This document shows, in pieces, positions 1 through 64,000 of a stretch of 64,000 nucleotides of DNA. Position numbers and translations under genes: made by a program. Positions within the stretch are counted from its first letter, which is position 1. Each line of letters begins with the position of its first letter. The notes beneath the pieces were generated by a model. The model was not told where the DNA came from. It made no database searches and worked only from the letters and a program-made list of their open reading frames with translations. Source of the stretch: Deltaproteobacteria bacterium. Its GTDB lineage: Bacteria; Desulfobacterota; Binatia; UBA1149; CAYXZP01. The stretch covers positions 722 to 64,721 of the forward strand of contig JAYGCK010000033.1 in the NCBI GenBank assembly GCA_046583395.1. The letters run 5' to 3'.

Positions 1-202
1 TTCTTCGTGGCCTTACGTTTCCTTTTTGCCATGGCTCCCTCCTTCGCTTTTCGCTTCAGTCCTCGGTCAGTGATTCTGCTCGAACAACATTATCGAACTT
101 CGCGGGAGAGCGACGCTCAATCCAGGGAATTATACAGACCCAGGGTGTCTCGGGTCAACAACTACGTACAAACCTGCGCACCAGCGATTAACGCATAGCG
201 TG

Positions 203-1540
<1,338 letters not shown>

Positions 1541-1542
1541 TC

Positions 1543-1851
1543 ATGGCGATAAAACCCAACGAAGGAAGACGGCGTTTGGCCTGGGTAGCCCGGCTCCTCG
1601 CGATTGCGGCCTGCATCATGGCAACCGCCATCCTGACCGGCACCCACGGCCTGGCCCGGCTCAGAATGCTGGGTGCGGAACTCCACCAGCGCAGTGCCGA
1701 GGTCTACCAGCGCAGTACCGAGAACCGCCGGCTGGCCGTACGCATCGGCCGGTTGGAAGACAACGACCGCACCGTCGAAGAGATTGCCCGCTCGACCCTC
1801 GACATGGTCGCCGAGGACGAGGTGACCTTCATATTCCCTGAGCCGCGCTGA
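1543..1851 (+). CDS. Septum formation initiator family protein (FtsB/DivIC-like)
   Basis: 102 aa with a short cytoplasmic N-terminus, one TM helix (LAWVARLLAIAACIMATAIL), a coiled-coil region and leucine-rich heptads. It sits beside eno, as ftsB does in many genomes, but here it is divergent. Confidence 0.55.
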   Translation: MAIKPNEGRRRLAWVARLLAIAACIMATAILTGTHGLARLRMLGAELHQRSAEVYQRSTENRRLAVRIGRLEDNDRTVEEIARSTLDMVAEDEVTFIFPEPR

Positions 1852-1858
1852 ATGCCGG

Positions 1859-4684
1859 TTACGAACAGCCGCTGGTAGCACCGCAGTTCATGCACTTATA
1901 GCAGGCGCCGTTGCGGATCATTATCGCTCCGCAATCCGCGCAGCTGGGGGCGTCGGACTGGGTCTGCACCAGGTCGGCCGATGTGGTCGGTCCCGCGTGA
2001 CCGGCCGGGCCCGCGCTTTCGATACCGGCCTGGCCGGCCCTTTCCTTGCCCGCATCCCAGACCGGGCCGAGCCTTCCGCGGGTTGCATCGGTATCTGGCC
2101 CAAAGCGGGTCCCGAGGAAGCGGAAGATATAGTCGGTAAGCGACTTGGCCATCGGTATCTCCGGGTTCTTGGTGAACCCGGACGGTTCGTAGCGCACGTG
2201 AGAGAACTTCTTGACCAGGGCGTCGAGCGGCACCCCGTACTGCAACGCCATCGACGACAGGGTCGCGATGGTGTCCATGAGACCGGAGATAGTGCTGCCC
2301 TCCTTGGCCATACGAATAAAAATCTCGCCCGGGGCTCCGTCCTCGTAGAAACCGATGTGGATGTAACCCTCGTGACCGGCGACCTCGAACTTGTGGCGGT
2401 GGGAGTTGCAATCGACCGGCAACCGTCGCCGTTCGAGACGCTCGCTGGCGGCCGCCTCGGCCGCAGCCGTCGCCTGGCTGTCCGCGGTATCCTGGGCGGA
2501 GGTGTTGAGCGGCTGGGTGCGCTTGCAGCCATCGCGGTAAATAGCCACGGCCTTTACGCCTAGTCGCCAGGCCTCGATGTAGGCTTCCTCGACCTCTTCG
2601 ACGGTCGCGTCCTCGGGCATGTTGATGGTCTTCGAAATAGCCCCCGATATGAAGGGCTGCACCGCTCCCATCATCCGAATATGCCCGAGCGGGGCGATGC
2701 TGCGCACCCCGTTGCGAGGCTTGAAGGCGCAATCGAAGACCGCAAGGTGCTCAGCGGCCAGTCCCGGGGCGCCCTCGATGGTCTCGTGCTCGTCGACATA
2801 CTCGACGATGTCCTGGACCTGCTTGGCGTCATAGCCAAGCTTGGTCAAAGAGGTGGCAACCCGCTGGTTGACGAACTTGAGCATGCCCCCGCCAACGAGC
2901 TTCTTGTACTTGACGAGCGCAATGTCCGGTTCCACACCGGTGGTGTCGCAGTCCATCATGAACGCGATGGTTCCGGTCGGCGCCAGGACCGTCACCTGCG
3001 AGTTCCTGACCCCGGTCTCACGACCGGCCTCGAGTGCCTCGTCCCACACCTCGCGGCTGGCCGAGAGCAGGTCGAGGGGAACATAGCTCGGGTCGATATC
3101 GCGTGACCTGTCGCGATGCTTGTCGATAACGGCCAACTGCGGCTCGGCATTGGCCGCAAAACCCTTGTACGGACCCTTGCACAACGCGATGCGGGCCGAC
3201 TGCAGATATGCCTCCCCGCACATGAGCGAAGTGACGGCAGCCGCGTAGGTACGGCCGGCTTCAGAGTCGTAGGGCAGGCCCATCGACATCAGCAAGGCGC
3301 CGAGGTTGGCATACCCCAGGCCCAGTTCGCGATAGTCCTTGGCGTTCTGGGTTATCTCTTCGGTCGGATAGCTCGAGTTGTCGACGACGATGTCCTGCGC
3401 GGTGATCATTATATCGACCGCATGCCGGTATGACGCCACGTCGAACTTCCCGCTGGCCGCGTCGAAGAACTTCATGAGGTTGAGCGAGGACAGATTGCAG
3501 GCCGAGTCGTCGAGATGCATGTACTCGCTGCACGGGTTCGACGCATTGATCCGGCCCGTGTTCGGGCAGGTGTGCCAATCGTTGATAGTGGTATCGAACT
3601 GCAGGCCCGGGTCGCCACAGAAGTGAGTCGCCTCGGCTATCTGCCGCATCAACGCACGGGCGCTGTAAGTGCCGGCCAGCTCGCCGTCCTTGACGTTGCG
3701 GGTCTGCCACTGGCCGTCGTTCTCGACCGCACCCATGAACTCATCGGTCACACGCACCGAATTATTGGCGTTCTGGAAGAACACCGACGAATAGGCGTCT
3801 CCGTCCAACGACTGGTCGTAACCGGCGTCTATCAGGGCCCAGGCCTTTTTCTCCTCCTTGGACTTGCAGCCGATGAAGTCTTCGATGTCCGGGTGGTCGA
3901 CGTTGAGAACGACCATCTTGGCGGCGCGCCGGGTCTTGCCCCCCGACTTGATGACGCCGGCCGATGCGTCGGCAGCCTTCATGAAGGACACCGGCCCGGA
4001 GGCGGTGCCCCCGCCGGCCAGGTTCTCCTTGGATGAACGCAGGGAGGAGAGATTTACGCCCGCGCCCGAACCGCCCTTGAAGATGACTCCTTCCTTGCGG
4101 TACCAGTCGAGGATCGAGTCCATGGTGTCGGACACCGAAAGAATGAAACAGGCCGAGCATTGCGGATGTTCCTCGACACCCACGTTGAACCAAACCGGGC
4201 TGTTGAAGCAGGCCTCCTGCTCGAGAAGTATGTGGGTCAACTCGGCCCTGAAGACCTCGCCGTCCTCGTCGCTGGCAAAGTAACCCTGGGCCTTGCCCCA
4301 TCCAACGATGGTAGTGACCACCCGCCCGATGAGCTGGCGCACGCTCGTTTCGCGGGCATCGGTACCGAGCTGCCCGCGGAAATACTTGGAGGTGACCACA
4401 TTGGTGGCCAGCAGCGACCAGTCGGCCGGGAACTCTACGTCCTTCTGCTCGAAGACGGCCTGGCCCCCCTCACCCTGGATGACCGCGTCCCTGAGTTCCC
4501 AATCGACCGTCGAGTAGGGGTCGACCCCGTCGCGCGAGAGCCGCCGGCTAAAGGCCAGCCCCCGGTGTCCTGTCGCTTCCGTCTGTTCGCGCGGCGGCAC
4601 CGCCGCTACTGTGCTGCTCGCCGCCGGCTCGGCGGCTGCGGCCTGCATGGTGGTGAATCCGTTGCCCCTTGCCCTATCGTCCAT
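1859..4684 (-). CDS. nrdJ: Adenosylcobalamin-dependent ribonucleoside-diphosphate reductase (class II)
   Basis: 941 aa with the C-terminal zinc-ribbon-like tail CADCGAIMIRNGACYKCMNCGATSGCS typical of NrdJ. Large RNR catalytic-core motifs run throughout. Confidence 0.9.
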   Translation of the reverse strand: MDDRARGNGFTTMQAAAAEPAASSTVAAVPPREQTEATGHRGLAFSRRLSRDGVDPYSTVDWELRDAVIQGEGGQAVFEQKDVEFPADWSLLATNVVTSKYFRGQLGTDARETSVRQLIGRVVTTIVGWGKAQGYFASDEDGEVFRAELTHILLEQEACFNSPVWFNVGVEEHPQCSACFILSVSDTMDSILDWYRKEGVIFKGGSGAGVNLSSLRSSKENLAGGGTASGPVSFMKAADASAGVIKSGGKTRRAAKMVVLNVDHPDIEDFIGCKSKEEKKAWALIDAGYDQSLDGDAYSSVFFQNANNSVRVTDEFMGAVENDGQWQTRNVKDGELAGTYSARALMRQIAEATHFCGDPGLQFDTTINDWHTCPNTGRINASNPCSEYMHLDDSACNLSSLNLMKFFDAASGKFDVASYRHAVDIMITAQDIVVDNSSYPTEEITQNAKDYRELGLGYANLGALLMSMGLPYDSEAGRTYAAAVTSLMCGEAYLQSARIALCKGPYKGFAANAEPQLAVIDKHRDRSRDIDPSYVPLDLLSASREVWDEALEAGRETGVRNSQVTVLAPTGTIAFMMDCDTTGVEPDIALVKYKKLVGGGMLKFVNQRVATSLTKLGYDAKQVQDIVEYVDEHETIEGAPGLAAEHLAVFDCAFKPRNGVRSIAPLGHIRMMGAVQPFISGAISKTINMPEDATVEEVEEAYIEAWRLGVKAVAIYRDGCKRTQPLNTSAQDTADSQATAAAEAAASERLERRRLPVDCNSHRHKFEVAGHEGYIHIGFYEDGAPGEIFIRMAKEGSTISGLMDTIATLSSMALQYGVPLDALVKKFSHVRYEPSGFTKNPEIPMAKSLTDYIFRFLGTRFGPDTDATRGRLGPVWDAGKERAGQAGIESAGPAGHAGPTTSADLVQTQSDAPSCADCGAIMIRNGACYKCMNCGATSGCS

Positions 4685-4781
4685 CAGTCTCCCTCCCTAT
4701 CCCCACCGGGGCCTAAGGCCCCTTCCACTACCGCCTCGCGTACGCGCCGGACTAAGGTCGCGTCGGATAAGGGCTTTCTCC

Positions 4782-4827
4782 ATACGGGGGTGCTCTATAT
4801 TGTGTGGAGCCTCCATGTATACCACAA
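4782..4827. promoter_or_regulatory. Two tandem NrdR-box-like 16-bp palindromes upstream of nrdJ (gctctatattgtgtgg at 4782-4797 and ccacaatatgttgtgc at 4812-4827)
   Basis: Both imperfect palindromes fit the NrdR box consensus acaCwAtATaTwGtgt. Their centres are about 30 bp apart and they lie in an AT-richer 280-bp gap about 100-140 bp upstream of the nrdJ start at 4684. Confidence 0.45.
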
Positions 4828-4965
4828 TATGTTGTGCATTAGAGGCATTTTTCAAGTCCTTACCTTTCATAGACAGCAGGCCCTGATACTAGGCGAAAAT
4901 AAACCAAAAGTCGATGGCTGCGCCTGCGGCTGGAAACGCCGGCCAGCCACGGCTAATCCGGAGTC

Positions 4966-5280
4966 GTGAGTCGACGCAGTGACAAGGGGCCGGTGCCCAT
5001 CGGGGAGATAATCGGTGCCAGCCTGGACCGGCTCGGGATAGACCGTGAGCTGGACGACTACCGGATCTGGCAGGCTTGGGACGAGGTCGTGGGCGAGGCC
5101 ATCCGGCGCAACGCCGAACCGGTCCGCCTCGACGGCCAGCGCCTGGTGGTGGCCGCGCGCAACGCCTCCTGGATGCAGGAACTGACCTTGATGCGCGGTG
5201 AGATTGTCGAACGGCTCAACCGCTGGATGGGCCGCGAGGTCATAACCGAGATTTTCATCGTGGCCAGCGGTGGCCGCTAG
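4966..5280 (+). CDS. DUF721 domain-containing protein
   Basis: 104 aa; sequence pattern resembles the DUF721 family often found near replication genes. Divergent from nrdJ. Confidence 0.5.
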   Translation: MSRRSDKGPVPIGEIIGASLDRLGIDRELDDYRIWQAWDEVVGEAIRRNAEPVRLDGQRLVVAARNASWMQELTLMRGEIVERLNRWMGREVITEIFIVASGGR

Positions 5281-5325
5281 ACCGGCTGGCTTGGTTGACC
5301 CCGGCTCCGGTGTTAAGCAGCCGCC

Positions 5326-6168
5326 ATGCCGGACAGCGACCATGGCAATCTGAACATCGGGGCGCGCGGGCTTCGCTTTCACCTGACCGAACGGGGCCCC
5401 GAAGCGGGCCGGCCGGTCCTGTGCCTGCACGGCGTCACCCAGACCGCTCATAGTTGGGATGAATTTGCTGGGGCCGCGGCCGGCCATGGCTACCGGGTCC
5501 TGTGCCTGGACCAACGCGGCCACGGCGACAGCGACTGGGCCGCCGACGGCGACTACTCGCGTGCGGCTCAGGCCGACGATATCGCCGCCGTCATCGAGGC
5601 CTTGGGCCTCGAGACGCCGGTCGTTGTCGCGATGTCGATGGGCGGGCTCAACGCGATGACCTGGGCCTCGCGTCACAGCAGCGCCCCAGCCGCGCTGGTG
5701 CTGGTAGACATAAGCCCCGAGGTCAGGTCCGAAGGCGTCAGCGCTATCCGTGACTTCATACAAGCCAACGACGTGCTGCCCGAGTTCGACGATTTCGTTG
5801 AACGCGCCCACGCGTTCAACCCTCGCCGCAGTCTCGACAACATCCGCTCGCGCCTGGCCCACAACCTCAAGCGCACCGACGACGGCCAATGGACCTGGAA
5901 GTATGACCCGGTATTGCGCAACCCCACCGGCATCGGCGAGATTGCCTCGCTGTGGGACGACATCGGCCGCATTGCCTGCCCGACCCTGGCCGTCAAGGGC
6001 GGCGAATCCGATGTCGTCAGTGACGAGGCCGTTGCACGCCTGGTATCGACCATCCCCGACTGCACCGCTGTCGAGATAGCCGGAGCCGGTCATTCGGTGA
6101 TGGGCGACCGCCCCGAGGAGTTCGCCGGTGCCGTGCTTGGATTTCTATCCCGGCGGCTGGCCGGCTGA
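5326..6168 (+). CDS. Alpha/beta-fold hydrolase
   Basis: HGxxxxxxxW region (LHGVTQTAHSWDEF), nucleophile elbow AMSMGG (GxSxG), and a C-terminal His-containing region. Confidence 0.7.
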   Translation: MPDSDHGNLNIGARGLRFHLTERGPEAGRPVLCLHGVTQTAHSWDEFAGAAAGHGYRVLCLDQRGHGDSDWAADGDYSRAAQADDIAAVIEALGLETPVVVAMSMGGLNAMTWASRHSSAPAALVLVDISPEVRSEGVSAIRDFIQANDVLPEFDDFVERAHAFNPRRSLDNIRSRLAHNLKRTDDGQWTWKYDPVLRNPTGIGEIASLWDDIGRIACPTLAVKGGESDVVSDEAVARLVSTIPDCTAVEIAGAGHSVMGDRPEEFAGAVLGFLSRRLAG

Positions 6169-6178
6169 TGGGAGCGCG

Positions 6179-7459
6179 CTAGAGGCCGGCTCCCCAATCG
6201 GCATCGACAGAGAAGCGCTCGGTTGAACCGACCGCTGTGGCGACCATACGCTCGATGTCGAGGGCGTCTTCGGCCCGACGGACCTCGTCCAAGGTTGCCG
6301 CGGTGGCCGGGTGCTTGGGTACGAACAAGGTACAGCAGTCCTGGTCGGGCAATATCGAGGTCTCGTAGGTCCCGGCCGCTTTGGCGTAATCGATGATTTC
6401 GAGCTTGTCCATCCCTACCAAGGGACGCAGCACCGGCAGTTCGGCGGCCTCCTCTATGACCGACAGGTTGGCCATCGTTTGCGATGCGACCTGGCCGAGG
6501 CTCTCACCGGTGACCAGGGCGGCCAGACCCGCGCCGCCGGCTATGCGCGAGGCAATCCTCATCATCATCCTTCTATAGAGCACCACCCGCAGCGGCCTGG
6601 GCACGGCGGCGACTATCTCGCTTTGAAGCTCGCCGAAGGCGACCTCGCTCGTGCGCGTGCCGAGCTGCCCGCGGCCTATGAGGCCGGCCAAGCGGCGGGC
6701 CTTGTCCCGGCTGCTCCCGTCAAGATATGGAACGCTGTGAAAGTGGACCGTATCGACCCGGCAGCCGCGTCTCATCATACGCAATCCGGCCACCGGAGAG
6801 TCGATACCGCCGGAGAGCAGGAGTAGGACCCGCCCCCCGGTCGGTAGCGGCAGGCCGCCCACGCCGGACAGCTTGGCGGTGGCCAGATAGATGGCCTGGC
6901 CGAGCACCTCCACGAACAACACGCTGTCGGGGCGCCCAAGGTTGACCGGTGCACCGGTTGCCTGTTGGACCAAGTGACCGACCCGGCCCGCGATCTCGGG
7001 CGAGGTGAGCGGGAAGCGTTTGTCGGCGCGGCGGGCCTCGACCTTGAAACTGCCCTCGGGACGCCAAGTGCCGAGCAGTTCGGCGACCCTGGCCTCGAGC
7101 GCGTCCATCGTCGGTTCGACACGCAGCGCCGGCATCAGGTTGGCGATGCCGGGCAACTGCCCCAAGCGCCGGCATGCCTCAGGGGCGAACTCGGCCGGAC
7201 AGGCTACGACGATACGGCCCTCTAGGGCCTTGGCCTTGAGTACGCTCTCGCGCGAGAGGCCATCGAGAGCACGGCCAATGTTCTCGACCAAGCGCGAGAC
7301 GAACATCGAGCGGTGGCCGAGCTTGAGCGCGATCTCGTTGTAGTGAACGACCACCACATCGCTTTCCCAGGCCCCGTCCGGCCGCTGGCCGCTCTCTGCC
7401 AAATCTAGCGCGCTTGGCGACATGGACCGAAGATAAGCGCGGGCGCGCCTCCAATCCAA
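6179..7459 (-). CDS. thiI: tRNA 4-thiouridine(8) synthase ThiI
   Basis: THUMP-like N-terminus and PP-loop motif LLLSGGIDSPVAG; the 426-aa size is typical. Confidence 0.85.
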   Translation of the reverse strand: MDWRRARAYLRSMSPSALDLAESGQRPDGAWESDVVVVHYNEIALKLGHRSMFVSRLVENIGRALDGLSRESVLKAKALEGRIVVACPAEFAPEACRRLGQLPGIANLMPALRVEPTMDALEARVAELLGTWRPEGSFKVEARRADKRFPLTSPEIAGRVGHLVQQATGAPVNLGRPDSVLFVEVLGQAIYLATAKLSGVGGLPLPTGGRVLLLLSGGIDSPVAGLRMMRRGCRVDTVHFHSVPYLDGSSRDKARRLAGLIGRGQLGTRTSEVAFGELQSEIVAAVPRPLRVVLYRRMMMRIASRIAGGAGLAALVTGESLGQVASQTMANLSVIEEAAELPVLRPLVGMDKLEIIDYAKAAGTYETSILPDQDCCTLFVPKHPATAATLDEVRRAEDALDIERMVATAVGSTERFSVDADWGAGL

Positions 7460-7509
7460 GGGCCGGTCCTTGCCACGGGCGGGGGCGGACCGCAGGATTC
7501 AGCACTGCC

Positions 7510-8073
7510 ATGGACCTCTACAGCCAGCTTGCCGAGAGGCTTTCCGCAAGACGCCCGGTCGAAATCAAGGACCCCGAGGCCACGGCCTGCGCGGTGCTGG
7601 TGCCGGTCATCGCCACGGGGCCGGATAGCCACGGCCTGGTCTACACGCTCAGGAGCGAGGACGTCCCCAACCACCAGGGCCAGGTCTCCTTCCCCGGCGG
7701 CAAACTGTCGCCGGCAGATAGCGACCTGCTCGAGACCGCACTACGCGAGACCCGCGAGGAGATCGGGCTCGACACCGACGGTGTAGAAGTCCTCGGCCGT
7801 CTCGACGACGTTCCGACCTACGCCGACAGTTTCGTCATCACCCCCTACGTAGCAGCACTGCCGCCCGACTCGGTCTTCAAACCCAACCCGCGCGAGGTAA
7901 GCCGGTTGTTCACGGTCAGCCTTGATGATTTGCGTGACCCGGCCAACCGGCGGGTCGAGATGACCGAGTGGGAAGGCGAGCAACACGAGCTTCATTCCAT
8001 CCTGGCCGCCGAACAGGTCATCTGGGGCGCGACCCACCGGATCACGCTCGACCTGCTCGCCTGCCTGGACTAA
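7510..8073 (+). CDS. NUDIX hydrolase, CoA pyrophosphatase-like
   Basis: Nudix box GGKLSPADSDLLETALRETREEIGL. The true start is probably the internal Met (MDLYSQL), because the ORF's 5' extension overlaps the divergent thiI. Confidence 0.7.
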   Translation: MDLYSQLAERLSARRPVEIKDPEATACAVLVPVIATGPDSHGLVYTLRSEDVPNHQGQVSFPGGKLSPADSDLLETALRETREEIGLDTDGVEVLGRLDDVPTYADSFVITPYVAALPPDSVFKPNPREVSRLFTVSLDDLRDPANRRVEMTEWEGEQHELHSILAAEQVIWGATHRITLDLLACLD

Positions 8074-8828
8074 GCGCCGAGTTCGACGGTCATTCCGTCA
8101 TGGGCCCGCTCGAACTCGAGACCGGCCGCATCCCTGACATCGGCTCCCAAGTGGGTCAGTAACAAGCGTTTGCAAGCGAGACGCTCCCGGTTGGCGACAA
8201 GCTCGGCGTAGTTGGTGTGGTCGGCCGGAATCGGACGCATGCTGCAACATTCGCAAAGGAAGAGGTCGGTCCCCTTGCTCATCTCGACGAAGCGGTCGGT
8301 CCAGGCCGAGTCACCCGAGAACAATATCGAAGCGTCGGCCGTCTCGATACGGTATCCGAGCGAAAAGGGCTCGGCGCGGTGGGGAACCTCGAAGGCTTCG
8401 ACCCGGGCGCCGGCCAACTCGGTGCGGTCGCCATCGGCAAGCACCACGAACTCGATCTCACAGGAGGCCTCGGCGGCAAGGTCCTTGGCGTATAACGCCT
8501 CGGAAAGCTCGCGGACCCGTTGCCCGGTCGTGGGCGGCCCGGCCACCACTAATGGGCGCGCGCGGCGAACGATATTGGCGTACTCCAAGAACAAGAACGG
8601 GAGACCACCGAAGTGGTCGCCGTGCAGATGGGAGATGAGCACTAGGTCGGGGGCATGGGTGTCTATCCCGTCGCGTTTCATGGCGGCCAACGTCCCGGTC
8701 CCGCACTCAAGCAACAGGCACCCCCGGTCGTGTTCGAGCAGGTAGGCGCTGTGTCCGGCACCCGCCGAGTTAAACGCGTCGCCCGAGCCGAGAACACGCA
8801 GCCTGGTCATGGCCGAGAGCTTAGTCAT
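8070..8828 (-). CDS. MBL-fold metallo-hydrolase
   Basis: HxHxDH motif (ISHLHGDHFGGLPFL). Confidence 0.7.
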   Translation of the reverse strand: MTKLSAMTRLRVLGSGDAFNSAGAGHSAYLLEHDRGCLLLECGTGTLAAMKRDGIDTHAPDLVLISHLHGDHFGGLPFLFLEYANIVRRARPLVVAGPPTTGQRVRELSEALYAKDLAAEASCEIEFVVLADGDRTELAGARVEAFEVPHRAEPFSLGYRIETADASILFSGDSAWTDRFVEMSKGTDLFLCECCSMRPIPADHTNYAELVANRERLACKRLLLTHLGADVRDAAGLEFERAHDGMTVELGA

Positions 8829-8887
8829 GCGGCCCCCGATAACAACACCGGCCGTACAACCAGGTCATAGCCCGTACGCGGCTCGAC

Positions 8888-10210
8888 TTGGGCGCGCGCT
8901 TGCCCTTTGCTCGGCCGGTGACGACGGCGGCCGAAACGACCTTTGACGTACGCATCGACGCGCTTAGCTACGGACGTTCGGCCGTGGCCCGCCGCGCCGG
9001 CCGTGTGATGCTGGTCGAGGGCGCCGCGCCCGGGGACTTGGCCCGTGTGTCGCTCACCGCCGAGCACGCACGCTACGACGAGGCCGAGCTCATCGAGGTC
9101 CTCGAAAAGGGTCCCGAGCGCACCGAGCCCCCCTGTCCGATAGTCGAGGAGTGCGGAGGCTGCCCATGGCAGCACCTGTCATACGAAAGCCAACTGGCTT
9201 GGAAGCGGCGGTCCGTTGTGGACAACCTGGAAAGGATTGCCGGCATCAAGGACCCCGAGGTCGGACCCGCAGTGGGTTCGCCGGCGACCTATGAATACCG
9301 CAACCGTATCAAGCTCCGCTTCCACGACGGCAAGCTCGGCTTCTATCGCGCGCGCACCCATTCGCTGGTCCCGGTCCAAAGCTGCCCGATAGCCGAACCG
9401 GACATAAGCAATGCCCTGCCCATGGTCGAGACCTTCGTGGCCGGCCTGGATACCGACATAACCCGCGTCGAGCTGCTCACACGGGGCCAGGCCTCCGGCC
9501 TGGTACTGGCCCTCAACAGCCGTGGCAGACTACGGCCGGCCGATTCGGCCCGGGTCAAGGAGTTCGTTGCCGACCGCGACTGCCCGGTCCGCGGGGTGGT
9601 TATGTGGGGACGAGGCTGGACGCGACGCTGGGGCCGGACCACACGCCGCCTGGTCGTCGATGAGACCGGAACGGCCATCGAGATCGATGCGGCAAGCTTC
9701 TCTCAGGTCAACACCGCGGCCAACCTCCTTTTGGTCTCTCGCGTGCTCGAGGCCTGCCGCCCGGCCGAGGCCCCCCGGCTCATCGACCTGTTCGCCGGCG
9801 GCGGCAATTTCTCGCTGCCGCTTGCCGCCCGCGGAGCCCGGGTGACCGCGGTCGAATCCGACCGCCATGCCGTCGAGCTTGGCCGTGAGACCGCACGTGC
9901 TCAAAGCATCAAGGTCGACTTCGTCAACGCCCAGGTCGAAGACTTCATCGCCCGCATTGGACGCGGCTCCGCCGACAACGCCGATGTGATCGTCGCCGAC
10001 CCCCCCAGAAGTGGCTTGGGAAAGGTCACCGCTGCTATCGCCGCGCTCGGCCCGGCCAGGATTGTTTACGTGTCGTGCGACCCGGCCACCCTGGCCCGCG
10101 ACGTCAAAGTGCTGTCGGGAGCGGGTTACCGCCTGTCGGGCGCAGAGCCTGTAGACCTATTCCCCCACACATTTCATATAGAAACGGTGTGCACCTTGGA
10201 GTTGACTTGA
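8888..10210 (+). CDS. rlmD: 23S rRNA (uracil-5-)-methyltransferase RlmD/RumA family
   Basis: N-terminal TRAM domain, Fe-S cysteine cluster (CPIVEECGGCPWQHL...C), and a class I SAM methyltransferase C-terminal domain. Confidence 0.8.
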   Translation: MGARLPFARPVTTAAETTFDVRIDALSYGRSAVARRAGRVMLVEGAAPGDLARVSLTAEHARYDEAELIEVLEKGPERTEPPCPIVEECGGCPWQHLSYESQLAWKRRSVVDNLERIAGIKDPEVGPAVGSPATYEYRNRIKLRFHDGKLGFYRARTHSLVPVQSCPIAEPDISNALPMVETFVAGLDTDITRVELLTRGQASGLVLALNSRGRLRPADSARVKEFVADRDCPVRGVVMWGRGWTRRWGRTTRRLVVDETGTAIEIDAASFSQVNTAANLLLVSRVLEACRPAEAPRLIDLFAGGGNFSLPLAARGARVTAVESDRHAVELGRETARAQSIKVDFVNAQVEDFIARIGRGSADNADVIVADPPRSGLGKVTAAIAALGPARIVYVSCDPATLARDVKVLSGAGYRLSGAEPVDLFPHTFHIETVCTLELT

Positions 10211-10230
10211 GCCATACCTGTACCTATCGT
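10202..10230 (+). promoter_or_regulatory. Putative sigma-70-type promoter (TTGACT-17 bp-TATCGT) for the 10260 gene
   Basis: Near-consensus -35 hexamer with 17-bp spacing to a -10-like hexamer, about 30 bp before the ATG at 10260, in an AT-richer patch. Confidence 0.25.
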
Positions 10231-10259
10231 TTTAATAGGCACAGCGCCTTTTTGGGAAT

Positions 10260-10523
10260 ATGAAGAAGAAAGCCTCCGCTGAAAAGACCAAGCTCGGCGC
10301 GCGCACCAAGATAACCATCCTGCCGGGTAAGGGTGTTTCGCAAGCGATAAACTATCTGCTTGAGGACCGCGACGAGCTTGAGTGGTTGGTGGCGGTCGGC
10401 CGTAACAAGGACGGCGAGATTTTCTTCTACGACACCGGTGGCGACATCATCGAGGACCTGGGCACCCTGGACTATCTCAAGGAACGCATCGCGCGCGCTC
10501 ATTTCGGCGAGGACATCGACTAG
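10260..10523 (+). CDS. Hypothetical small protein (87 aa)
   Basis: Clean ATG start with an upstream promoter-like element and no antisense conflict; no family recognised. Confidence 0.4.
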   Translation: MKKKASAEKTKLGARTKITILPGKGVSQAINYLLEDRDELEWLVAVGRNKDGEIFFYDTGGDIIEDLGTLDYLKERIARAHFGEDID

Positions 10524-10544
10524 AGACCGTACGCAAGACCTCCG

Positions 10545-11234
10545 TTGCGTACATTCTTCCTCTTCTATCTCCTCTCTTCTCTACTGGGTAATCCGCTTCT
10601 GGCCCTCATCGTGGTCGGCCTAATCTTCTATTTCGGCGAGGCCCGTTACCGCGGACGTTACTTCAACCCGGCCAAGTTCGCTTCAAAGCGACGAACCATC
10701 ACCGAACTACAGCAGCGCCTTTCCATCAACGAACACGACGCCGAGGCCCATAACGACGTCGGCCGCTTGCTCGTCGATGCCGGTCGGGCAAACGAGGCCA
10801 TGCCACACCTCGAACGCGCGATAGCACGGATGCCGGACTCGGCCGAGACCAACTATTACTATGGCCTGTGCTTGCTCGATGCCGGCCGGGTTGAGGAAGG
10901 CCGCAAACACGTCGAGCGCTGCCTGGAGATAAATCCTCGCTTTCGCTACGGCGACCCCCACCTGGCCCTGGCACGTTCGGAACTGGCCGGCGGGCGGGCC
11001 GCCCAAGCGGCAGAGCAGGCCGCGCTGGCCACACGGCTAAACACCTCGAGCATAGAGGGATGGGTTCTTCTCGGACAGGCTAGGGAGACCGCCGCCGAGA
11101 CAACGAGCGCCCGGGCCGCCTACGATTCGGCGGTCAAGGTCTACGGTCACCTTCCCCGTTACCTACGTCTGCCCAACCGCCGCTGGCTGCGGGCGGCCAA
11201 AAAGGCTCGTCGTTCCGTTCAGCCGCGTTCGTAA
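10545..11234 (+). CDS. Membrane-anchored tetratricopeptide-repeat protein
   Basis: N-terminal TM helix followed by TPR-like helical repeats (AEAHNDVGRLLVDAGRANEA..., NYYYGLCLLDAGRVEEG...). Confidence 0.55.
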   Translation: MRTFFLFYLLSSLLGNPLLALIVVGLIFYFGEARYRGRYFNPAKFASKRRTITELQQRLSINEHDAEAHNDVGRLLVDAGRANEAMPHLERAIARMPDSAETNYYYGLCLLDAGRVEEGRKHVERCLEINPRFRYGDPHLALARSELAGGRAAQAAEQAALATRLNTSSIEGWVLLGQARETAAETTSARAAYDSAVKVYGHLPRYLRLPNRRWLRAAKKARRSVQPRS

Positions 11235-11704
11235 GTACAGAAGGTCATCGGATACGCGTTCTCCTCGTCGGACGCACGGAGCGTCTCGTCGACGAGAGTC
11301 CAGCCGGCCAAGTCCGTGTCGGGGAAAAAGGTGTCGCCTTCGGGTGCGCCGTCGACCCGCGTGATATAGGCGCGCCCGGCCACCGCCAAGGCCTCGGCGT
11401 AGACCGAGGCCCCGCCGATGACAAAGGCCTCCTGCTCACCGGCACAGGCCTCGGCCGCCCCGGCAAGCGAAGCGGCCAGGGTCACGCCTTGGGCCCGATA
11501 ACCGCCGTCGCTGGTCAACACGACCGAACGTCTGCCGGGCAAGGCGCGGCCGATGGATTCAAAGGTTTTGCGTCCCATGATGAGCGCATGTCCGGTGGTC
11601 AGCTCTTTGAACCTGGCCAGATCGGCCGGCAGGTGCCAGGGCAGGCGGCCCTGGTGACCGATAACGCCGTTTGTGGCGACCGCCGCGATAATCGATAGAC
11701 GCAT
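11219..11704 (-). CDS. folA: Dihydrofolate reductase
   Basis: [52 protein letters not shown]; immediately downstream of thyA. Confidence 0.9.
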   Translation of the reverse strand: MRLSIIAAVATNGVIGHQGRLPWHLPADLARFKELTTGHALIMGRKTFESIGRALPGRRSVVLTSDGGYRAQGVTLAASLAGAAEACAGEQEAFVIGGASVYAEALAVAGRAYITRVDGAPEGDTFFPDTDLAGWTLVDETLRASDEENAYPMTFCTYERG

Positions 11705-12498
11705 CAGACCGCTACCGCGGCTTTGATGTGCGGGTGCGGCTGGTAGCCCTCGAGCCGGAAGTCGTCATAGACGAACTCCGATATGTCGGTCACATCGGGG
11801 TTGAGCCCCATGCGCGGTAACTCCAAGGGTTCGCGCTCCAACTGGGTGCGGGCCTGGTCGAGGTGATTTGAGTACAGGTGGGTGTCGCCCAGGGTGTGAA
11901 CGAACTCGCCTGGACCCAGGCCGGTGACCTGCGCGACCATCATGGTGAGCAAGGCGTAGGAAGCGATGTTGAAGGGCACCCCCAAGAAGGTGTCGGCGCT
12001 ACGCTGGTACAGCTGGCAGGACAACCGCCCGCCCGCCACGTAGAACTGGAACAGCAGATGACATGGAGGCAACGCCATGCGCGATAGGTCGGCAACGTTC
12101 CACGCGCTTACTATCAACCGCCTGGAGTCGGGGTTGTTCCGTATCTCGTCGATGACCCCGGCCAGCTGGTCGATGGAGCCGCCTACCGCTGTCGGCCACG
12201 AACGCCACTGACGGCCGTAGACCGGTCCAAGCTCGCCGTTGTCATCGGCCCACTCGTCCCAAATGCTAACGCCGTTGTCCTTTAGATAAGCGACGTTGGT
12301 ATCGCCGCGAATGAACCACAGAAGCTCATGGATAATCGAGCTGATGTGCAGCTTCTTGGTCGTCAACAGGGGGAAACCGCCGTCGAGGTCGAAGCGCATC
12401 TGACGTCCGAACACGCTGAGGGTCCCGGTCCCGGTGCGATCGGTCTTCTCCACACCATGGGCCAGCACGTCGTCGAGCAGGTCGAGATACTGTTTCAC
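11704..12498 (-). CDS. thyA: Thymidylate synthase
   Basis: ThyA motifs ([10 protein letters not shown], catalytic [11 protein letters not shown]). The likely true start is the in-frame GTG at 12498 ([12 protein letters not shown]...), giving 264 aa. The ORF-track 5' extension overlaps the upstream gene. Confidence 0.9.
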
Positions 12499-13775
12499 GC
12501 CGGCCCGCCCGTCTCGAGAGTATGGAACAAGAGGCCGCTTAGCAGCTTGGGATAAAAATAGGTGGATTTGTGCGGCATCAGTTCGCCGACCCGGCACACG
12601 TCCGACAGTTGCTCGGTATTGGGCGCGCGCAAGAGGAACAGGCCCTCGATGCTGCCCGCCTCGACCTTTGCCAGGCTGGACTCGGCCTCTGCATTGTATT
12701 CGAGTTGGATAGCCGACGCGCCGGCCCCGGCCAGAATACGGTCTATGACCTCCTCGTGAAGGACGCTTACGTCGAGGTCGGCGGCCTTGCCCGCCCCCTG
12801 TTTGTCGCGCCGGAGAAGCAGATAATGGTCTAGCCCGGACAGGGCCACGCCGACCACATTGGCCGCCTCCGGGCTGGCCTCGAGCTCGGCCATCAGCGAA
12901 CGCGCGCCCGTCTGGCTCCGTTCGAACCTGTCGATCTGGAACGCTTCGGCCGCACGCCGCTCGAACTCGGCGTGGCCGGCACCTCCGGACCCGACCAGCT
13001 CACGGTGGGTCGGCAGTATGACCATGCCAGGGTCCTCGAAGGCGGCCAGAAAGGCCATGACGTGGGCCTCGGGGCAGTCCTCGTCACCGGCCGCATCATC
13101 GTCCGCGCCGGGTTCGGCACCCTCGTGAGAATCTGCGTAGTAGGCCAGCGCGGTCTCGTAGCGGTGATGACCGTCGGCGATGAACACCTCGCGCCCGGAC
13201 AGGGCCTCGGTAATCGCCCGGCAGGTCTGTTCGGAGACCAAGGTCCACAGACGGTGCCGGACACCGTCCTGCTCAACGTCTATATCGGCCGGACTGTCCC
13301 AGCCCCCGTCGGGCTCAGGCGTGAAGTCCGGATTGGAGTACAGGCCGAAGATGGGGCTCAGGTTGGCGTGGGTTTCGCGGGTGAGCTCGAGACGGTCCGC
13401 CTTGTGATGACCGAAGGTGCGCTCGTGCGGACGAACCACCCCGCGAGAGAATGGTTCCAAGCAAAGCGCGCCGATGACCCCCGTGCGCCGTATAGCGGTC
13501 CCCCCACAGTTGAAGTCCTGGGCATAGAGATAGAAGGCCTCGTGCTGGTCGCGTACACACAGGCCATCGCCGTTCCATTCCCGGAACAAGCGTCCCGCTT
13601 CGGGGTGACCGTCACGGTTGAGAATTAAACGAGCCACATTGTATGGGCTCGAGTCGTAAAACGCGTCGCGTTCCTCCGGGCTTATGACATCGTAGGGCGG
13701 AGCGACCAGCGACCCGAGGTCACCGGCACGTGAGGCGTCATAGCGAAGCGCTCTGAATGGGCGGAACCTGGCCAA
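12495..13775 (-). CDS. DUF1015 family protein
   Basis: N-terminal (M/L)[12 protein letters not shown] signature and a size of about 420 aa. The probable TTG start lies 2 nt after the tsaC stop; the ORF-track 5' extension is probably not translated. Confidence 0.55.
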
Positions 13776-13776
13776 A

Positions 13777-14403
13777 CTATTGTTGCGATCCGTCGATCTC
13801 CACCACACGAGCGAGATCTTCGAGAGTAATCCGGCCGCTTCGGCGCAGGTATGCCCGGCCATCCAAAAACTCAACTACGGTCGAGGGATTGTCCTGGTCA
13901 CGGTTGCCGCCATCGACATAGGCACCGACCGATGACCCGAAGTAGTCGCGGGCCTCTGCGATATTGCGCGCCGGCCTCTGCCCGGCCGGGTTGGCCGAGG
14001 TCGCCGTGACCGGAGCACCAAAGACCGACAACAGCCCGGCCGCGTTCGGGTCAGAGCTACAACGAAGCGCCACCCCCCCGGTGGGGCCCTTGAGTCCGGG
14101 GTCGAGGCCGGCCGCTGCTGGCATGACCATAGTAAGAGGTCCGGGCCAGAACTCGGCCGCCAGACTGACCCCGCCACCCGGAATACGCCCCTCGACAAAG
14201 GACCGGGCCGCCGAAAGGCCGGCTACAAGGACCGACACACCGCTGCCGGCCTCGCGGCCCTTGAGCGAGTAGAGTCCCTCGAGCGCAGCCTGGCTGTCGG
14301 CGCGCACGCCCAAGCCGTAAAGGGTCTCGGTGGGATACACGACCACGCCGCCGGCGCTGAGAACGGCGGCGGCCTCGTCAAGCGCCTTGGCCGCGTTGCT
14401 CAC
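13777..14403 (-). CDS. tsaC: L-threonylcarbamoyladenylate synthase (YrdC/Sua5 family)
   Basis: YrdC-domain motifs (VVYPTETLYGLGVRADSQAALEGLYSLKGR). Confidence 0.8.
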   Translation of the reverse strand: MSNAAKALDEAAAVLSAGGVVVYPTETLYGLGVRADSQAALEGLYSLKGREAGSGVSVLVAGLSAARSFVEGRIPGGGVSLAAEFWPGPLTMVMPAAAGLDPGLKGPTGGVALRCSSDPNAAGLLSVFGAPVTATSANPAGQRPARNIAEARDYFGSSVGAYVDGGNRDQDNPSTVVEFLDGRAYLRRSGRITLEDLARVVEIDGSQQ

Positions 14404-14927
14404 CCGTAACGACGCACGGTTCCGGGAACCTTGGCCGCCATCTCACGCCGGCGGCGTTCGAGCTTGGCCGCCAGCCGCGAATCATCAAGCGCAAGGATGG
14501 ATGCGGCCAACAGAGCCGCGTTCTCAGCGCCGGCACCGCCAATGGCCAGGGTGCCCACGGGAACACCGGCCGGCATCTGCACGGTCGAAAGCAAAGCGTC
14601 CTTGCCGGCCAATGCCCCGGACTCCAGCGGAACCCCGAGCACCGGCAATGTGGTGTTGGCCGCCACCGCTCCGGCCAGGTGCGCCGCGCGTCCGGCACCG
14701 ACGACCAGGACCTTTATCCCCCTGCGCTTGGCGCTCTTGGTGTAACGCGCAGTACGCTCGGGTGAACGGTGGGCCGAGGTCACCACGACCTCGTGGGGTA
14801 TGTCGAGCGACTCCAGGCATTTGGCCGCACGCTCCATTACTTCGAGGTCGCTCGAGCTGCCCATCAGGACACCGACCACGGGCGGCCGTTTCTTGGTCGA
14901 GCCTCTTTTCTTCTTAGTAGTTGCCAT
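14400..14927 (-). CDS. purE: 5-(carboxyamino)imidazole ribonucleotide mutase
   Basis: PurE motifs ([32 protein letters not shown]); the likely start is the internal Met MATTKKK. Confidence 0.9.
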
Positions 14928-14946
14928 GTCCTCTCCTTTTAGACCT

Positions 14947-16229
14947 TTAACCACGCGCACGTGCGATTGCCCTGTGCGCTATGTCCCGCCGCCAATGCGC
15001 GTCCTCCCAGGAGATGCTGTCGACCCCGGCATAGGCGGCCGTGGCAGCCTCGCCCACTCCCTGTCCGAGAGCGGTCACACCCAGCACCCTGCCCCCCGCG
15101 GTCACCCAACGGCCGTTATCATCGCGCGCGGTTCCGGCGTGGAAAACGGTAACATCGGCCAAGGCTGCGGCCCGTTCGATACCCTCTATGGTCTTGCCCT
15201 TCTGGTAGTCACCCGGATAGCCACCCGACGACATGACCACACATACCGCATCGCGGTCGTCCCATTCGGGTCTGACCCCGGCCAACTCACCGGCAACGGT
15301 GGCCTGCATGATGTCGAGAAGACTGCTGCGCAGCCTGGCCATTATTGGTTGGCACTCAGGGTCGCCGAAACGGACGTTGTACTCCAGGTCCTTGGGGCCG
15401 TCGGCCGTCATCATCAGCCCGGCATAGAGAACCCCACGGAAATCTATCCCGCGTCCGGCCAAGGTTGCCACCGTCGGTTCGATTATCCGGCCGACGATCG
15501 AGGCCGACATTTCCTCTGTCAGCACCGGCGCGGGGGAATAAGCGCCCATGCCGCCGGTATTGGGTCCGCGGTCTCCGTCAAAGACCGGCTTGTGGTCTTG
15601 AGAGGAGGCCAAGGGCAGAACCGAACGGCCGTCGGTGACCGCCATGAAGGAGGCTTCCTCTCCCTCTAGGAACTCTTCGACAAGGACCCGGCTACCAGCC
15701 TGGCCGAAACTGCCGTCGACCAGCATCCCGTCTATGGCCCGTCCGGCCTCGGCCTCGTCCGTGCATATGATGACGCCCTTACCGGCGGCAAGCCCGTCGG
15801 CCTTTACCACCACCGGACAACCGAAGCGGCGGACCATGTCCTTAGCCTCCGTAGCCTCGGCGGTCTCACCGTAAGCTGCAGTCGGCACACCGGCCTCGGT
15901 CAGGACCGACTTGGTGAAGGCCTTGGAGGCTTCCAATCGGGCTCCCTCGCGGCTGGGACCGAAAAGGTCGAGACCGCGCTCTGCAAACAGGTCTCCGATA
16001 CCGGCCGCAAGCGGGGCTTCGGGCCCGACCACGGTTAGGTCGATGCCACGTTCGGCGGCAAGGCCGGCCAGACCTTCGATATCATCGGCCGCCACCGGGA
16101 CACACTCGGCCATGTCGGCAATGGCCGCCGAACCCGGCGCCGCCAACACCTCGTCGACTCCCGCCTCGCCGGCCAACTTCCAGACCAGCGCGTGCTCCCT
16201 TCCACCGCTACCTACGACCAGTACCCGCA

Positions 16230-16230
<1 letters not shown>
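14947..16230 (-). CDS. purD: Phosphoribosylamine--glycine ligase
   Basis: MRVLVVGSGGREHALVWKLA N-terminus with an ATP-grasp core. Confidence 0.9.
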
Positions 16231-17782
<1,552 letters not shown>

Positions 17783-17786
<4 letters not shown>

Positions 17787-18979
17787 AGATACTCCCTCTC
17801 GACCCTGGCGCCGACGCGCGCGACGAGTTCGTATGGGATGGTAGCTCCGGCCTCGGCCAGTTCGGCCGCCCCGGGGTCTTGTCCCCACAGAACGGCTTCG
17901 CTACCGACCGCAACGTCATCTATCCCGGTCACATCGATCATCAGATGGTCCATGCACACACGACCGACCACCGGCGCGCTCCGGCCCTCGACCGAAACAC
18001 GCCCGGCGTTGGACAGTACACGCGGGTAGCCGTCGGCATAGCCGCAACGGACAGTGGCGATGCGGCTCGGGCGCTCGGTGCGGTAGCTGTGTCCATAGCT
18101 GATGCCCTCGCCGGCGCCAACGTCGGCCACGCGCACCACGGTGGCGGCAAGGGTCATCACCGGCCGCAACTCTGCACGGCCGGCTAGCCCCGGGTCGGGC
18201 AGGAGTCCGTAGAGCATCAGACCGGGGCGAACCATGTCGAGATGGGTCTCGGGTCGGGTCATCACTGCGGCACTGTTGGCCAGGTGGAGCCGGTGTTCGA
18301 CACCGGCCGTGCGAACCGCCCTGCTGGCCTCAAGCAGCGTTTCTAACTGACCCTCGGTCGTAGGGTCGGTGACGTTCTCGGCCTTTGCGAAGTGCGAGCA
18401 CAGGGCCGCAAGACCCACACCCTCGGTGTCGGCCACAAGGCGTGCCAACCCGGCCGCATTCTCGGGCCGCAGTCCGAGACGGTGCATACCGGTGTCGACC
18501 TTGATGTGGACCAGGGCCTGGCGGCCGTTGGCGCGCGCGGCCCCGGCCAAGGCGGCAATCACATCGGCCTCCTGTGTGACCACCTCGGCCCCACAGGCCA
18601 CCGCCTCGACCGCTTCGGAGGCCATGATGCCGCCAAAGACGACGACGGCGGCGTCGGGCAGGCCGGCCAAAGAACGGGCCTCGGCGATGCTCACGACACC
18701 GAAGCTTCGACAACCGGCCTGGTAGAGTCGTCGGGCAACGGCCCCGCCTCCGTGGCCGTAGGCGTTGGCCTTGACCATGGCGAGAACGGATACGGCAGGT
18801 CCTACCAGACGCTCGACCTCACCGAGGTTCGATTCGAGCGCGTCAAGGTCTATCCGTGCTCGGGGAACGCTTGCCGACAAGTAGGTCGGATACCAATTAC
18901 CGCATACGGGTACAACAGGGTCAGGCACCGTGGGCGCCTTGTAAAGGCCCCCCTGTGAGGCTAGCGTCGGCCGGTGCAA
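17783..18979 (-). CDS. alr: Alanine racemase
   Basis: PLP-lysine motif (AMVKANAYGHG). The true start is probably downstream of the ORF-track TTG, near RARIDLDAL. Confidence 0.85.
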
Positions 18980-19174
18980 GTGACCGTCAACGGACGCAAC
19001 GAAGAGCTGCCCGCGGGCAGCAGCGTCGGTGCGCTGGTCGAAAGACTAGGTTTCGGCAAGGCCCGGCTTGCCATCGAACTGAACAAAAGAATCGTTGAAC
19101 ACGGCCGCTGGGACGAGGCCCTGTTGGAAGAGGCGGACAATGTCGAGATCGTCGAATTCATCGGCGGGGGCTGA
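18974..19174 (+). CDS. thiS: Sulfur carrier protein ThiS
   Basis: 66 aa ending in GG; adjacent to thiG. Confidence 0.8.
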
Positions 19175-19970
19175 GGCCTCCGAACAAGGCCGCGACCCCG
19201 GTGACAGCTGGGAACTGGCCGGCAAGAGCTTCAGCTCACGCCTGATAGTCGGGACCGGTAAGTACGCCGATTTCGAGCAAACACGCGAGGCCGTGGAGGC
19301 GTCGGGTGCCGAGATTGTCACGGTGGCGCTCAGGCGCGTCAACATCACCGATGCGGGCAAAGAGAACCTCCTCGATTACGTCGACCCCGAACGTTACACG
19401 ATACTGCCGAACACGGCCGGGTGTTATACCGCCGACGACGCCTGCCGTACCGCACGGCTCGCTCGCGAGGCCGGTATCGGCAAGCTCGTCAAGCTTGAGG
19501 TGATCGGCGACGAGCAAACGCTGTTCCCCGATGTCGCGGCCACGATAGAAGCCTCGGAGACGCTGGTGGCCGAAGGCTTCGACGTCCTGCCCTACGTCAC
19601 CGACGACCCGGTAGCGTGTAAACGGCTGGAGGAGATTGGCTGCGCTGCGGTGATGCCGCTGGCCGCTCCAATCGGCTCGGGTCTGGGCATTCGCAATCCA
19701 CACAACATCCGCATCATCCTCGAACACGCCTCGGTCCCGGTCATCGTCGATGCCGGGGTCGGAACAGCCTCCGACGCCGCCGTTGCCATGGAAATGGGCT
19801 GCGAGGCGGTGCTGATGAACACCGCGATAGCCGGTGCCGACGACCCATTGATGATGGCCGAGGCCATGGGGCTGGGCGTCACGGCCGGCCGCAAGGCCTA
19901 CCTGGCCGGCCGCATAGCAAGAAAGGCCTACGCAACGGCCTCGTCTCCGCTAGACGACCTAATCGAGTAA
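19140..19970 (+). CDS. thiG: Thiazole synthase
   Basis: ThiG motifs ([25 protein letters not shown]). The ATG start at about 19140 overlaps the thiS 3' end; it has a GAGG 9 nt upstream. Confidence 0.85.
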
Positions 19971-19980
19971 AGCGTCGGTC

Positions 19981-20622
19981 TTGGCACGCGCTCTTCCCCG
20001 CCCGGGACTTACGGTCATAACCGACCAGGCACTGGCCACCGGCAAGCTCATGACCGTCGTCAGCGCAGCGCTTGAGGGCGGCTGCCGGCTGATTCAACTG
20101 AGACGGCACCGGACCGCGGCCGGACCCCTGCTTGAGCTGGCCCAGCAACTGCGCCGTCTCACCGGCGACTACGATGCGATGCTTGTGATAAACGACCGTG
20201 TCGATATCGCCGTCGAGAGCGGCGCCGACGGTGTGCACCTGCCGACGGCCGGCATGCGGGCGGCCACGGTGCGCAAAATCGTTGGACCCAGGATGCTCAT
20301 CGGACGGTCTGTGCATTCATTCGAAGAGCTAGACGCGCTCTTGCATGATGAGGTCGACTACGTGCATTTCGGCCCTGTTTACGAGACCGATTCCAAACGA
20401 ACGTTTGGTAGTCCGCAGGGTGTGCACAAGCTAGCTGAGGTGGTGAAGCGTGCCGACGGACTGCCCGTCGTGGCCGTGGGAGGCATCCACCGGGGGCGCG
20501 GCCAAGAGGTCGCCCGTACCGGTGCTTGGGGTGCGGCCGTCATCGGCGCCGTTACAGGGGCCGACGACCCCCGGGCCGAAACCGAAGCGCTATTGGCCGC
20601 GCTTGGCCGGCCGCAAGACTAG
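19981..20622 (+). CDS. thiE: Thiamine-phosphate synthase
   Basis: ThiE TIM-barrel motifs (LQLRRHR..., VHLPTAG...). Confidence 0.85.
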   Translation: MARALPRPGLTVITDQALATGKLMTVVSAALEGGCRLIQLRRHRTAAGPLLELAQQLRRLTGDYDAMLVINDRVDIAVESGADGVHLPTAGMRAATVRKIVGPRMLIGRSVHSFEELDALLHDEVDYVHFGPVYETDSKRTFGSPQGVHKLAEVVKRADGLPVVAVGGIHRGRGQEVARTGAWGAAVIGAVTGADDPRAETEALLAALGRPQD

Positions 20623-20900
20623 TGGACCGTGTGCTGGGGGCTATCGAGAACCCCTAGAACGGTAAGGCATTCCATGCCGGCGCTCAGGTGGTAAAGAACG
20701 TACCACTCGCCCACGGGCAGGAAGTAACATCCCTTGGCCCCCTCTAGCATGACAGCGCCCGCAGGCTGCGGGTCCTCGGCCAAATCGAGAATGGCCTGAC
20801 TGATGGTGTCAGTGTCTCCATTGGGAACCATCTCGATTTCCCGATACGCGCTATAGGTCATGGCAAGCTCGATATCCCTCTCAATCGTACCTTGCATCAT
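20619..20900 (-). CDS. Hypothetical protein (about 93 aa from the internal MMQGTIERD start)
   Basis: ORF convergent with thiE; no recognisable family. The 5' extension of the ORF-track model looks non-coding (low complexity). Confidence 0.3.
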   Translation of the reverse strand: MMQGTIERDIELAMTYSAYREIEMVPNGDTDTISQAILDLAEDPQPAGAVMLEGAKGCYFLPVGEWYVLYHLSAGMECLTVLGVLDSPQHTVH

Positions 20901-21172
20901 AATACCTCCTTGGCCTCCTGCCCTGCAGACAAGCAAAGCCCATGCCAAGACGCTTGCGGCTAATGTCCCTCCAGACGGCTCCCACAGGGCCGTTATCCCC
21001 CATCTGGGGCCTGGCGCAGGCCCGCAAGGAAGTCCCACTATCCACTATTCGGCCATGTACCGGTCAATGACCCGGCCGCCATAGCCTCGGTGGCGCAACG
21101 CATTATCACGGCCAGGGCATAGCTTGGCCCGGGCCGGTAGCCTCCAAGAGAAGCCTCGTGTAGCAAGGCCGG

Positions 21173-24001
21173 ATGCAGGGCCAGGCCGCACTTTTCCACG
21201 ACGAGCTACCGCTGGTCGAGGTCGGCCCCTCGCTGTTCGAGATAGACAGCCAGGCTCTCGGGCTAGACCCCGAGGCCCTCGACCTGCTGGTCCGCCGGGG
21301 GCCGCTTTGTTTTGTCGACCTAGAGGCCACCGGACTCGATGCCCTCACCGAAGGCCTGATCGAGGTCGGTGCGGTCCTAGTAGAACCCGGCAAAGCACGG
21401 GCCCAGGTAATGACGAGCTTCGTGGCGACCGACCGCGAGCTGCCCCCCTTCATACAGAGGCTGACCGGAATCGTCCCGTCCGACCTCACCGACGCACCCG
21501 CACACGAGGAAGTAGCGGCCCGCCTGGACTCCTTCATCGGCTCGGCACCGGTGGTGGCTCACAACACCGGCTTCGAAAGCCGCTGGCTGGCCGAAAGGGT
21601 CAACCGGCGCTTTGCCAAACACCTCTTCCTCGACACCGTCGAGCTTCTGGCCCTTGCCTATCCCGATAGCCGCAACATGAAGCTGGACACCTTCTGTCGC
21701 GACAAGCTCGGACGGCGCGAGCGCCATCGTGCTCTCGACGACGCCCTCGATACGCTTCGTCTCACCGTCGGCATCATCTCGGATGCCGGCCATGGCAGTA
21801 CGCGTGCAGCCAACGCGCACCGGGCGATGCGCATGTACCGCCCATCCTCGCCCTGGCTCGAACGCATGCAGGATCTGCCCAACCCGGATACCGCCGCCGC
21901 CGAACGACCGGCAGCAGACGCGGCCGCCGGGTCCGGTCTCGAGCCGGTCGGTCTTGATCTCGACGCCATCGTTGAACGCCTTTCGGACACCCAGGCGGCC
22001 GTAGGACTCATACCGGGCTATCAGGCGCGCCCCGGCCAGCTACGCATGGTGCGCTCGGTCTACGAGTCCTTCATGGCACAGGACGGCAAGAGCGTCAGGG
22101 TCATGGAGGCGGGCACGGGAATAGGAAAGACGCTGGCCTACCTGGCCGTGGCCATTCCTTTTGCGCGCGAGAGCCGCGAGCCGGTAATCATCTCGACCTC
22201 GAGCAAGGTGTTGCAGACGCAACTGATAGAGAAGGACATTCCGGCGGCCGCACACCTGCTCGGCTACCCCGACATCAGGTTCACCTCGATGAAGGGCCGG
22301 GCCAACTATCTTTGCCGCACCAAGCTCGACCGTTTCCTCGACGACCAATCGATGTCGGAACCGCCACCGGACTCTTTCGGTGTCGCGCTGCTGTCGGCCT
22401 TCGCCAACACCAGCGGCCACGGCGAGGTCGACCGCATCCCCGGCGTCCTCTACCAGATATACCCCGAACTCGAACGCCACCGCCGTGAGGTGACAAGTTC
22501 GGACTCGGGAGAATGTTCCCGTCAGACCTGTCATTCGACCCGCACCGACTGTGTGTTCCGGCGGGCAAGGGAACGGTTGGAGGGAGCCGAGATTGCCGTG
22601 GTCAACCACGACCTGCTGCTGCGCTGGCCTTCCGACTACCCGCAGACCAACAGGCTGATCATAGACGAGGTCCACGAGCTGTCGGAAAGGGCCGACTCGG
22701 CCTATGCCCGCACTGCCGAGGCCATCGAGATACTGCACCGTATAGAGGCCACCGTGGGCGACCGCTCGCGGAGCAAGGCGCGTGAGGTGGAGGTCTTGGT
22801 CGAGGCCGGGCGCCGTGCCCGGGCGCTGGTGACCGCCGTTGGTGCCGAGGCCCGTGTACTGGTCGGAGGAGAGGAGGCCAGCAATCAGGCCTGGCGCGAC
22901 GAGTTGGCCCTTCCAGATGACGACAGCGGTGCGGCCTGGAAAGAACTCATCGACGCTTCGCTCGAACTGGCCGCTGCACTCGACACGCTGGCCCGCGGCC
23001 TGGCCGAAATAGCCGACAGCGATGAGAGCCCCGAAAGCGGCGCCGCCGAGGCCTTCGCCGACGCCGCCGAAGTGCTTTCGAGCAGTTTCCCGCAGCCACC
23101 TTCGGGGCTGGTCGTGCGCTTCCGCGGTTTGGCCCGCCGCAGCGCCGAGGCCTGGCGGCTTGTTGCAACACCGGTATCGCCGGCTGCCGACTTCCAGCTA
23201 AACGTGCTCGACCAGGTCGAGACCTTGTTCGGCACGTCGGCCACGCTTGCCATCGGCGAGGACATCCGCGGGTCGCTCGGACCCCTCGAACTCCCCGAAC
23301 GTTCCTCGGGACGCTTCAACCAGGAGCCGTCGGTTCCCAGCCCTTTCGATTTCGAGAACAACCTCGAGATCGTCTTCATAACCGACCGCACCGACCACAG
23401 CCGCCTGGTCGACAAGACCGTCATTGCCATCGAAGAAACGGCGACGCGCCTGGGCGGCCGCACCCTCGGCCTGTTCACCAGCCGCGACCGGCTCTCGACC
23501 GCGACCGATATTCTCGACCACCGGCTTCGCGACCAGGGAATCACGGTTATCGCCCCAATCAGCGGCAACGCCGACCCCCACGAACTGGTAAGAAGCTTCA
23601 TGGAGACCGAACGCTCGGTGCTGCTGGGCTCGCGCGCCTTCTGGCAGGGCGTCGATGTGCCGGGCCCGAGCTGTCAGGCGCTGGTTATCGAAAAGCTGCC
23701 CTTCGATGTGCCGAGCGACCCTTTGCTCGTGCGCCGCGGCAAGCTGATCGAGGAGGACGGTGGTAACGGCTTCATGGACTTCACGCTTCCGCGGATGCTT
23801 CTGAGGCTCAAGCAGATGATAGGCCGCCTGATACGAACACCCACCGACCGCGGCATAGTGGTTATCGTGGAGCCGAGGAGCGAGAAGAGATATTTCGGCC
23901 GGCTCGCCGACGCGCTACCGTTGGACGTGCCACACACCAAGATTCCGCTTGCCGACCTCGCAGACTACGTCGACGGTTTCGCGCGCCGTATCGGGCTCTG
24001 A
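21173..24001 (+). CDS. dinG: Bifunctional DnaQ-family 3'-5' exonuclease / DinG-family ATP-dependent DNA helicase
   Basis: N-terminal DEDD exonuclease motifs (FVDLEATGLD, H..GF...), then Rad3/DinG-type helicase motifs (GTGIGKTLAYL, IIDEVHEL, Fe-S cysteines C...C...C) and a helicase C-terminal domain. Confidence 0.8.
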   Translation: MQGQAALFHDELPLVEVGPSLFEIDSQALGLDPEALDLLVRRGPLCFVDLEATGLDALTEGLIEVGAVLVEPGKARAQVMTSFVATDRELPPFIQRLTGIVPSDLTDAPAHEEVAARLDSFIGSAPVVAHNTGFESRWLAERVNRRFAKHLFLDTVELLALAYPDSRNMKLDTFCRDKLGRRERHRALDDALDTLRLTVGIISDAGHGSTRAANAHRAMRMYRPSSPWLERMQDLPNPDTAAAERPAADAAAGSGLEPVGLDLDAIVERLSDTQAAVGLIPGYQARPGQLRMVRSVYESFMAQDGKSVRVMEAGTGIGKTLAYLAVAIPFARESREPVIISTSSKVLQTQLIEKDIPAAAHLLGYPDIRFTSMKGRANYLCRTKLDRFLDDQSMSEPPPDSFGVALLSAFANTSGHGEVDRIPGVLYQIYPELERHRREVTSSDSGECSRQTCHSTRTDCVFRRARERLEGAEIAVVNHDLLLRWPSDYPQTNRLIIDEVHELSERADSAYARTAEAIEILHRIEATVGDRSRSKAREVEVLVEAGRRARALVTAVGAEARVLVGGEEASNQAWRDELALPDDDSGAAWKELIDASLELAAALDTLARGLAEIADSDESPESGAAEAFADAAEVLSSSFPQPPSGLVVRFRGLARRSAEAWRLVATPVSPAADFQLNVLDQVETLFGTSATLAIGEDIRGSLGPLELPERSSGRFNQEPSVPSPFDFENNLEIVFITDRTDHSRLVDKTVIAIEETATRLGGRTLGLFTSRDRLSTATDILDHRLRDQGITVIAPISGNADPHELVRSFMETERSVLLGSRAFWQGVDVPGPSCQALVIEKLPFDVPSDPLLVRRGKLIEEDGGNGFMDFTLPRMLLRLKQMIGRLIRTPTDRGIVVIVEPRSEKRYFGRLADALPLDVPHTKIPLADLADYVDGFARRIGL

Positions 24002-24008
24002 AGAGGGC

Positions 24009-25439
24009 CTAACCCGCCCTGTGCGCGGGCCCGAGCAGGTCGGTGAGCGTCTTTACGGGATTGAAGGTCTGGCGCGGAACCTCGACGAAGACCGTCAACC
24101 AACCCGCCATCGAACCGTTCCATAGTCCGGGGCGCTCAACCGACCGAAGTTCGCGCCCCTCGGCGCTGCGGCTGACCACAAAAGCGCTGTCGCGGTCGAC
24201 ATGCTCGGCCAGTTCGAAGCGGCCGCCGTCGTTCCTTCGTGTCGAGACCACAATATCGACAGGATTGAAGTGGGTGGAAGCGGCGAGAATCCCCTGCTGC
24301 CGGGCCGAATCGGGGTCCATCTGGCTGGTCTCGACAATCTGCAGGCTCGCGCCCCCGTCGCGCTCGACCCAGAAGGGCCCACCGCCGGGAGCCTCAACGT
24401 TGCGTACCATGCCACAGACCCTGAGCGGCCGGTCGAGAAGAGAAATCAGCGTGTCCTTGAGCTCGCGGCGCTCGCCACGCAGCTCGGGCACTTCGAGTCC
24501 GAAGGTGCCGGTGGCCAGACCGGCGGCAGCCTCTATCGCACCGTGCTCGGCCTCATACAGACCGGCCAAGGCGTCAAAGACCCGGTCCTGGAGATCCAGG
24601 AGAAAGCCGGCCAGAGCCTTCTTCCAAACATAAGCGAGGGTCTTGATGCGGTCGGGCACGCAGTTGTCGATGTTCTTTATGAACACGATATCGGCATCCA
24701 TAGCGCCGAGGTTGCCGAGCAGGGAGCCATGACCGCCCGGCCGGAACAGCGGTTGTCCGGCTGGGTCGCGGAACAGGCGGCCCTGTTCGTCTACCGCCAC
24801 CGAGTCAGTCGACGGGTCCTGGCTCGACAGCTCAATCTCATAATCGACATCCAGGGCCTTCTCGTAGGCCGGAACCACCTGTGCGAAAAGTTCCTCGAAA
24901 CTAGCGCGGTGCTGCTCGGAGACCGTGAAATGGATACAGGCCGTGTTGTCGCGGCCACGCGCATAGGCGGCCGCTTCGACCAGGTGCTCCTCGGCCGCGG
25001 TGCGGGCTCCCTCGGGATAATCGTGGAAGGCGACCAATGCCTTGGGCAGGCCGCCATAGCCGAGCCCCGGCCGGTCGAGAATGAAAGCGGCCAGCTCGGC
25101 CGCCCGCCCGTCGCCTCGCAGACCGGCCAGCTGCCCGCCGGCGGCGGCCACCGCCCGTTCTAGTTCCGGATAGAAAGCAAAGTCCTCGAGTGCGGCAAAG
25201 ATACGACCGGCCTCGTCGTTGCCACCGGTAGTACCTTCATCACCGGACAGGGCGGTAAGCGGCTTGAACATGCGCGAGGCCGCGCCCGAGGCCGGCACGA
25301 ACTTGGCCACCCGCAGGTCTAGAGCACGGCGCTCATAGAACAGCGCACGTTCGGTCAGCTCGGGCTCGGTGAGTTCGGCAATACCGTCACCGACCGTGGC
25401 CGGACGCTGCAAGCGGGCGTAACCGGGCGGCTCGGCCAA
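24009..25439 (-). CDS. DUF4301-family protein (UDP-sugar pyrophosphorylase-like nucleotidyltransferase fold)
   Basis: 476 aa; N-terminal region FVPASGAASRMFKPL and FIKNIDNCVPD resemble the NxDN motif of UGPase-type nucleotidyltransferases. Family assignment is from memory. Confidence 0.45.
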   Translation of the reverse strand: MAEPPGYARLQRPATVGDGIAELTEPELTERALFYERRALDLRVAKFVPASGAASRMFKPLTALSGDEGTTGGNDEAGRIFAALEDFAFYPELERAVAAAGGQLAGLRGDGRAAELAAFILDRPGLGYGGLPKALVAFHDYPEGARTAAEEHLVEAAAYARGRDNTACIHFTVSEQHRASFEELFAQVVPAYEKALDVDYEIELSSQDPSTDSVAVDEQGRLFRDPAGQPLFRPGGHGSLLGNLGAMDADIVFIKNIDNCVPDRIKTLAYVWKKALAGFLLDLQDRVFDALAGLYEAEHGAIEAAAGLATGTFGLEVPELRGERRELKDTLISLLDRPLRVCGMVRNVEAPGGGPFWVERDGGASLQIVETSQMDPDSARQQGILAASTHFNPVDIVVSTRRNDGGRFELAEHVDRDSAFVVSRSAEGRELRSVERPGLWNGSMAGWLTVFVEVPRQTFNPVKTLTDLLGPAHRAG

Positions 25440-25537
25440 CCAACCGAGCTGCTCGCCAAGACTGTCGTCGCTTATACCGTGGGCCTCGACCTGGCGGCGG
25501 TCATCGGCCGAAAGGGTATCGGGCGGGATGATTCGGT

Positions 25538-25870
25538 TCAGGAAGCGTTCTCCGGTGCCGCGCTCTGGACGACCCCCTCGAGTTCGCCCTTCTCGTAGAG
25601 ACCGACCACTATATCGCAGCCACCCACAAACTCGCCGTCAACGTAGAGTTGCGGAATCGTCGGCCAGCTCGAGTACTGCTTTATTCCCTCGCGGAGCGTG
25701 GGGTCCGAAAGCACGTCGTAACTGGCAAACGGGGTTCCCACGGCGCGCAGAGCCTGGCACACGGTGTTCGAGAACCCGCACTGTGGGGCCTCGGGGGACC
25801 CCTTCATGTAGACAACGACCTTGTCCTTCTCCACCTGTGAGCGAATCTGCTGAAAGATGTCCTCGGCCAT
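25538..25870 (-). CDS. grxD: Grx4-family monothiol glutaredoxin
   Basis: CGFS active site ([11 protein letters not shown]); 110 aa. Confidence 0.85.
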
Positions 25871-25872
25871 TG

Positions 25873-26121
25873 TCAGTCCTCCTCTGCGCCGCCCGCCTCC
25901 GACGGCGTCATAGCGTGGATGGTAAGAGCGTGTATCTCGGCCCGCATGGCATCCCCGAGTGCGGCGTAGACCATGCGGTGCTGCTCGACCGGGCTGGTAC
26001 CCTCGAAGCTTTCGGAGATTACGGTGACCTCAAAATGGTCGCCGCTGGCGGCCAGGTCTGTGGCCTTGGCGCTAGCGCCGGGTATGGCGTCGGTGATGAG
26101 CCTTTCTAGAGTCGTCGCGTC
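25873..26121 (-). CDS. bolA: BolA family protein
   Basis: BolA-like core ([15 protein letters not shown]...HRMVY...HALTI). The likely start is the internal Met MDATTLERL. It sits immediately upstream of grxD, the classic pairing. Confidence 0.7.
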
Positions 26122-26171
26122 CATCCTCTTACTACGGTCGTCGATGTCGCCGCCAAACTCAAGCCCTATTC

Positions 26172-27524
26172 TCAGTCCACGTAGCCCAGGGCTTCCAAGC
26201 GGCGGCGCAGGCCATCGGCCGCGACCTCTCTGGTGGGACGGGCCTCGGGATTGGCGCGGGTCCAAGCGGCTATCATGCCTGCCAAGGTCTCGGCCCGGCC
26301 AGGGTCGGTGCCCGCGGCCAGGTCCCGGGTCTCGTGAGGGTCGGCGGCCAAATCGTATAGCTCCCGGCGCCCCTCGTCGGGGGCCACGATGAACTTACGG
26401 TCGCCGTCTATGACGGCATGCATCGGACCGGCCACGGGCACCCCATAGACCTCACTGCTGCGATAGCGGCGTCTTTCCAGATAGACCGGCCGCGGCTGGT
26501 AGGCCGACATCAGGTCGCGGCCGTCAAAGGGGCTTGGTGTGTTGAGCCCGAGCAGACCAAAGATGGTCGTTGCAACATCGGTCAGTTCGGCAGTGGCGGT
26601 CCGGCGGCTGCCCTCGGCGACCTTGCCCGGCCACGAGAACACCAGCGGAACCCGTACGGCCTCCTCGTAGAGGTTGATGCCATGGTACATCCAGCCGTGC
26701 TGGCCCAGACCTTCGCCATGGTCACTGGTAACCACCACCAGGGTCCCGGCCTTGGGAGCGGCACGTTCAAAGACGTAAACGAGCCGGCCAAGGTTCGAAT
26801 CGGCAAAACGGACCTCGCCGTCGTAGGCCTGTACGCGTGGGCTGGCCGTGTCCGGCCACCGGGCGGCAAACGCAACCGGCGCTTGGTAGGGAGCATGCGG
26901 GTCCACGTAGTGAACCCATACGAAGAGCGGACGCGGGTCATGACGGCCGGCCATCCATTTTGCGACCGCCTGGGTGGTGTGGTCGGCACGGCGGTCCAGC
27001 CTTCCGCCTTCGGGCCGTCCCAAGGAACGACCCGCGACGGTGAACTGGTCGTCGTAGTGTTGGAATCCCTGGTCAAAACCGAACCGGGCCCTCAGGGGTA
27101 TCGAACTCACGAAGGCCGCCGTCTGGTAGCCCTCCCGGCCCAATGCTTCGGCCAGGGTCGTAAAGTTGTCGCGCAAGCGCTGGCCGTTCTTGGTCACCCC
27201 GAGGGTGCGCGGATAGCGTCCGGTCAAAAGGGCCGCGTGCGAGGGTGAGGTTGTAGCCGTGGGCGCATAGACCCGCTCGAACAGGGTCCCACGGCGGGCC
27301 AGACGCTCGAGGACCGGCATGGTGGGAACCCCGTAGCCGTATGCCGAACTATGGTCGGCGCGGAGCGTGTCGATGGTCACCAGCAAGATGTCCGGCAGCT
27401 CCCCGGGACCGGCCGAGCGTTGGCTGCAGGCCGGCAGCAGCAAGGCCACGGCCGAGACCGCCAGGACGGCCATAGCCGCTATAACCGCGCTCTTTTTCCG
27501 TTTCTGCTCTCTAATGATTCGCAT
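26172..27524 (-). CDS. Sulfatase (alkaline-phosphatase superfamily) lipoprotein
   Basis: Sulfatase N-terminal motif ILLVTIDTLRADHSSAYGY and a lipobox-like LLLPAC after the internal Met MRIIREQ. Confidence 0.75.
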   Translation of the reverse strand: MRIIREQKRKKSAVIAAMAVLAVSAVALLLPACSQRSAGPGELPDILLVTIDTLRADHSSAYGYGVPTMPVLERLARRGTLFERVYAPTATTSPSHAALLTGRYPRTLGVTKNGQRLRDNFTTLAEALGREGYQTAAFVSSIPLRARFGFDQGFQHYDDQFTVAGRSLGRPEGGRLDRRADHTTQAVAKWMAGRHDPRPLFVWVHYVDPHAPYQAPVAFAARWPDTASPRVQAYDGEVRFADSNLGRLVYVFERAAPKAGTLVVVTSDHGEGLGQHGWMYHGINLYEEAVRVPLVFSWPGKVAEGSRRTATAELTDVATTIFGLLGLNTPSPFDGRDLMSAYQPRPVYLERRRYRSSEVYGVPVAGPMHAVIDGDRKFIVAPDEGRRELYDLAADPHETRDLAAGTDPGRAETLAGMIAAWTRANPEARPTREVAADGLRRRLEALGYVD

Positions 27525-27651
27525 TAGCCGGCCACAGGCCCCTTCTTGGCTTCCCGCCAGGGTTCGGTTTATGTTGACGGAATAACCTGCCCGAGACAGC
27601 ACCCAAGGCGCAAACGCTTATCCGCCAACAGCTAGAGAGGAAGATACAGCC

Positions 27652-29400
27652 ATGAACCAAGCTCTCCAAGACTGGATCGACGAGGTCGCCGCGCTCACCA
27701 AGCCCGACCGCGTCGTCTGGTGTGACGGTTCCGAACAGGAGTACGACCGGCTCACGTCCGAGCTTACGGCCAGCGGGGACCTCACTCCGCTCGACCCTGA
27801 GGCCTATCCCAACTCCTTTCTGGCGCGCAGCGACCCCAACGATGTCGCCCGTGTGGAACACCTGACCTTCATATGTTGCGAGGCCGAAGAGGACGCCGGA
27901 CCCACCAACAATTGGATGTCTCCGGAAGACGCCGTAGCCAAGGTCCAGCCGCTCTTTGCCGACGCGATGAAGGGCCGCACCATGTATGTGGTCCCCTATG
28001 TGATGGGCCCCCTTGGCTCGGATATATCCGAGGTCGGCATCGAAATAACCGACTCGCCCTACGTGGTCATCAACATGCGCATCATGACCCGCATGGGTCA
28101 GGCCGCTCTCGACCAGCTCGGCGATAGCCCCGAGTTCGTAAAGGGCCTCCACTCACTGGGCGACCTCTCACCCGACCGCCGTTTCATCCTGCACTTCCCC
28201 GAACGCCGCGAGATATGGTCGGTCGGCTCGGGATACGGCGGCAACGCGCTGCTCGGCAAGAAGTGTTTCGCGCTGCGCATAGCCTCGACCATGGCCCGCG
28301 ACGAGGGCTGGCTGGCCGAGCACATGCTCATCTTGGGCCTCGAGAGCCCCGAGGGGGAGACGACCTACATGGCCGCCGCCTTCCCCTCGGCCTGCGGCAA
28401 GACCAACCTGGCCATGCTGGTCCCGCCCGAGACCCAGAAGGGCTGGAAGGTCTGGACAGTGGGCGACGACATCGCATGGATGAAGTTCGGCGCCGACAGA
28501 CGCCTTTACGCGGTCAACCCAGAATACGGGTTCTTTGGTGTGGCGCCCGGCACGAGCAAAAAGACCAACCCAAATGCGCTCGAGAGTGTTCGCAAAAATT
28601 CCATCTTCACCAACGTGGCACTAACCGACGAAGGCCGGCCCTGGTGGGAGGGGTTAGACGGTGACCCGCCCGGCCACGCCATCGATTGGCGGGGCAACGA
28701 CTGGGCCCCCGGTGCCGACAGTCCCGCCGCGCATCCGAACTCACGTTTCACCGCACCGGCCGGGCAGTGCCCGGTGATATCCGACGAGTGGGAGAACCCG
28801 CAAGGTGTGCCGATCTCGGCCTTTATCTTTGGCGGCCGCCGCGCGCGTACCGCACCCTTGGTCTTCGAGTCCTTCGACTGGAAGCACGGGGTCTACGTGG
28901 GTGCGGCCGTGGCCTCGGAGACCACTGCGGCCCAATCGGGCGAGGTCGGCGTCATCCGGCGCGACCCCATGGCGATGATACCCTTCTGCGGCTACAACAT
29001 GGGTTCCTACTTCGACCACTGGCTGTCGATGGAAGAACGCTCGGACAAGCTCCCGCGCATATTCCATGTGAACTGGTTCCGCACCGACGACGACGGCCGT
29101 TTCATCTGGCCGGGCTTCGGCGAAAACCTGCGCGTGCTGCGCTGGATACTGGACCGCGTGAAGGGAACGGCTGCAGCCGAGGAAACCCCTATCGGCTATG
29201 TCCCGGCCGCGGGCGCGATTGACATCAACGGACTCGACGACGTCGACGATGCGGTCATGGCCGAATTGCTGCGCATCGACCCCAAGGACTGGGAACCCGA
29301 GCTTGCCAGCCAGCTCGAATTCTTCGAGCGCTTCGGCGAGCGTCTGCCGGCTGAGATACGCTCTCAACACGGCGCCACGGTCGACCGCTTCGGGCTCTAA
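27652..29400 (+). CDS. pckG: Phosphoenolpyruvate carboxykinase (GTP)
   Basis: 582 aa with GTP-PEPCK motifs ([15 protein letters not shown] kinase-1a, and others). Confidence 0.9.
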
Positions 29401-29410
29401 AGCGGCCGGC

Positions 29411-30826
29411 TCACAACTCCGGCCAACTATCGAAGGGCCGCTCACGTTCATAGGCGCGCGCGGCCTGCAGTACCAACTCGTCGCGTTGACGCTCTGCGAC
29501 TATCTGTAGTCCGACCGGAAGACCGGTCTCGCCCAGCCCCGCGCGAACGCTGGCGGCCGGGTGTCCCGACATGTTGAAGGGATAGGTAAAGGCCACCGCG
29601 TGCATCGGTGAGCTGAAGGGCTGGCCGCCTATTCCCTCCGGTGGCGGCCCCTCGGCACGGAAGGCCTCGGTTGGCAGTTGCGGGGTCAGCAACAGGTCGT
29701 AGTCGGCGAACAGTCCACCCAGGACCTGGTTGAGGCTCTGGCGGCGTCGTTGTACCCGGGCCATATCGGCCCAGCCGACCTTGGCCGCCGTCTGCAGCCC
29801 GCGCCAGAACGCGTGCCCGAGTTCGTCCTCGTGTCCATCGACGGCATCGCCGAGCATTGCACGGGTCTCGCTGCCCGCCACCAGCGCCCAGTCGAGTCCG
29901 AGGTCGGGAAACTCGACGTCGAGCCGTTCGACCGTATGACCCAGCTCCGTGAATACCCCGACCGCAGCCTCAACCTGGCCCATGACGTCATCGGCTACTC
30001 GGGCATAGCCAAGGTCGGGACTGAAGCCTATGCGAAGCTTGGCCGGAAGGTCGTCGAGACCCCCGCGGTAGCTCAGCGGCGGCACCGGCAAGGAGTCGGG
30101 GTCGGCAAAATGGTAACCCGCAGTGACGTCCATATACAAGGCCGCGTCCTCGATGGTTCGGGTAAGCGGTCCGTAGTGGACCGTGTCTATCCAACGCTGC
30201 ATGCCGAGTATCGGAGACACCGGGATACGTCCATAGGTCGGCTTCATGCCGAAGGCACCGACGTAGCAGGCCGGTATGCGTATCGAACCGCCGCCGTCAG
30301 AGGCCGTGGCAAGCGGCACCATGCGCGCGGCGACCGCCGCCGCCGAACCGCCGCTCGAGCCACCGGGCGTCATCTCGGTGTTCCATGGGTTGCGTGTCAC
30401 GCCGAACAGACGGTTCTTGGTAAAGCCCGTGTAGCCGAACTCAGGCGTATTGGTCTTGCCCACAACGATGGCCCCGGCCTCCCGCAGGCGGCCGATGTGG
30501 ACGGCATCACGGTCGGCCACGCGGTCCTTGAAGGCCACCGACCCGAAGCTGGTCGGCATACCACCTACGTCCTCGAGGTCCTTGACGCCCAAGGCCACGC
30601 CGGCAAGGGGCCCCGGCGAGCGGCCGGCCACCAGCTCCTTCTCCTGGGCACGGGCCTCGGCCAGCGCCCTGTTGGGGTCGAGGTACACAAAAGCGTTGAT
30701 GTCCTCGTCGGTGGCCTCTATCCGGTCGAGGCAGGCTTGGACGGTCTCCAAAGGTGAAAGCTGGCCGGAACCGACCAACCGGGCGGTCTCGCTGGCAGAA
30801 AGCTCGTAAAGTTCTTTGTCAGGCAT
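29411..30826 (-). CDS. Amidase (amidase-signature family)
   Basis: [13 protein letters not shown] signature with a Ser-cisSer-Lys catalytic framework. Confidence 0.8.
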
Positions 30827-30990
30827 GGTGCGGAGCTATCAGTTGGAACCGACCAAGACTAGAGGGTCCACGGGCCCCGTCGTCATTGGCGGCCTGCCCC
30901 CCAATATGGGGGTCAACTAAGGGTAAACCCTGAGGATTATAGGGAAAGTGCGGGGTACCAAAGGTCCTATAAAAACGCTAGGGTAGGGTT

Positions 30991-31280
30991 GTGGAGCTAC
31001 GTCCGAGCAAACCCCAACCCAGCGTCGATACCGGCAGCTCGCGGGACGCCGCCTTCGTGCTGGCCATGGTTATGGCGGGCATCTTTGTCGGTGCCATCGT
31101 GACGCTTATCCTTATCGAGTTCCTCGACAAGCTACCGGGTCCCTTCGGTACGATCATCATCATTTCCTTGGTCGCGTTTGCCGCGGTGCTGGTCAAGGCG
31201 GTGGTGACCCGGCTGCTGACGACTCCCAATATGGCGCGCACACGCCCCCCGGTGCTACGTAGCCGCGGACGTCGGGCCGC

Positions 31281-31284
<4 letters not shown>
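30991..31284 (+). CDS. Hypothetical small membrane protein (two predicted TM helices)
   Basis: Hydrophobic segments AFVLAMVMAGIFVGAIVTLILI and IIIISLVAFAAVLV; its end overlaps the xth stop. Confidence 0.3.
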
Positions 31285-33768
<2,484 letters not shown>

Positions 33769-33795
33769 CTGCTGCCCGCGCCGGGGCCGGTTCCA

Positions 33796-34362
33796 ATGAA
33801 ACAGACGCGCGCCATCTACCACCGGACCAAGGAGACCAACATCTATCCGCTCGATGGGGTCGAGGGTGACCGGTTCCTCATCGAGGCCTTCTTGCAGGAC
33901 GAGATTCACGACGTTCACGCCGAGATAGAAATAAGGCACCCCTCGCTTGAGATAACCGCCGCACGGGCCGAGGTTAGGGGCGGTCCGTTCACGGAAGTAT
34001 GCAACATGACACACCCGCGAATCGAGTCGCTGGTCGGCATGACGGTCGAACGCGGCTTTACCTTAGAAGCACGCCGCCGGGTGGGCGGCCCCACCGGTTG
34101 CCACCGCATTTCGGAGCTTGTCGTCGAAATCGCCCAGGCCGCCTACCAGCTACACTTCGTCCGTTACTTCGCCTCGCTCCCGCCTTCGGTCAAGGAGCGG
34201 CCCGATGACCCGCCGGCCCGGCACCGCGGCGTCCTCGAATCGATACCCGGAATGCGCAACACCTGCTTCTCATACAGCGAGGACAACGCCGAGCTCATCC
34301 GCGAACACGCCAAGCCGCTTCGCCGCCGCGACCAGCAGATGCCCGGGCGCGAGATAGGCTGA
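33796..34362 (+). CDS. DUF2889 domain-containing protein
   Basis: 188 aa; sequence pattern recalled as DUF2889, function unknown. Confidence 0.4.
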   Translation: MKQTRAIYHRTKETNIYPLDGVEGDRFLIEAFLQDEIHDVHAEIEIRHPSLEITAARAEVRGGPFTEVCNMTHPRIESLVGMTVERGFTLEARRRVGGPTGCHRISELVVEIAQAAYQLHFVRYFASLPPSVKERPDDPPARHRGVLESIPGMRNTCFSYSEDNAELIREHAKPLRRRDQQMPGREIG

Positions 34363-34461
34363 GTTCGCCGGTCCCCCGGCCGGGCTGCTCACGGGTCCAA
34401 GCGACGCCCAAGAAAACGACAGCGTTGCAAAGGGGAGGTCAAAAGGCGCACAACTATAGAG

Positions 34462-35022
34462 ATGGACTTTTCTACCGGTGGCCCCGCGGTGGAAGTGTGC
34501 GGCAGTGGGCCGCCGGTCTGCCTGGTACCGGACTTCGCGCGTGACCGTGCGCAGTGGTCGGCACAGACCCCCGTGTTGGCGCGCCGCTACTCGGTCCTTC
34601 TCGTTGACTCGGACAGCAACAGCTCGGTCTCTACACTGGCACGCACGGTCGGACGCGCTCTGGCCGACCGGTCGCTCGGGCCCGCCGTTGTCGCAGGCTC
34701 GGGCATGGGCGCCTCGGTGGCGCTTGAGATTGCGCGCCATGGACCCGGGCGCGTGTGCGGCCTGGTACTGGTCTCGCCCGACGCCGACGCCGGCAGGCTC
34801 GAGGCCACCGCCACGGTGAAGGTTCCGGCCCTGGTCGTGGCGGGAACCAACGACCTGCTCGGGGCCGTGGCCAACGCCGAGCGCACGGCCGCCCGGCTCG
34901 TCAACGCACGTCTCGAACTCGTCAAGGGCGCAGCCAGCGAACCTATGGTCGAGGCCCGTGCGCGTTTCAACGAACTGTTGCTCGGTTTTCTCCATCAGGT
35001 CACCGGGGGGGAGGCCGCGTGA
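34462..35022 (+). CDS. Alpha/beta-fold hydrolase (short)
   Basis: Nucleophile elbow GSGMG and an overall alpha/beta-hydrolase pattern. Confidence 0.55.
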   Translation: MDFSTGGPAVEVCGSGPPVCLVPDFARDRAQWSAQTPVLARRYSVLLVDSDSNSSVSTLARTVGRALADRSLGPAVVAGSGMGASVALEIARHGPGRVCGLVLVSPDADAGRLEATATVKVPALVVAGTNDLLGAVANAERTAARLVNARLELVKGAASEPMVEARARFNELLLGFLHQVTGGEAA

Positions 35023-35645
35023 ATGCTATAGAGAAAGAACTGGCCGCCGACCGCGCTCTCCTCGAAGTCGCGGCCAGCGGGGGGCGGGCCGGTTGGCGGA
35101 CCTGGCAGCTTGATTCCTACGCGGTGGTGGCCGGCCGCGGCTCCGACATCGAGGCCGACATAGACACCGGCTTCTGTGCCGGCACCGGCATTCCGGTCGT
35201 CCGTCGTTTTTCAGGGGGCGGCACGGTGCTCGTCGGTCCGGGAACCCTGCAATGGGCCATTGCCTTACCCGAAGGTCTGCTCGACGGCGACCACGCCATC
35301 ACCTCGGCCCGCAATCTGAGCACCGGCATCATCGCTTCCACCCTCGGGCTCGAGCGCGACCGCAGCGGTGACCTCACACGCCGTGGCCGCAAGGTCGGAG
35401 GCCTGGCCATGCGCAAGATACGTGGTGCGGTCCTGGCCCACGGCAGTCTCTTGGTAACGGCCGACCTCGAGCGCATCGCCCGGGCCCTGCGCCACCCCCG
35501 CCGCGAACCAGATTATCGGCGCGGACGCTCGCACGGGGAGTTCTTGGACAATCTTGGCGTAGTCGACGCCGACGCTCTCGGCGATGCGCTGGAGGGCTGG
35601 CTGGGTCACCTCGGAGACGGGCAGGAACCGTGCGCCAAGGCCTAA
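35019..35645 (+). CDS. Lipoate-protein ligase / octanoyltransferase-like protein (BPL/LPL catalytic domain)
   Basis: BPL_LPL-domain motifs (RRFSGGGTVLVGPG, RKVGGLAMRKIRGAVLAHGSLL). The GTG start overlaps the upstream stop (GTGA). Confidence 0.6.
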   Translation: MNAIEKELAADRALLEVAASGGRAGWRTWQLDSYAVVAGRGSDIEADIDTGFCAGTGIPVVRRFSGGGTVLVGPGTLQWAIALPEGLLDGDHAITSARNLSTGIIASTLGLERDRSGDLTRRGRKVGGLAMRKIRGAVLAHGSLLVTADLERIARALRHPRREPDYRRGRSHGEFLDNLGVVDADALGDALEGWLGHLGDGQEPCAKA

Positions 35646-35649
35646 ACGA

Positions 35650-35684
35650 ATTCTGGAGACAAGGGTCGTCTCCTTGCCTCCAGA
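35650..35684. terminator. Hairpin between convergent genes (ttctggag...ctccagaa, with an inner GGAGAC-aagggtc-GTCTCC)
   Basis: Stable stem-loop in the 177-bp convergent intergenic gap; possible bidirectional terminator. Confidence 0.25.
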
Positions 35685-35822
35685 ACGAAACCGGTAAACC
35701 GGCCTCTCACAGCCCGCCTCTGTAGGGCGGTCTATATCCCGAGGCCCGGCGGCCGCTGTTGCGACCGTTCGAGCCGGGTAAGCTGGCGCTACTCCTCAGG
35801 GCCCGGCGGCGTCAAGCGTTTT

Positions 35823-37958
35823 TTAGAGCGGCGCCAACTCAACCGGAACGCCGTTCATGATGGCGTTGCCGAGAAGCGCCTCAATTGGTCCATCGTCGGT
35901 CAAATCGTTGATAGAGGTGCCCGGACGAGCACTAGCAACGCTCATCTTTGCACCAGGCCGGCTGTGCCCAAAACCGTGGGGCAGGCTGACCACCCCCGGC
36001 ATGATACCTTCATCAACCTCGGCCGTGGCCTCTTCCTGGCCGACCCGGGTACTGACGCTCACACGGGCCCCGTCGGCAATGCCGTAACGCTCGGCGTCGG
36101 CGGGATGGATGAGCAGGGTACAACGGTCACGCCCCTTCATGAGACTCGGGCAGTTGTGCATCCAGGAATTGTTCGAGCGAAGCTGGCGGCGGCCGATGAG
36201 AGTGAATTCGGGAACGGCTTGGGTCGTACCGAGCTCCTGGCGCAAGCGGTCGAGCTCGCCAAAGATGTGCTCGTTGAAAAGGCTCAGCCTACCGTCGTCG
36301 TGTCCGACCGCGCCGCGGTCGAGGCCGCCCTCTTCGAGAGCGCCCAGATCAACACCCGATGGCTGTTCGAGAAGTCCGTCGACGCTCAGTTCGTAGGGAC
36401 CGGCCGCCAGCATCATGTCGATAATCTCGGCCGGCTCCGAGTCGAACACCTTGGTCTGCGAGCCGTCGCCACCACGCAGTTCATCGAGCCGGCGTGCGAG
36501 TCTTCCGAGTATCTCCCATTCGCTGAGCTCGTCGGGGCCGGCCGCAAAGACCGGGCGGCTGAACTTGGCCACGTTTCGCACGGCAAGCGCATTAAACGCC
36601 AGTGAGTACTGATCGTTGGTGAGCGGTGAACGCGGCGGCAAGATGACATCGGCGTGCCGGGTGGTCTCGTTGATGGCCGGGTCGACCGAAACCATGAAAT
36701 CGAGCCCGCCCAAGGCCTCGTCGAGACGCCGCCCGTTGGGCGCAGACAGAGCCGGGTTGCCGGCCATGGTGAACATCGCGCGCACCTGGCCCTGGCCCTC
36801 GGTCTCGATCTCCTCGGCAAGACTTGCCGTGGGAAGCTCACCTCCGAACTCGGCAGTGCCGCGAAGCCGCGAGCGCCAACGCCCGTAATGCCCGCGCGAA
36901 CCACCCCCGGCCGCCGGACGGGTGAACAACAGGCCACCGGCCCGATCGACCCTTCCGGTCAATACGTTGAGGCAATCAATCAAGAAGTTGGCCAAGGTCC
37001 CAAACGATTGCAGGCAGGTCCCGACCCGCCCGTAGCAGGCCGCGCTAGGTGAGGCTGCAAACTCGCGCGCAAGCCGCCTGATGTCGTCTGCATCGATACC
37101 GGTGGCCGTGGACACCGATTCGGGAGTGAACCCTTTGAGCGCTGCTTCAAGCTCGGCCATGCCCTCGGTCCGTCCAGCGCAGGCCCCCAGCTCAACGAAC
37201 CCTTCCTCGAACACGGTGCCGAGCATTGCCGCCAACAACAGCGCATCCGTGCCCGGCCTTATAAAGAAGTGCTGGTCGGCCACATCGGCGGTCTCGGTCC
37301 GGCGCGGGTCAACCACCACCACCTTGCCCCCGCGGCGGCGTATGGCCCGCAGTCTCCCTTTCATATCGGGTGCCGTCATCAGGCTGCCGTTGGAGACCAA
37401 GGGATTGCCCCCGAGGATGAGAAAGAACCGGGTGCGGTCGACGTCGGGTATCGGGAAGCCCAGCTGCCTGCCGTACACGAAATAGGAGGCCAGCATGCGC
37501 GGGAACTGGTCGAGAGAGGAGGCGCTGAAACGTACGCGGCTGCCGAGGGCACGTATGAAGGGTGCCCCGCCCAGGCTGGCAGCGAGGTTGTGGACGGTGG
37601 GATTGCCCAGATAGGTGGCCACCGCATCAGCCCCGTGTTCGGACTGTACGCGGTGGATACCCTGAGCGGCCTTCTCTATGGCCTCGTCCCAGGAGACCTC
37701 GTCCCAGCCACCGCTCCGGCGCACCAGCGGACTGACGACCCGGTCGGGGTCCTCGTGGAGGTCCTTTAGGGCGTGGGCCTTGGGGCAGATATGACCCTTG
37801 GAAAGCGGGTCGTCCTTGTCGCCACGGACCGACAGGACCAGTTCCCCCTCGGTCTCGATAATGACCCCGCAGCAGGCCTCACAGAGATTACAGATACGGT
37901 GGTGAAGCGGCACGAAGGAATTGTCACACAGCGTACCGGCCACGGAAAGGCCGGCCAC
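35823..37958 (-). CDS. Molybdopterin-dependent oxidoreductase (formate dehydrogenase / nitrate reductase superfamily)
   Basis: N-terminal Fe-S cysteine motif CNLCEACCG and MopB catalytic domains; 711 aa. No in-frame TGA, so it is not a Sec-type FdhA. Confidence 0.75.
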   Translation of the reverse strand: MAGLSVAGTLCDNSFVPLHHRICNLCEACCGVIIETEGELVLSVRGDKDDPLSKGHICPKAHALKDLHEDPDRVVSPLVRRSGGWDEVSWDEAIEKAAQGIHRVQSEHGADAVATYLGNPTVHNLAASLGGAPFIRALGSRVRFSASSLDQFPRMLASYFVYGRQLGFPIPDVDRTRFFLILGGNPLVSNGSLMTAPDMKGRLRAIRRRGGKVVVVDPRRTETADVADQHFFIRPGTDALLLAAMLGTVFEEGFVELGACAGRTEGMAELEAALKGFTPESVSTATGIDADDIRRLAREFAASPSAACYGRVGTCLQSFGTLANFLIDCLNVLTGRVDRAGGLLFTRPAAGGGSRGHYGRWRSRLRGTAEFGGELPTASLAEEIETEGQGQVRAMFTMAGNPALSAPNGRRLDEALGGLDFMVSVDPAINETTRHADVILPPRSPLTNDQYSLAFNALAVRNVAKFSRPVFAAGPDELSEWEILGRLARRLDELRGGDGSQTKVFDSEPAEIIDMMLAAGPYELSVDGLLEQPSGVDLGALEEGGLDRGAVGHDDGRLSLFNEHIFGELDRLRQELGTTQAVPEFTLIGRRQLRSNNSWMHNCPSLMKGRDRCTLLIHPADAERYGIADGARVSVSTRVGQEEATAEVDEGIMPGVVSLPHGFGHSRPGAKMSVASARPGTSINDLTDDGPIEALLGNAIMNGVPVELAPL

Positions 37959-37975
37959 GGCTCTTTGTACCGGCC

Positions 37976-38374
37976 TTAGTGCTTGGTATCGCCGGCCGGC
38001 ACCTCGCAGTCGACGCAGTAGTACCGGTCGCCCAAGAGGCGGTGGTCGTGCTCGAGTTTGATGGCCAGCGTGAGCACCCGCTCCATACCCGACGGACTAC
38101 CGGGCTCATACGGACGGTCGGTCAGTTCGATGTGGACCACGGCGCGGCCGTCACCACCGTCTTCGACCTTAAAGATCCCCGGATATTCCCCGGTCCGCGC
38201 GGCCACAACGCCCAGCAAGGGAAGAAGCTGTTTCCACAGTGACTGCAGACCGGCACCGAGAACGAGAGCGCGGGGGTCGGCCTTGGCACGCAAAGCTTTG
38301 GCGGCCGCACGCAAGGGGGCATCGGTGGCCTCGACCTCACCCTCGTCGCGTTCTTTTACCTCCTTGGCGTCCAT
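37976..38374 (-). CDS. Hypothetical protein with a C-terminal CxxC (132 aa)
   Basis: 18 bp upstream of the Mo-oxidoreductase gene on the same strand; ends ...YYCVDCEVPAGDTKH. Confidence 0.35.
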   Translation of the reverse strand: MDAKEVKERDEGEVEATDAPLRAAAKALRAKADPRALVLGAGLQSLWKQLLPLLGVVAARTGEYPGIFKVEDGGDGRAVVHIELTDRPYEPGSPSGMERVLTLAIKLEHDHRLLGDRYYCVDCEVPAGDTKH

Positions 38375-38457
38375 ACCTTTGGATTAAGCACTGCGCCGGG
38401 CCGCCCAAGGCCGCCCCCTTTAAACGACGCCGGCGCGAGCCTGCTATTCGAGGCGGC

Positions 38458-39447
38458 TTAGGACCGGGCCAGTTCGAGGACTCGTGCGGTCGGTCCCGAA
38501 CGGTTCATGCAATAGAAATGAACACCGGGAACACCGGCATCGAGAAGCCGGCGCACGACACCGGCCACGTGCTCCTCGGCCACGCGCGCTTCCTCGGACT
38601 CGGATGACGCCCGACCGAGCCGGCCGGCGAAATCGTCGGGGATGGATATCCTCAACTCGGGACCGACGAAACGCTCGACCTGCCGCAGACGGTCGAGCGG
38701 CAATATGCCGGGCACTATCGGCACCTCTATGCCGGCCTTGCGCGCGGCATCAACGAAATCGAAGTACAGGCGGTCATCGAAGAGCATCTGACAGATGACG
38801 TAATCGGCACCGGCCTCCACCTTGGCCTTGAGGAACCCGAGGTAGCGCTCCATGCTGGCGCCCGGGCCGTCGGCCTCTCGATAGTCGTCGGGATGGACCT
38901 CGGGAAAACCCGCCACCCCGACCCCGAAAGAGGTCTTGATTCCCTCGCGCGAGCTTTGGCCCTTGTCGTCGAGCCATAGGCCGCGATTCATCGATGCTAT
39001 CTGGCCAACCAGGTCGGAGGCGTAGCGGTGGCGCAGCTCGGCCGGCACATGGTCGGCGCGGCCCTGGGGCGGGTCACCGCCCAGCGCCAGGATATTGTTG
39101 AGGCCGTCGAGGTGCAGCGAGCGCAGGATGTTTTCTATATCGCCGCGCGTCTTGCCCTGTATGTTGAGGTGGACGACCGTGGGAATATCGAAACGTTCGT
39201 GGATTATCCGGCTTATCGAGGAGGTCCCGCCGCGTGGGCTGCCAAGCGCGCCCCATGTGGTGGTCACCACTCGAACCCCGTGGGGGATAAGTTCGCCGAC
39301 AGCGTCGAGGATGCGGTCTATCGACCGGAAGTTCTCCGTCGGAAAGGTCTCGGCGGAGAGCACCGGCCAGTTGGCCGGATCCTTGTACAGGGAGGCGACT
39401 TCCATTGCGCAGGACTGGCCATGATATACTACTAGGCGGTCCGCCAC
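38458..39447 (-). CDS. metF: Methylenetetrahydrofolate reductase
   Basis: MTHFR TIM-barrel motifs (FPEVHPD, ICQMLFD). Confidence 0.85.
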   Translation of the reverse strand: MADRLVVYHGQSCAMEVASLYKDPANWPVLSAETFPTENFRSIDRILDAVGELIPHGVRVVTTTWGALGSPRGGTSSISRIIHERFDIPTVVHLNIQGKTRGDIENILRSLHLDGLNNILALGGDPPQGRADHVPAELRHRYASDLVGQIASMNRGLWLDDKGQSSREGIKTSFGVGVAGFPEVHPDDYREADGPGASMERYLGFLKAKVEAGADYVICQMLFDDRLYFDFVDAARKAGIEVPIVPGILPLDRLRQVERFVGPELRISIPDDFAGRLGRASSESEEARVAEEHVAGVVRRLLDAGVPGVHFYCMNRSGPTARVLELARS

Positions 39448-39504
39448 GAAAAGCGCCGGCTAGAGCCAGCGGCGCTACACGACCGAACACAGGTCCCCTA
39501 ACGT

Positions 39505-40674
39505 ATGGCCCAGATTCACGACATCCTGATGCCGCAGCTCAACGTCAACGACGAGACCGCGGTACTGCTCGAGTGGTTGGTCGAACACGGTAGCGAGGTC
39601 AGCCCGGGACAGGCTATCTGTGAGGTCGAGACCTCCAAGAGCACGGCCGAGCTCGAGGCCGAACACGAGGGAGTGCTCTTCCACACGGCCGAGCCCGCCA
39701 CCACCTTAAAGGTCAGCGAGCGGATCGGACTGATCGGACCGGATCTGGCCTCCATCGAGGCCAAGCTGACCCGCGACGCCGACGAGGCCAGCAAGGCCAA
39801 GGCCAAAAAAGGTGGGGACGCTCCACGCGCCACTCCGAGCGCACGTGCGCTGGCGGCCGAGCACGGGGTGGCGCTCGAGGACATCGCCGCACTCGGAGTG
39901 CGGGGAAGCATCAAAGAGACCGACGTCCGCCGCTATCTCGACCAACGGGGCCCGGCCCCCGAAGGGCCCAGCGCCGGCGGACCGCCGCCGGGTCTCCTCG
40001 AACTGGTCGAGGACGAGGGACCGCTTTCCAGGCACGAACGCTCCGTAGCCGACAACCTACGCCGCTCGGTCGACAGCGTGCTGCTGACCAGTCTGGACCG
40101 CGAGATCGACCTCACCGACATCAAAGCCGGTCTGGAACGAGCACGAGCCAACAAGACCATGGTCAGCATACTCCACCTTGCGATTGCCGCGCTGGGCCGG
40201 ACCCTGGGCCGGTACCCGCGGCTGATGAGCTTCGTAGAGGGCGGACGGGTATTCGTTTACCGCTCGGTTAACATCGCGCTCGTGGTGCGGACCCAGGACG
40301 GCAAGTTGTTCACGCCGGTGGTCCGCGATGTCGATGGGCTCGACCTGGTAGCCACGGGCAAGGCCTGCCTCCAGTCGACCCTGGCCGTCAACCGCGGGCA
40401 GCTACGACCCGAGGACCTCGAAGGCGCCTGCTTCACGGTCTCGCACATCCCGACCTCTTCGGTGACCCGTTTCGTAGCCCTGCCCAACCGTTATCAGTCT
40501 GCAATCCTGGCCATCTCGGGCGAACGCCCGGTGGCCGCCATCATCGACGGCAATCTTGCTGAGCGGCCGACGGCCACGCTAACCTTGAGCTACGACCATC
40601 AGCTCTGCGACGGCATGTACGCCGCCGACTTCCTCGACACACTGGTAAGCGAAATGGAGAACATGCTCGATTGA
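39505..40674 (+). CDS. 2-oxoacid dehydrogenase E2 component (dihydrolipoamide acyltransferase)
   Basis: Lipoyl domain (ICEVETSKSTAELEAE), E3-binding domain (SPSARALAAEHGVALEDIAALGVRGSIKETDVRRYL) and a catalytic domain with DHQLCDG. Confidence 0.8.
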   Translation: MAQIHDILMPQLNVNDETAVLLEWLVEHGSEVSPGQAICEVETSKSTAELEAEHEGVLFHTAEPATTLKVSERIGLIGPDLASIEAKLTRDADEASKAKAKKGGDAPRATPSARALAAEHGVALEDIAALGVRGSIKETDVRRYLDQRGPAPEGPSAGGPPPGLLELVEDEGPLSRHERSVADNLRRSVDSVLLTSLDREIDLTDIKAGLERARANKTMVSILHLAIAALGRTLGRYPRLMSFVEGGRVFVYRSVNIALVVRTQDGKLFTPVVRDVDGLDLVATGKACLQSTLAVNRGQLRPEDLEGACFTVSHIPTSSVTRFVALPNRYQSAILAISGERPVAAIIDGNLAERPTATLTLSYDHQLCDGMYAADFLDTLVSEMENMLD

Positions 40675-41603
40675 ACGCTGCGGCCAAAATCGGGATTACC
40701 GTCCCGACCTGCGACCGTAGTTCGAGTGACGGCCAGCTCTACGGGCTCATGGCCGCCATACGCGGCTTCGAAGAGTCCCTGCTGGCGATGTTCGACAAGG
40801 GACTGCTGGTGGGTACGACCCATACCTGTCTCGGCCAGGAGGCCACCGCGGTGGGAGTGCTCTCAGCGCTCGACCTGACGACCGACATCGTGTTCAGCAA
40901 CCATCGCGGGCATGGTCATTTTCTGGCCTATTGCGGCCAACTCGAACGGCTATACCTAGAAGTCATGGGCAAACCCGACGGCGTCGTCGGTGGCCGTGGC
41001 GGAAGCCAGCACCTCTATCACCACAACTTCTACTCCAACGGCGTGCAAGGCGGCATAACCCCGGTAACGGCCGGCATGGCTCTGGCCGAGAAGATACGCG
41101 GCAGCAAGGCGGTTGCCGTGGTCTTTCTCGGCGACGGAACGCTCGGCGAGGGCGTGGTCTACGAATCGATGAACCTGGCCTCACTGTGGGAGCTTCCGGT
41201 CCTCTTCGTCATCGAAAACAACCACTACGCCCAGAGCACCCCGTTCCAGTTGCAGGTCGCGGGCGCGATTAGCGCCAGACCGGCCGCCTTCGATATCGAA
41301 ACGACCGAGCACAAGACCACCGACGTCCGCCTGCTGCGCGAGGCTGCCACGGCCGCCGTGGACCGGATACGCGGTGATTCACGGCCCCGCTGTCTGATCA
41401 TCGAGGACTATAGGCTTGGACCACACAGCAAGGGCGACGACAACCGCGACGAAAGTGAAATAAAGGCGGCCTGGGAACTGGACCCGTTGAAAGTACTGGC
41501 CGCCGAGCTTGGGGGCGGGTCCGCCGAGTTTGGGGCCGCATCGGCGGCCATAGTCGAGAGCGCCCGCGAAAAGGCATTGGCGGCACCAGTCTATGAAGCC
41601 TAG
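40671..41603 (+). CDS. TPP-dependent dehydrogenase E1 component alpha subunit
   Basis: E1-alpha motifs (FSNHRGHGHFL, TPP-binding GDG...N). Confidence 0.85.
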   Translation: MNAAAKIGITVPTCDRSSSDGQLYGLMAAIRGFEESLLAMFDKGLLVGTTHTCLGQEATAVGVLSALDLTTDIVFSNHRGHGHFLAYCGQLERLYLEVMGKPDGVVGGRGGSQHLYHHNFYSNGVQGGITPVTAGMALAEKIRGSKAVAVVFLGDGTLGEGVVYESMNLASLWELPVLFVIENNHYAQSTPFQLQVAGAISARPAAFDIETTEHKTTDVRLLREAATAAVDRIRGDSRPRCLIIEDYRLGPHSKGDDNRDESEIKAAWELDPLKVLAAELGGGSAEFGAASAAIVESAREKALAAPVYEA

Positions 41604-42645
41604 TACGGCCAAAGCAGTGGCGCGCGCTGAGACCGCGCTAAGCTCCCTCAATCAGTCCCTGCACGAGATGATGGAGAACGATGAGCGGGTCCTGCTCCTC
41701 GGCGAGGACATCCTCGACCCCTACGGCGGAGCCTTCAAGGTAACCAAGGGCTTATCGGACCGTTTTCCCGAGCGGGTCTTTACCACTCCCATCTCCGAGT
41801 CGGCCATCGTCGGCATGGCCAACGGTTTGGCCATGCGCGGCTTGCGGCCCATAGCCGAGATTATGTTCGGCGACTTTCTGGCTCTTGCCGCCGACCAACT
41901 CATCAACCACGCGGCCAAGTTCCGCTGGATGTACAACGAGGGGGTCACCGTACCGATGGTCGTGCGTGCTCCGGTCGGTGCCCGCCGCGGCTACGGCCCG
42001 ACCCACAGCCAGTCACTCGAAAAACACTTCATCGGAGTTCCCGGGCTCATGGTCGTGGCCCCGCATATACTTGGCGACCCGGGCGCGCTGCTAAGACAGG
42101 CCACACTCGATTGCGACGAGCCCGTGGTGTTCGTCGAGAGCAAGCTCTGTTACGGGCGCCAGCTCGTCACCAATGTCGCCGGTGCGACGGTCGAACTGCT
42201 CGCCACCGATGCCGCCCCCTTCCCGACCAGTTATTTGCACCACGATGAGGCCGAGACCGGCCCGGACGCCATCCTTCACTGCTACGGGGCGATGACGCCC
42301 TTTTGTTTGGAGGCTGTGGAAAAATTGCGGGAAGAAGAAGGCCTATTCGTCGACCTTGCCGTGTTCACACAGCTCTCGTCGGTCCCGGGCGACCACATCG
42401 AGCACATCTTCGGCACCCGCAAACCGGCGCTATGCATCTACGCTGAAGAGGCCAGCCCCAGCGGTGGCTGGGGAGCCGAACTGATCGCCCGTTACGAGCA
42501 GGCCCGCACCGGCGCGGGCGCACCGGCTATCCGTCACGAACGGGTCGCAGGCGACGACGTGCCGATTGCCGGCAGCCGTGAGCTCGAGACCGCCTGCCTC
42601 CCGCAGACCGACGACATCGTCGGCCGTATCTTGGACTGCTTCTAG
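41593..42645 (+). CDS. Alpha-ketoacid dehydrogenase E1 component beta subunit
   Basis: Transketolase-like pyrimidine-binding and C-terminal domains; overlaps the E1-alpha stop. Confidence 0.85.
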   Translation: MKPSTAKAVARAETALSSLNQSLHEMMENDERVLLLGEDILDPYGGAFKVTKGLSDRFPERVFTTPISESAIVGMANGLAMRGLRPIAEIMFGDFLALAADQLINHAAKFRWMYNEGVTVPMVVRAPVGARRGYGPTHSQSLEKHFIGVPGLMVVAPHILGDPGALLRQATLDCDEPVVFVESKLCYGRQLVTNVAGATVELLATDAAPFPTSYLHHDEAETGPDAILHCYGAMTPFCLEAVEKLREEEGLFVDLAVFTQLSSVPGDHIEHIFGTRKPALCIYAEEASPSGGWGAELIARYEQARTGAGAPAIRHERVAGDDVPIAGSRELETACLPQTDDIVGRILDCF

Positions 42646-42656
42646 AGAGCCGGCGC

Positions 42657-43274
42657 TCAGTCGTCGGCCGCCAGCCGTTTATCGACCACGTGGCGGTAGA
42701 AGCGAAGCTCCTGTGCACCCGGGATAGGCAAGATACCGTCCACCACAACAGTGGGAACGCTGGAGATTCCGGCACGCGTGGCCTCCATATGCTCGGCCAC
42801 GACCAGTTCGGCCAGACCTTGGTCGTCCAGGTCTCGTACAAAGTCGGCGGCCTCGAGTCCGCAGGCCCGGGCAAGCTCCGTGGCCGTAGCCGGGTCGGTC
42901 ACGTCGCGGTTGTCGTAGAAGTAGGCCTTCATCATGGCCAGATGGTAGGCGGCGAAGGCCCCTTGCCGGGCGGCGGCCTTCAGGGCTACCTGCCCGGGGA
43001 TAGAGTGCGAGGGCGCCGGTTCATCAGTGGCCCACTCACGGAACTCGGGCGCACCCGGGACCGAGGCCGGCCTCCGCCATGAGCGGGTATAACGCCTGAA
43101 CTTTTCCAACGGCTTGGGCTCGGGGTTGGGACGCAACAGGAAGCTCTTCCACTCAAGTTCGAGGGTATCGGGATATTCGGTGGTGAGTTCGGCGAGACCG
43201 ACGGCCGCCACATAGCACCACGGTCAAAGAGGGTCCGAATAGACCGTGAACCTTACTGTACGATGGCCGGGCAT
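42657..43274 (-). CDS. FrnE/DsbA-like thiol-disulfide oxidoreductase, predicted selenoprotein (in-frame TGA at 43224..43226 read as Sec; active site U-P-W-C)
   Basis: The ORF track gives only 42657..43211, starting at GTG just after PWCY. In the same frame upstream, ATG(43274)-MPGHRTVRFTVYSDPL-TGA-PWCYVAAVGLAEL... reproduces the DsbA/FrnE N-terminus (...VySD.xCPwCY.g...EvEW.sF.L.P) with TGA in place of the first Cys. The ATG lies 3 bp after the stop of the upstream gene. A candidate hairpin starts 12 nt 3' of the TGA. Confidence 0.65.
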
Positions 43275-43277
43275 CGT

Positions 43278-43994
43278 TTAGGACATGGTCTCGAGATGGC
43301 CGCGCAGGCGGCCGGCGTTGCGAAACCTCTTGGTGATGAGGGACCGTTTCAGCCCGCAGCAAATCGATTTTATCTCGGGGGGCTGCTTGGCGTAGTGACG
43401 CGCGCCGCCGGTCGCGTCGTAGAGCAGGCGGATCAAAGAGCAAACATCGTCGTCAAAGTGTTCGCGGGTGGCCCTGCCCCAGTGGAACATATCGACGACC
43501 TTGACGCGGAAACCGAGCCCGCGCCGGTTCACTATGATGTTATCCGAGTGGAGGTCGCCGTGGTACTCGCCCTGTCCGTGCATCTCCTCTATCCCGCAGG
43601 TGAGAGCGTAAAGCAGGTGCAAGGCCTCGAAGGGGTGCAAGCGTTTGCCCCGCTGACGGTTGAGCATGTCGGTGAGAAGCTCGCCACGCACGTACTCCGA
43701 CACGAGAAAGGGTATGTCCTGGCCCTGCCAACGGAAGGCCTCCTGGGTGTGATACTGGATTAGTATCGAACAGTCGCGGAGTTTGTTGAGCTTTTTGGCG
43801 TAGAAGTTGATGGCCCGGTTGCCCGGGTTGCGCTTGGGATAGAAGAACTTGGCCGCACGCTCGATACCCGTAGCGGCCTCGGTCACATGATAGACCTCAC
43901 CTTCCCAGCCCTGTCCGAGAAGTTCGCCGACCACATACTTGCGCGCGAGTTTGCGTCCGGGCCGGAGCCCGAAGGATTCGAGTCCATTGGCCAA
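43278..43994 (-). CDS. Small atypical protein-kinase-like protein (PKL fold)
   Basis: Gly-rich loop LGQGWEGEVY, conserved Lys (RAAKFF), catalytic-loop HGDLHSDNIIV and a DMF motif in place of DFG. The 238-aa size is like RIO/Bud32/Kdo-kinase-type minimal kinases. Confidence 0.55.
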   Translation of the reverse strand: MANGLESFGLRPGRKLARKYVVGELLGQGWEGEVYHVTEAATGIERAAKFFYPKRNPGNRAINFYAKKLNKLRDCSILIQYHTQEAFRWQGQDIPFLVSEYVRGELLTDMLNRQRGKRLHPFEALHLLYALTCGIEEMHGQGEYHGDLHSDNIIVNRRGLGFRVKVVDMFHWGRATREHFDDDVCSLIRLLYDATGGARHYAKQPPEIKSICCGLKRSLITKRFRNAGRLRGHLETMS

Positions 43995-43999
43995 TATCG

Positions 44000-44698
44000 T
44001 CAGGCCGGGGGTTCCGGAAGGTCCTCGGCGAGTCCGGCCCTCACACGGGCCGCGGTCGCAGAACGCAAGGCTTCCTTGCTCTTGGCAAAGGCACGGGCCG
44101 ACAGCGCGGCCATACCCTCGGCCTCTCCGAGAGCCCGGTCGAGCAAGCTGTCGCCGTCAACGACCTCGTCGGCGTAGCCGGCGTCTACAGCCTCGGCGGG
44201 CGAATATAGGCGGGCGCGCAAAGTGGCGTCGCTCAGATGGCGCCTGGAAAGGCGGTCGTTGGCCAGCTGTATCGCAAAATCGGGAAGCTCCATGCCGATG
44301 GCGACCTCGTTGAGGCCAATCTTAAAATCGCCGGCCGTCACCAGCCGGTAATCACCGACCATGACGATGAGAGAACCGAGAGCCACGGCATGCCCGGTGC
44401 AGGCCACAACGACGGGCTGCGGATGCATGTAAAGGTCTACCAGGAAGTTCGCGCCCTGCTTTACCAGCCGGACGAGCTCGCCGATGTCATCGCCGCGCAT
44501 TACCGACAAGTCGAAGCCCCCCGAGAAGCGTCCGGGCCGGCCCATGAGAACCACGGCCTCGGCCTCTTCGGTGGCGGCGGCCAACATGCGCGACAGCTCG
44601 TCGAGAACGGCGAAGGAAACGGCGTTGGCCTTGCCGTCATCGAGCGTGATGACGGCAACGTTACCTTCTATCCTGTAGCTTGGGCTGGTCTGCGACAC
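44000..44698 (-). CDS. Enoyl-CoA hydratase/isomerase (crotonase) family protein
   Basis: Crotonase-fold N-terminus (IEGNVAVITLDDGKANAVS) with oxyanion-hole regions. Confidence 0.8.
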   Translation of the reverse strand: MSQTSPSYRIEGNVAVITLDDGKANAVSFAVLDELSRMLAAATEEAEAVVLMGRPGRFSGGFDLSVMRGDDIGELVRLVKQGANFLVDLYMHPQPVVVACTGHAVALGSLIVMVGDYRLVTAGDFKIGLNEVAIGMELPDFAIQLANDRLSRRHLSDATLRARLYSPAEAVDAGYADEVVDGDSLLDRALGEAEGMAALSARAFAKSKEALRSATAARVRAGLAEDLPEPPA

Positions 44699-44746
44699 GG
44701 TCCGAGGCTGGAATATCCGACCCCCGGATTGGAAGCAATATCAGTG

Positions 44747-45448
44747 CTAGCGAAGTTCGCCGAACAACGCTTCGATGCGGGCGGCGTTGGCGCCGAGGTC
44801 CCCGCGCCCGTCTCGTGATTTCGAGCGAACGTCAATCCGTGAACCGTCGCCCTCGGCGCGCACGCGCACGACCACATCATCGACAAACCGGAATATTCGG
44901 GTGCTCGATGTTGCCTCGATGCGGCCGGCGGCAGGGTCGAGAGTGATGATATCGGTGCGCGGCATACTCAACAGCGCCGCCTCGACCTTGGCCACAGCCT
45001 CACCGGGCGGCCAGTCGCTCAGGAGCGAGCCGAGACCAGGGTAGGCATCGGTCTGCTGGTCGGCGAACTCGGCGCCGGGGTAGGACATGTCGCGCCCGTG
45101 GTTGGCCTCGAGCTCGGCCACCTTGGCAAAAGCGGGAGGGTCGGCGGTATCCGTAGTGATATCGTTAATCGGCGGCAGCCCGAGCCCGGCCCCTCCGGCC
45201 CCGACCGTGACCGCAAGCGCGGCCAACCCAAGCACCAAGGAGCGGCGGGCCTGTCGATGTCCGCCTATCATCGCCACCCCGCCGGCCACGACAGCGGTCA
45301 GACCCAACGGCAAGCTAAGACCAAAGATGGCAAACCCGGTCATCGGCGCGGCCAATCCGGCCGCGCACAAGGCGGGCCCCACGACCAAGACAACGAGCGC
45401 GCCGCGTGCGGCTAACCGGGCGATCTGCTCAGACAACGCCACTGACAA
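44747..45448 (-). CDS. DUF1499 domain-containing membrane protein
   Basis: N-terminal TM helices followed by a DUF1499-like region (PPINDITTDTADPP). Confidence 0.5.
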   Translation of the reverse strand: MSVALSEQIARLAARGALVVLVVGPALCAAGLAAPMTGFAIFGLSLPLGLTAVVAGGVAMIGGHRQARRSLVLGLAALAVTVGAGGAGLGLPPINDITTDTADPPAFAKVAELEANHGRDMSYPGAEFADQQTDAYPGLGSLLSDWPPGEAVAKVEAALLSMPRTDIITLDPAAGRIEATSSTRIFRFVDDVVVRVRAEGDGSRIDVRSKSRDGRGDLGANAARIEALFGELR

Positions 45449-46886
45449 AATTACCGTGGAAGCCCATCGGGATTCGGTGCTCTAAGTGCGCCCTGGCTAT
45501 AGGACCTACCACCAGGTCGGTCGCATCGAACACCGCCACGTAGCTCCCGTCCTGGGGCGCATCGTACACGACCGAGAGCAAAAAACCATCGCCCTCCGGG
45601 CTATCCGCCGAACGCGGCACGAACACCGGTTCGCCCGGGAACTGGCCCTGGCCGAAGTCGTAGTAGGCAGACGTGCCCCCTTGGCGGTCGTAACGGCACA
45701 GCGAGCCACCTGCCAGCGGCGAACCGGACGGACCTTCAACCAGCGCAAAGCCGTAACGGTTCTTGTAGCCGGCCAGGCGTTCGTCGAGCTTGGGAAACTC
45801 GGCACTGCGGTCGCCCAAGCGCGTCTCGCGACAGGTCCCCCCCTCGAGGTCGAACTCGTAGAGGTATGGGTAGGCACCGGTAGCTATGCCGAGTTGGTCG
45901 CCCCTCGCCGCCGATAGGGTGTCGAGCAGGCCGGCGCCGTCAAGATAGGAACAGGCATCCATGTAGACCTTGCCCTCCTCCTCGTAGGCGTTGCCAGTGT
46001 GGAAGATGAAGGCCGGAGTGGGCGCGTCGAACCAGCGTACCGCGCTTCCCGCTTCGCGCCGCCGTATGCCGAACCTGAGGCCCTTGTCGGGTTGCCAGCT
46101 AACGCATTCGCCGAAGCTTCCACCGGCCATCAGCCGTTCACCGTCGATGACGGTGGGGCAAAGCAACAGGATGATGTGGTTCTCGGTGATGGCGATGTCG
46201 TGCATCATCACCGGATAAGGCGCGGCGACCGGCTCGGCCAGCGAGGCGCGGCCATCGGGTTCGACAACGTAGACCTGGTAGTAGGGCTCGAAAGGTTGAT
46301 AACCGTGTATGACCATCTGCCCGGTCCTGCCGTCGATGTGCGGATGAGCACTCACGCTCATGCCCAGACGCTCGCAACCAAAGTCGGTCTCGCCACGCGG
46401 GTCCAGGCTCAGACCGTCTATTTCGAATGGCCAGGCGTTCTCGACCAAGGCCATCAGCTTGCCGCCATGATGGACCACGTTGGTGTTGTGCTGCTGCCGA
46501 ATGGACACCCGCTCGGTAGGGTTGTCGACCTGGACACCCACCGAGTTCATGCAGAACCGCCCCACCTCGGCCTCGACCAGAAAGCTCTCGTTCCTTACGA
46601 AACGTCCGCGGTAAGCGACCCGCCCGTCCTCAAAACGGAAGGCGTGAACCATGCCGTCACCGTCAAAGAGGTGCAGGGCCTCGTAACCGCCCTCGGGAAG
46701 GATGTGTTGTGAGGGTCCGTTGCGATAAAGGCTGCCGTTGAGCTCACGCGGAATCTCGCCATCGACCCGTTCTATGACGTATGCCTTCTCGTCGTGGGAG
46801 GGCCTCCACAAATTGCTCATCCAATGCTCGGGACCGAGACCCAAGGGGGCCAGAGGATCCGTGCCGCTAAGTGCCGTTTGCGTCAT
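45429..46886 (-). CDS. Carotenoid oxygenase family protein (RPE65 / lignostilbene dioxygenase-like)
   Basis: His-ligand-bearing motifs including HDIAITENHIILL; the start is set at the internal Met (MTQTALSG). Confidence 0.8.
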   Translation of the reverse strand: MTQTALSGTDPLAPLGLGPEHWMSNLWRPSHDEKAYVIERVDGEIPRELNGSLYRNGPSQHILPEGGYEALHLFDGDGMVHAFRFEDGRVAYRGRFVRNESFLVEAEVGRFCMNSVGVQVDNPTERVSIRQQHNTNVVHHGGKLMALVENAWPFEIDGLSLDPRGETDFGCERLGMSVSAHPHIDGRTGQMVIHGYQPFEPYYQVYVVEPDGRASLAEPVAAPYPVMMHDIAITENHIILLLCPTVIDGERLMAGGSFGECVSWQPDKGLRFGIRRREAGSAVRWFDAPTPAFIFHTGNAYEEEGKVYMDACSYLDGAGLLDTLSAARGDQLGIATGAYPYLYEFDLEGGTCRETRLGDRSAEFPKLDERLAGYKNRYGFALVEGPSGSPLAGGSLCRYDRQGGTSAYYDFGQGQFPGEPVFVPRSADSPEGDGFLLSVVYDAPQDGSYVAVFDATDLVVGPIARAHLEHRIPMGFHGNFVSGVV

Positions 46887-47091
46887 CTTGCTTGGTCCTG
46901 TGTGTCGAGGCCGTTGCTCGGACCGGCGGCCACCAGCACCCTGCTCCTGGTCTGGTCGCGTTCGCCCTGGCTCAGGGAGGGTCTCGCCGTGGGTTTTCAT
47001 TCACAACGTAAATAAAACTCTGTCAAGCCCGGCCCCACCCCGTCCGGACCGGCCTTTTGACCGCCCGGGGCCTGGGGCCTAGGTTAGCCGC

Positions 47092-47679
47092 ATGACGGGC
47101 GCGACAGCAGACCCGCTGGCACGCTTCGGCCGTTGGCTGGCACTGGCCCGCAAGAGCGGAGAGCCGCTGGCCGAGGCCGGCGCACTTGCCACGGTCGACG
47201 GCCATGGGCGGCCATCGGTCCGCTTTGTCCTGCTAAAGGACACCCGTGCAGACGGTCTGACCTTCTACACCAACACCGCAAGCCGCAAGGGCCGTCACCT
47301 GGCCACCAACCCAAACGCGTCGCTGGCCTTCTACTGGCATCTCGCCGACCGCCAGGTACGTATCGATGGCCGGGTCCGGCCTCTCACTGCCACCGAGGCC
47401 GACCGCTACTGGACCCAGCGGCCGCGCGGCAGTCAGCTGGCCACCGCAGCCTCCAAACAAAGCCGGCCAATGGCATCGCGAAGCGACCTGATCGAAGAGG
47501 TCGGGCGCTTGGAACGCCTCTACCGGGGTGCAGCGGTGCCACGCCCCGAGCACTGGACCGGCTATAGGCTGGTGCCGCGCGAGATAGAGTTCTGGCGACG
47601 CCAGGAACCACGCCTCCACCACCGCGAACTGTTCGTCCTGAGCCGGGGACGCTGGTCGTCGCGTTTGCTCCAGCCCTGA
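47092..47679 (+). CDS. pdxH: Pyridoxamine 5'-phosphate oxidase
   Basis: PNPOx motifs (RFVLLK, FYTNTASRKG) and a C-terminal EFWRRQEPRLHHR. Confidence 0.9.
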   Translation: MTGATADPLARFGRWLALARKSGEPLAEAGALATVDGHGRPSVRFVLLKDTRADGLTFYTNTASRKGRHLATNPNASLAFYWHLADRQVRIDGRVRPLTATEADRYWTQRPRGSQLATAASKQSRPMASRSDLIEEVGRLERLYRGAAVPRPEHWTGYRLVPREIEFWRRQEPRLHHRELFVLSRGRWSSRLLQP

Positions 47680-47724
47680 CCGTCGAGAGATAATCGTCAG
47701 ACCGCAAAAGGGGGAGGTGAAGAA

Positions 47725-48108
47725 GTGAACAGTAGAGCAGCGATGACGGTACGGATACTTCTCGGTGTGTCCATGTTGGTCTTCGGCCTCAACAAGATCT
47801 TCCACTTCTTCGCACCGCCCCCACACAGCGGTGACGCCGCCAAGGCCTTCCTCGGCGGTCTGGCCGGGTCCGGGTATTTCTTCCCCTTCCTCGGCGGTGT
47901 CGAAGCCCTGTGTGGAGCGGCCCTGGTCGCCGGTCTCTTCGTTCCGTTGGCGCTTGTAGTGCTGGCCCCGGTGATGCTCAACATCGTCCTGTTCCATCTG
48001 TTCCTCGACATCGAGGGGATGGCCGTCGGCGGTCTGCTCGGAATCATGCAGGCCTACCTCATGTGGAGCTACCGTAACTCGTTCTCGAGCCTGTTGCGGC
48101 CCCGTTGA
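47725..48108 (+). CDS. DoxX-like family membrane protein
   Basis: 127 aa with 3-4 TM helices and a DoxX-like pattern; overlaps the downstream rSAM start. Confidence 0.45.
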   Translation: MNSRAAMTVRILLGVSMLVFGLNKIFHFFAPPPHSGDAAKAFLGGLAGSGYFFPFLGGVEALCGAALVAGLFVPLALVVLAPVMLNIVLFHLFLDIEGMAVGGLLGIMQAYLMWSYRNSFSSLLRPR

Positions 48109-49085
48109 CCGCGGCACCAAATTTTAGCGAGAGCTTGCGCGAGCACGGCATCGGACCGCTGCTCAGGCACCGGCCCACGACCGTACAGATTAACGTCGGC
48201 AAGCTCTGTAACCAGGCCTGCCACCACTGTCACGTCGATGCCGGCCCCAAGCGCAGCGAACGCATGGACCGGGCCACGGCCGAGTGCCTGGTGGGGCTGG
48301 TAGAGAACGACCCGGCCATCTCAACGGTAGACATCACCGGCGGCGCGCCCGAGCTGAACGAGAATTTTGCCTATCTTGTGCGCTCGCTCAGTTCGCCGTC
48401 ACGCCGGGTAATCGACCGCTGCAACCTCACGGTCATCTACGCCAAGGGCATGGGCTGGTTGCCCGCGTTCCTGGCCGAGCACAGGGTCGAACTGGTCTGT
48501 TCGCTGCCCTGCTACACGGCCGACAATACCGACAGCCAGCGCGGCCAGGGCGTGTTCGAGGCCAGCATCCGCGCGCTCGGGCTCTTGAACGGGCTCGGCT
48601 ACGGCCGTCCCGGCTCGGGTCTTCGTCTGGACCTGGTCTACAATCCGCTCGGCCCCACTCTCCCACCCGACCAGGCCGAGTTGGAAAGCCGCTACCGCAG
48701 CGAGCTCGACGCGCGCTTTGGCATAAGTTTCAACAGCCTGTTCACGATAACCAACATGCCGATATCTCGTTTCGCCGAACAACTACGCCGAAGCGGCCAA
48801 CACGAGTCCTACCTCGGGCTTCTCGTCAACCACTTCAACCCGGCCACCGTGGAAGGCCTGATGTGCCGCGAACTGGTCAGCGTCGGCTGGCAAGGCTCGC
48901 TGTACGATTGCGACTTCAACCAGATGCTCGAAATCCCGTTGGCCGGGGGCGGACGCTACGGCCACATCGACGACCTCGATAACTTCGGGCAACTCGCCGG
49001 CCTCGGGGTGGCCACGGCAGAGCACTGTTACGGTTGTACGGCGGGAGCGGGTTCTAGCTGTTCGGGAGAACTGACCGCCGACTAG
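48105..49085 (+). CDS. arsS: ArsS-family radical SAM protein (arsenosugar-biosynthesis radical SAM (seleno)protein family); Cys form
   Basis: Non-canonical rSAM cluster motif CNQACHHC near the N-terminus and the family-typical C-terminal Cys-rich tail [15 protein letters not shown]; about 326 aa. Confidence 0.6.
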
Positions 49086-51460
49086 GGATAGGGCCGGACC
49101 GTCGAGATTTGCTCGCCAAACACTTCGGGGTCCGAGGTCGGGAGCTTGCAGACCCGGCGCTCACATACATAGGCGGTCACCTTGCCGGCGCGGGCGACCT
49201 TGCCTTTGATGAGCGGGACCGCCTCGGCCATCGGCCCGTGAACGTCGGCCGTACTGATGACGGCCAGCACACGGTTGGGGAGGAACACACCGGCCATCTT
49301 CTCGCGAAAGGCCCAAACATCGGCGCTCCGGTCGGGCTTGATGATGACGATCTCCTTGGGACTGTCGAGATAATAGTCCAAGGCCGAGAGCATCTTGGGA
49401 AGTGCGGTCGGGTTGCGCGAGATCACACGTGCGAACGCGGCCAGACTCATCTCGGCCAACTCGAGATAACCGTCATCCGTGGTCAGTTCGTAAAGACGCA
49501 ATAGGTTGGACACCGCCACCGCGTTGCCCGAAGGCTCGGCACCATCGTAGTAGGGCTTATCGCGGGTAAGGAGCGTCTCGCCAAAATCGGCGGTCAGAAA
49601 GAACCCGCCGTTCTCCTCGTCCCAGAACGAGCTTTCCAGCGTCGCGTGCAACTGACGCGCGGCATCGAGCCAACGCAGATCGTGCGTGGTCTCGAACAAG
49701 TCGAGCATACCGGCGGCCACGAAAGCGTAATCGTCGAGAATCCCGTCATAACGGGCACGTCCGCTCCGGTAGGAACGGTGGAGCCGTCCCTGTTCGGTCA
49801 TCATGCGCTCGACGATGAACTCGGCCGCACTCTCGGCCCGCTGCGCATACCTGTCGCGCCCAAAAACCTGGGCGGCCCGTGCAAACGCCGATATCATCAG
49901 CCCGTTCCACGCGGCGACTATCTTGTCGTCCTTGCCAGGGGGCGGCCGCTCGCCGCGCTTTTCGTACATAAGCTCACGGGCGCCATCGAGCTCCTCGCGA
50001 ATGTCGTCGACCGACATGCCCAGCTCTTTGGCCACCCGTGCCAGAGGGCGGGGCGTGTTCAGTATAGAGCGTCCCTCGAAGTTGCCGCGCTCGGTCACAC
50101 CGTAGTAACCGCTTACCAGACGGGCCAGGTCATCACCCAACAGCCCGGCCAGTTCGTCCGGGGTCCAGGTGAAGAAATAGCCCTCTTCCTCGTGACCACC
50201 GGGGGTCGGGCTGTCGGCGTCGGTGGCCGAATGGAACCCCCCTTCACGATCGCTCATCTCGCCAGAGACATAGTCGAGCAGCTCTGTGACCACCCGTGCC
50301 AGGTCCTCGCGACCGGTAATCTGAAAGGCTTCCACGTATGCCACCACCAACAAGGCATTGTCGTAGAGCATCTTCTCAAAATGCGGGACCAACCAACGCG
50401 AGTCGGTCGAGTAACGGTGAAAGCCACCGCCGACATGGTCGTATATGCCGCCCTTGGCCATACGCTCGAGCGTATAGACGGCCATGTGAAGGGCCTGTTC
50501 GTCGCCGGTGCGCCGGTGGTAACGCAGAAGGAACTCGAGCGTGACCGAGCGCGGGAACTTGGGTGCACCGCCGAAACCGCCGTAGACCGCATCGAAGGAC
50601 TTGGACAGACTGGCGTAGGCCTTGCGCAGCGGGGTGGCCCCTGGGACTGCCCCGGGAGGCCTGGGCGCGGCCGCCTTGAGCAAGCGCTCGCTTATCTCGG
50701 CGGCCTTGGCAACGACCCCCTCGCGGTCGGTGGTATATGCATGCGCGAGTCGCTCGAGGATGGTGAGAAAGCCAATCCGTGTGCCACGGTCACCGTCGCG
50801 AGCTGGGAAATAGGTGCCGCCGAAGAATGGTCTTGCCTCCGGGGTCATGACCACCGTCATCGGCCAGCCGCCTCCACCGGACAGCACACGTACGGCGTCC
50901 ATGTAGACGTTGTCTATGTCGGGCCGTTCCTCACGGTCTACCTTGATTGCCACATAGTTGGCGTTCAGGAAGGCCGCTATCTCGGTATCCTCGAAGGACT
51001 CGCGTTCCATGACGTGACACCAGTGGCAGGTCGCGTAGCCGACGCTTAACAAGATGGGCCGGCCTAGCCGCCTGGCCGCGTCGAAGGCCTCATCACTCCA
51101 GGGATACCAGTTGACCGGGTTGTGGGCGTGCTGGAGCAGATACGGACTGGTCTCGAACACCAATCGGTTGGTAAAGGTCGGTGCGCCGTCGAGCTCCAGG
51201 TGGTGGGTGCGGGGCCTGTAAGAGGCCGGCATTCGGGTAAGCGCCTTGGCCAACGCGCTGCGGAGCCTGCCTGGATAGGGTGCAGCTCCGGGTAGTTGCT
51301 CGGGAACCGCCCAGGCATGCCCGCCCGGGGGCGGTTGGCCGAACACCTCGGACTGGCCGCTCAGCGCCCCTCTCTCCCCGCCGCCGGACCGGCATCCGGG
51401 GCCGGCCGTTGCAGCCAAGAACAACACAAGAATGAATATATGCCGCTTGCTAAGGGTCAT
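49082..51460 (-). CDS. Thioredoxin-domain-containing protein (DUF255 / YyaL-like, fused to an N-acyl-glucosamine-epimerase-like alpha-toroid domain), lipoprotein
   Basis: Trx-like motif [18 protein letters not shown] and a lipobox-like ATAGPGC near the N-terminus; 792 aa. Confidence 0.75.
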
Positions 51461-51570
51461 CGTCGGGCCCGGTCGGGCAGGTTAATGGCTGGCTGTGCCA
51501 GCCTTTCCTTTAACTTGCAACGTAGCGTCGGCAAAATCGCCGCTCCCTGACCTGGGACGGAGGATTAGGC

Positions 51571-52386
51571 ATGGCCGATAACAAGTCACCAAAAGTACTG
51601 ACCGAGGCGGTGGACCGAACCTGGATTATCACCATCAACCGGGCCTCCAAGATGAACTGCGTCGACGGAGAAACGGCCGCCGCCCTCGAACAAGCGTGGC
51701 TCAGGTTCCGTGACGACGACGAGCTGTACGTGGCCATCCTTACCGGAGCGGGCGACGAATCGTTTTGCTCGGGAGCCGACCTCAAGGCCGCTCAGACCCT
51801 CGGGCCGGGCGCCGGGGCCTCTGTGGCGGAACATCGCCGTTTCGTGACCCACGGCAGCGGCTATATGGGTTACACGCGCGGAACCGACATCTACAAACCC
51901 ATCATCTGCGCCGTCAACGGCTACGCCTTCGCCGGCGGCCTCGAGCTTGCCTGTCTCGGGGACCTACGCATCGCCAGTGAGAACGCCGAGTTCTGGGTGG
52001 CCTGCCGGCGCTGGAACGTCCCGCTGGTCGATGGTGGCACCCAGCGCTTGCCGCGCATCGTCGGCATGGGCCATGCAATGGACCTGATATTGAGAGCCCG
52101 CCGGATCGACGCCGCCGAAGCCCACCGGATCGGCCTGGCCAACGAAGTGGTAGCACCGGGTAATGCCCTGGAACGCAGCCTCGAGATTGCCGGCGAACTG
52201 GCAGCCTATCCACAGGCGGCCATGAGAACCGACAAACAGGCCGCCATGATGGGTTCGGGCAGAACCCTGGAAGAGGGACTGAGGATAGAGTGCGAGGTCG
52301 GCCAAAGCGCTATGATGAGCCGCGACCTTGCCGAGGGGTTGGCGGCCTTCGCTGAACAGCGGCCGGGTAACTTCGTCAACGACTGA
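51571..52386 (+). CDS. Enoyl-CoA hydratase/isomerase family protein
   Basis: Crotonase motifs (ILTGAGDESFCSGADLK, GGLELA). Confidence 0.8.
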   Translation: MADNKSPKVLTEAVDRTWIITINRASKMNCVDGETAAALEQAWLRFRDDDELYVAILTGAGDESFCSGADLKAAQTLGPGAGASVAEHRRFVTHGSGYMGYTRGTDIYKPIICAVNGYAFAGGLELACLGDLRIASENAEFWVACRRWNVPLVDGGTQRLPRIVGMGHAMDLILRARRIDAAEAHRIGLANEVVAPGNALERSLEIAGELAAYPQAAMRTDKQAAMMGSGRTLEEGLRIECEVGQSAMMSRDLAEGLAAFAEQRPGNFVND

Positions 52387-52410
52387 GACAGACCAGGAGC
52401 ACTGACCCGA

Positions 52411-53907
52411 ATGATTGAACGGACCGGCAGACAAACGGGCATATCGCTCCCCGTGCTCCTGTTGGTCGCGGTCCTAGTGGTCGCGGCAATGGCCATCGTG
52501 TTGCCACGCCTTGTGGGGCGCTATCTCCTGACCCCCGATTTCATCGAAGCCCGTATAATCGCCCCGCTCGAAGAGACCATCGGACGGGATGTCAGTATCG
52601 GGGCGTTCGAGCTGGGAATAGGCGGGCTCCGTGTCTCCGAACTGGTAATCGCTGAGGATCCCGGAATCGTTTCGGACGGCCCGTTCGTGGCCGTCGAACG
52701 CCTCGAACTCAGGCTCGACTGGCTCGCCCTCGTCTTTCGCCGGCAAGTATCGGGCGCGGCACTGATTGTGGACCGCCCCGTGGTAATCTTGCGCCGGCAG
52801 CGCGATGGACCTTTCGGCGTGACCACGCTCGTCGAACGGATGACGGCCGGCCGCGGCAAAACACCTGGCGGCAGCTGGTCGGTGGCGCGCATCTCGATAC
52901 ACAACGGCTCGCTCGAAACCCGCGATAGCCAAGGGCGAAGCGATACCAAGGTCGAAGACCTCGGCCTGGAGGCCCGTGGCATGCTGGCGCCCGAACGCCG
53001 GGACCTTTCGATTCGCGTCCATACCGGACGCGTCCGCAGTGGCAGGATGACAATGAGCAGTTCCGAGCTAAAGGCCCGTATTGCCGGCCCCGCGCTTAGC
53101 ATCAGCGAAGGCAAACTAGCCCTGGCCGGGGGCTCGGCGGCTTTCGAGGCTGGTCTGCTCTCCGGCCAGCGGCAACGCATGTCCGCATCAATAAAAGCAA
53201 CCGACATCGACCTGGCCGCTGTGACCGCAATGCTCTCAGCCAACCCAAAGGTGGCGCTCGAGGGCACGATGGCCGGCACCCTCGACCTTGCCTCGGAGGG
53301 CACCGCACGGACAGAGCTGTTAGATAACCTTTCGGGCCACGGGCAGATGCTCATCAACGCGGGGCGCATAAGCGGCTCCAAGGGCCTGCGCGCCCTGGCC
53401 TCGGCAGTCGGGTTCGACGAGCTGACCACCCTGGACCTCAACAAATCCGGCGGCGAGTTCAAAATTGACGGCCGCCGGGTAAGCAGCCAACGCATGCTGC
53501 TGGGCAACGATAAGGCGCGCCTGATTATGAAGGGCAGCGTGGGGTTCGACACCAGCCTGGACCTGCAGGCCTGGGTCGGGGTTGGGCCCGGCGCCGAGCG
53601 CTCCTGGCTGTCGGTTGGTAGCCTGTTGCCCTATATGCGCGACAAGGACGGCTGGACCAACATAGCGGTGGCCATCAAGGGCAAGCTGCGGCAACCGAAA
53701 GTGGCCGTTCCGGCCCGCTCGCTGGCAGAAAGGATGCTGCAGCTGGTTCCTGACGCTGCCGAACTGATTATCAAGGAGGGCAGTCACGCCACCGGAACCA
53801 TCCTCAAAGAAGGCGTGGCCCTGCCCGGTGCGATACTCAGGGAGGGGGCCGAAGGTATCGGCTCGATGCTAGAAGGAATCGAACGCGTCCTGGAGGGCGA
53901 TGACTGA
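52411..53907 (+). CDS. AsmA family protein
   Basis: N-terminal TM anchor followed by long beta-rich repeats typical of AsmA-like proteins. Confidence 0.45.
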   Translation: MIERTGRQTGISLPVLLLVAVLVVAAMAIVLPRLVGRYLLTPDFIEARIIAPLEETIGRDVSIGAFELGIGGLRVSELVIAEDPGIVSDGPFVAVERLELRLDWLALVFRRQVSGAALIVDRPVVILRRQRDGPFGVTTLVERMTAGRGKTPGGSWSVARISIHNGSLETRDSQGRSDTKVEDLGLEARGMLAPERRDLSIRVHTGRVRSGRMTMSSSELKARIAGPALSISEGKLALAGGSAAFEAGLLSGQRQRMSASIKATDIDLAAVTAMLSANPKVALEGTMAGTLDLASEGTARTELLDNLSGHGQMLINAGRISGSKGLRALASAVGFDELTTLDLNKSGGEFKIDGRRVSSQRMLLGNDKARLIMKGSVGFDTSLDLQAWVGVGPGAERSWLSVGSLLPYMRDKDGWTNIAVAIKGKLRQPKVAVPARSLAERMLQLVPDAAELIIKEGSHATGTILKEGVALPGAILREGAEGIGSMLEGIERVLEGDD

Positions 53908-55292
53908 TGGCCCGGTTCACGGTCGATAACCCGGCAACGGGCGAAACCGTCACCCGTGCCGAGCCTCTCTCCGAGGACCGGATTGACCGGCTGATGGCAA
54001 GGGCCTCCGCGGCTGCGCGCGATTGGGCCAGCACCGGTCTAGCCGAACGGATTGAACTGTGTGACGGGTTCCTTGGCCGTTTCCAGGCCGGCCGCGATGA
54101 GATAGCCGGCGATATAACCCGCCAGATGGGCAAACCCCTGGCAGAGTCACGTGCCGAGCTGGCCACCATGGAACAGCGCGCGCGGTTCATGATGGCCGCC
54201 GCCGTCGGTCAGCTCGAACCCATGGACCTGGGCGGGGAGACCGGCGTCCGACGTTTCATAGAATGGGTGCCGGTCGGAACCGTTCTCGACATCGCGGCCT
54301 GGAACTATCCCATGTTGATCGCCGTCAACGTGCTCGTCCCAGCGCTGTTGGCCGGCAACTCGGTCATCCTCAAGCATTCGAGCCGAACACCGCTCTGCGG
54401 AACGGCATTCGAACAAGCCTTTGCCGAGGCCGGCGCACCGCCCGGCCTGGTACAGGCCGTTACCGCCAGCCACCAAACCACCGCCGCCTTGGTCGGCAGC
54501 GAAGAGGTCGGCTACGTTGCCTTTACCGGTTCGGTCGAAGGCGGACGCGAGGTATCGCGCGCAGCGGCCGGACGCTTCATCGACGTCGGCCTGGAACTGG
54601 GCGGCAAGGACGCCGCTTATGTGCGTGCCGACGCCGATCTGGAAAGCTCGGCGGCCGCCATAGCCGAGGGAGCCTTCTACAACGCCGGCCAGAGTTGCTG
54701 CGCTGTGGAGCGGGTCTACGCCGACCGTAGCATCTATGCCGGCCTCCTCGAGGCCCTGACCGAGCAGGCCAAGGTCTGGCGGCCGGGCGACCCGCTTGCC
54801 GACGGGACCCGGCTCGGACCCATGGCCAAGCCGGGCGCCCCCGAGGCTGCCCGTGGCCAGGTGAAAGAAGCGATAGGCTCGGGCGCGCGCTTGCTCGCCG
54901 GCGGGCAGACAGCCCAGATTGACGGCCTCGGCCGCTACTTTGAAGCCACCGTACTTGCCGACACCGACCACTCGATGCGGGTCATGACCGAGGAAAGCTT
55001 CGCTCCGGTCGCAGCCGTGGCCCCGGTCGATGGCGACGAAGAGGCCGTGGCCCGAATCAACGACTCGCGCTACGGGCTCACCGCCTCGGTCTGGACCAAG
55101 GACCAAGAGACCGCCGCAGCCTTGGGACGCCGGCTGGAGGTCGGCACGGTGCTAGTCAACCGCTGCGACCACCTCGACCCCTCACTGCCCTGGGCCGGGT
55201 GGAAGGACAGCGGTGTCGGTCTGACGATGTCGCACCTGGGCTTCGACCGGATGGTCAAGACCCGAGGCTTTCACATAAGAGAAAAGGCCTGA
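53907..55292 (+). CDS. NAD(P)-dependent aldehyde dehydrogenase
   Basis: ALDH motifs (FTGS, ELGGK, catalytic Cys in GQSCCAVER). Confidence 0.85.
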   Translation: MARFTVDNPATGETVTRAEPLSEDRIDRLMARASAAARDWASTGLAERIELCDGFLGRFQAGRDEIAGDITRQMGKPLAESRAELATMEQRARFMMAAAVGQLEPMDLGGETGVRRFIEWVPVGTVLDIAAWNYPMLIAVNVLVPALLAGNSVILKHSSRTPLCGTAFEQAFAEAGAPPGLVQAVTASHQTTAALVGSEEVGYVAFTGSVEGGREVSRAAAGRFIDVGLELGGKDAAYVRADADLESSAAAIAEGAFYNAGQSCCAVERVYADRSIYAGLLEALTEQAKVWRPGDPLADGTRLGPMAKPGAPEAARGQVKEAIGSGARLLAGGQTAQIDGLGRYFEATVLADTDHSMRVMTEESFAPVAAVAPVDGDEEAVARINDSRYGLTASVWTKDQETAAALGRRLEVGTVLVNRCDHLDPSLPWAGWKDSGVGLTMSHLGFDRMVKTRGFHIREKA

Positions 55293-55294
55293 GC

Positions 55295-55726
55295 CTACTG
55301 CGCGACGTAGTCTCTCAGGAAGCGCAGCTCGGTCGTGGACTCCTCCATCTTGGCCTTGACCACGTCGCCGATGGAGATGATTCCGGCCAAGCGCTCGCCG
55401 TCGAGAATCGGCAGATGACGGATGCGGTGCTCGGTCATCACCCGCATCACATACTCGATGTCGTCGTCGGGAACGCCGATGACCAACTCGCGGGTCATAG
55501 CGTCGGCAACCGAACTGGTGACAGCGTCGGGCACCGGCCGGTCGGCCACCAGGCGAAGAACATCACGCTCGGTGATTATGCCGACGAGCCGGCCATCATC
55601 GTCGCACACCGGGAGCGCACCGATATTGTGCTCGACCAAACGGGCAACCGCGTCTTGGACGCTACGTTTCGGCGATATGGTCTGTAGAGCGATGTCCTCG
55701 AGCTTGGTTATGTCGCCTACTTTCAT
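55295..55726 (-). CDS. CBS domain-containing protein
   Basis: Tandem CBS pair; 143 aa. Confidence 0.75.
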   Translation of the reverse strand: MKVGDITKLEDIALQTISPKRSVQDAVARLVEHNIGALPVCDDDGRLVGIITERDVLRLVADRPVPDAVTSSVADAMTRELVIGVPDDDIEYVMRVMTEHRIRHLPILDGERLAGIISIGDVVKAKMEESTTELRFLRDYVAQ

Positions 55727-55775
55727 GGCCCGGGCCGCGATAGCCGCGGCCGCAACGCGAACGTATCACAGAACC

Positions 55776-55787
55776 ACCACCGGTGGT
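55776..55787. promoter_or_regulatory. Perfect 12-bp palindrome ACCACCGGTGGT in a divergent promoter region
   Basis: Lies between the divergent CBS-protein gene and the hemD::hemE ORF; candidate operator. Confidence 0.2.
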
Positions 55788-55870
55788 CAACGCCTTTTGT
55801 GGGGTCCGGGCTAGGGCTGTCCTTTGCGTCAGGGCCGACCTACTCTACCCGATGTAAAGGGTTTAATACG

Positions 55871-57790
55871 GTGAACCGAGCGCAGACAAGAGGGTTCGGC
55901 GGCCTGCGAGTGGTGTCGTTCGAAAGCCGTATGGCCGAGGAGACCGGCCGCCTCGTCGAGGGGTCCGGCGGCGTTGCCATCCTCGCGCCCTCGATGCGCG
56001 AGGTTCCGCTAGAACAGAACAACGAAGCTCTCGGGTTCGGCCGCAAGCTGCTGGCAGGCGCCTACGACATCATCGTCTTCATGACCGGGGTCGGCACCCG
56101 CTACCTGTTCGCCGCAATGGAGGTCGAGCACGACCGCGCCCAACTGGTCGACGCGCTTTCCTCCACCGTCGTGGTCGCGCGCGGCCCCAAACCGGTGCGA
56201 GCTCTCGGCGAATTCAAGGTTCCGATAACGCTGACCGTCCCCGAGCCCAACACCTGGCGGGAGATACTCGAGGCAATGGCCGGGCACGACGGTATCCGGC
56301 TCGACGGGGCCAAGGTCGCGGTCCAACTCTACGGTAGGACCAACGACCAGTTCGTGACCGCACTCGAGAACGCCGGTGCTACAGTCGAGACGGTACCGGT
56401 CTACCGTTGGGCCATGCCCGAAGACCGCACCCCGCTGGTCTCGGCCATACGCCAGATTATCGGCGGCACGGCCGACGTCGCGCTCTTCACGAGCGCCAAC
56501 CAAGTTAGCAATGTCTTCCAGGCCGCCGAGGACGAAGGCATCGCCGGCGACCTCCGCCGTTCCTTTGAGGAGCTTCTGATTTGTTCGATTGGGCCGGTGT
56601 GCAGCGAAGCGCTCAACGTGCACGGCGTGGATGTCGATCTGGAACCCTCGCATACCAAGCTGGGGCTGCTCGTCAAGGAGACCGCCACGCAGGCCGCGAG
56701 CATGCTTGCCGGCAAACGCCAACGAGCGGTTACAGGTCCTACCGGCATGACCGACCAGCGCGCGACCGACAGCAACGCATTCATGAAGGCGTGCCGGCGT
56801 GAGCCCGTCGAGCACACTCCGGTCTGGCTCATGCGACAGGCCGGCCGCTACATGAAGGAGTACCGGCAGCTACGCGCCGAGGTCTCCTTCATCGAGCTGT
56901 GCAAGCGTCCCGAGCTTGCAGCCGAGGTCGCCGTGACTGCGGCCGGCCGAATCGGCGCGGACGCGGCTATCCTATTTTCCGACATTCTGTTGATTGTCGA
57001 ACCCATGGGCCTCGGGTTGAGCTATGCCCAAGGCGACGGACCCAAGCTCGAGGGTGTGGTGCGCGAGGCCTCCGACGTGGCCAGACTGCGTGAGGTCGAC
57101 CCGCGTGACTCCTTGGCCTTCGTTTTCGAGGCGGTCGCCGAGACCCGCCGACAGTTGCCCGCACAGATCCCTCTAATCGGTTTCTGCGGCGCGCCCTTCA
57201 CCTTGGCCTCATACATCGTCGAGGGCGGTTCCTCTCGCCAGTGGAAGGAGACCCGGCGGTTCATGCGCAGCGACGAGTCTGCCTGGAACGCGATGATGGC
57301 GCTGCTCACCAGAGCACTGACCGGTTATCTCTTGGCCCAGGTCGAGGCTGGCGCGAGCGTGCTGCAAATATTCGACAGCTGGGTCGGCTGCCTGACGCCG
57401 GCCGAGTACCGGCGTTATGTGCTCCCGCACACCACCGCTCTGGTGTCGGCCCTGCCCGCCGATGTGCCGGTCATACATTTTGGGACCGGGACCGCCGAAC
57501 TCCTCGACGATATGGCCACGGCCGGAGCCTGCGTGCTTGGCGTCGACCACAGCAGCCTGCTGGCTCCGGTAATGGAACGTCACCCGGACCTTGCCGTCCA
57601 AGGCAACCTCGACCCATCGGTCCTCCTAGAGGATCGTGCCACCATCGAAACGGCCGTGGCCGGCGTTCTCGACGACGCCGGCGGCCGCCCGGGACACATC
57701 TTCAACCTTGGCCACGGAGTTCTACCGGACACGCCCGTCGACAACGCAGCTCTGGTCGTACAACTGGTCCACGAATTGAGCGCGCGCTGA
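55871..57790 (+). CDS. hemDE: Uroporphyrinogen-III synthase / uroporphyrinogen decarboxylase in a single reading frame (HemD::HemE fusion)
   Basis: The N-terminal ~300 aa carry both HemD half-domain signatures (DIIVFMTGVGTRYLF, ALFTSANQVSNVF, SIGPVCSEAL). From the internal Met onwards (MTDQRATDSNAFMKACRREPVEHTPVWLMRQAGRYMKEY) there is a full-length HemE. No stop codon separates them. The start is uncertain (GTG near 55871; ORF-track 55799). Confidence 0.7.
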   Translation: MNRAQTRGFGGLRVVSFESRMAEETGRLVEGSGGVAILAPSMREVPLEQNNEALGFGRKLLAGAYDIIVFMTGVGTRYLFAAMEVEHDRAQLVDALSSTVVVARGPKPVRALGEFKVPITLTVPEPNTWREILEAMAGHDGIRLDGAKVAVQLYGRTNDQFVTALENAGATVETVPVYRWAMPEDRTPLVSAIRQIIGGTADVALFTSANQVSNVFQAAEDEGIAGDLRRSFEELLICSIGPVCSEALNVHGVDVDLEPSHTKLGLLVKETATQAASMLAGKRQRAVTGPTGMTDQRATDSNAFMKACRREPVEHTPVWLMRQAGRYMKEYRQLRAEVSFIELCKRPELAAEVAVTAAGRIGADAAILFSDILLIVEPMGLGLSYAQGDGPKLEGVVREASDVARLREVDPRDSLAFVFEAVAETRRQLPAQIPLIGFCGAPFTLASYIVEGGSSRQWKETRRFMRSDESAWNAMMALLTRALTGYLLAQVEAGASVLQIFDSWVGCLTPAEYRRYVLPHTTALVSALPADVPVIHFGTGTAELLDDMATAGACVLGVDHSSLLAPVMERHPDLAVQGNLDPSVLLEDRATIETAVAGVLDDAGGRPGHIFNLGHGVLPDTPVDNAALVVQLVHELSAR

Positions 57791-57801
57791 ACCTTCCACC
57801 G

Positions 57802-58740
57802 GTGGACACCAAGGAAACCGCGATACTGCTGGTGGGATTCGGCGCGCCCGAACGCCCCGAGGATGTCCCCGAGTTCCTGCGCCGGGTGGCCGCCGGCCGC
57901 GACATCCCCGAAACCCGGCTCAAGCAAACGGCCGAACACTACTACCGTTTGGGTGGTTCGCCTTACAACGCATCGGTACGCGCCCAGGCCGAGTCGTTAA
58001 TCGACGAATTCGGCCGCCGCGGAATTGAGTTGCCGGTCTACGTCGGGATGCGCAGCTGGAACCCGACCCTGGTCCAGACCCTGCGCAAGATGACAAGCAA
58101 CGGGATACGCCGGGCGGCTCTCATTACACTGGCCCCGCATGCCGGGCCGGCCTCGAGCGAGCGTTACGAAGACGCGCTGGCCGAAGCACAGCGCTTGGCC
58201 GGAGCACGGGTGCCGGTCCTGGTACCCATCGCGGCCTGGCACGGCGACAAAGGTTTCGTGCAGGCAATAGTAGAGCGGGTCTCCGAACTGATGTCCCACA
58301 GCCAAGGCCACGACCCCGGGACGCTGGCGTGGATATTCACGGTCCACTCGATACCGGTAGAAGCCGCCAAGGGCAGCCCCTACGTGGCCGAGTACCGCGA
58401 GACCGTCGGGCGAGTCGCGGTCGAGCTTGGAATAGCCGACCCGGTCCTTGCCTTCCAGAGCCGCAGCGGACGCCGCAATACGCCCTGGCTCGAACCCGAC
58501 ATCCGTGAAGCGCTCAAGGAAGCGGCGGCCGCTGGCAAGCGTACGGCGGTAGTCGTGCCGGTGGGCTTCGTCAACGAGAACGTAGAACTGCTCTACGACC
58601 TCGACACCGAGGCCCGGCGAGTGGCCGGCGCCGCGGGCATCGAGATGCTGCGGGTCAAGGCCGTAGAATCGCACCCGCGCTTCATCTCGATGCTGGCCGA
58701 CCGCATCGCCCAAGCGCTTAATCTGGGGCCCTCGTCGTGA
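57802..58740 (+). CDS. hemH: Ferrochelatase (possibly coproporphyrin ferrochelatase CpfC)
   Basis: Ferrochelatase motifs (LLVGFGAPE, HSIP, VPVGFVNENVE..LYDLD); GTG start just after the hemDE stop. Confidence 0.85.
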   Translation: MDTKETAILLVGFGAPERPEDVPEFLRRVAAGRDIPETRLKQTAEHYYRLGGSPYNASVRAQAESLIDEFGRRGIELPVYVGMRSWNPTLVQTLRKMTSNGIRRAALITLAPHAGPASSERYEDALAEAQRLAGARVPVLVPIAAWHGDKGFVQAIVERVSELMSHSQGHDPGTLAWIFTVHSIPVEAAKGSPYVAEYRETVGRVAVELGIADPVLAFQSRSGRRNTPWLEPDIREALKEAAAAGKRTAVVVPVGFVNENVELLYDLDTEARRVAGAAGIEMLRVKAVESHPRFISMLADRIAQALNLGPSS

Positions 58741-60149
58741 AGCGTTCGGTGGCGATCATCGGCGCCGGAATATCGGGCTTGGCCGCAGCTTACCGGCTGC
58801 GACGGAGCGCTCTCGCCGACGGCCGCGAGCTCGAGCTGACCGTTCTCGACGCAGCCGGCCGTGCGGGCGGTGTTATCGGGAGCCTGGCGAGCAACGGCTG
58901 CCTGCTGGAGACCGGGCCGGATTCGATGCTTTCCGAAAAGCCCCGCGGCCAACAGTTGTGCAAGGAACTTGGCCTGTCCGGCGAACTCATCGGCACCCGC
59001 GAAAGTTCACGCCGCAGTTACATCGCACGTGGCAACAGGCTGATAGCGGTGCCCGAAGGGTTCTACCTTATGGCTCCGGCCAAACTTCTGCCCATGCTGG
59101 CCTCCGACCTGTTCTCACCAATGGGAAAGCTGCGTGTTCTTCTTGAACCGCTGGTGCCGGCCAAGCGCGACGGCAGCGACGAGAGTCTGGCCGACTTCGT
59201 TCGCCGCCGCCTAGGTCGTGAGGCGCTCGAACGTGTCGCACAACCGATGGTGGCCGGCATATACACGGCCGACCCCGAGCGTCTGAGCCTGCGGGCCACC
59301 ATGCCGCGGTTCCTCGATATGGAAAAGGAGCACGGCAGCGTGGTCCGCGGCATGCGGGCCAAGAGTTCGGAGATGTCGGCCGCGTCGGGCCCGCGTTATT
59401 CGATGTTCTTGTCGCTGGCCTCGGGCATGGAGCGGCTTGTCTCGCGCCTTGTCGAAGAACTCCCTTCGGGAACGCTGAGGACAGGCGCGGCCGCCCAACG
59501 CATCTCGCGAACTCCGGGTGGTTGGAGGGTGGAATGCTCTAACGGTGTGTTTGAGGCCGATGCGGTCTGCCTGGCTCTCGGAGCCCCCGATGCCTCCCGC
59601 GTATTGGCCGGCATCGATAGCGAACTGGCCGGGGAGCTTGCCACTATCAACTACGCATCAACGGCCACGGTTAACCTGGTCTACGAAAGGTCCGGTGCAA
59701 GCCGATTGCCCGAGGCCGCCGGCTTTGTGGTCCCGGCCGCCGAAGGCCGCGCGCTTATCGCCTGCACCTTCGTCGACAAGAAGTTCGAGGGGCGCGCAGC
59801 GCCCGGAACGACCGTCGTTCGCGCTTTTGTCGGTGGTGCCTTGTCGCCCGAAAGCCTCGAGCTGAGTGACGATGCCATGGTCGAAGCGGTGTGCCGAGAT
59901 CTGGCCCGGCTGACCGGCTTGCCGGATTCGCCGCTACAGAGCTTGGTCTATCGCCATCCCGCTGCGATGCCACAATACGAGATCGGCCACCTCGACCGGG
60001 TCGGCCGGATTGAGGCCGGTGCCGGACAACACAGGGGCCTGGCACTGGCGGGCAACTATTTTCGTGGGCCGGGAATACCGGACTGCATCGACCGGGCCGA
60101 GCAGGCGGCCGGCTCTCTATACCGCGACCTGTTCTCCGGCGCGTACTAG
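58737..60149 (+). CDS. hemY: Protoporphyrinogen/coproporphyrinogen III oxidase (HemY/CgoX family, FAD-dependent)
   Basis: N-terminal FAD-binding motif VAIIGAGISGLAAAY; 470 aa; GTGA overlap with the hemH stop. Confidence 0.8.
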   Translation: MKRSVAIIGAGISGLAAAYRLRRSALADGRELELTVLDAAGRAGGVIGSLASNGCLLETGPDSMLSEKPRGQQLCKELGLSGELIGTRESSRRSYIARGNRLIAVPEGFYLMAPAKLLPMLASDLFSPMGKLRVLLEPLVPAKRDGSDESLADFVRRRLGREALERVAQPMVAGIYTADPERLSLRATMPRFLDMEKEHGSVVRGMRAKSSEMSAASGPRYSMFLSLASGMERLVSRLVEELPSGTLRTGAAAQRISRTPGGWRVECSNGVFEADAVCLALGAPDASRVLAGIDSELAGELATINYASTATVNLVYERSGASRLPEAAGFVVPAAEGRALIACTFVDKKFEGRAAPGTTVVRAFVGGALSPESLELSDDAMVEAVCRDLARLTGLPDSPLQSLVYRHPAAMPQYEIGHLDRVGRIEAGAGQHRGLALAGNYFRGPGIPDCIDRAEQAAGSLYRDLFSGAY

Positions 60150-61132
60150 ACCGCCGGCAGAACCTCTTCCCAGAAACGTTCGGCCTGCGAACCACCATCA
60201 CCCGTCGTGGCGATGTCCTGGAAGAAAAATATCATCTCGTCGCATCCGGCCTCTTGCCAGGAACGCAGATACTCGGTGCACTGCTCGCGAGAACCTTTGC
60301 ACGCAACGTTGTCCAAAAACTTCTCGCGTCTGAAGCGCTGCGGTTCTATGCGAGCAAAGAAGTCATCGAGCTCGGCCTCGCTGTCATAGGCCAGCCCAGC
60401 CGACATCGCGGTTATTCGTATCTCGTCGAAGTCCCGGCCAACGTTGTCACAGTGACCCTTTAGGATGTCCATGGTCGCCGCGAACTCCCCGAGAGAACCG
60501 TTGTAGTTCCACACGTCAGCGTGCTCGGCCACCAGGCGCAGCAGGACCTTGGGGCCCTTGCCGCCAATCCAGATAGGGGGGTTGGGCTTCTGTAGCGGCT
60601 TGGGCTCGCAAACCGCTTCGTGCAGGCGGTAGTGGCGCCCTTCGAAGTCGGCCGAGTCCCCGGCCCATAGAGCCTTGACGGCCGCAAGATATTCTTCGAG
60701 CCGGTAGAGCCGTTCGCGTGTGGTACGAAAATCGTAGCCGTAGGCTCCGAACTCCTCCTCGAACCACCCCGAGCCCAGGCCGAGCTGCAAACGGCCGCCG
60801 CTGGCCACGTCCACGCAGGCCGCGACCTTGGCCAGATAGGCCGGCTCCCGGTATTGCACGCAAGTGACCATTTGACCGATGAGCGCCCGGTCGGTGATCT
60901 CTGCAAGCGAGGCCATCATCATCCAAGCCTCGAATGTCGCCTCGACCTTTTTACGAGGAAAGGTGTGAAAGTGGTCGTAGACCCACAACGAGTTCCACCC
61001 GGTCTCGTCCAGCAGACGGCTCACACGTTTGCAGGTCTCCCATTTCTCGGCCGCACCATCGACCCCCATTAGGTCCAATCGCCAGCCCTGCGGCACCATA
61101 GTTCCATAGTCCATGATTGCGGTGATTAGCAC
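60146..61132 (-). CDS. LLM-class flavin/F420-dependent oxidoreductase
   Basis: Luciferase-like monooxygenase TIM-barrel pattern (GWNSLWVYDHF, GLGSGW). Confidence 0.7.
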   Translation of the reverse strand: MLITAIMDYGTMVPQGWRLDLMGVDGAAEKWETCKRVSRLLDETGWNSLWVYDHFHTFPRKKVEATFEAWMMMASLAEITDRALIGQMVTCVQYREPAYLAKVAACVDVASGGRLQLGLGSGWFEEEFGAYGYDFRTTRERLYRLEEYLAAVKALWAGDSADFEGRHYRLHEAVCEPKPLQKPNPPIWIGGKGPKVLLRLVAEHADVWNYNGSLGEFAATMDILKGHCDNVGRDFDEIRITAMSAGLAYDSEAELDDFFARIEPQRFRREKFLDNVACKGSREQCTEYLRSWQEAGCDEMIFFFQDIATTGDGGSQAERFWEEVLPAV

Positions 61133-61193
61133 GGGGTGCGCATTTCGACCACCCCTATTGCCGGCCGTACCGACGACGGGTACAACGGTAGTA

Positions 61194-61754
61194 GTGGATT
61201 CGGAGATTCAGCTAGCACCAGGTCTCCTGATTGCGACGCCACAACTCGCCGACCCGAACTTTCACAGAAGCGTGGTGCTAATGGTCGAGCACCAAGGCGA
61301 GGGCGCCTTCGGTCTTGTCCTCAACCGCCCCACCGAAACGCCCCTGGCCGAACTGCTCAACTCCATAGAGATAGGTTGGTCGGGAAGCCCCGCCGAACCG
61401 TCGTGGATAGGCGGCCCTGTGCAACCAGAGACCGGCTGGATACTCCACGAACGTGTCGATGGATTGGATGAGAGCCTGACCCGCGAGATTAGTCCGGGAC
61501 TATACCTTTCCTCGGCGCGCGATACCCTCGAACATCTCGCCGCAGCTCCCCCGAGGCAGATTCGCTTCCTCTTGGGCTATTCCGGATGGGGACCCGCTCA
61601 ACTCGAAAGCGAACTGTCGGAAGGCTCGTGGGTGAACGGCAACGTTGACCCCGGTCTCATATTTGAGACACCGGCCAGCACACTCTGGGAAGAGGCGGTG
61701 CGAGCCATCGGTGTCGACCCCAACTCGTTGGCGCCGGCCAGCGGGATTCACTGA
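61194..61754 (+). CDS. yqgE: YqgE/AlgH family protein (UPF0301)
   Basis: Family signature LLIATPQLADPNFHRSVVLMVEHQGEGAFGLVLNRP; the start is probably GTG near 61194. Confidence 0.7.
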   Translation: MDSEIQLAPGLLIATPQLADPNFHRSVVLMVEHQGEGAFGLVLNRPTETPLAELLNSIEIGWSGSPAEPSWIGGPVQPETGWILHERVDGLDESLTREISPGLYLSSARDTLEHLAAAPPRQIRFLLGYSGWGPAQLESELSEGSWVNGNVDPGLIFETPASTLWEEAVRAIGVDPNSLAPASGIH

Positions 61755-61755
61755 C

Positions 61756-62265
61756 TCAGAGTTCTTCCTGGTCGGCGAAGCGGCCCCGGTAACGCGCCGA
61801 ACCCTCGGTGCGTTCAAAGATCAGCTGACAGATGCGCGTACCGGCAACGAGCTTGAGGCGCCGGTCGGCCAGGTTCGAAATCTCAAGCACCTGGCGGTTA
61901 TCGACCCCCGGACTGACAAAGCCGGCGCTCACGTGCACGAGCAGTCCCAATCGCGCAAAACGCGACCGGCCTTCCAGCCGCGCCGAGATATCGGCTGCCA
62001 AGCGAATACGCTCCAAGGTTATGCCAAGGACCGTTTCGCCGGGCGCGAGCTCATACCCCCCGCCGAGCGCCACCACGTGCGAATGCTCACGGACATCGAC
62101 CTCCTCGTTGACCTCCAACGCCCCGCCATCGCTGTCGAGGACACGAAGCTCGCTACCCAAGCGCAGGTCGACCGAGGCGGGTCCGACCGCGGACTCATCA
62201 TAGGGATCGATAGTTATGTTGCCGGCCTCGACCTCGGCCAGTATGGCGTCGTGACTCAGAATCAT
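61756..62265 (-). CDS. dcd: dCTP deaminase (dUTPase-like fold)
   Basis: N-terminus MILSHDAILAEVEAGNITIDPYD...VGPASVDLRLG. Confidence 0.7.
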   Translation of the reverse strand: MILSHDAILAEVEAGNITIDPYDESAVGPASVDLRLGSELRVLDSDGGALEVNEEVDVREHSHVVALGGGYELAPGETVLGITLERIRLAADISARLEGRSRFARLGLLVHVSAGFVSPGVDNRQVLEISNLADRRLKLVAGTRICQLIFERTEGSARYRGRFADQEEL

Positions 62266-63611
62266 CTGCCCGGCCGCATCGCCAGACGGGTGACCACCTC
62301 GAACAGAATCTCGGTTCCCAGTCTCAGGTTGGCCTGACTAATGCGCTCGTCGTGCCCATGGATGGTCGCCAGTTCCTCACGCTCGACCAAGGCGGGGATA
62401 AAGCCGTAGGCCTCGCCGCCGGATTTTCTGTAGGCGTGAGAATCGGTGAACCCGGGCGACAGCATCGGCATCAGACCACCCTCGTCACCGTAGCGCTCAC
62501 GGATGACGTCGCTCATGACCGCGACGGCTAGCGTATCGACCGAGGAACGGCCGGATACATGCTCGAGGACCCTTTCGACCACGACATCGTCGTCGTCGAT
62601 GACAGCCTCAATCTCGGCCACGAAGCGGTCGGGGTCGGTGTCGGGCAAGAGCCGGCAGTCAAGGGTGGCCTCGGCGCCCGCCGGGATGACGTTGTGCTTC
62701 TTGCCGGCACGGAGTCCGGTGACATTGACCGTATCGGTGGTAATGGCCCGGATGTATGGGTCGACGCTGCCCATCGCGACGAGGTTCTCGGTATCGGCGG
62801 CATCAAAGTCGGCGTCGAAAAAGCCGTGCTCCTTGAGCGTTGCAATCATCGCACCCACCTCGGAGGTCAGCCGTGGCGTGGCCGCCCGGGCCTCTATTCG
62901 CCCCAGCGCGGCCACGAGTTTGACCACCGCATTGTCATCGTGGGGCACCGAGGCATGCCCCGGACGTCCCTTGGCGCGCAGTCTCAACCAGCAGGGCGAT
63001 TTTTCGCTGAGCCCGAGACCGAACAGCTTGGTGGGCTTGCCCATAAAACTGGAAAACCCGTAGGCACCCTCGTTGAACACGAAGTCGGCGTCGAACAGTT
63101 CGGGCGCGGTCTCGAGCAAGTGGTGGACACCCTTAGAACCACCGGCCTCTTCATCAGCCACGGCCACAAAGACCAGGTCGCGGCCCAATGTCAGACCGTG
63201 GCGTTTGGCCAGCAGCATCACCATGAGCTCCATCACGCCCATGCCCTTCATGTCCAGAGTTCCGCGACCCCAGATAACACCGTCAATAAGCTCGCCCCCG
63301 AAGGGGTCACGGGTCCAGTGTTCGCGCTCTACCGGAACCACGTCGATGTGCGAGAGCAGACATATCGGTCTCAGGCCGTCACCACCGGTACCCTCGAGCC
63401 TGGCCGAGATAGACACCCGTCCCTCCCCTGCGTCGTGAAGCCGGCTCGGTATACCGTCGCGTTCGAGGATTCCCTGCAGGAACAGCGCTCCGGCTTCCTC
63501 GTTGCCCGGCGGGTTGGTGGTGTCTATGCGGATATAGTCTCGGAGGATTCCCGTGGCTTCCTCGGTAACCACCGCCCAATCGATTGATGCTGTTTGTATG
63601 CCCTTCCCCAT
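62262..63611 (-). CDS. M20-family metallopeptidase (ArgE/DapE/CPG2-like)
   Basis: M20 metal-binding motifs (HIDVV, DMKG, ADEEAGG); the start is set at the internal Met (MGKGIQT). Confidence 0.75.
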   Translation of the reverse strand: MGKGIQTASIDWAVVTEEATGILRDYIRIDTTNPPGNEEAGALFLQGILERDGIPSRLHDAGEGRVSISARLEGTGGDGLRPICLLSHIDVVPVEREHWTRDPFGGELIDGVIWGRGTLDMKGMGVMELMVMLLAKRHGLTLGRDLVFVAVADEEAGGSKGVHHLLETAPELFDADFVFNEGAYGFSSFMGKPTKLFGLGLSEKSPCWLRLRAKGRPGHASVPHDDNAVVKLVAALGRIEARAATPRLTSEVGAMIATLKEHGFFDADFDAADTENLVAMGSVDPYIRAITTDTVNVTGLRAGKKHNVIPAGAEATLDCRLLPDTDPDRFVAEIEAVIDDDDVVVERVLEHVSGRSSVDTLAVAVMSDVIRERYGDEGGLMPMLSPGFTDSHAYRKSGGEAYGFIPALVEREELATIHGHDERISQANLRLGTEILFEVVTRLAMRPGR

Positions 63612-63718
63612 CAGGGCCGCGATAATAGTTGCTCGCCCCGGGGAGGGAAAGGGTTGACTGTACGGTGCCGCGGTCCGACAATCCCCGGTCGGCCGGCTGC
63701 CGACAACGAGGGAGACAG

Positions 63719-64000
63719 ATGGCAAACAAGGATTACGAAAGCATAAGAGTAGAACGCAACGGAGCCGTGGCCGAGGTCGTCCTTGACCGCCCCGAGGCGC
63801 TCAACGCGATGCGCATCTCCTTTTTCTACGAGATCAAACGCGCCTTTGAAGAGATAGCCGGCGACGACGATATCAGGGCTGCGGTCATCTGGGCCGAGGG
63901 GCGGCTGTTCACGGCCGGGCTCGATCTGAAAGAGGCCGCCGGAGGCGTTCTGGGTAGCGGGGATAACGGCAACGCATCGAGCCAGGCAAGCAGCAACCTC
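63719..64000 (+). CDS. Enoyl-CoA hydratase/isomerase family protein (5' partial; runs off the window end)
   Basis: ATG preceded by GAGGGAG; crotonase N-terminus (IRVERNGAVAEVVLDRPEALNAM...FTAGLDLKE). Confidence 0.6.
   Translation, partial: MANKDYESIRVERNGAVAEVVLDRPEALNAMRISFFYEIKRAFEEIAGDDDIRAAVIWAEGRLFTAGLDLKEAAGGVLGSGDNGNASSQASSNL

What the first reader, a model, noticed from the sequence alone, without database searches (positions are those of the whole stretch)
42657..43274. Predicted selenocysteine-containing FrnE/DsbA-like oxidoreductase (UPWC active site) hidden behind an in-frame TGA
The ORF caller reports a 184-aa DsbA-like ORF that begins at a GTG immediately after the residues PWCY, so it lacks a CxxC motif. 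In the same frame upstream there is an ATG at 43274..43272, 16 sense codons, then TGA at 43226..43224. Read with Sec the translation is MPGHRTVRFTVYSDPL-U-PWCYVAAVGLAELTTEYPDTLELEWKSFLLRP.... This aligns with the canonical DsbA/FrnE N-terminus (...IDVwSDxxCPwCYiG...EVEWhsFeL), with the TGA exactly at the first catalytic Cys. The ATG sits 3 bp after the stop of the upstream kinase-like gene in the same frame, which fits translational coupling in an operon. A GC-rich hairpin begins about 12 nt 3' of the UGA (GUGGCGGC-CGUCGGUCUC-GCCG..CCAC). That is the position expected for a bacterial SECIS, and it has G/U in the apical loop. A TGC-to-TGA pseudogene is the alternative. However, perfect conservation on both sides of the TGA and the intact 205-codon frame favour a genuine selenoprotein. 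Automated annotation would probably miscall this as a truncated DsbA. The nearby ArsS-family gene, whose family includes selenoprotein variants, also hints at selenium use.
Basis: partly seen in the sequence, partly recalled or inferred. Interest (0 to 1): 0.8.

Follow-up and report, generated by a model that had tools for sequence, protein, structure and literature searches.

The report
Selenocysteine-containing DsbA/FrnE-like oxidoreductase gene
This gene encodes a cytoplasmic DsbA/FrnE-type redox enzyme whose catalytic cysteine is replaced by selenocysteine, read from an in-frame TGA. It is real and is mis-annotated as a truncated protein in public databases, but it belongs to a selenoprotein family known since 2005.

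Summary
On the minus strand there is an ATG at 43274..43272, 16 sense codons, TGA at 43226..43224, then 188 more codons to the stop at 42659..42657.

Read through, the protein is a full-length DSBA domain (PF01323). The TGA sits on the first Cys of the FrnE-type CPWC motif.

The TGA is not decay or a sequencing error:
- Nine independent assemblies carry the identical gene.
- 59 related loci (41-98% identity) have TGA at this codon, 27 have TGC/TGT, and none has TAA/TAG.
- The codons upstream of the TGA evolve under protein-level constraint.
- TGA also ends 18 of 43 other genes in the window, so the codon is not reassigned.

Sec forms keep a small hairpin about 14 nt after the UGA, with G-U in the apical loop. 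Cys forms do not. The hairpin is maintained at synonymous sites, and the window's version meets most of the published bacterial SECIS criteria.

One thing is untested: no selA, selB, selC or selD lies in the 64 kb, so the organism's Sec machinery could not be checked.

The family ("DsbA-like protein", UxxC, COG2761) was described in 2005 and is among the ten most widespread bacterial selenoprotein families. This is a new member of a known kind, and its practical value is correcting annotation.

The parts
42657..43274 (-). Full coding sequence of the Sec-containing DsbA/FrnE-like oxidoreductase (205 aa plus stop; U at residue 17)
   Evidence: Translation. PF01323 matches residues 11-195, E=3.2e-21. 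FrnE 5CNW/5CP1 at E=3e-12. Identical in 9 independent assemblies.
43272..43274 (-). ATG start codon, 3 nt after the TAA stop (43278..43280) of the upstream kinase-like gene and in the same frame
   Evidence: It is the first possible start after the in-frame stop. The same arrangement is found in the syntenic orthologue L001.
43224..43226 (-). In-frame TGA, the predicted selenocysteine codon (U17)
   Evidence: Aligns with the first Cys of SDxxCPWC in Cys-form homologues and in FrnE. TGA in 59 related loci, TGC/TGT in 27, TAA/TAG in none.
43215..43226 (-). Redox motif U17-P18-W19-C20 (UxxC)
   Evidence: In the proxy model the equivalent Cys17 lies at the N-terminus of helix alpha1, directly after strand beta1.
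43190..43210 (-). SECIS-like hairpin core: UGGCGGCC-GUC-GGU(CU)CGCCG. The apical loop GUC lies at 43200..43202, 21 nt after the UGA.
   Evidence: RNAfold gives -7.9 kcal/mol. G25-U26 sits in the apical loop, as in 39 of 51 Sec-form orthologues. The helix is 87.9% paired in Sec forms against 48% in Cys forms.
43180..43221 (-). Optional outer helix (GUGGUG / CACCAC) enclosing the core hairpin in the minimum-energy fold
   Evidence: -17.7 kcal/mol, z = -0.08. Not conserved in the 76% orthologue L001, so of doubtful relevance.
42657..43211 (-). The 184-aa GTG-start ORF that gene callers report. It is a truncated artefact lacking strand beta1 and the UxxC motif.
   Evidence: NCBI, JGI and ENA records called at 184 aa or shorter.
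42753..42758 (-). V173-P174, the conserved Val-Pro of the thioredoxin-fold cis-Pro loop (GISSVPTV)
   Evidence: P174 is invariant and V173 at least 90% conserved in alignments A1 and A4. Assignment to the cis-Pro loop is inferred from knowledge of the DsbA family.
43278..43994 (-). Upstream 238-aa kinase-like gene, probably co-transcribed and translationally coupled
   Evidence: Partial Pkinase match. 91% identical in L001 and 69-76% in L086, L099 and L114, always directly upstream of the DsbA-like gene.
44000..44698 (-). Enoyl-CoA hydratase/crotonase-family gene of the conserved cassette
   Evidence: PF00378. An ECH gene lies upstream of the DsbA-like gene in many Sec and Cys loci.

Best explanation
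The gene at 43274..42657 (minus strand) encodes a 205-residue cytoplasmic thiol-disulfide oxidoreductase of the DsbA/FrnE type. Its attacking residue in the UPWC motif is selenocysteine, encoded by the in-frame UGA at 43226..43224.

Inferred mechanism, from how bacterial Sec insertion is known to work. Translation starts at the ATG 3 nt after the upstream gene's stop. When the ribosome reaches the UGA, a small hairpin starts about 14 nt downstream, with G-U in its apical loop 21 nt from the UGA. The hairpin recruits SelB-GTP-Sec-tRNA(Sec), so Sec is inserted instead of termination.

The selenolate at the N-terminus of helix alpha1 then attacks substrate disulfides. Cys20 resolves the mixed intermediate through a selenenylsulfide.

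What is shown: the conserved TGA, the coding flanks, the domain, the motif position, and the Sec-specific hairpin across the family.

What is inferred: SelB-dependent decoding in this organism, the redox chemistry, and the substrate.
For: 1. Frame and domain.
2. The TGA aligns with the first Cys of CPWC in Cys-form homologues and in solved FrnE.
3. The TGA is conserved in 59 loci (51 unique sequences, 41-98% identity). 27 loci have TGC/TGT and none has another stop. This includes a syntenic orthologue and a non-syntenic one.
4. Nine independent assemblies are identical over all 618 nt.
5. Codons -9..-1 before the TGA show a nonsynonymous/synonymous ratio of 1.16 in Sec forms, against 1.64 in Cys forms and 2.4-5.3 in the gene body. 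Between the window and L001, 6 of 9 amino-acid-identical upstream codons differ synonymously. The upstream stretch is therefore translated.
6. A hairpin with its apical loop on nt 25-26 occurs in 39 of 51 Sec forms and 7 of 25 Cys forms (Fisher p=1e-4).
7. After synonymous recoding, Sec forms give 19.3 +/- 3.2 (maximum 30 in 300 trials) against 39 observed. Cys forms give 7.2 against 7 observed.
8. The helix is 87.9% paired in Sec forms (slid controls 28-54%) and 48% in Cys forms.
9. The window's hairpin has a 3-nt loop starting with G, 21-nt spacing and -7.9 kcal/mol. This fits three of the four published bSECIS criteria outright (PMC13188914).
10. TGA is an ordinary stop for 18 of 43 window genes.
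11. A proxy model of a 59%-identical Cys form (pLDDT 97.6) has a DsbA fold. Its best matches are cytoplasmic DsbA-like proteins (FrnE TM 0.84), and the Cys lies at the N-terminus of alpha1.
12. The family is a documented selenoprotein family (PMC1088965, PMC1794560, PMC5029168, PMC13188914).
Against: - No selA, selB, selD or tRNA-Sec lies in the 64-kb window, so the Sec trait of this organism is unverified.
- The window's own hairpin is not more stable than shuffled or synonymously recoded sequence. Its upper stem is only 3 bp before a 2-nt bulge.
- Covariation in the family is thin: 2 of 6 pairs show compensatory changes. Support comes mostly from Sec-specific conservation, and the sequences are not phylogenetically independent.
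- The G-U in the loop is also a conserved Val codon.
- Rfam SECIS models give no significant hit.
- There is no experimental evidence.
Confidence: 0.9

Rival explanations
1. Pseudogene: a TGC/TGT-to-TGA nonsense mutation has inactivated an ordinary Cys-type FrnE-like gene.
For: A single-base change from TGC or TGT gives TGA. Cys-form relatives exist.
Against: TGA is kept in 51 unique sequences down to 41% identity with no other lesions. The upstream codons are under purifying selection. Nine assemblies are identical. A Sec-specific hairpin is maintained at synonymous sites.
Confidence: 0.02
2. The annotated 184-aa protein is the real product. UGA terminates a 16-codon upstream ORF, and translation restarts at GTG 43211, giving a DsbA-fold protein without a redox motif.
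For: Gene callers and NCBI, JGI and ENA annotate it this way. DsbA-fold proteins without a CxxC motif exist; YjbH-type adaptors are structural neighbours.
Against: The product would lack strand beta1 and the start of helix alpha1 of the thioredoxin fold. The restart codon differs among orthologues (ATG, GTG or TTG at varying positions). In contrast, the upstream V.FTV.SD.L-U-PWC stretch is conserved at protein level exactly as in Cys forms.
Confidence: 0.03
3. The UGA is read through, but not as Sec. Examples would be near-cognate Trp, Cys or Arg insertion, or another suppressor mechanism.
For: The Sec machinery could not be shown for this organism. The window's hairpin alone is not statistically exceptional.
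Against: The codon sits exactly on the catalytic Cys of a redox motif, which is the hallmark of Sec/Cys pairs. A hairpin fitting most bSECIS criteria is kept only in TGA forms. The family is an accepted selenoprotein family, with members in Sec-decoding genomes including the myxobacterium Anaeromyxobacter dehalogenans (PMC1794560). TGA serves as a normal stop elsewhere in the window.
Confidence: 0.05
4. Sequencing or assembly error: the true codon is TGC.
For: None beyond the prior that single-base errors occur.
Against: Nine assemblies from different sequencing runs and one NCBI MAG are identical over all 618 nt. A 98%-identical JGI contig (L062) and a 76%-identical orthologue also have TGA.
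Confidence: 0.005

Closest known systems
DsbA-like selenoprotein family ('DsbA-like protein form 1', PF01323/COG2761, UxxC). First described in the Sargasso Sea selenoproteome (Zhang, Fomenko & Gladyshev 2005, PMC1088965). Found in Anaeromyxobacter dehalogenans, Desulfovibrio and Desulfotomaculum (PMC1794560). Present in 41 organisms in Peng et al. 2016 (PMC5029168).
   Same: DSBA domain. Sec at the first position of a UxxC motif, aligned with Cys in homologues. A downstream hairpin with G in the apical loop. Marine and deltaproteobacterial/myxobacterial setting. Sec and Cys forms interleave on the tree, with at least 10 switches, as reported for redox selenoproteins generally.
   Different: Nothing essential. 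I could not align against the published representative (NIP15863.1), so identity of the subfamily is inferred from domain, COG and motif. This particular gene and its 90% cluster are annotated in public databases as truncated non-selenoproteins.
FrnE of Deinococcus radiodurans (DR_0659; PDB 5CNW, 5CP1, 5CO3; cd03024). A cytoplasmic disulfide oxidoreductase/isomerase (PMC8945050).
   Same: Best solved-structure match by sequence (E=3e-12) and among the best by fold (TM 0.84 for the proxy model). Same SDxxCPWCY active-site context. No signal peptide: strand beta1 starts at residue 7.
   Different: Sec replaces Cys22. The window protein ends at residue 205 and lacks FrnE's C-terminal tail with the CXXXXC motif that regenerates the active site, so recycling of the oxidised enzyme must differ, as for S. 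roseofulvus FrnE. Only about 26% identity. The clade has its own invariant motifs (FRRYTxSW and PPSHSxP) in a region where FrnE aligns poorly.
[quoted passage not shown]
   Same: The window protein also reads D14-P-L-U17-P18 (DxxUP). Its gene family is very often adjacent to an enoyl-CoA hydratase gene; in L004 the ECH stop overlaps the DsbA-like start (TAATG).
   Different: In the window, ECH is a separate gene two genes upstream. No in-frame ECH-DsbA fusion was found in any held locus. I could not obtain the representative sequence, so whether form 2 is this clade is open.
Periplasmic DsbA (E. coli type, CPHC)
   Same: Same Pfam family and overall fold (thioredoxin fold with a helical insertion).
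   Different: No signal peptide, a CPWC-type motif, and its closest structural relatives are cytoplasmic DsbA-like proteins (FrnE, DsbM, YjbH, 3KZQ). It is not a periplasmic disulfide-bond-forming oxidase.

Membership tests
Bacterial selenoprotein gene (UGA recoded as Sec) | In-frame UGA aligned with a Cys in homologues (Sec/Cys pair) | tested here: met
   The UGA aligns with the first Cys of CPWC in 27 Cys-form loci, in many database homologues and in FrnE.
Bacterial selenoprotein gene (UGA recoded as Sec) | UGA conserved in orthologues, with coding conservation on both sides | tested here: met
   59 loci have TGA. Upstream codons have a nonsynonymous/synonymous ratio of 1.16, against 1.64 in Cys forms. 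Nine assemblies are identical.
Bacterial selenoprotein gene (UGA recoded as Sec) | bSECIS hairpin directly downstream. Published criteria: 3-9 nt apical loop, G in the first two loop positions, 16-37 nt from the UGA, MFE <= -7.5 kcal/mol, 4-16 bp upper stem (PMC13188914, Fig. 2A). | tested here: inconclusive
   Three criteria are met outright in the window: a GUC loop (3 nt, G first), 21-nt spacing and -7.9 kcal/mol. The stem criterion is met only if a bulge is tolerated: the stem is 3 bp, a 2-nt bulge, then 5 bp. The window's hairpin is not exceptional against shuffles (z = -0.24). At family level the hairpin is Sec-specific and held at synonymous sites.
Bacterial selenoprotein gene (UGA recoded as Sec) | Genome encodes selA, selB, selC (tRNA-Sec) and selD | not testable with these tools
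   None lies in the 64-kb window or in 25 related loci.
Bacterial selenoprotein gene (UGA recoded as Sec) | UGA is not globally reassigned in the organism | tested here: met
   TGA ends 18 of 43 Pfam-supported genes in the window.
Bacterial selenoprotein gene (UGA recoded as Sec) | Selenium demonstrably incorporated (75Se labelling or mass spectrometry) | not testable with these tools
   Requires an experiment.
DsbA-like selenoprotein family, form 1 (PF01323/COG2761, UxxC) | DSBA-like thioredoxin domain | tested here: met
   PF01323 at 76.4 bits against a cutoff of 25.6, residues 11-195. DsbA fold in the proxy model.
DsbA-like selenoprotein family, form 1 (PF01323/COG2761, UxxC) | Sec in a UxxC redox motif at the N-terminus of helix alpha1 | tested here: met
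   U17-P-W-C20. The equivalent Cys17 precedes helix 18-37 in the proxy model.
DsbA-like selenoprotein family, form 1 (PF01323/COG2761, UxxC) | Sequence similarity to the published representative (NIP15863.1) | not testable with these tools
   The accession cannot be fetched with these tools.
FrnE subfamily of DsbA (cd03024) | CP(W/F)C active site in a cytoplasmic DsbA-like domain with no signal peptide | tested here: met
   UPWC, with Sec in place of the first Cys. Strand beta1 begins at residue 7, leaving no room for a signal peptide. Best PDB sequence hit is FrnE at E=3e-12.
FrnE subfamily of DsbA (cd03024) | C-terminal CXXXXC tail. It is present in many FrnE proteins but not all (PMC8945050). 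| tested here: not met
   The protein ends at residue 205 (…VVDKRLAADD) with no C-terminal Cys pair. The FrnE alignment stops at FrnE residue 207 of 260.
DsbA-like selenoprotein form 2 (crotonase/ECH family protein, DxxUP) | DxxUP motif | tested here: met
   D14-P15-L16-U17-P18.
DsbA-like selenoprotein form 2 (crotonase/ECH family protein, DxxUP) | Crotonase/ECH identity of the same polypeptide. This is my reading of the published name; the representative sequence was not seen. | tested here: not met
   ECH is a separate gene (44000..44698), with a kinase-like gene in between. No in-frame fusion was found in any held locus.
Periplasmic DsbA oxidase | Signal peptide and a CPHC-type motif | tested here: not met
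   The N-terminus MPGHRTVRFTVYSDPLUPWC has no hydrophobic leader, and the motif is UPWC.

The most novel reading that the evidence does not exclude
The Sec (or Cys) DsbA-like enzyme may not be a general cytoplasmic disulfide reductase. It may instead be a dedicated component of a conserved, uncharacterised cassette: [DUF1499] - enoyl-CoA hydratase - [small atypical kinase-like protein] - DsbA-like(U/C) - M20 peptidase. In that role it would act on a specific small-molecule or acyl/peptidyl-thiol substrate.

The clade-specific invariant motifs (FRRYTxSW and PPSHSxP) would form the substrate site. The literature's 'crotonase-family selenoprotein / DsbA-like form 2' would be the same system.
Probability: 0.2. 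Interest if true: 0.45.

Novelty: new member of a known kind. Interest (0 to 1): 0.3.

Why it matters
- **Annotation.** This gene, the other members of its 90% cluster and roughly 50 related clusters are recorded in NCBI, JGI and ENA as N-terminally truncated "DsbA family proteins" that lack their active site. Correcting them restores a redox enzyme and flags these marine delta/myxobacterial lineages as probable selenium users.
- **Biology.** It adds one more case to a well-known pattern, a thiol oxidoreductase with frequent Sec/Cys switching. It does not change current understanding.
- **Possible lead.** The conserved ECH / kinase-like / M20 neighbourhood is a modest lead towards the still-unknown physiological role of FrnE-like selenoproteins.

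Tried and rejected
- **Rfam at gathering threshold on the whole window:** no hits.
- **Rfam, permissive, on 43100..43300:** only a chance-level SECIS_3 hit (13.3 bits against 63, E=2.7) that does not even cover the hairpin. This is uninformative, because bacterial SECIS elements are family-specific.
- **Thermodynamic stability of the window's hairpin** against dinucleotide shuffles and synonymous recodings: not exceptional. Single-sequence stability was dropped as an argument.
- **Overall MFE of nt 13-45** does not separate Sec from Cys forms. Only the position-specific hairpin does.
- **Crude scan for other in-frame TGA junctions in the window:** only GC-rich off-frame noise, no second selenoprotein candidate.
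- **Pfam/NCBIfam annotation of about 55 window ORFs** looking for SelA, SelB or SelD: none.
- **ARAGORN on the window and on 25 Sec-bearing loci:** no tRNA-Sec.
- **Genome-collection scan with the single protein:** only one close relative, an uncultured Myxococcales MAG. The other hits were 22-32% identical DsbA-like genes and were not used.
- **In-frame ECH-DsbA fusions**, tested to explain the literature's 'form 2': none found.
A 59%-identical Cys-form homologue was modelled as a proxy instead.
- **ArsS as a hint of selenium use:** rejected, because it is the Cys form here.

Full report
**1. The observation**

Reading the minus strand of 42500..43500 and translating it confirms every coordinate. 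The upstream gene ends with TAA at 43280..43278. Three bases later, in the same frame, is ATG 43274..43272. Sixteen sense codons follow (MPGHRTVRFTVYSDPL), then TGA at 43226..43224, then PWCYVAAVGL… open to the stop at 42659..42657.

The mechanical ORF list reports only the 184-aa GTG-start ORF 42657..43211. With Cys written at the TGA, Pfam DSBA (PF01323) matches residues 11-195 at E=3.2e-21, so the domain spans the TGA.

**2. Is the TGA real and conserved?**

A protein search gave a bimodal result. About 50 of the top 65 relatives are called as 165-189-aa proteins that begin just after the position of the CxxC motif. The remainder are 200-225 aa and carry SDxLCPWC.

Fetching DNA for two of the "short" relatives showed the cause. 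A 76%-identical, fully syntenic orthologue from an uncultured Myxococcales MAG reads …KVKFTVYSDPL-TGA-PWCYVAAVGL. A 60%-identical orthologue in a different gene context reads MVRFVVYSDVL-TGA-PWCYNAAVRL.

A metagenome scan returned 80 more loci. Over all held loci with the motif, the active-site codon is TGA in 59, TGC or TGT in 27, and never TAA or TAG. Identities to the window range from 41 to 98%.

The protein's own 90% cluster has 19 members, all called at 184 aa or shorter. They include NCBI MFP6599386.1 and MFP6609925.1, annotated "DsbA family protein [Deltaproteobacteria bacterium]". Nine independent assemblies from different sequencing runs carry a 618-nt gene identical to the window's, TGA included. 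Sequencing error and recent decay are therefore excluded.

**3. Is the stretch upstream of the TGA translated?**

In Sec forms, the nine codons before the TGA show a nonsynonymous-to-synonymous difference ratio of 1.16. The ratio is 1.64 in Cys forms and 2.4-5.3 in the gene body.

Between the window and its 76% orthologue, 6 of 9 amino-acid-identical upstream codons differ synonymously and one differs non-synonymously. This is the signature of a translated, constrained beta-strand, not of a leader or an upstream ORF.

TGA ends 18 of 43 Pfam-supported genes in the window, so the codon is not reassigned.

**4. SECIS**

The window's RNA folds into UGGCGGCC-GUC-GGU(CU)CGCCG at nt 17-37 from the U of UGA (43210..43190). 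The energy is -7.9 kcal/mol, the apical loop is 3 nt and starts with G, and the loop lies 21 nt from the UGA.

This meets the loop, G, spacing and energy criteria of the published bSECIS model (PMC13188914, Fig. 2A). The upper stem is only 3 bp before a 2-nt bulge. The hairpin is no more stable than shuffled (z = -0.24; z = -0.08 for the extended fold) or synonymously recoded sequence. On its own it is compatible with a SECIS but not compelling.

The family supplies the stronger argument:
- Most Sec forms carry CGGGGC-CGUGC-GCCUCG or CGGGGCG-GUC-CGCCUCG at the same place.
- The predicted apical loop holds nt 25-26 in 39 of 51 unique Sec sequences and 7 of 25 Cys sequences. A stem of at least 5 bp occurs in 27 of 51 against 2 of 25 (Fisher p of about 1e-4 for each).
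- After synonymous recoding with family codon usage, Sec forms drop to 19.3 +/- 3.2 (maximum 30 in 300 trials) and 7.4 +/- 2.5. Cys forms sit exactly on their recoded expectation, 7 against 7.2 and 2 against 1.9.
- On ungapped alignments, the helix 18-23/29-34 is 87.9% paired in Sec forms (slid controls 28-54%) and 48% in Cys forms (slid controls 34-55%).

Caveats:
- Only 2 of 6 pairs show compensatory changes.
- The sequences are related, so the p-values overstate independence.
- The loop's G-U is also a conserved Val codon.
- Within the window's own clade, the hairpin codons show 1 synonymous change in 8 identical codons, a G-C to G-U change, against 46% gene-wide. This is suggestive only (P of about 0.09).
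- Rfam SECIS models give nothing, as expected for family-specific bacterial elements.

**5. What the protein is**

The best solved relative by sequence is FrnE of Deinococcus radiodurans (5CNW/5CP1, E=3e-12). The TGA aligns with the first Cys of SDIACPWCY.

A 59%-identical Cys-form homologue was modelled instead, with pLDDT 97.6. It has strand beta1 at residues 7-13, the Cys at residue 17 and helix alpha1 at 18-37.

Its best structural matches are cytoplasmic DsbA-like proteins: FrnE at TM 0.84, DsbM, YjbH, 3KZQ and 2IN3. Kappa-GST, HCCA isomerase and periplasmic DsbA rank lower.

The window protein has no room for a signal peptide. It keeps the V173-P174 loop. It lacks FrnE's C-terminal CXXXXC tail, which in D. 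radiodurans FrnE regenerates the active site (PMC8945050).

The likely chemistry is inferred: selenolate attack from U17, resolved by C20.

**6. Context**

No selA, selB, selD or tRNA-Sec lies in the window or in 25 related loci. The organism's Sec trait is therefore untested. The precedent is that the myxobacterium Anaeromyxobacter dehalogenans decodes Sec and has a DsbA-like selenoprotein (PMC1794560).

The neighbouring ArsS (TIGR04167) is the Cys form (…GSSCSG…), so it is not evidence for selenium use.

Among the closer relatives, a cassette recurs in both Sec and Cys forms: [DUF1499] - ECH - [kinase-like] - DsbA-like(U/C) - M20 peptidase. The window has DUF1499 - ECH - kinase-like - DsbA-like, but the M20 gene is not adjacent.

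A rough NJ tree interleaves Sec and Cys forms, with at least 10 switches, and places the window in a Sec-dominated clade.

**7. Comparison with what is known**

"DsbA-like protein" (COG2761, UxxC) was reported as a new selenoprotein family in the Sargasso Sea study of 2005, with nine sequences and a predicted SECIS (PMC1088965). It was then found in sequenced Deltaproteobacteria and Clostridia (PMC1794560).

It ranks tenth among bacterial selenoprotein families, with 41 organisms (PMC5029168, Table 3). [quoted passage not shown]

The window protein fits both motifs (D-P-L-U-P-W-C) and sits near an ECH gene. No in-frame ECH fusion exists in any held locus, and the representative sequences could not be fetched, so the form assignment stays open.

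**8. Verdict**

The gene is, with about 0.9 confidence, a genuine selenoprotein gene that automated pipelines truncate. It is a new member of a well-known family rather than a new kind of thing.

Interest is modest (0.3). The value lies in annotation and in a small lead on the conserved ECH / kinase-like / M20 neighbourhood.

Noticed in passing
window 43278..43994 (-): A 238-aa kinase-like protein with only the N-terminal half of a Pkinase domain (profile positions 1-141 of 263; HGDLHSDNIIV catalytic-loop-like motif). It sits between the ECH and DsbA-like genes, and its stop is 3 nt before the DsbA-like ATG. It is more conserved than the DsbA-like gene itself: 91% identity in L001 and 69-76% in L086, L099 and L114, against 51-76% for the DsbA-like gene. 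Function unknown.
   Followed up: partly
window 42657..45481 (-); loci L001, L004, L067, L073, L075, L082, L083, L086, L091, L099: A recurrent cassette, [DUF1499] - enoyl-CoA hydratase - [kinase-like] - DsbA-like(U or C) - M20 peptidase, occurs in both Sec and Cys forms. In the window the M20 gene is not adjacent; an M20 gene lies at 62262..63800. This may relate to the literature's 'crotonase-family / DsbA-like form 2' selenoprotein.
   Followed up: partly
window 48078..49085 (+): ArsS (arsenosugar radical SAM (seleno)protein, TIGR04167, 423 bits). The family's GxxU position is Cys here (…[14 protein letters not shown]), so this copy is not a selenoprotein.
   Followed up: yes
database proteins P0001-P0063; cluster of P0001: Roughly 50 clusters of 'DsbA family protein' in NCBI, JGI, ENA and Logan are N-terminally truncated calls that start at assorted ATG, GTG or TTG codons just after a missed Sec-TGA. 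This is a systematic annotation error across the clade.
   Followed up: partly
window protein residues 59-66 and 87-93 (about 43100..43077 and 43016..42996, -): Clade-specific invariant motifs F59-R-R-Y62-T63-x-S65-W66 and P87-P88-S89-H90-S91-x-P93. They fall in a region where FrnE aligns only with gaps. They are a candidate substrate-binding site. Their position relative to U17 in 3D was not examined.
   Followed up: no
window 35823..38096 (-): A molybdopterin oxidoreductase resembling the formate dehydrogenase alpha subunit (TIGR01591, 227 bits, far below the 666 cutoff). It has no in-frame TGA, so it is not a Sec-type FdhA. It is syntenic in L001.
   Followed up: no
window 25538..25870 (-): A monothiol glutaredoxin (CGFS active site) directly downstream of a DUF4301 gene (24009..25637).
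   Followed up: no
L104 (TGA form) and L120, L130, L131 (Cys forms): The reading frame stays open for 200 to more than 1000 codons upstream of the active-site codon, up to the contig edge. This could mean N-terminal fusions in some relatives, or just GC-rich open frames. Not resolved.
   Followed up: no
window 6179..7498, 19083..20622, 31993..33768: Thiamine-related genes (ThiI, ThiG, ThiE-like TMP synthase, ThiC) are scattered through the window. A B12-dependent class II ribonucleotide reductase lies at 1859..4696. This is ordinary housekeeping content, consistent with a chromosomal region of a 64% GC delta/myxobacterial MAG.
   Followed up: no
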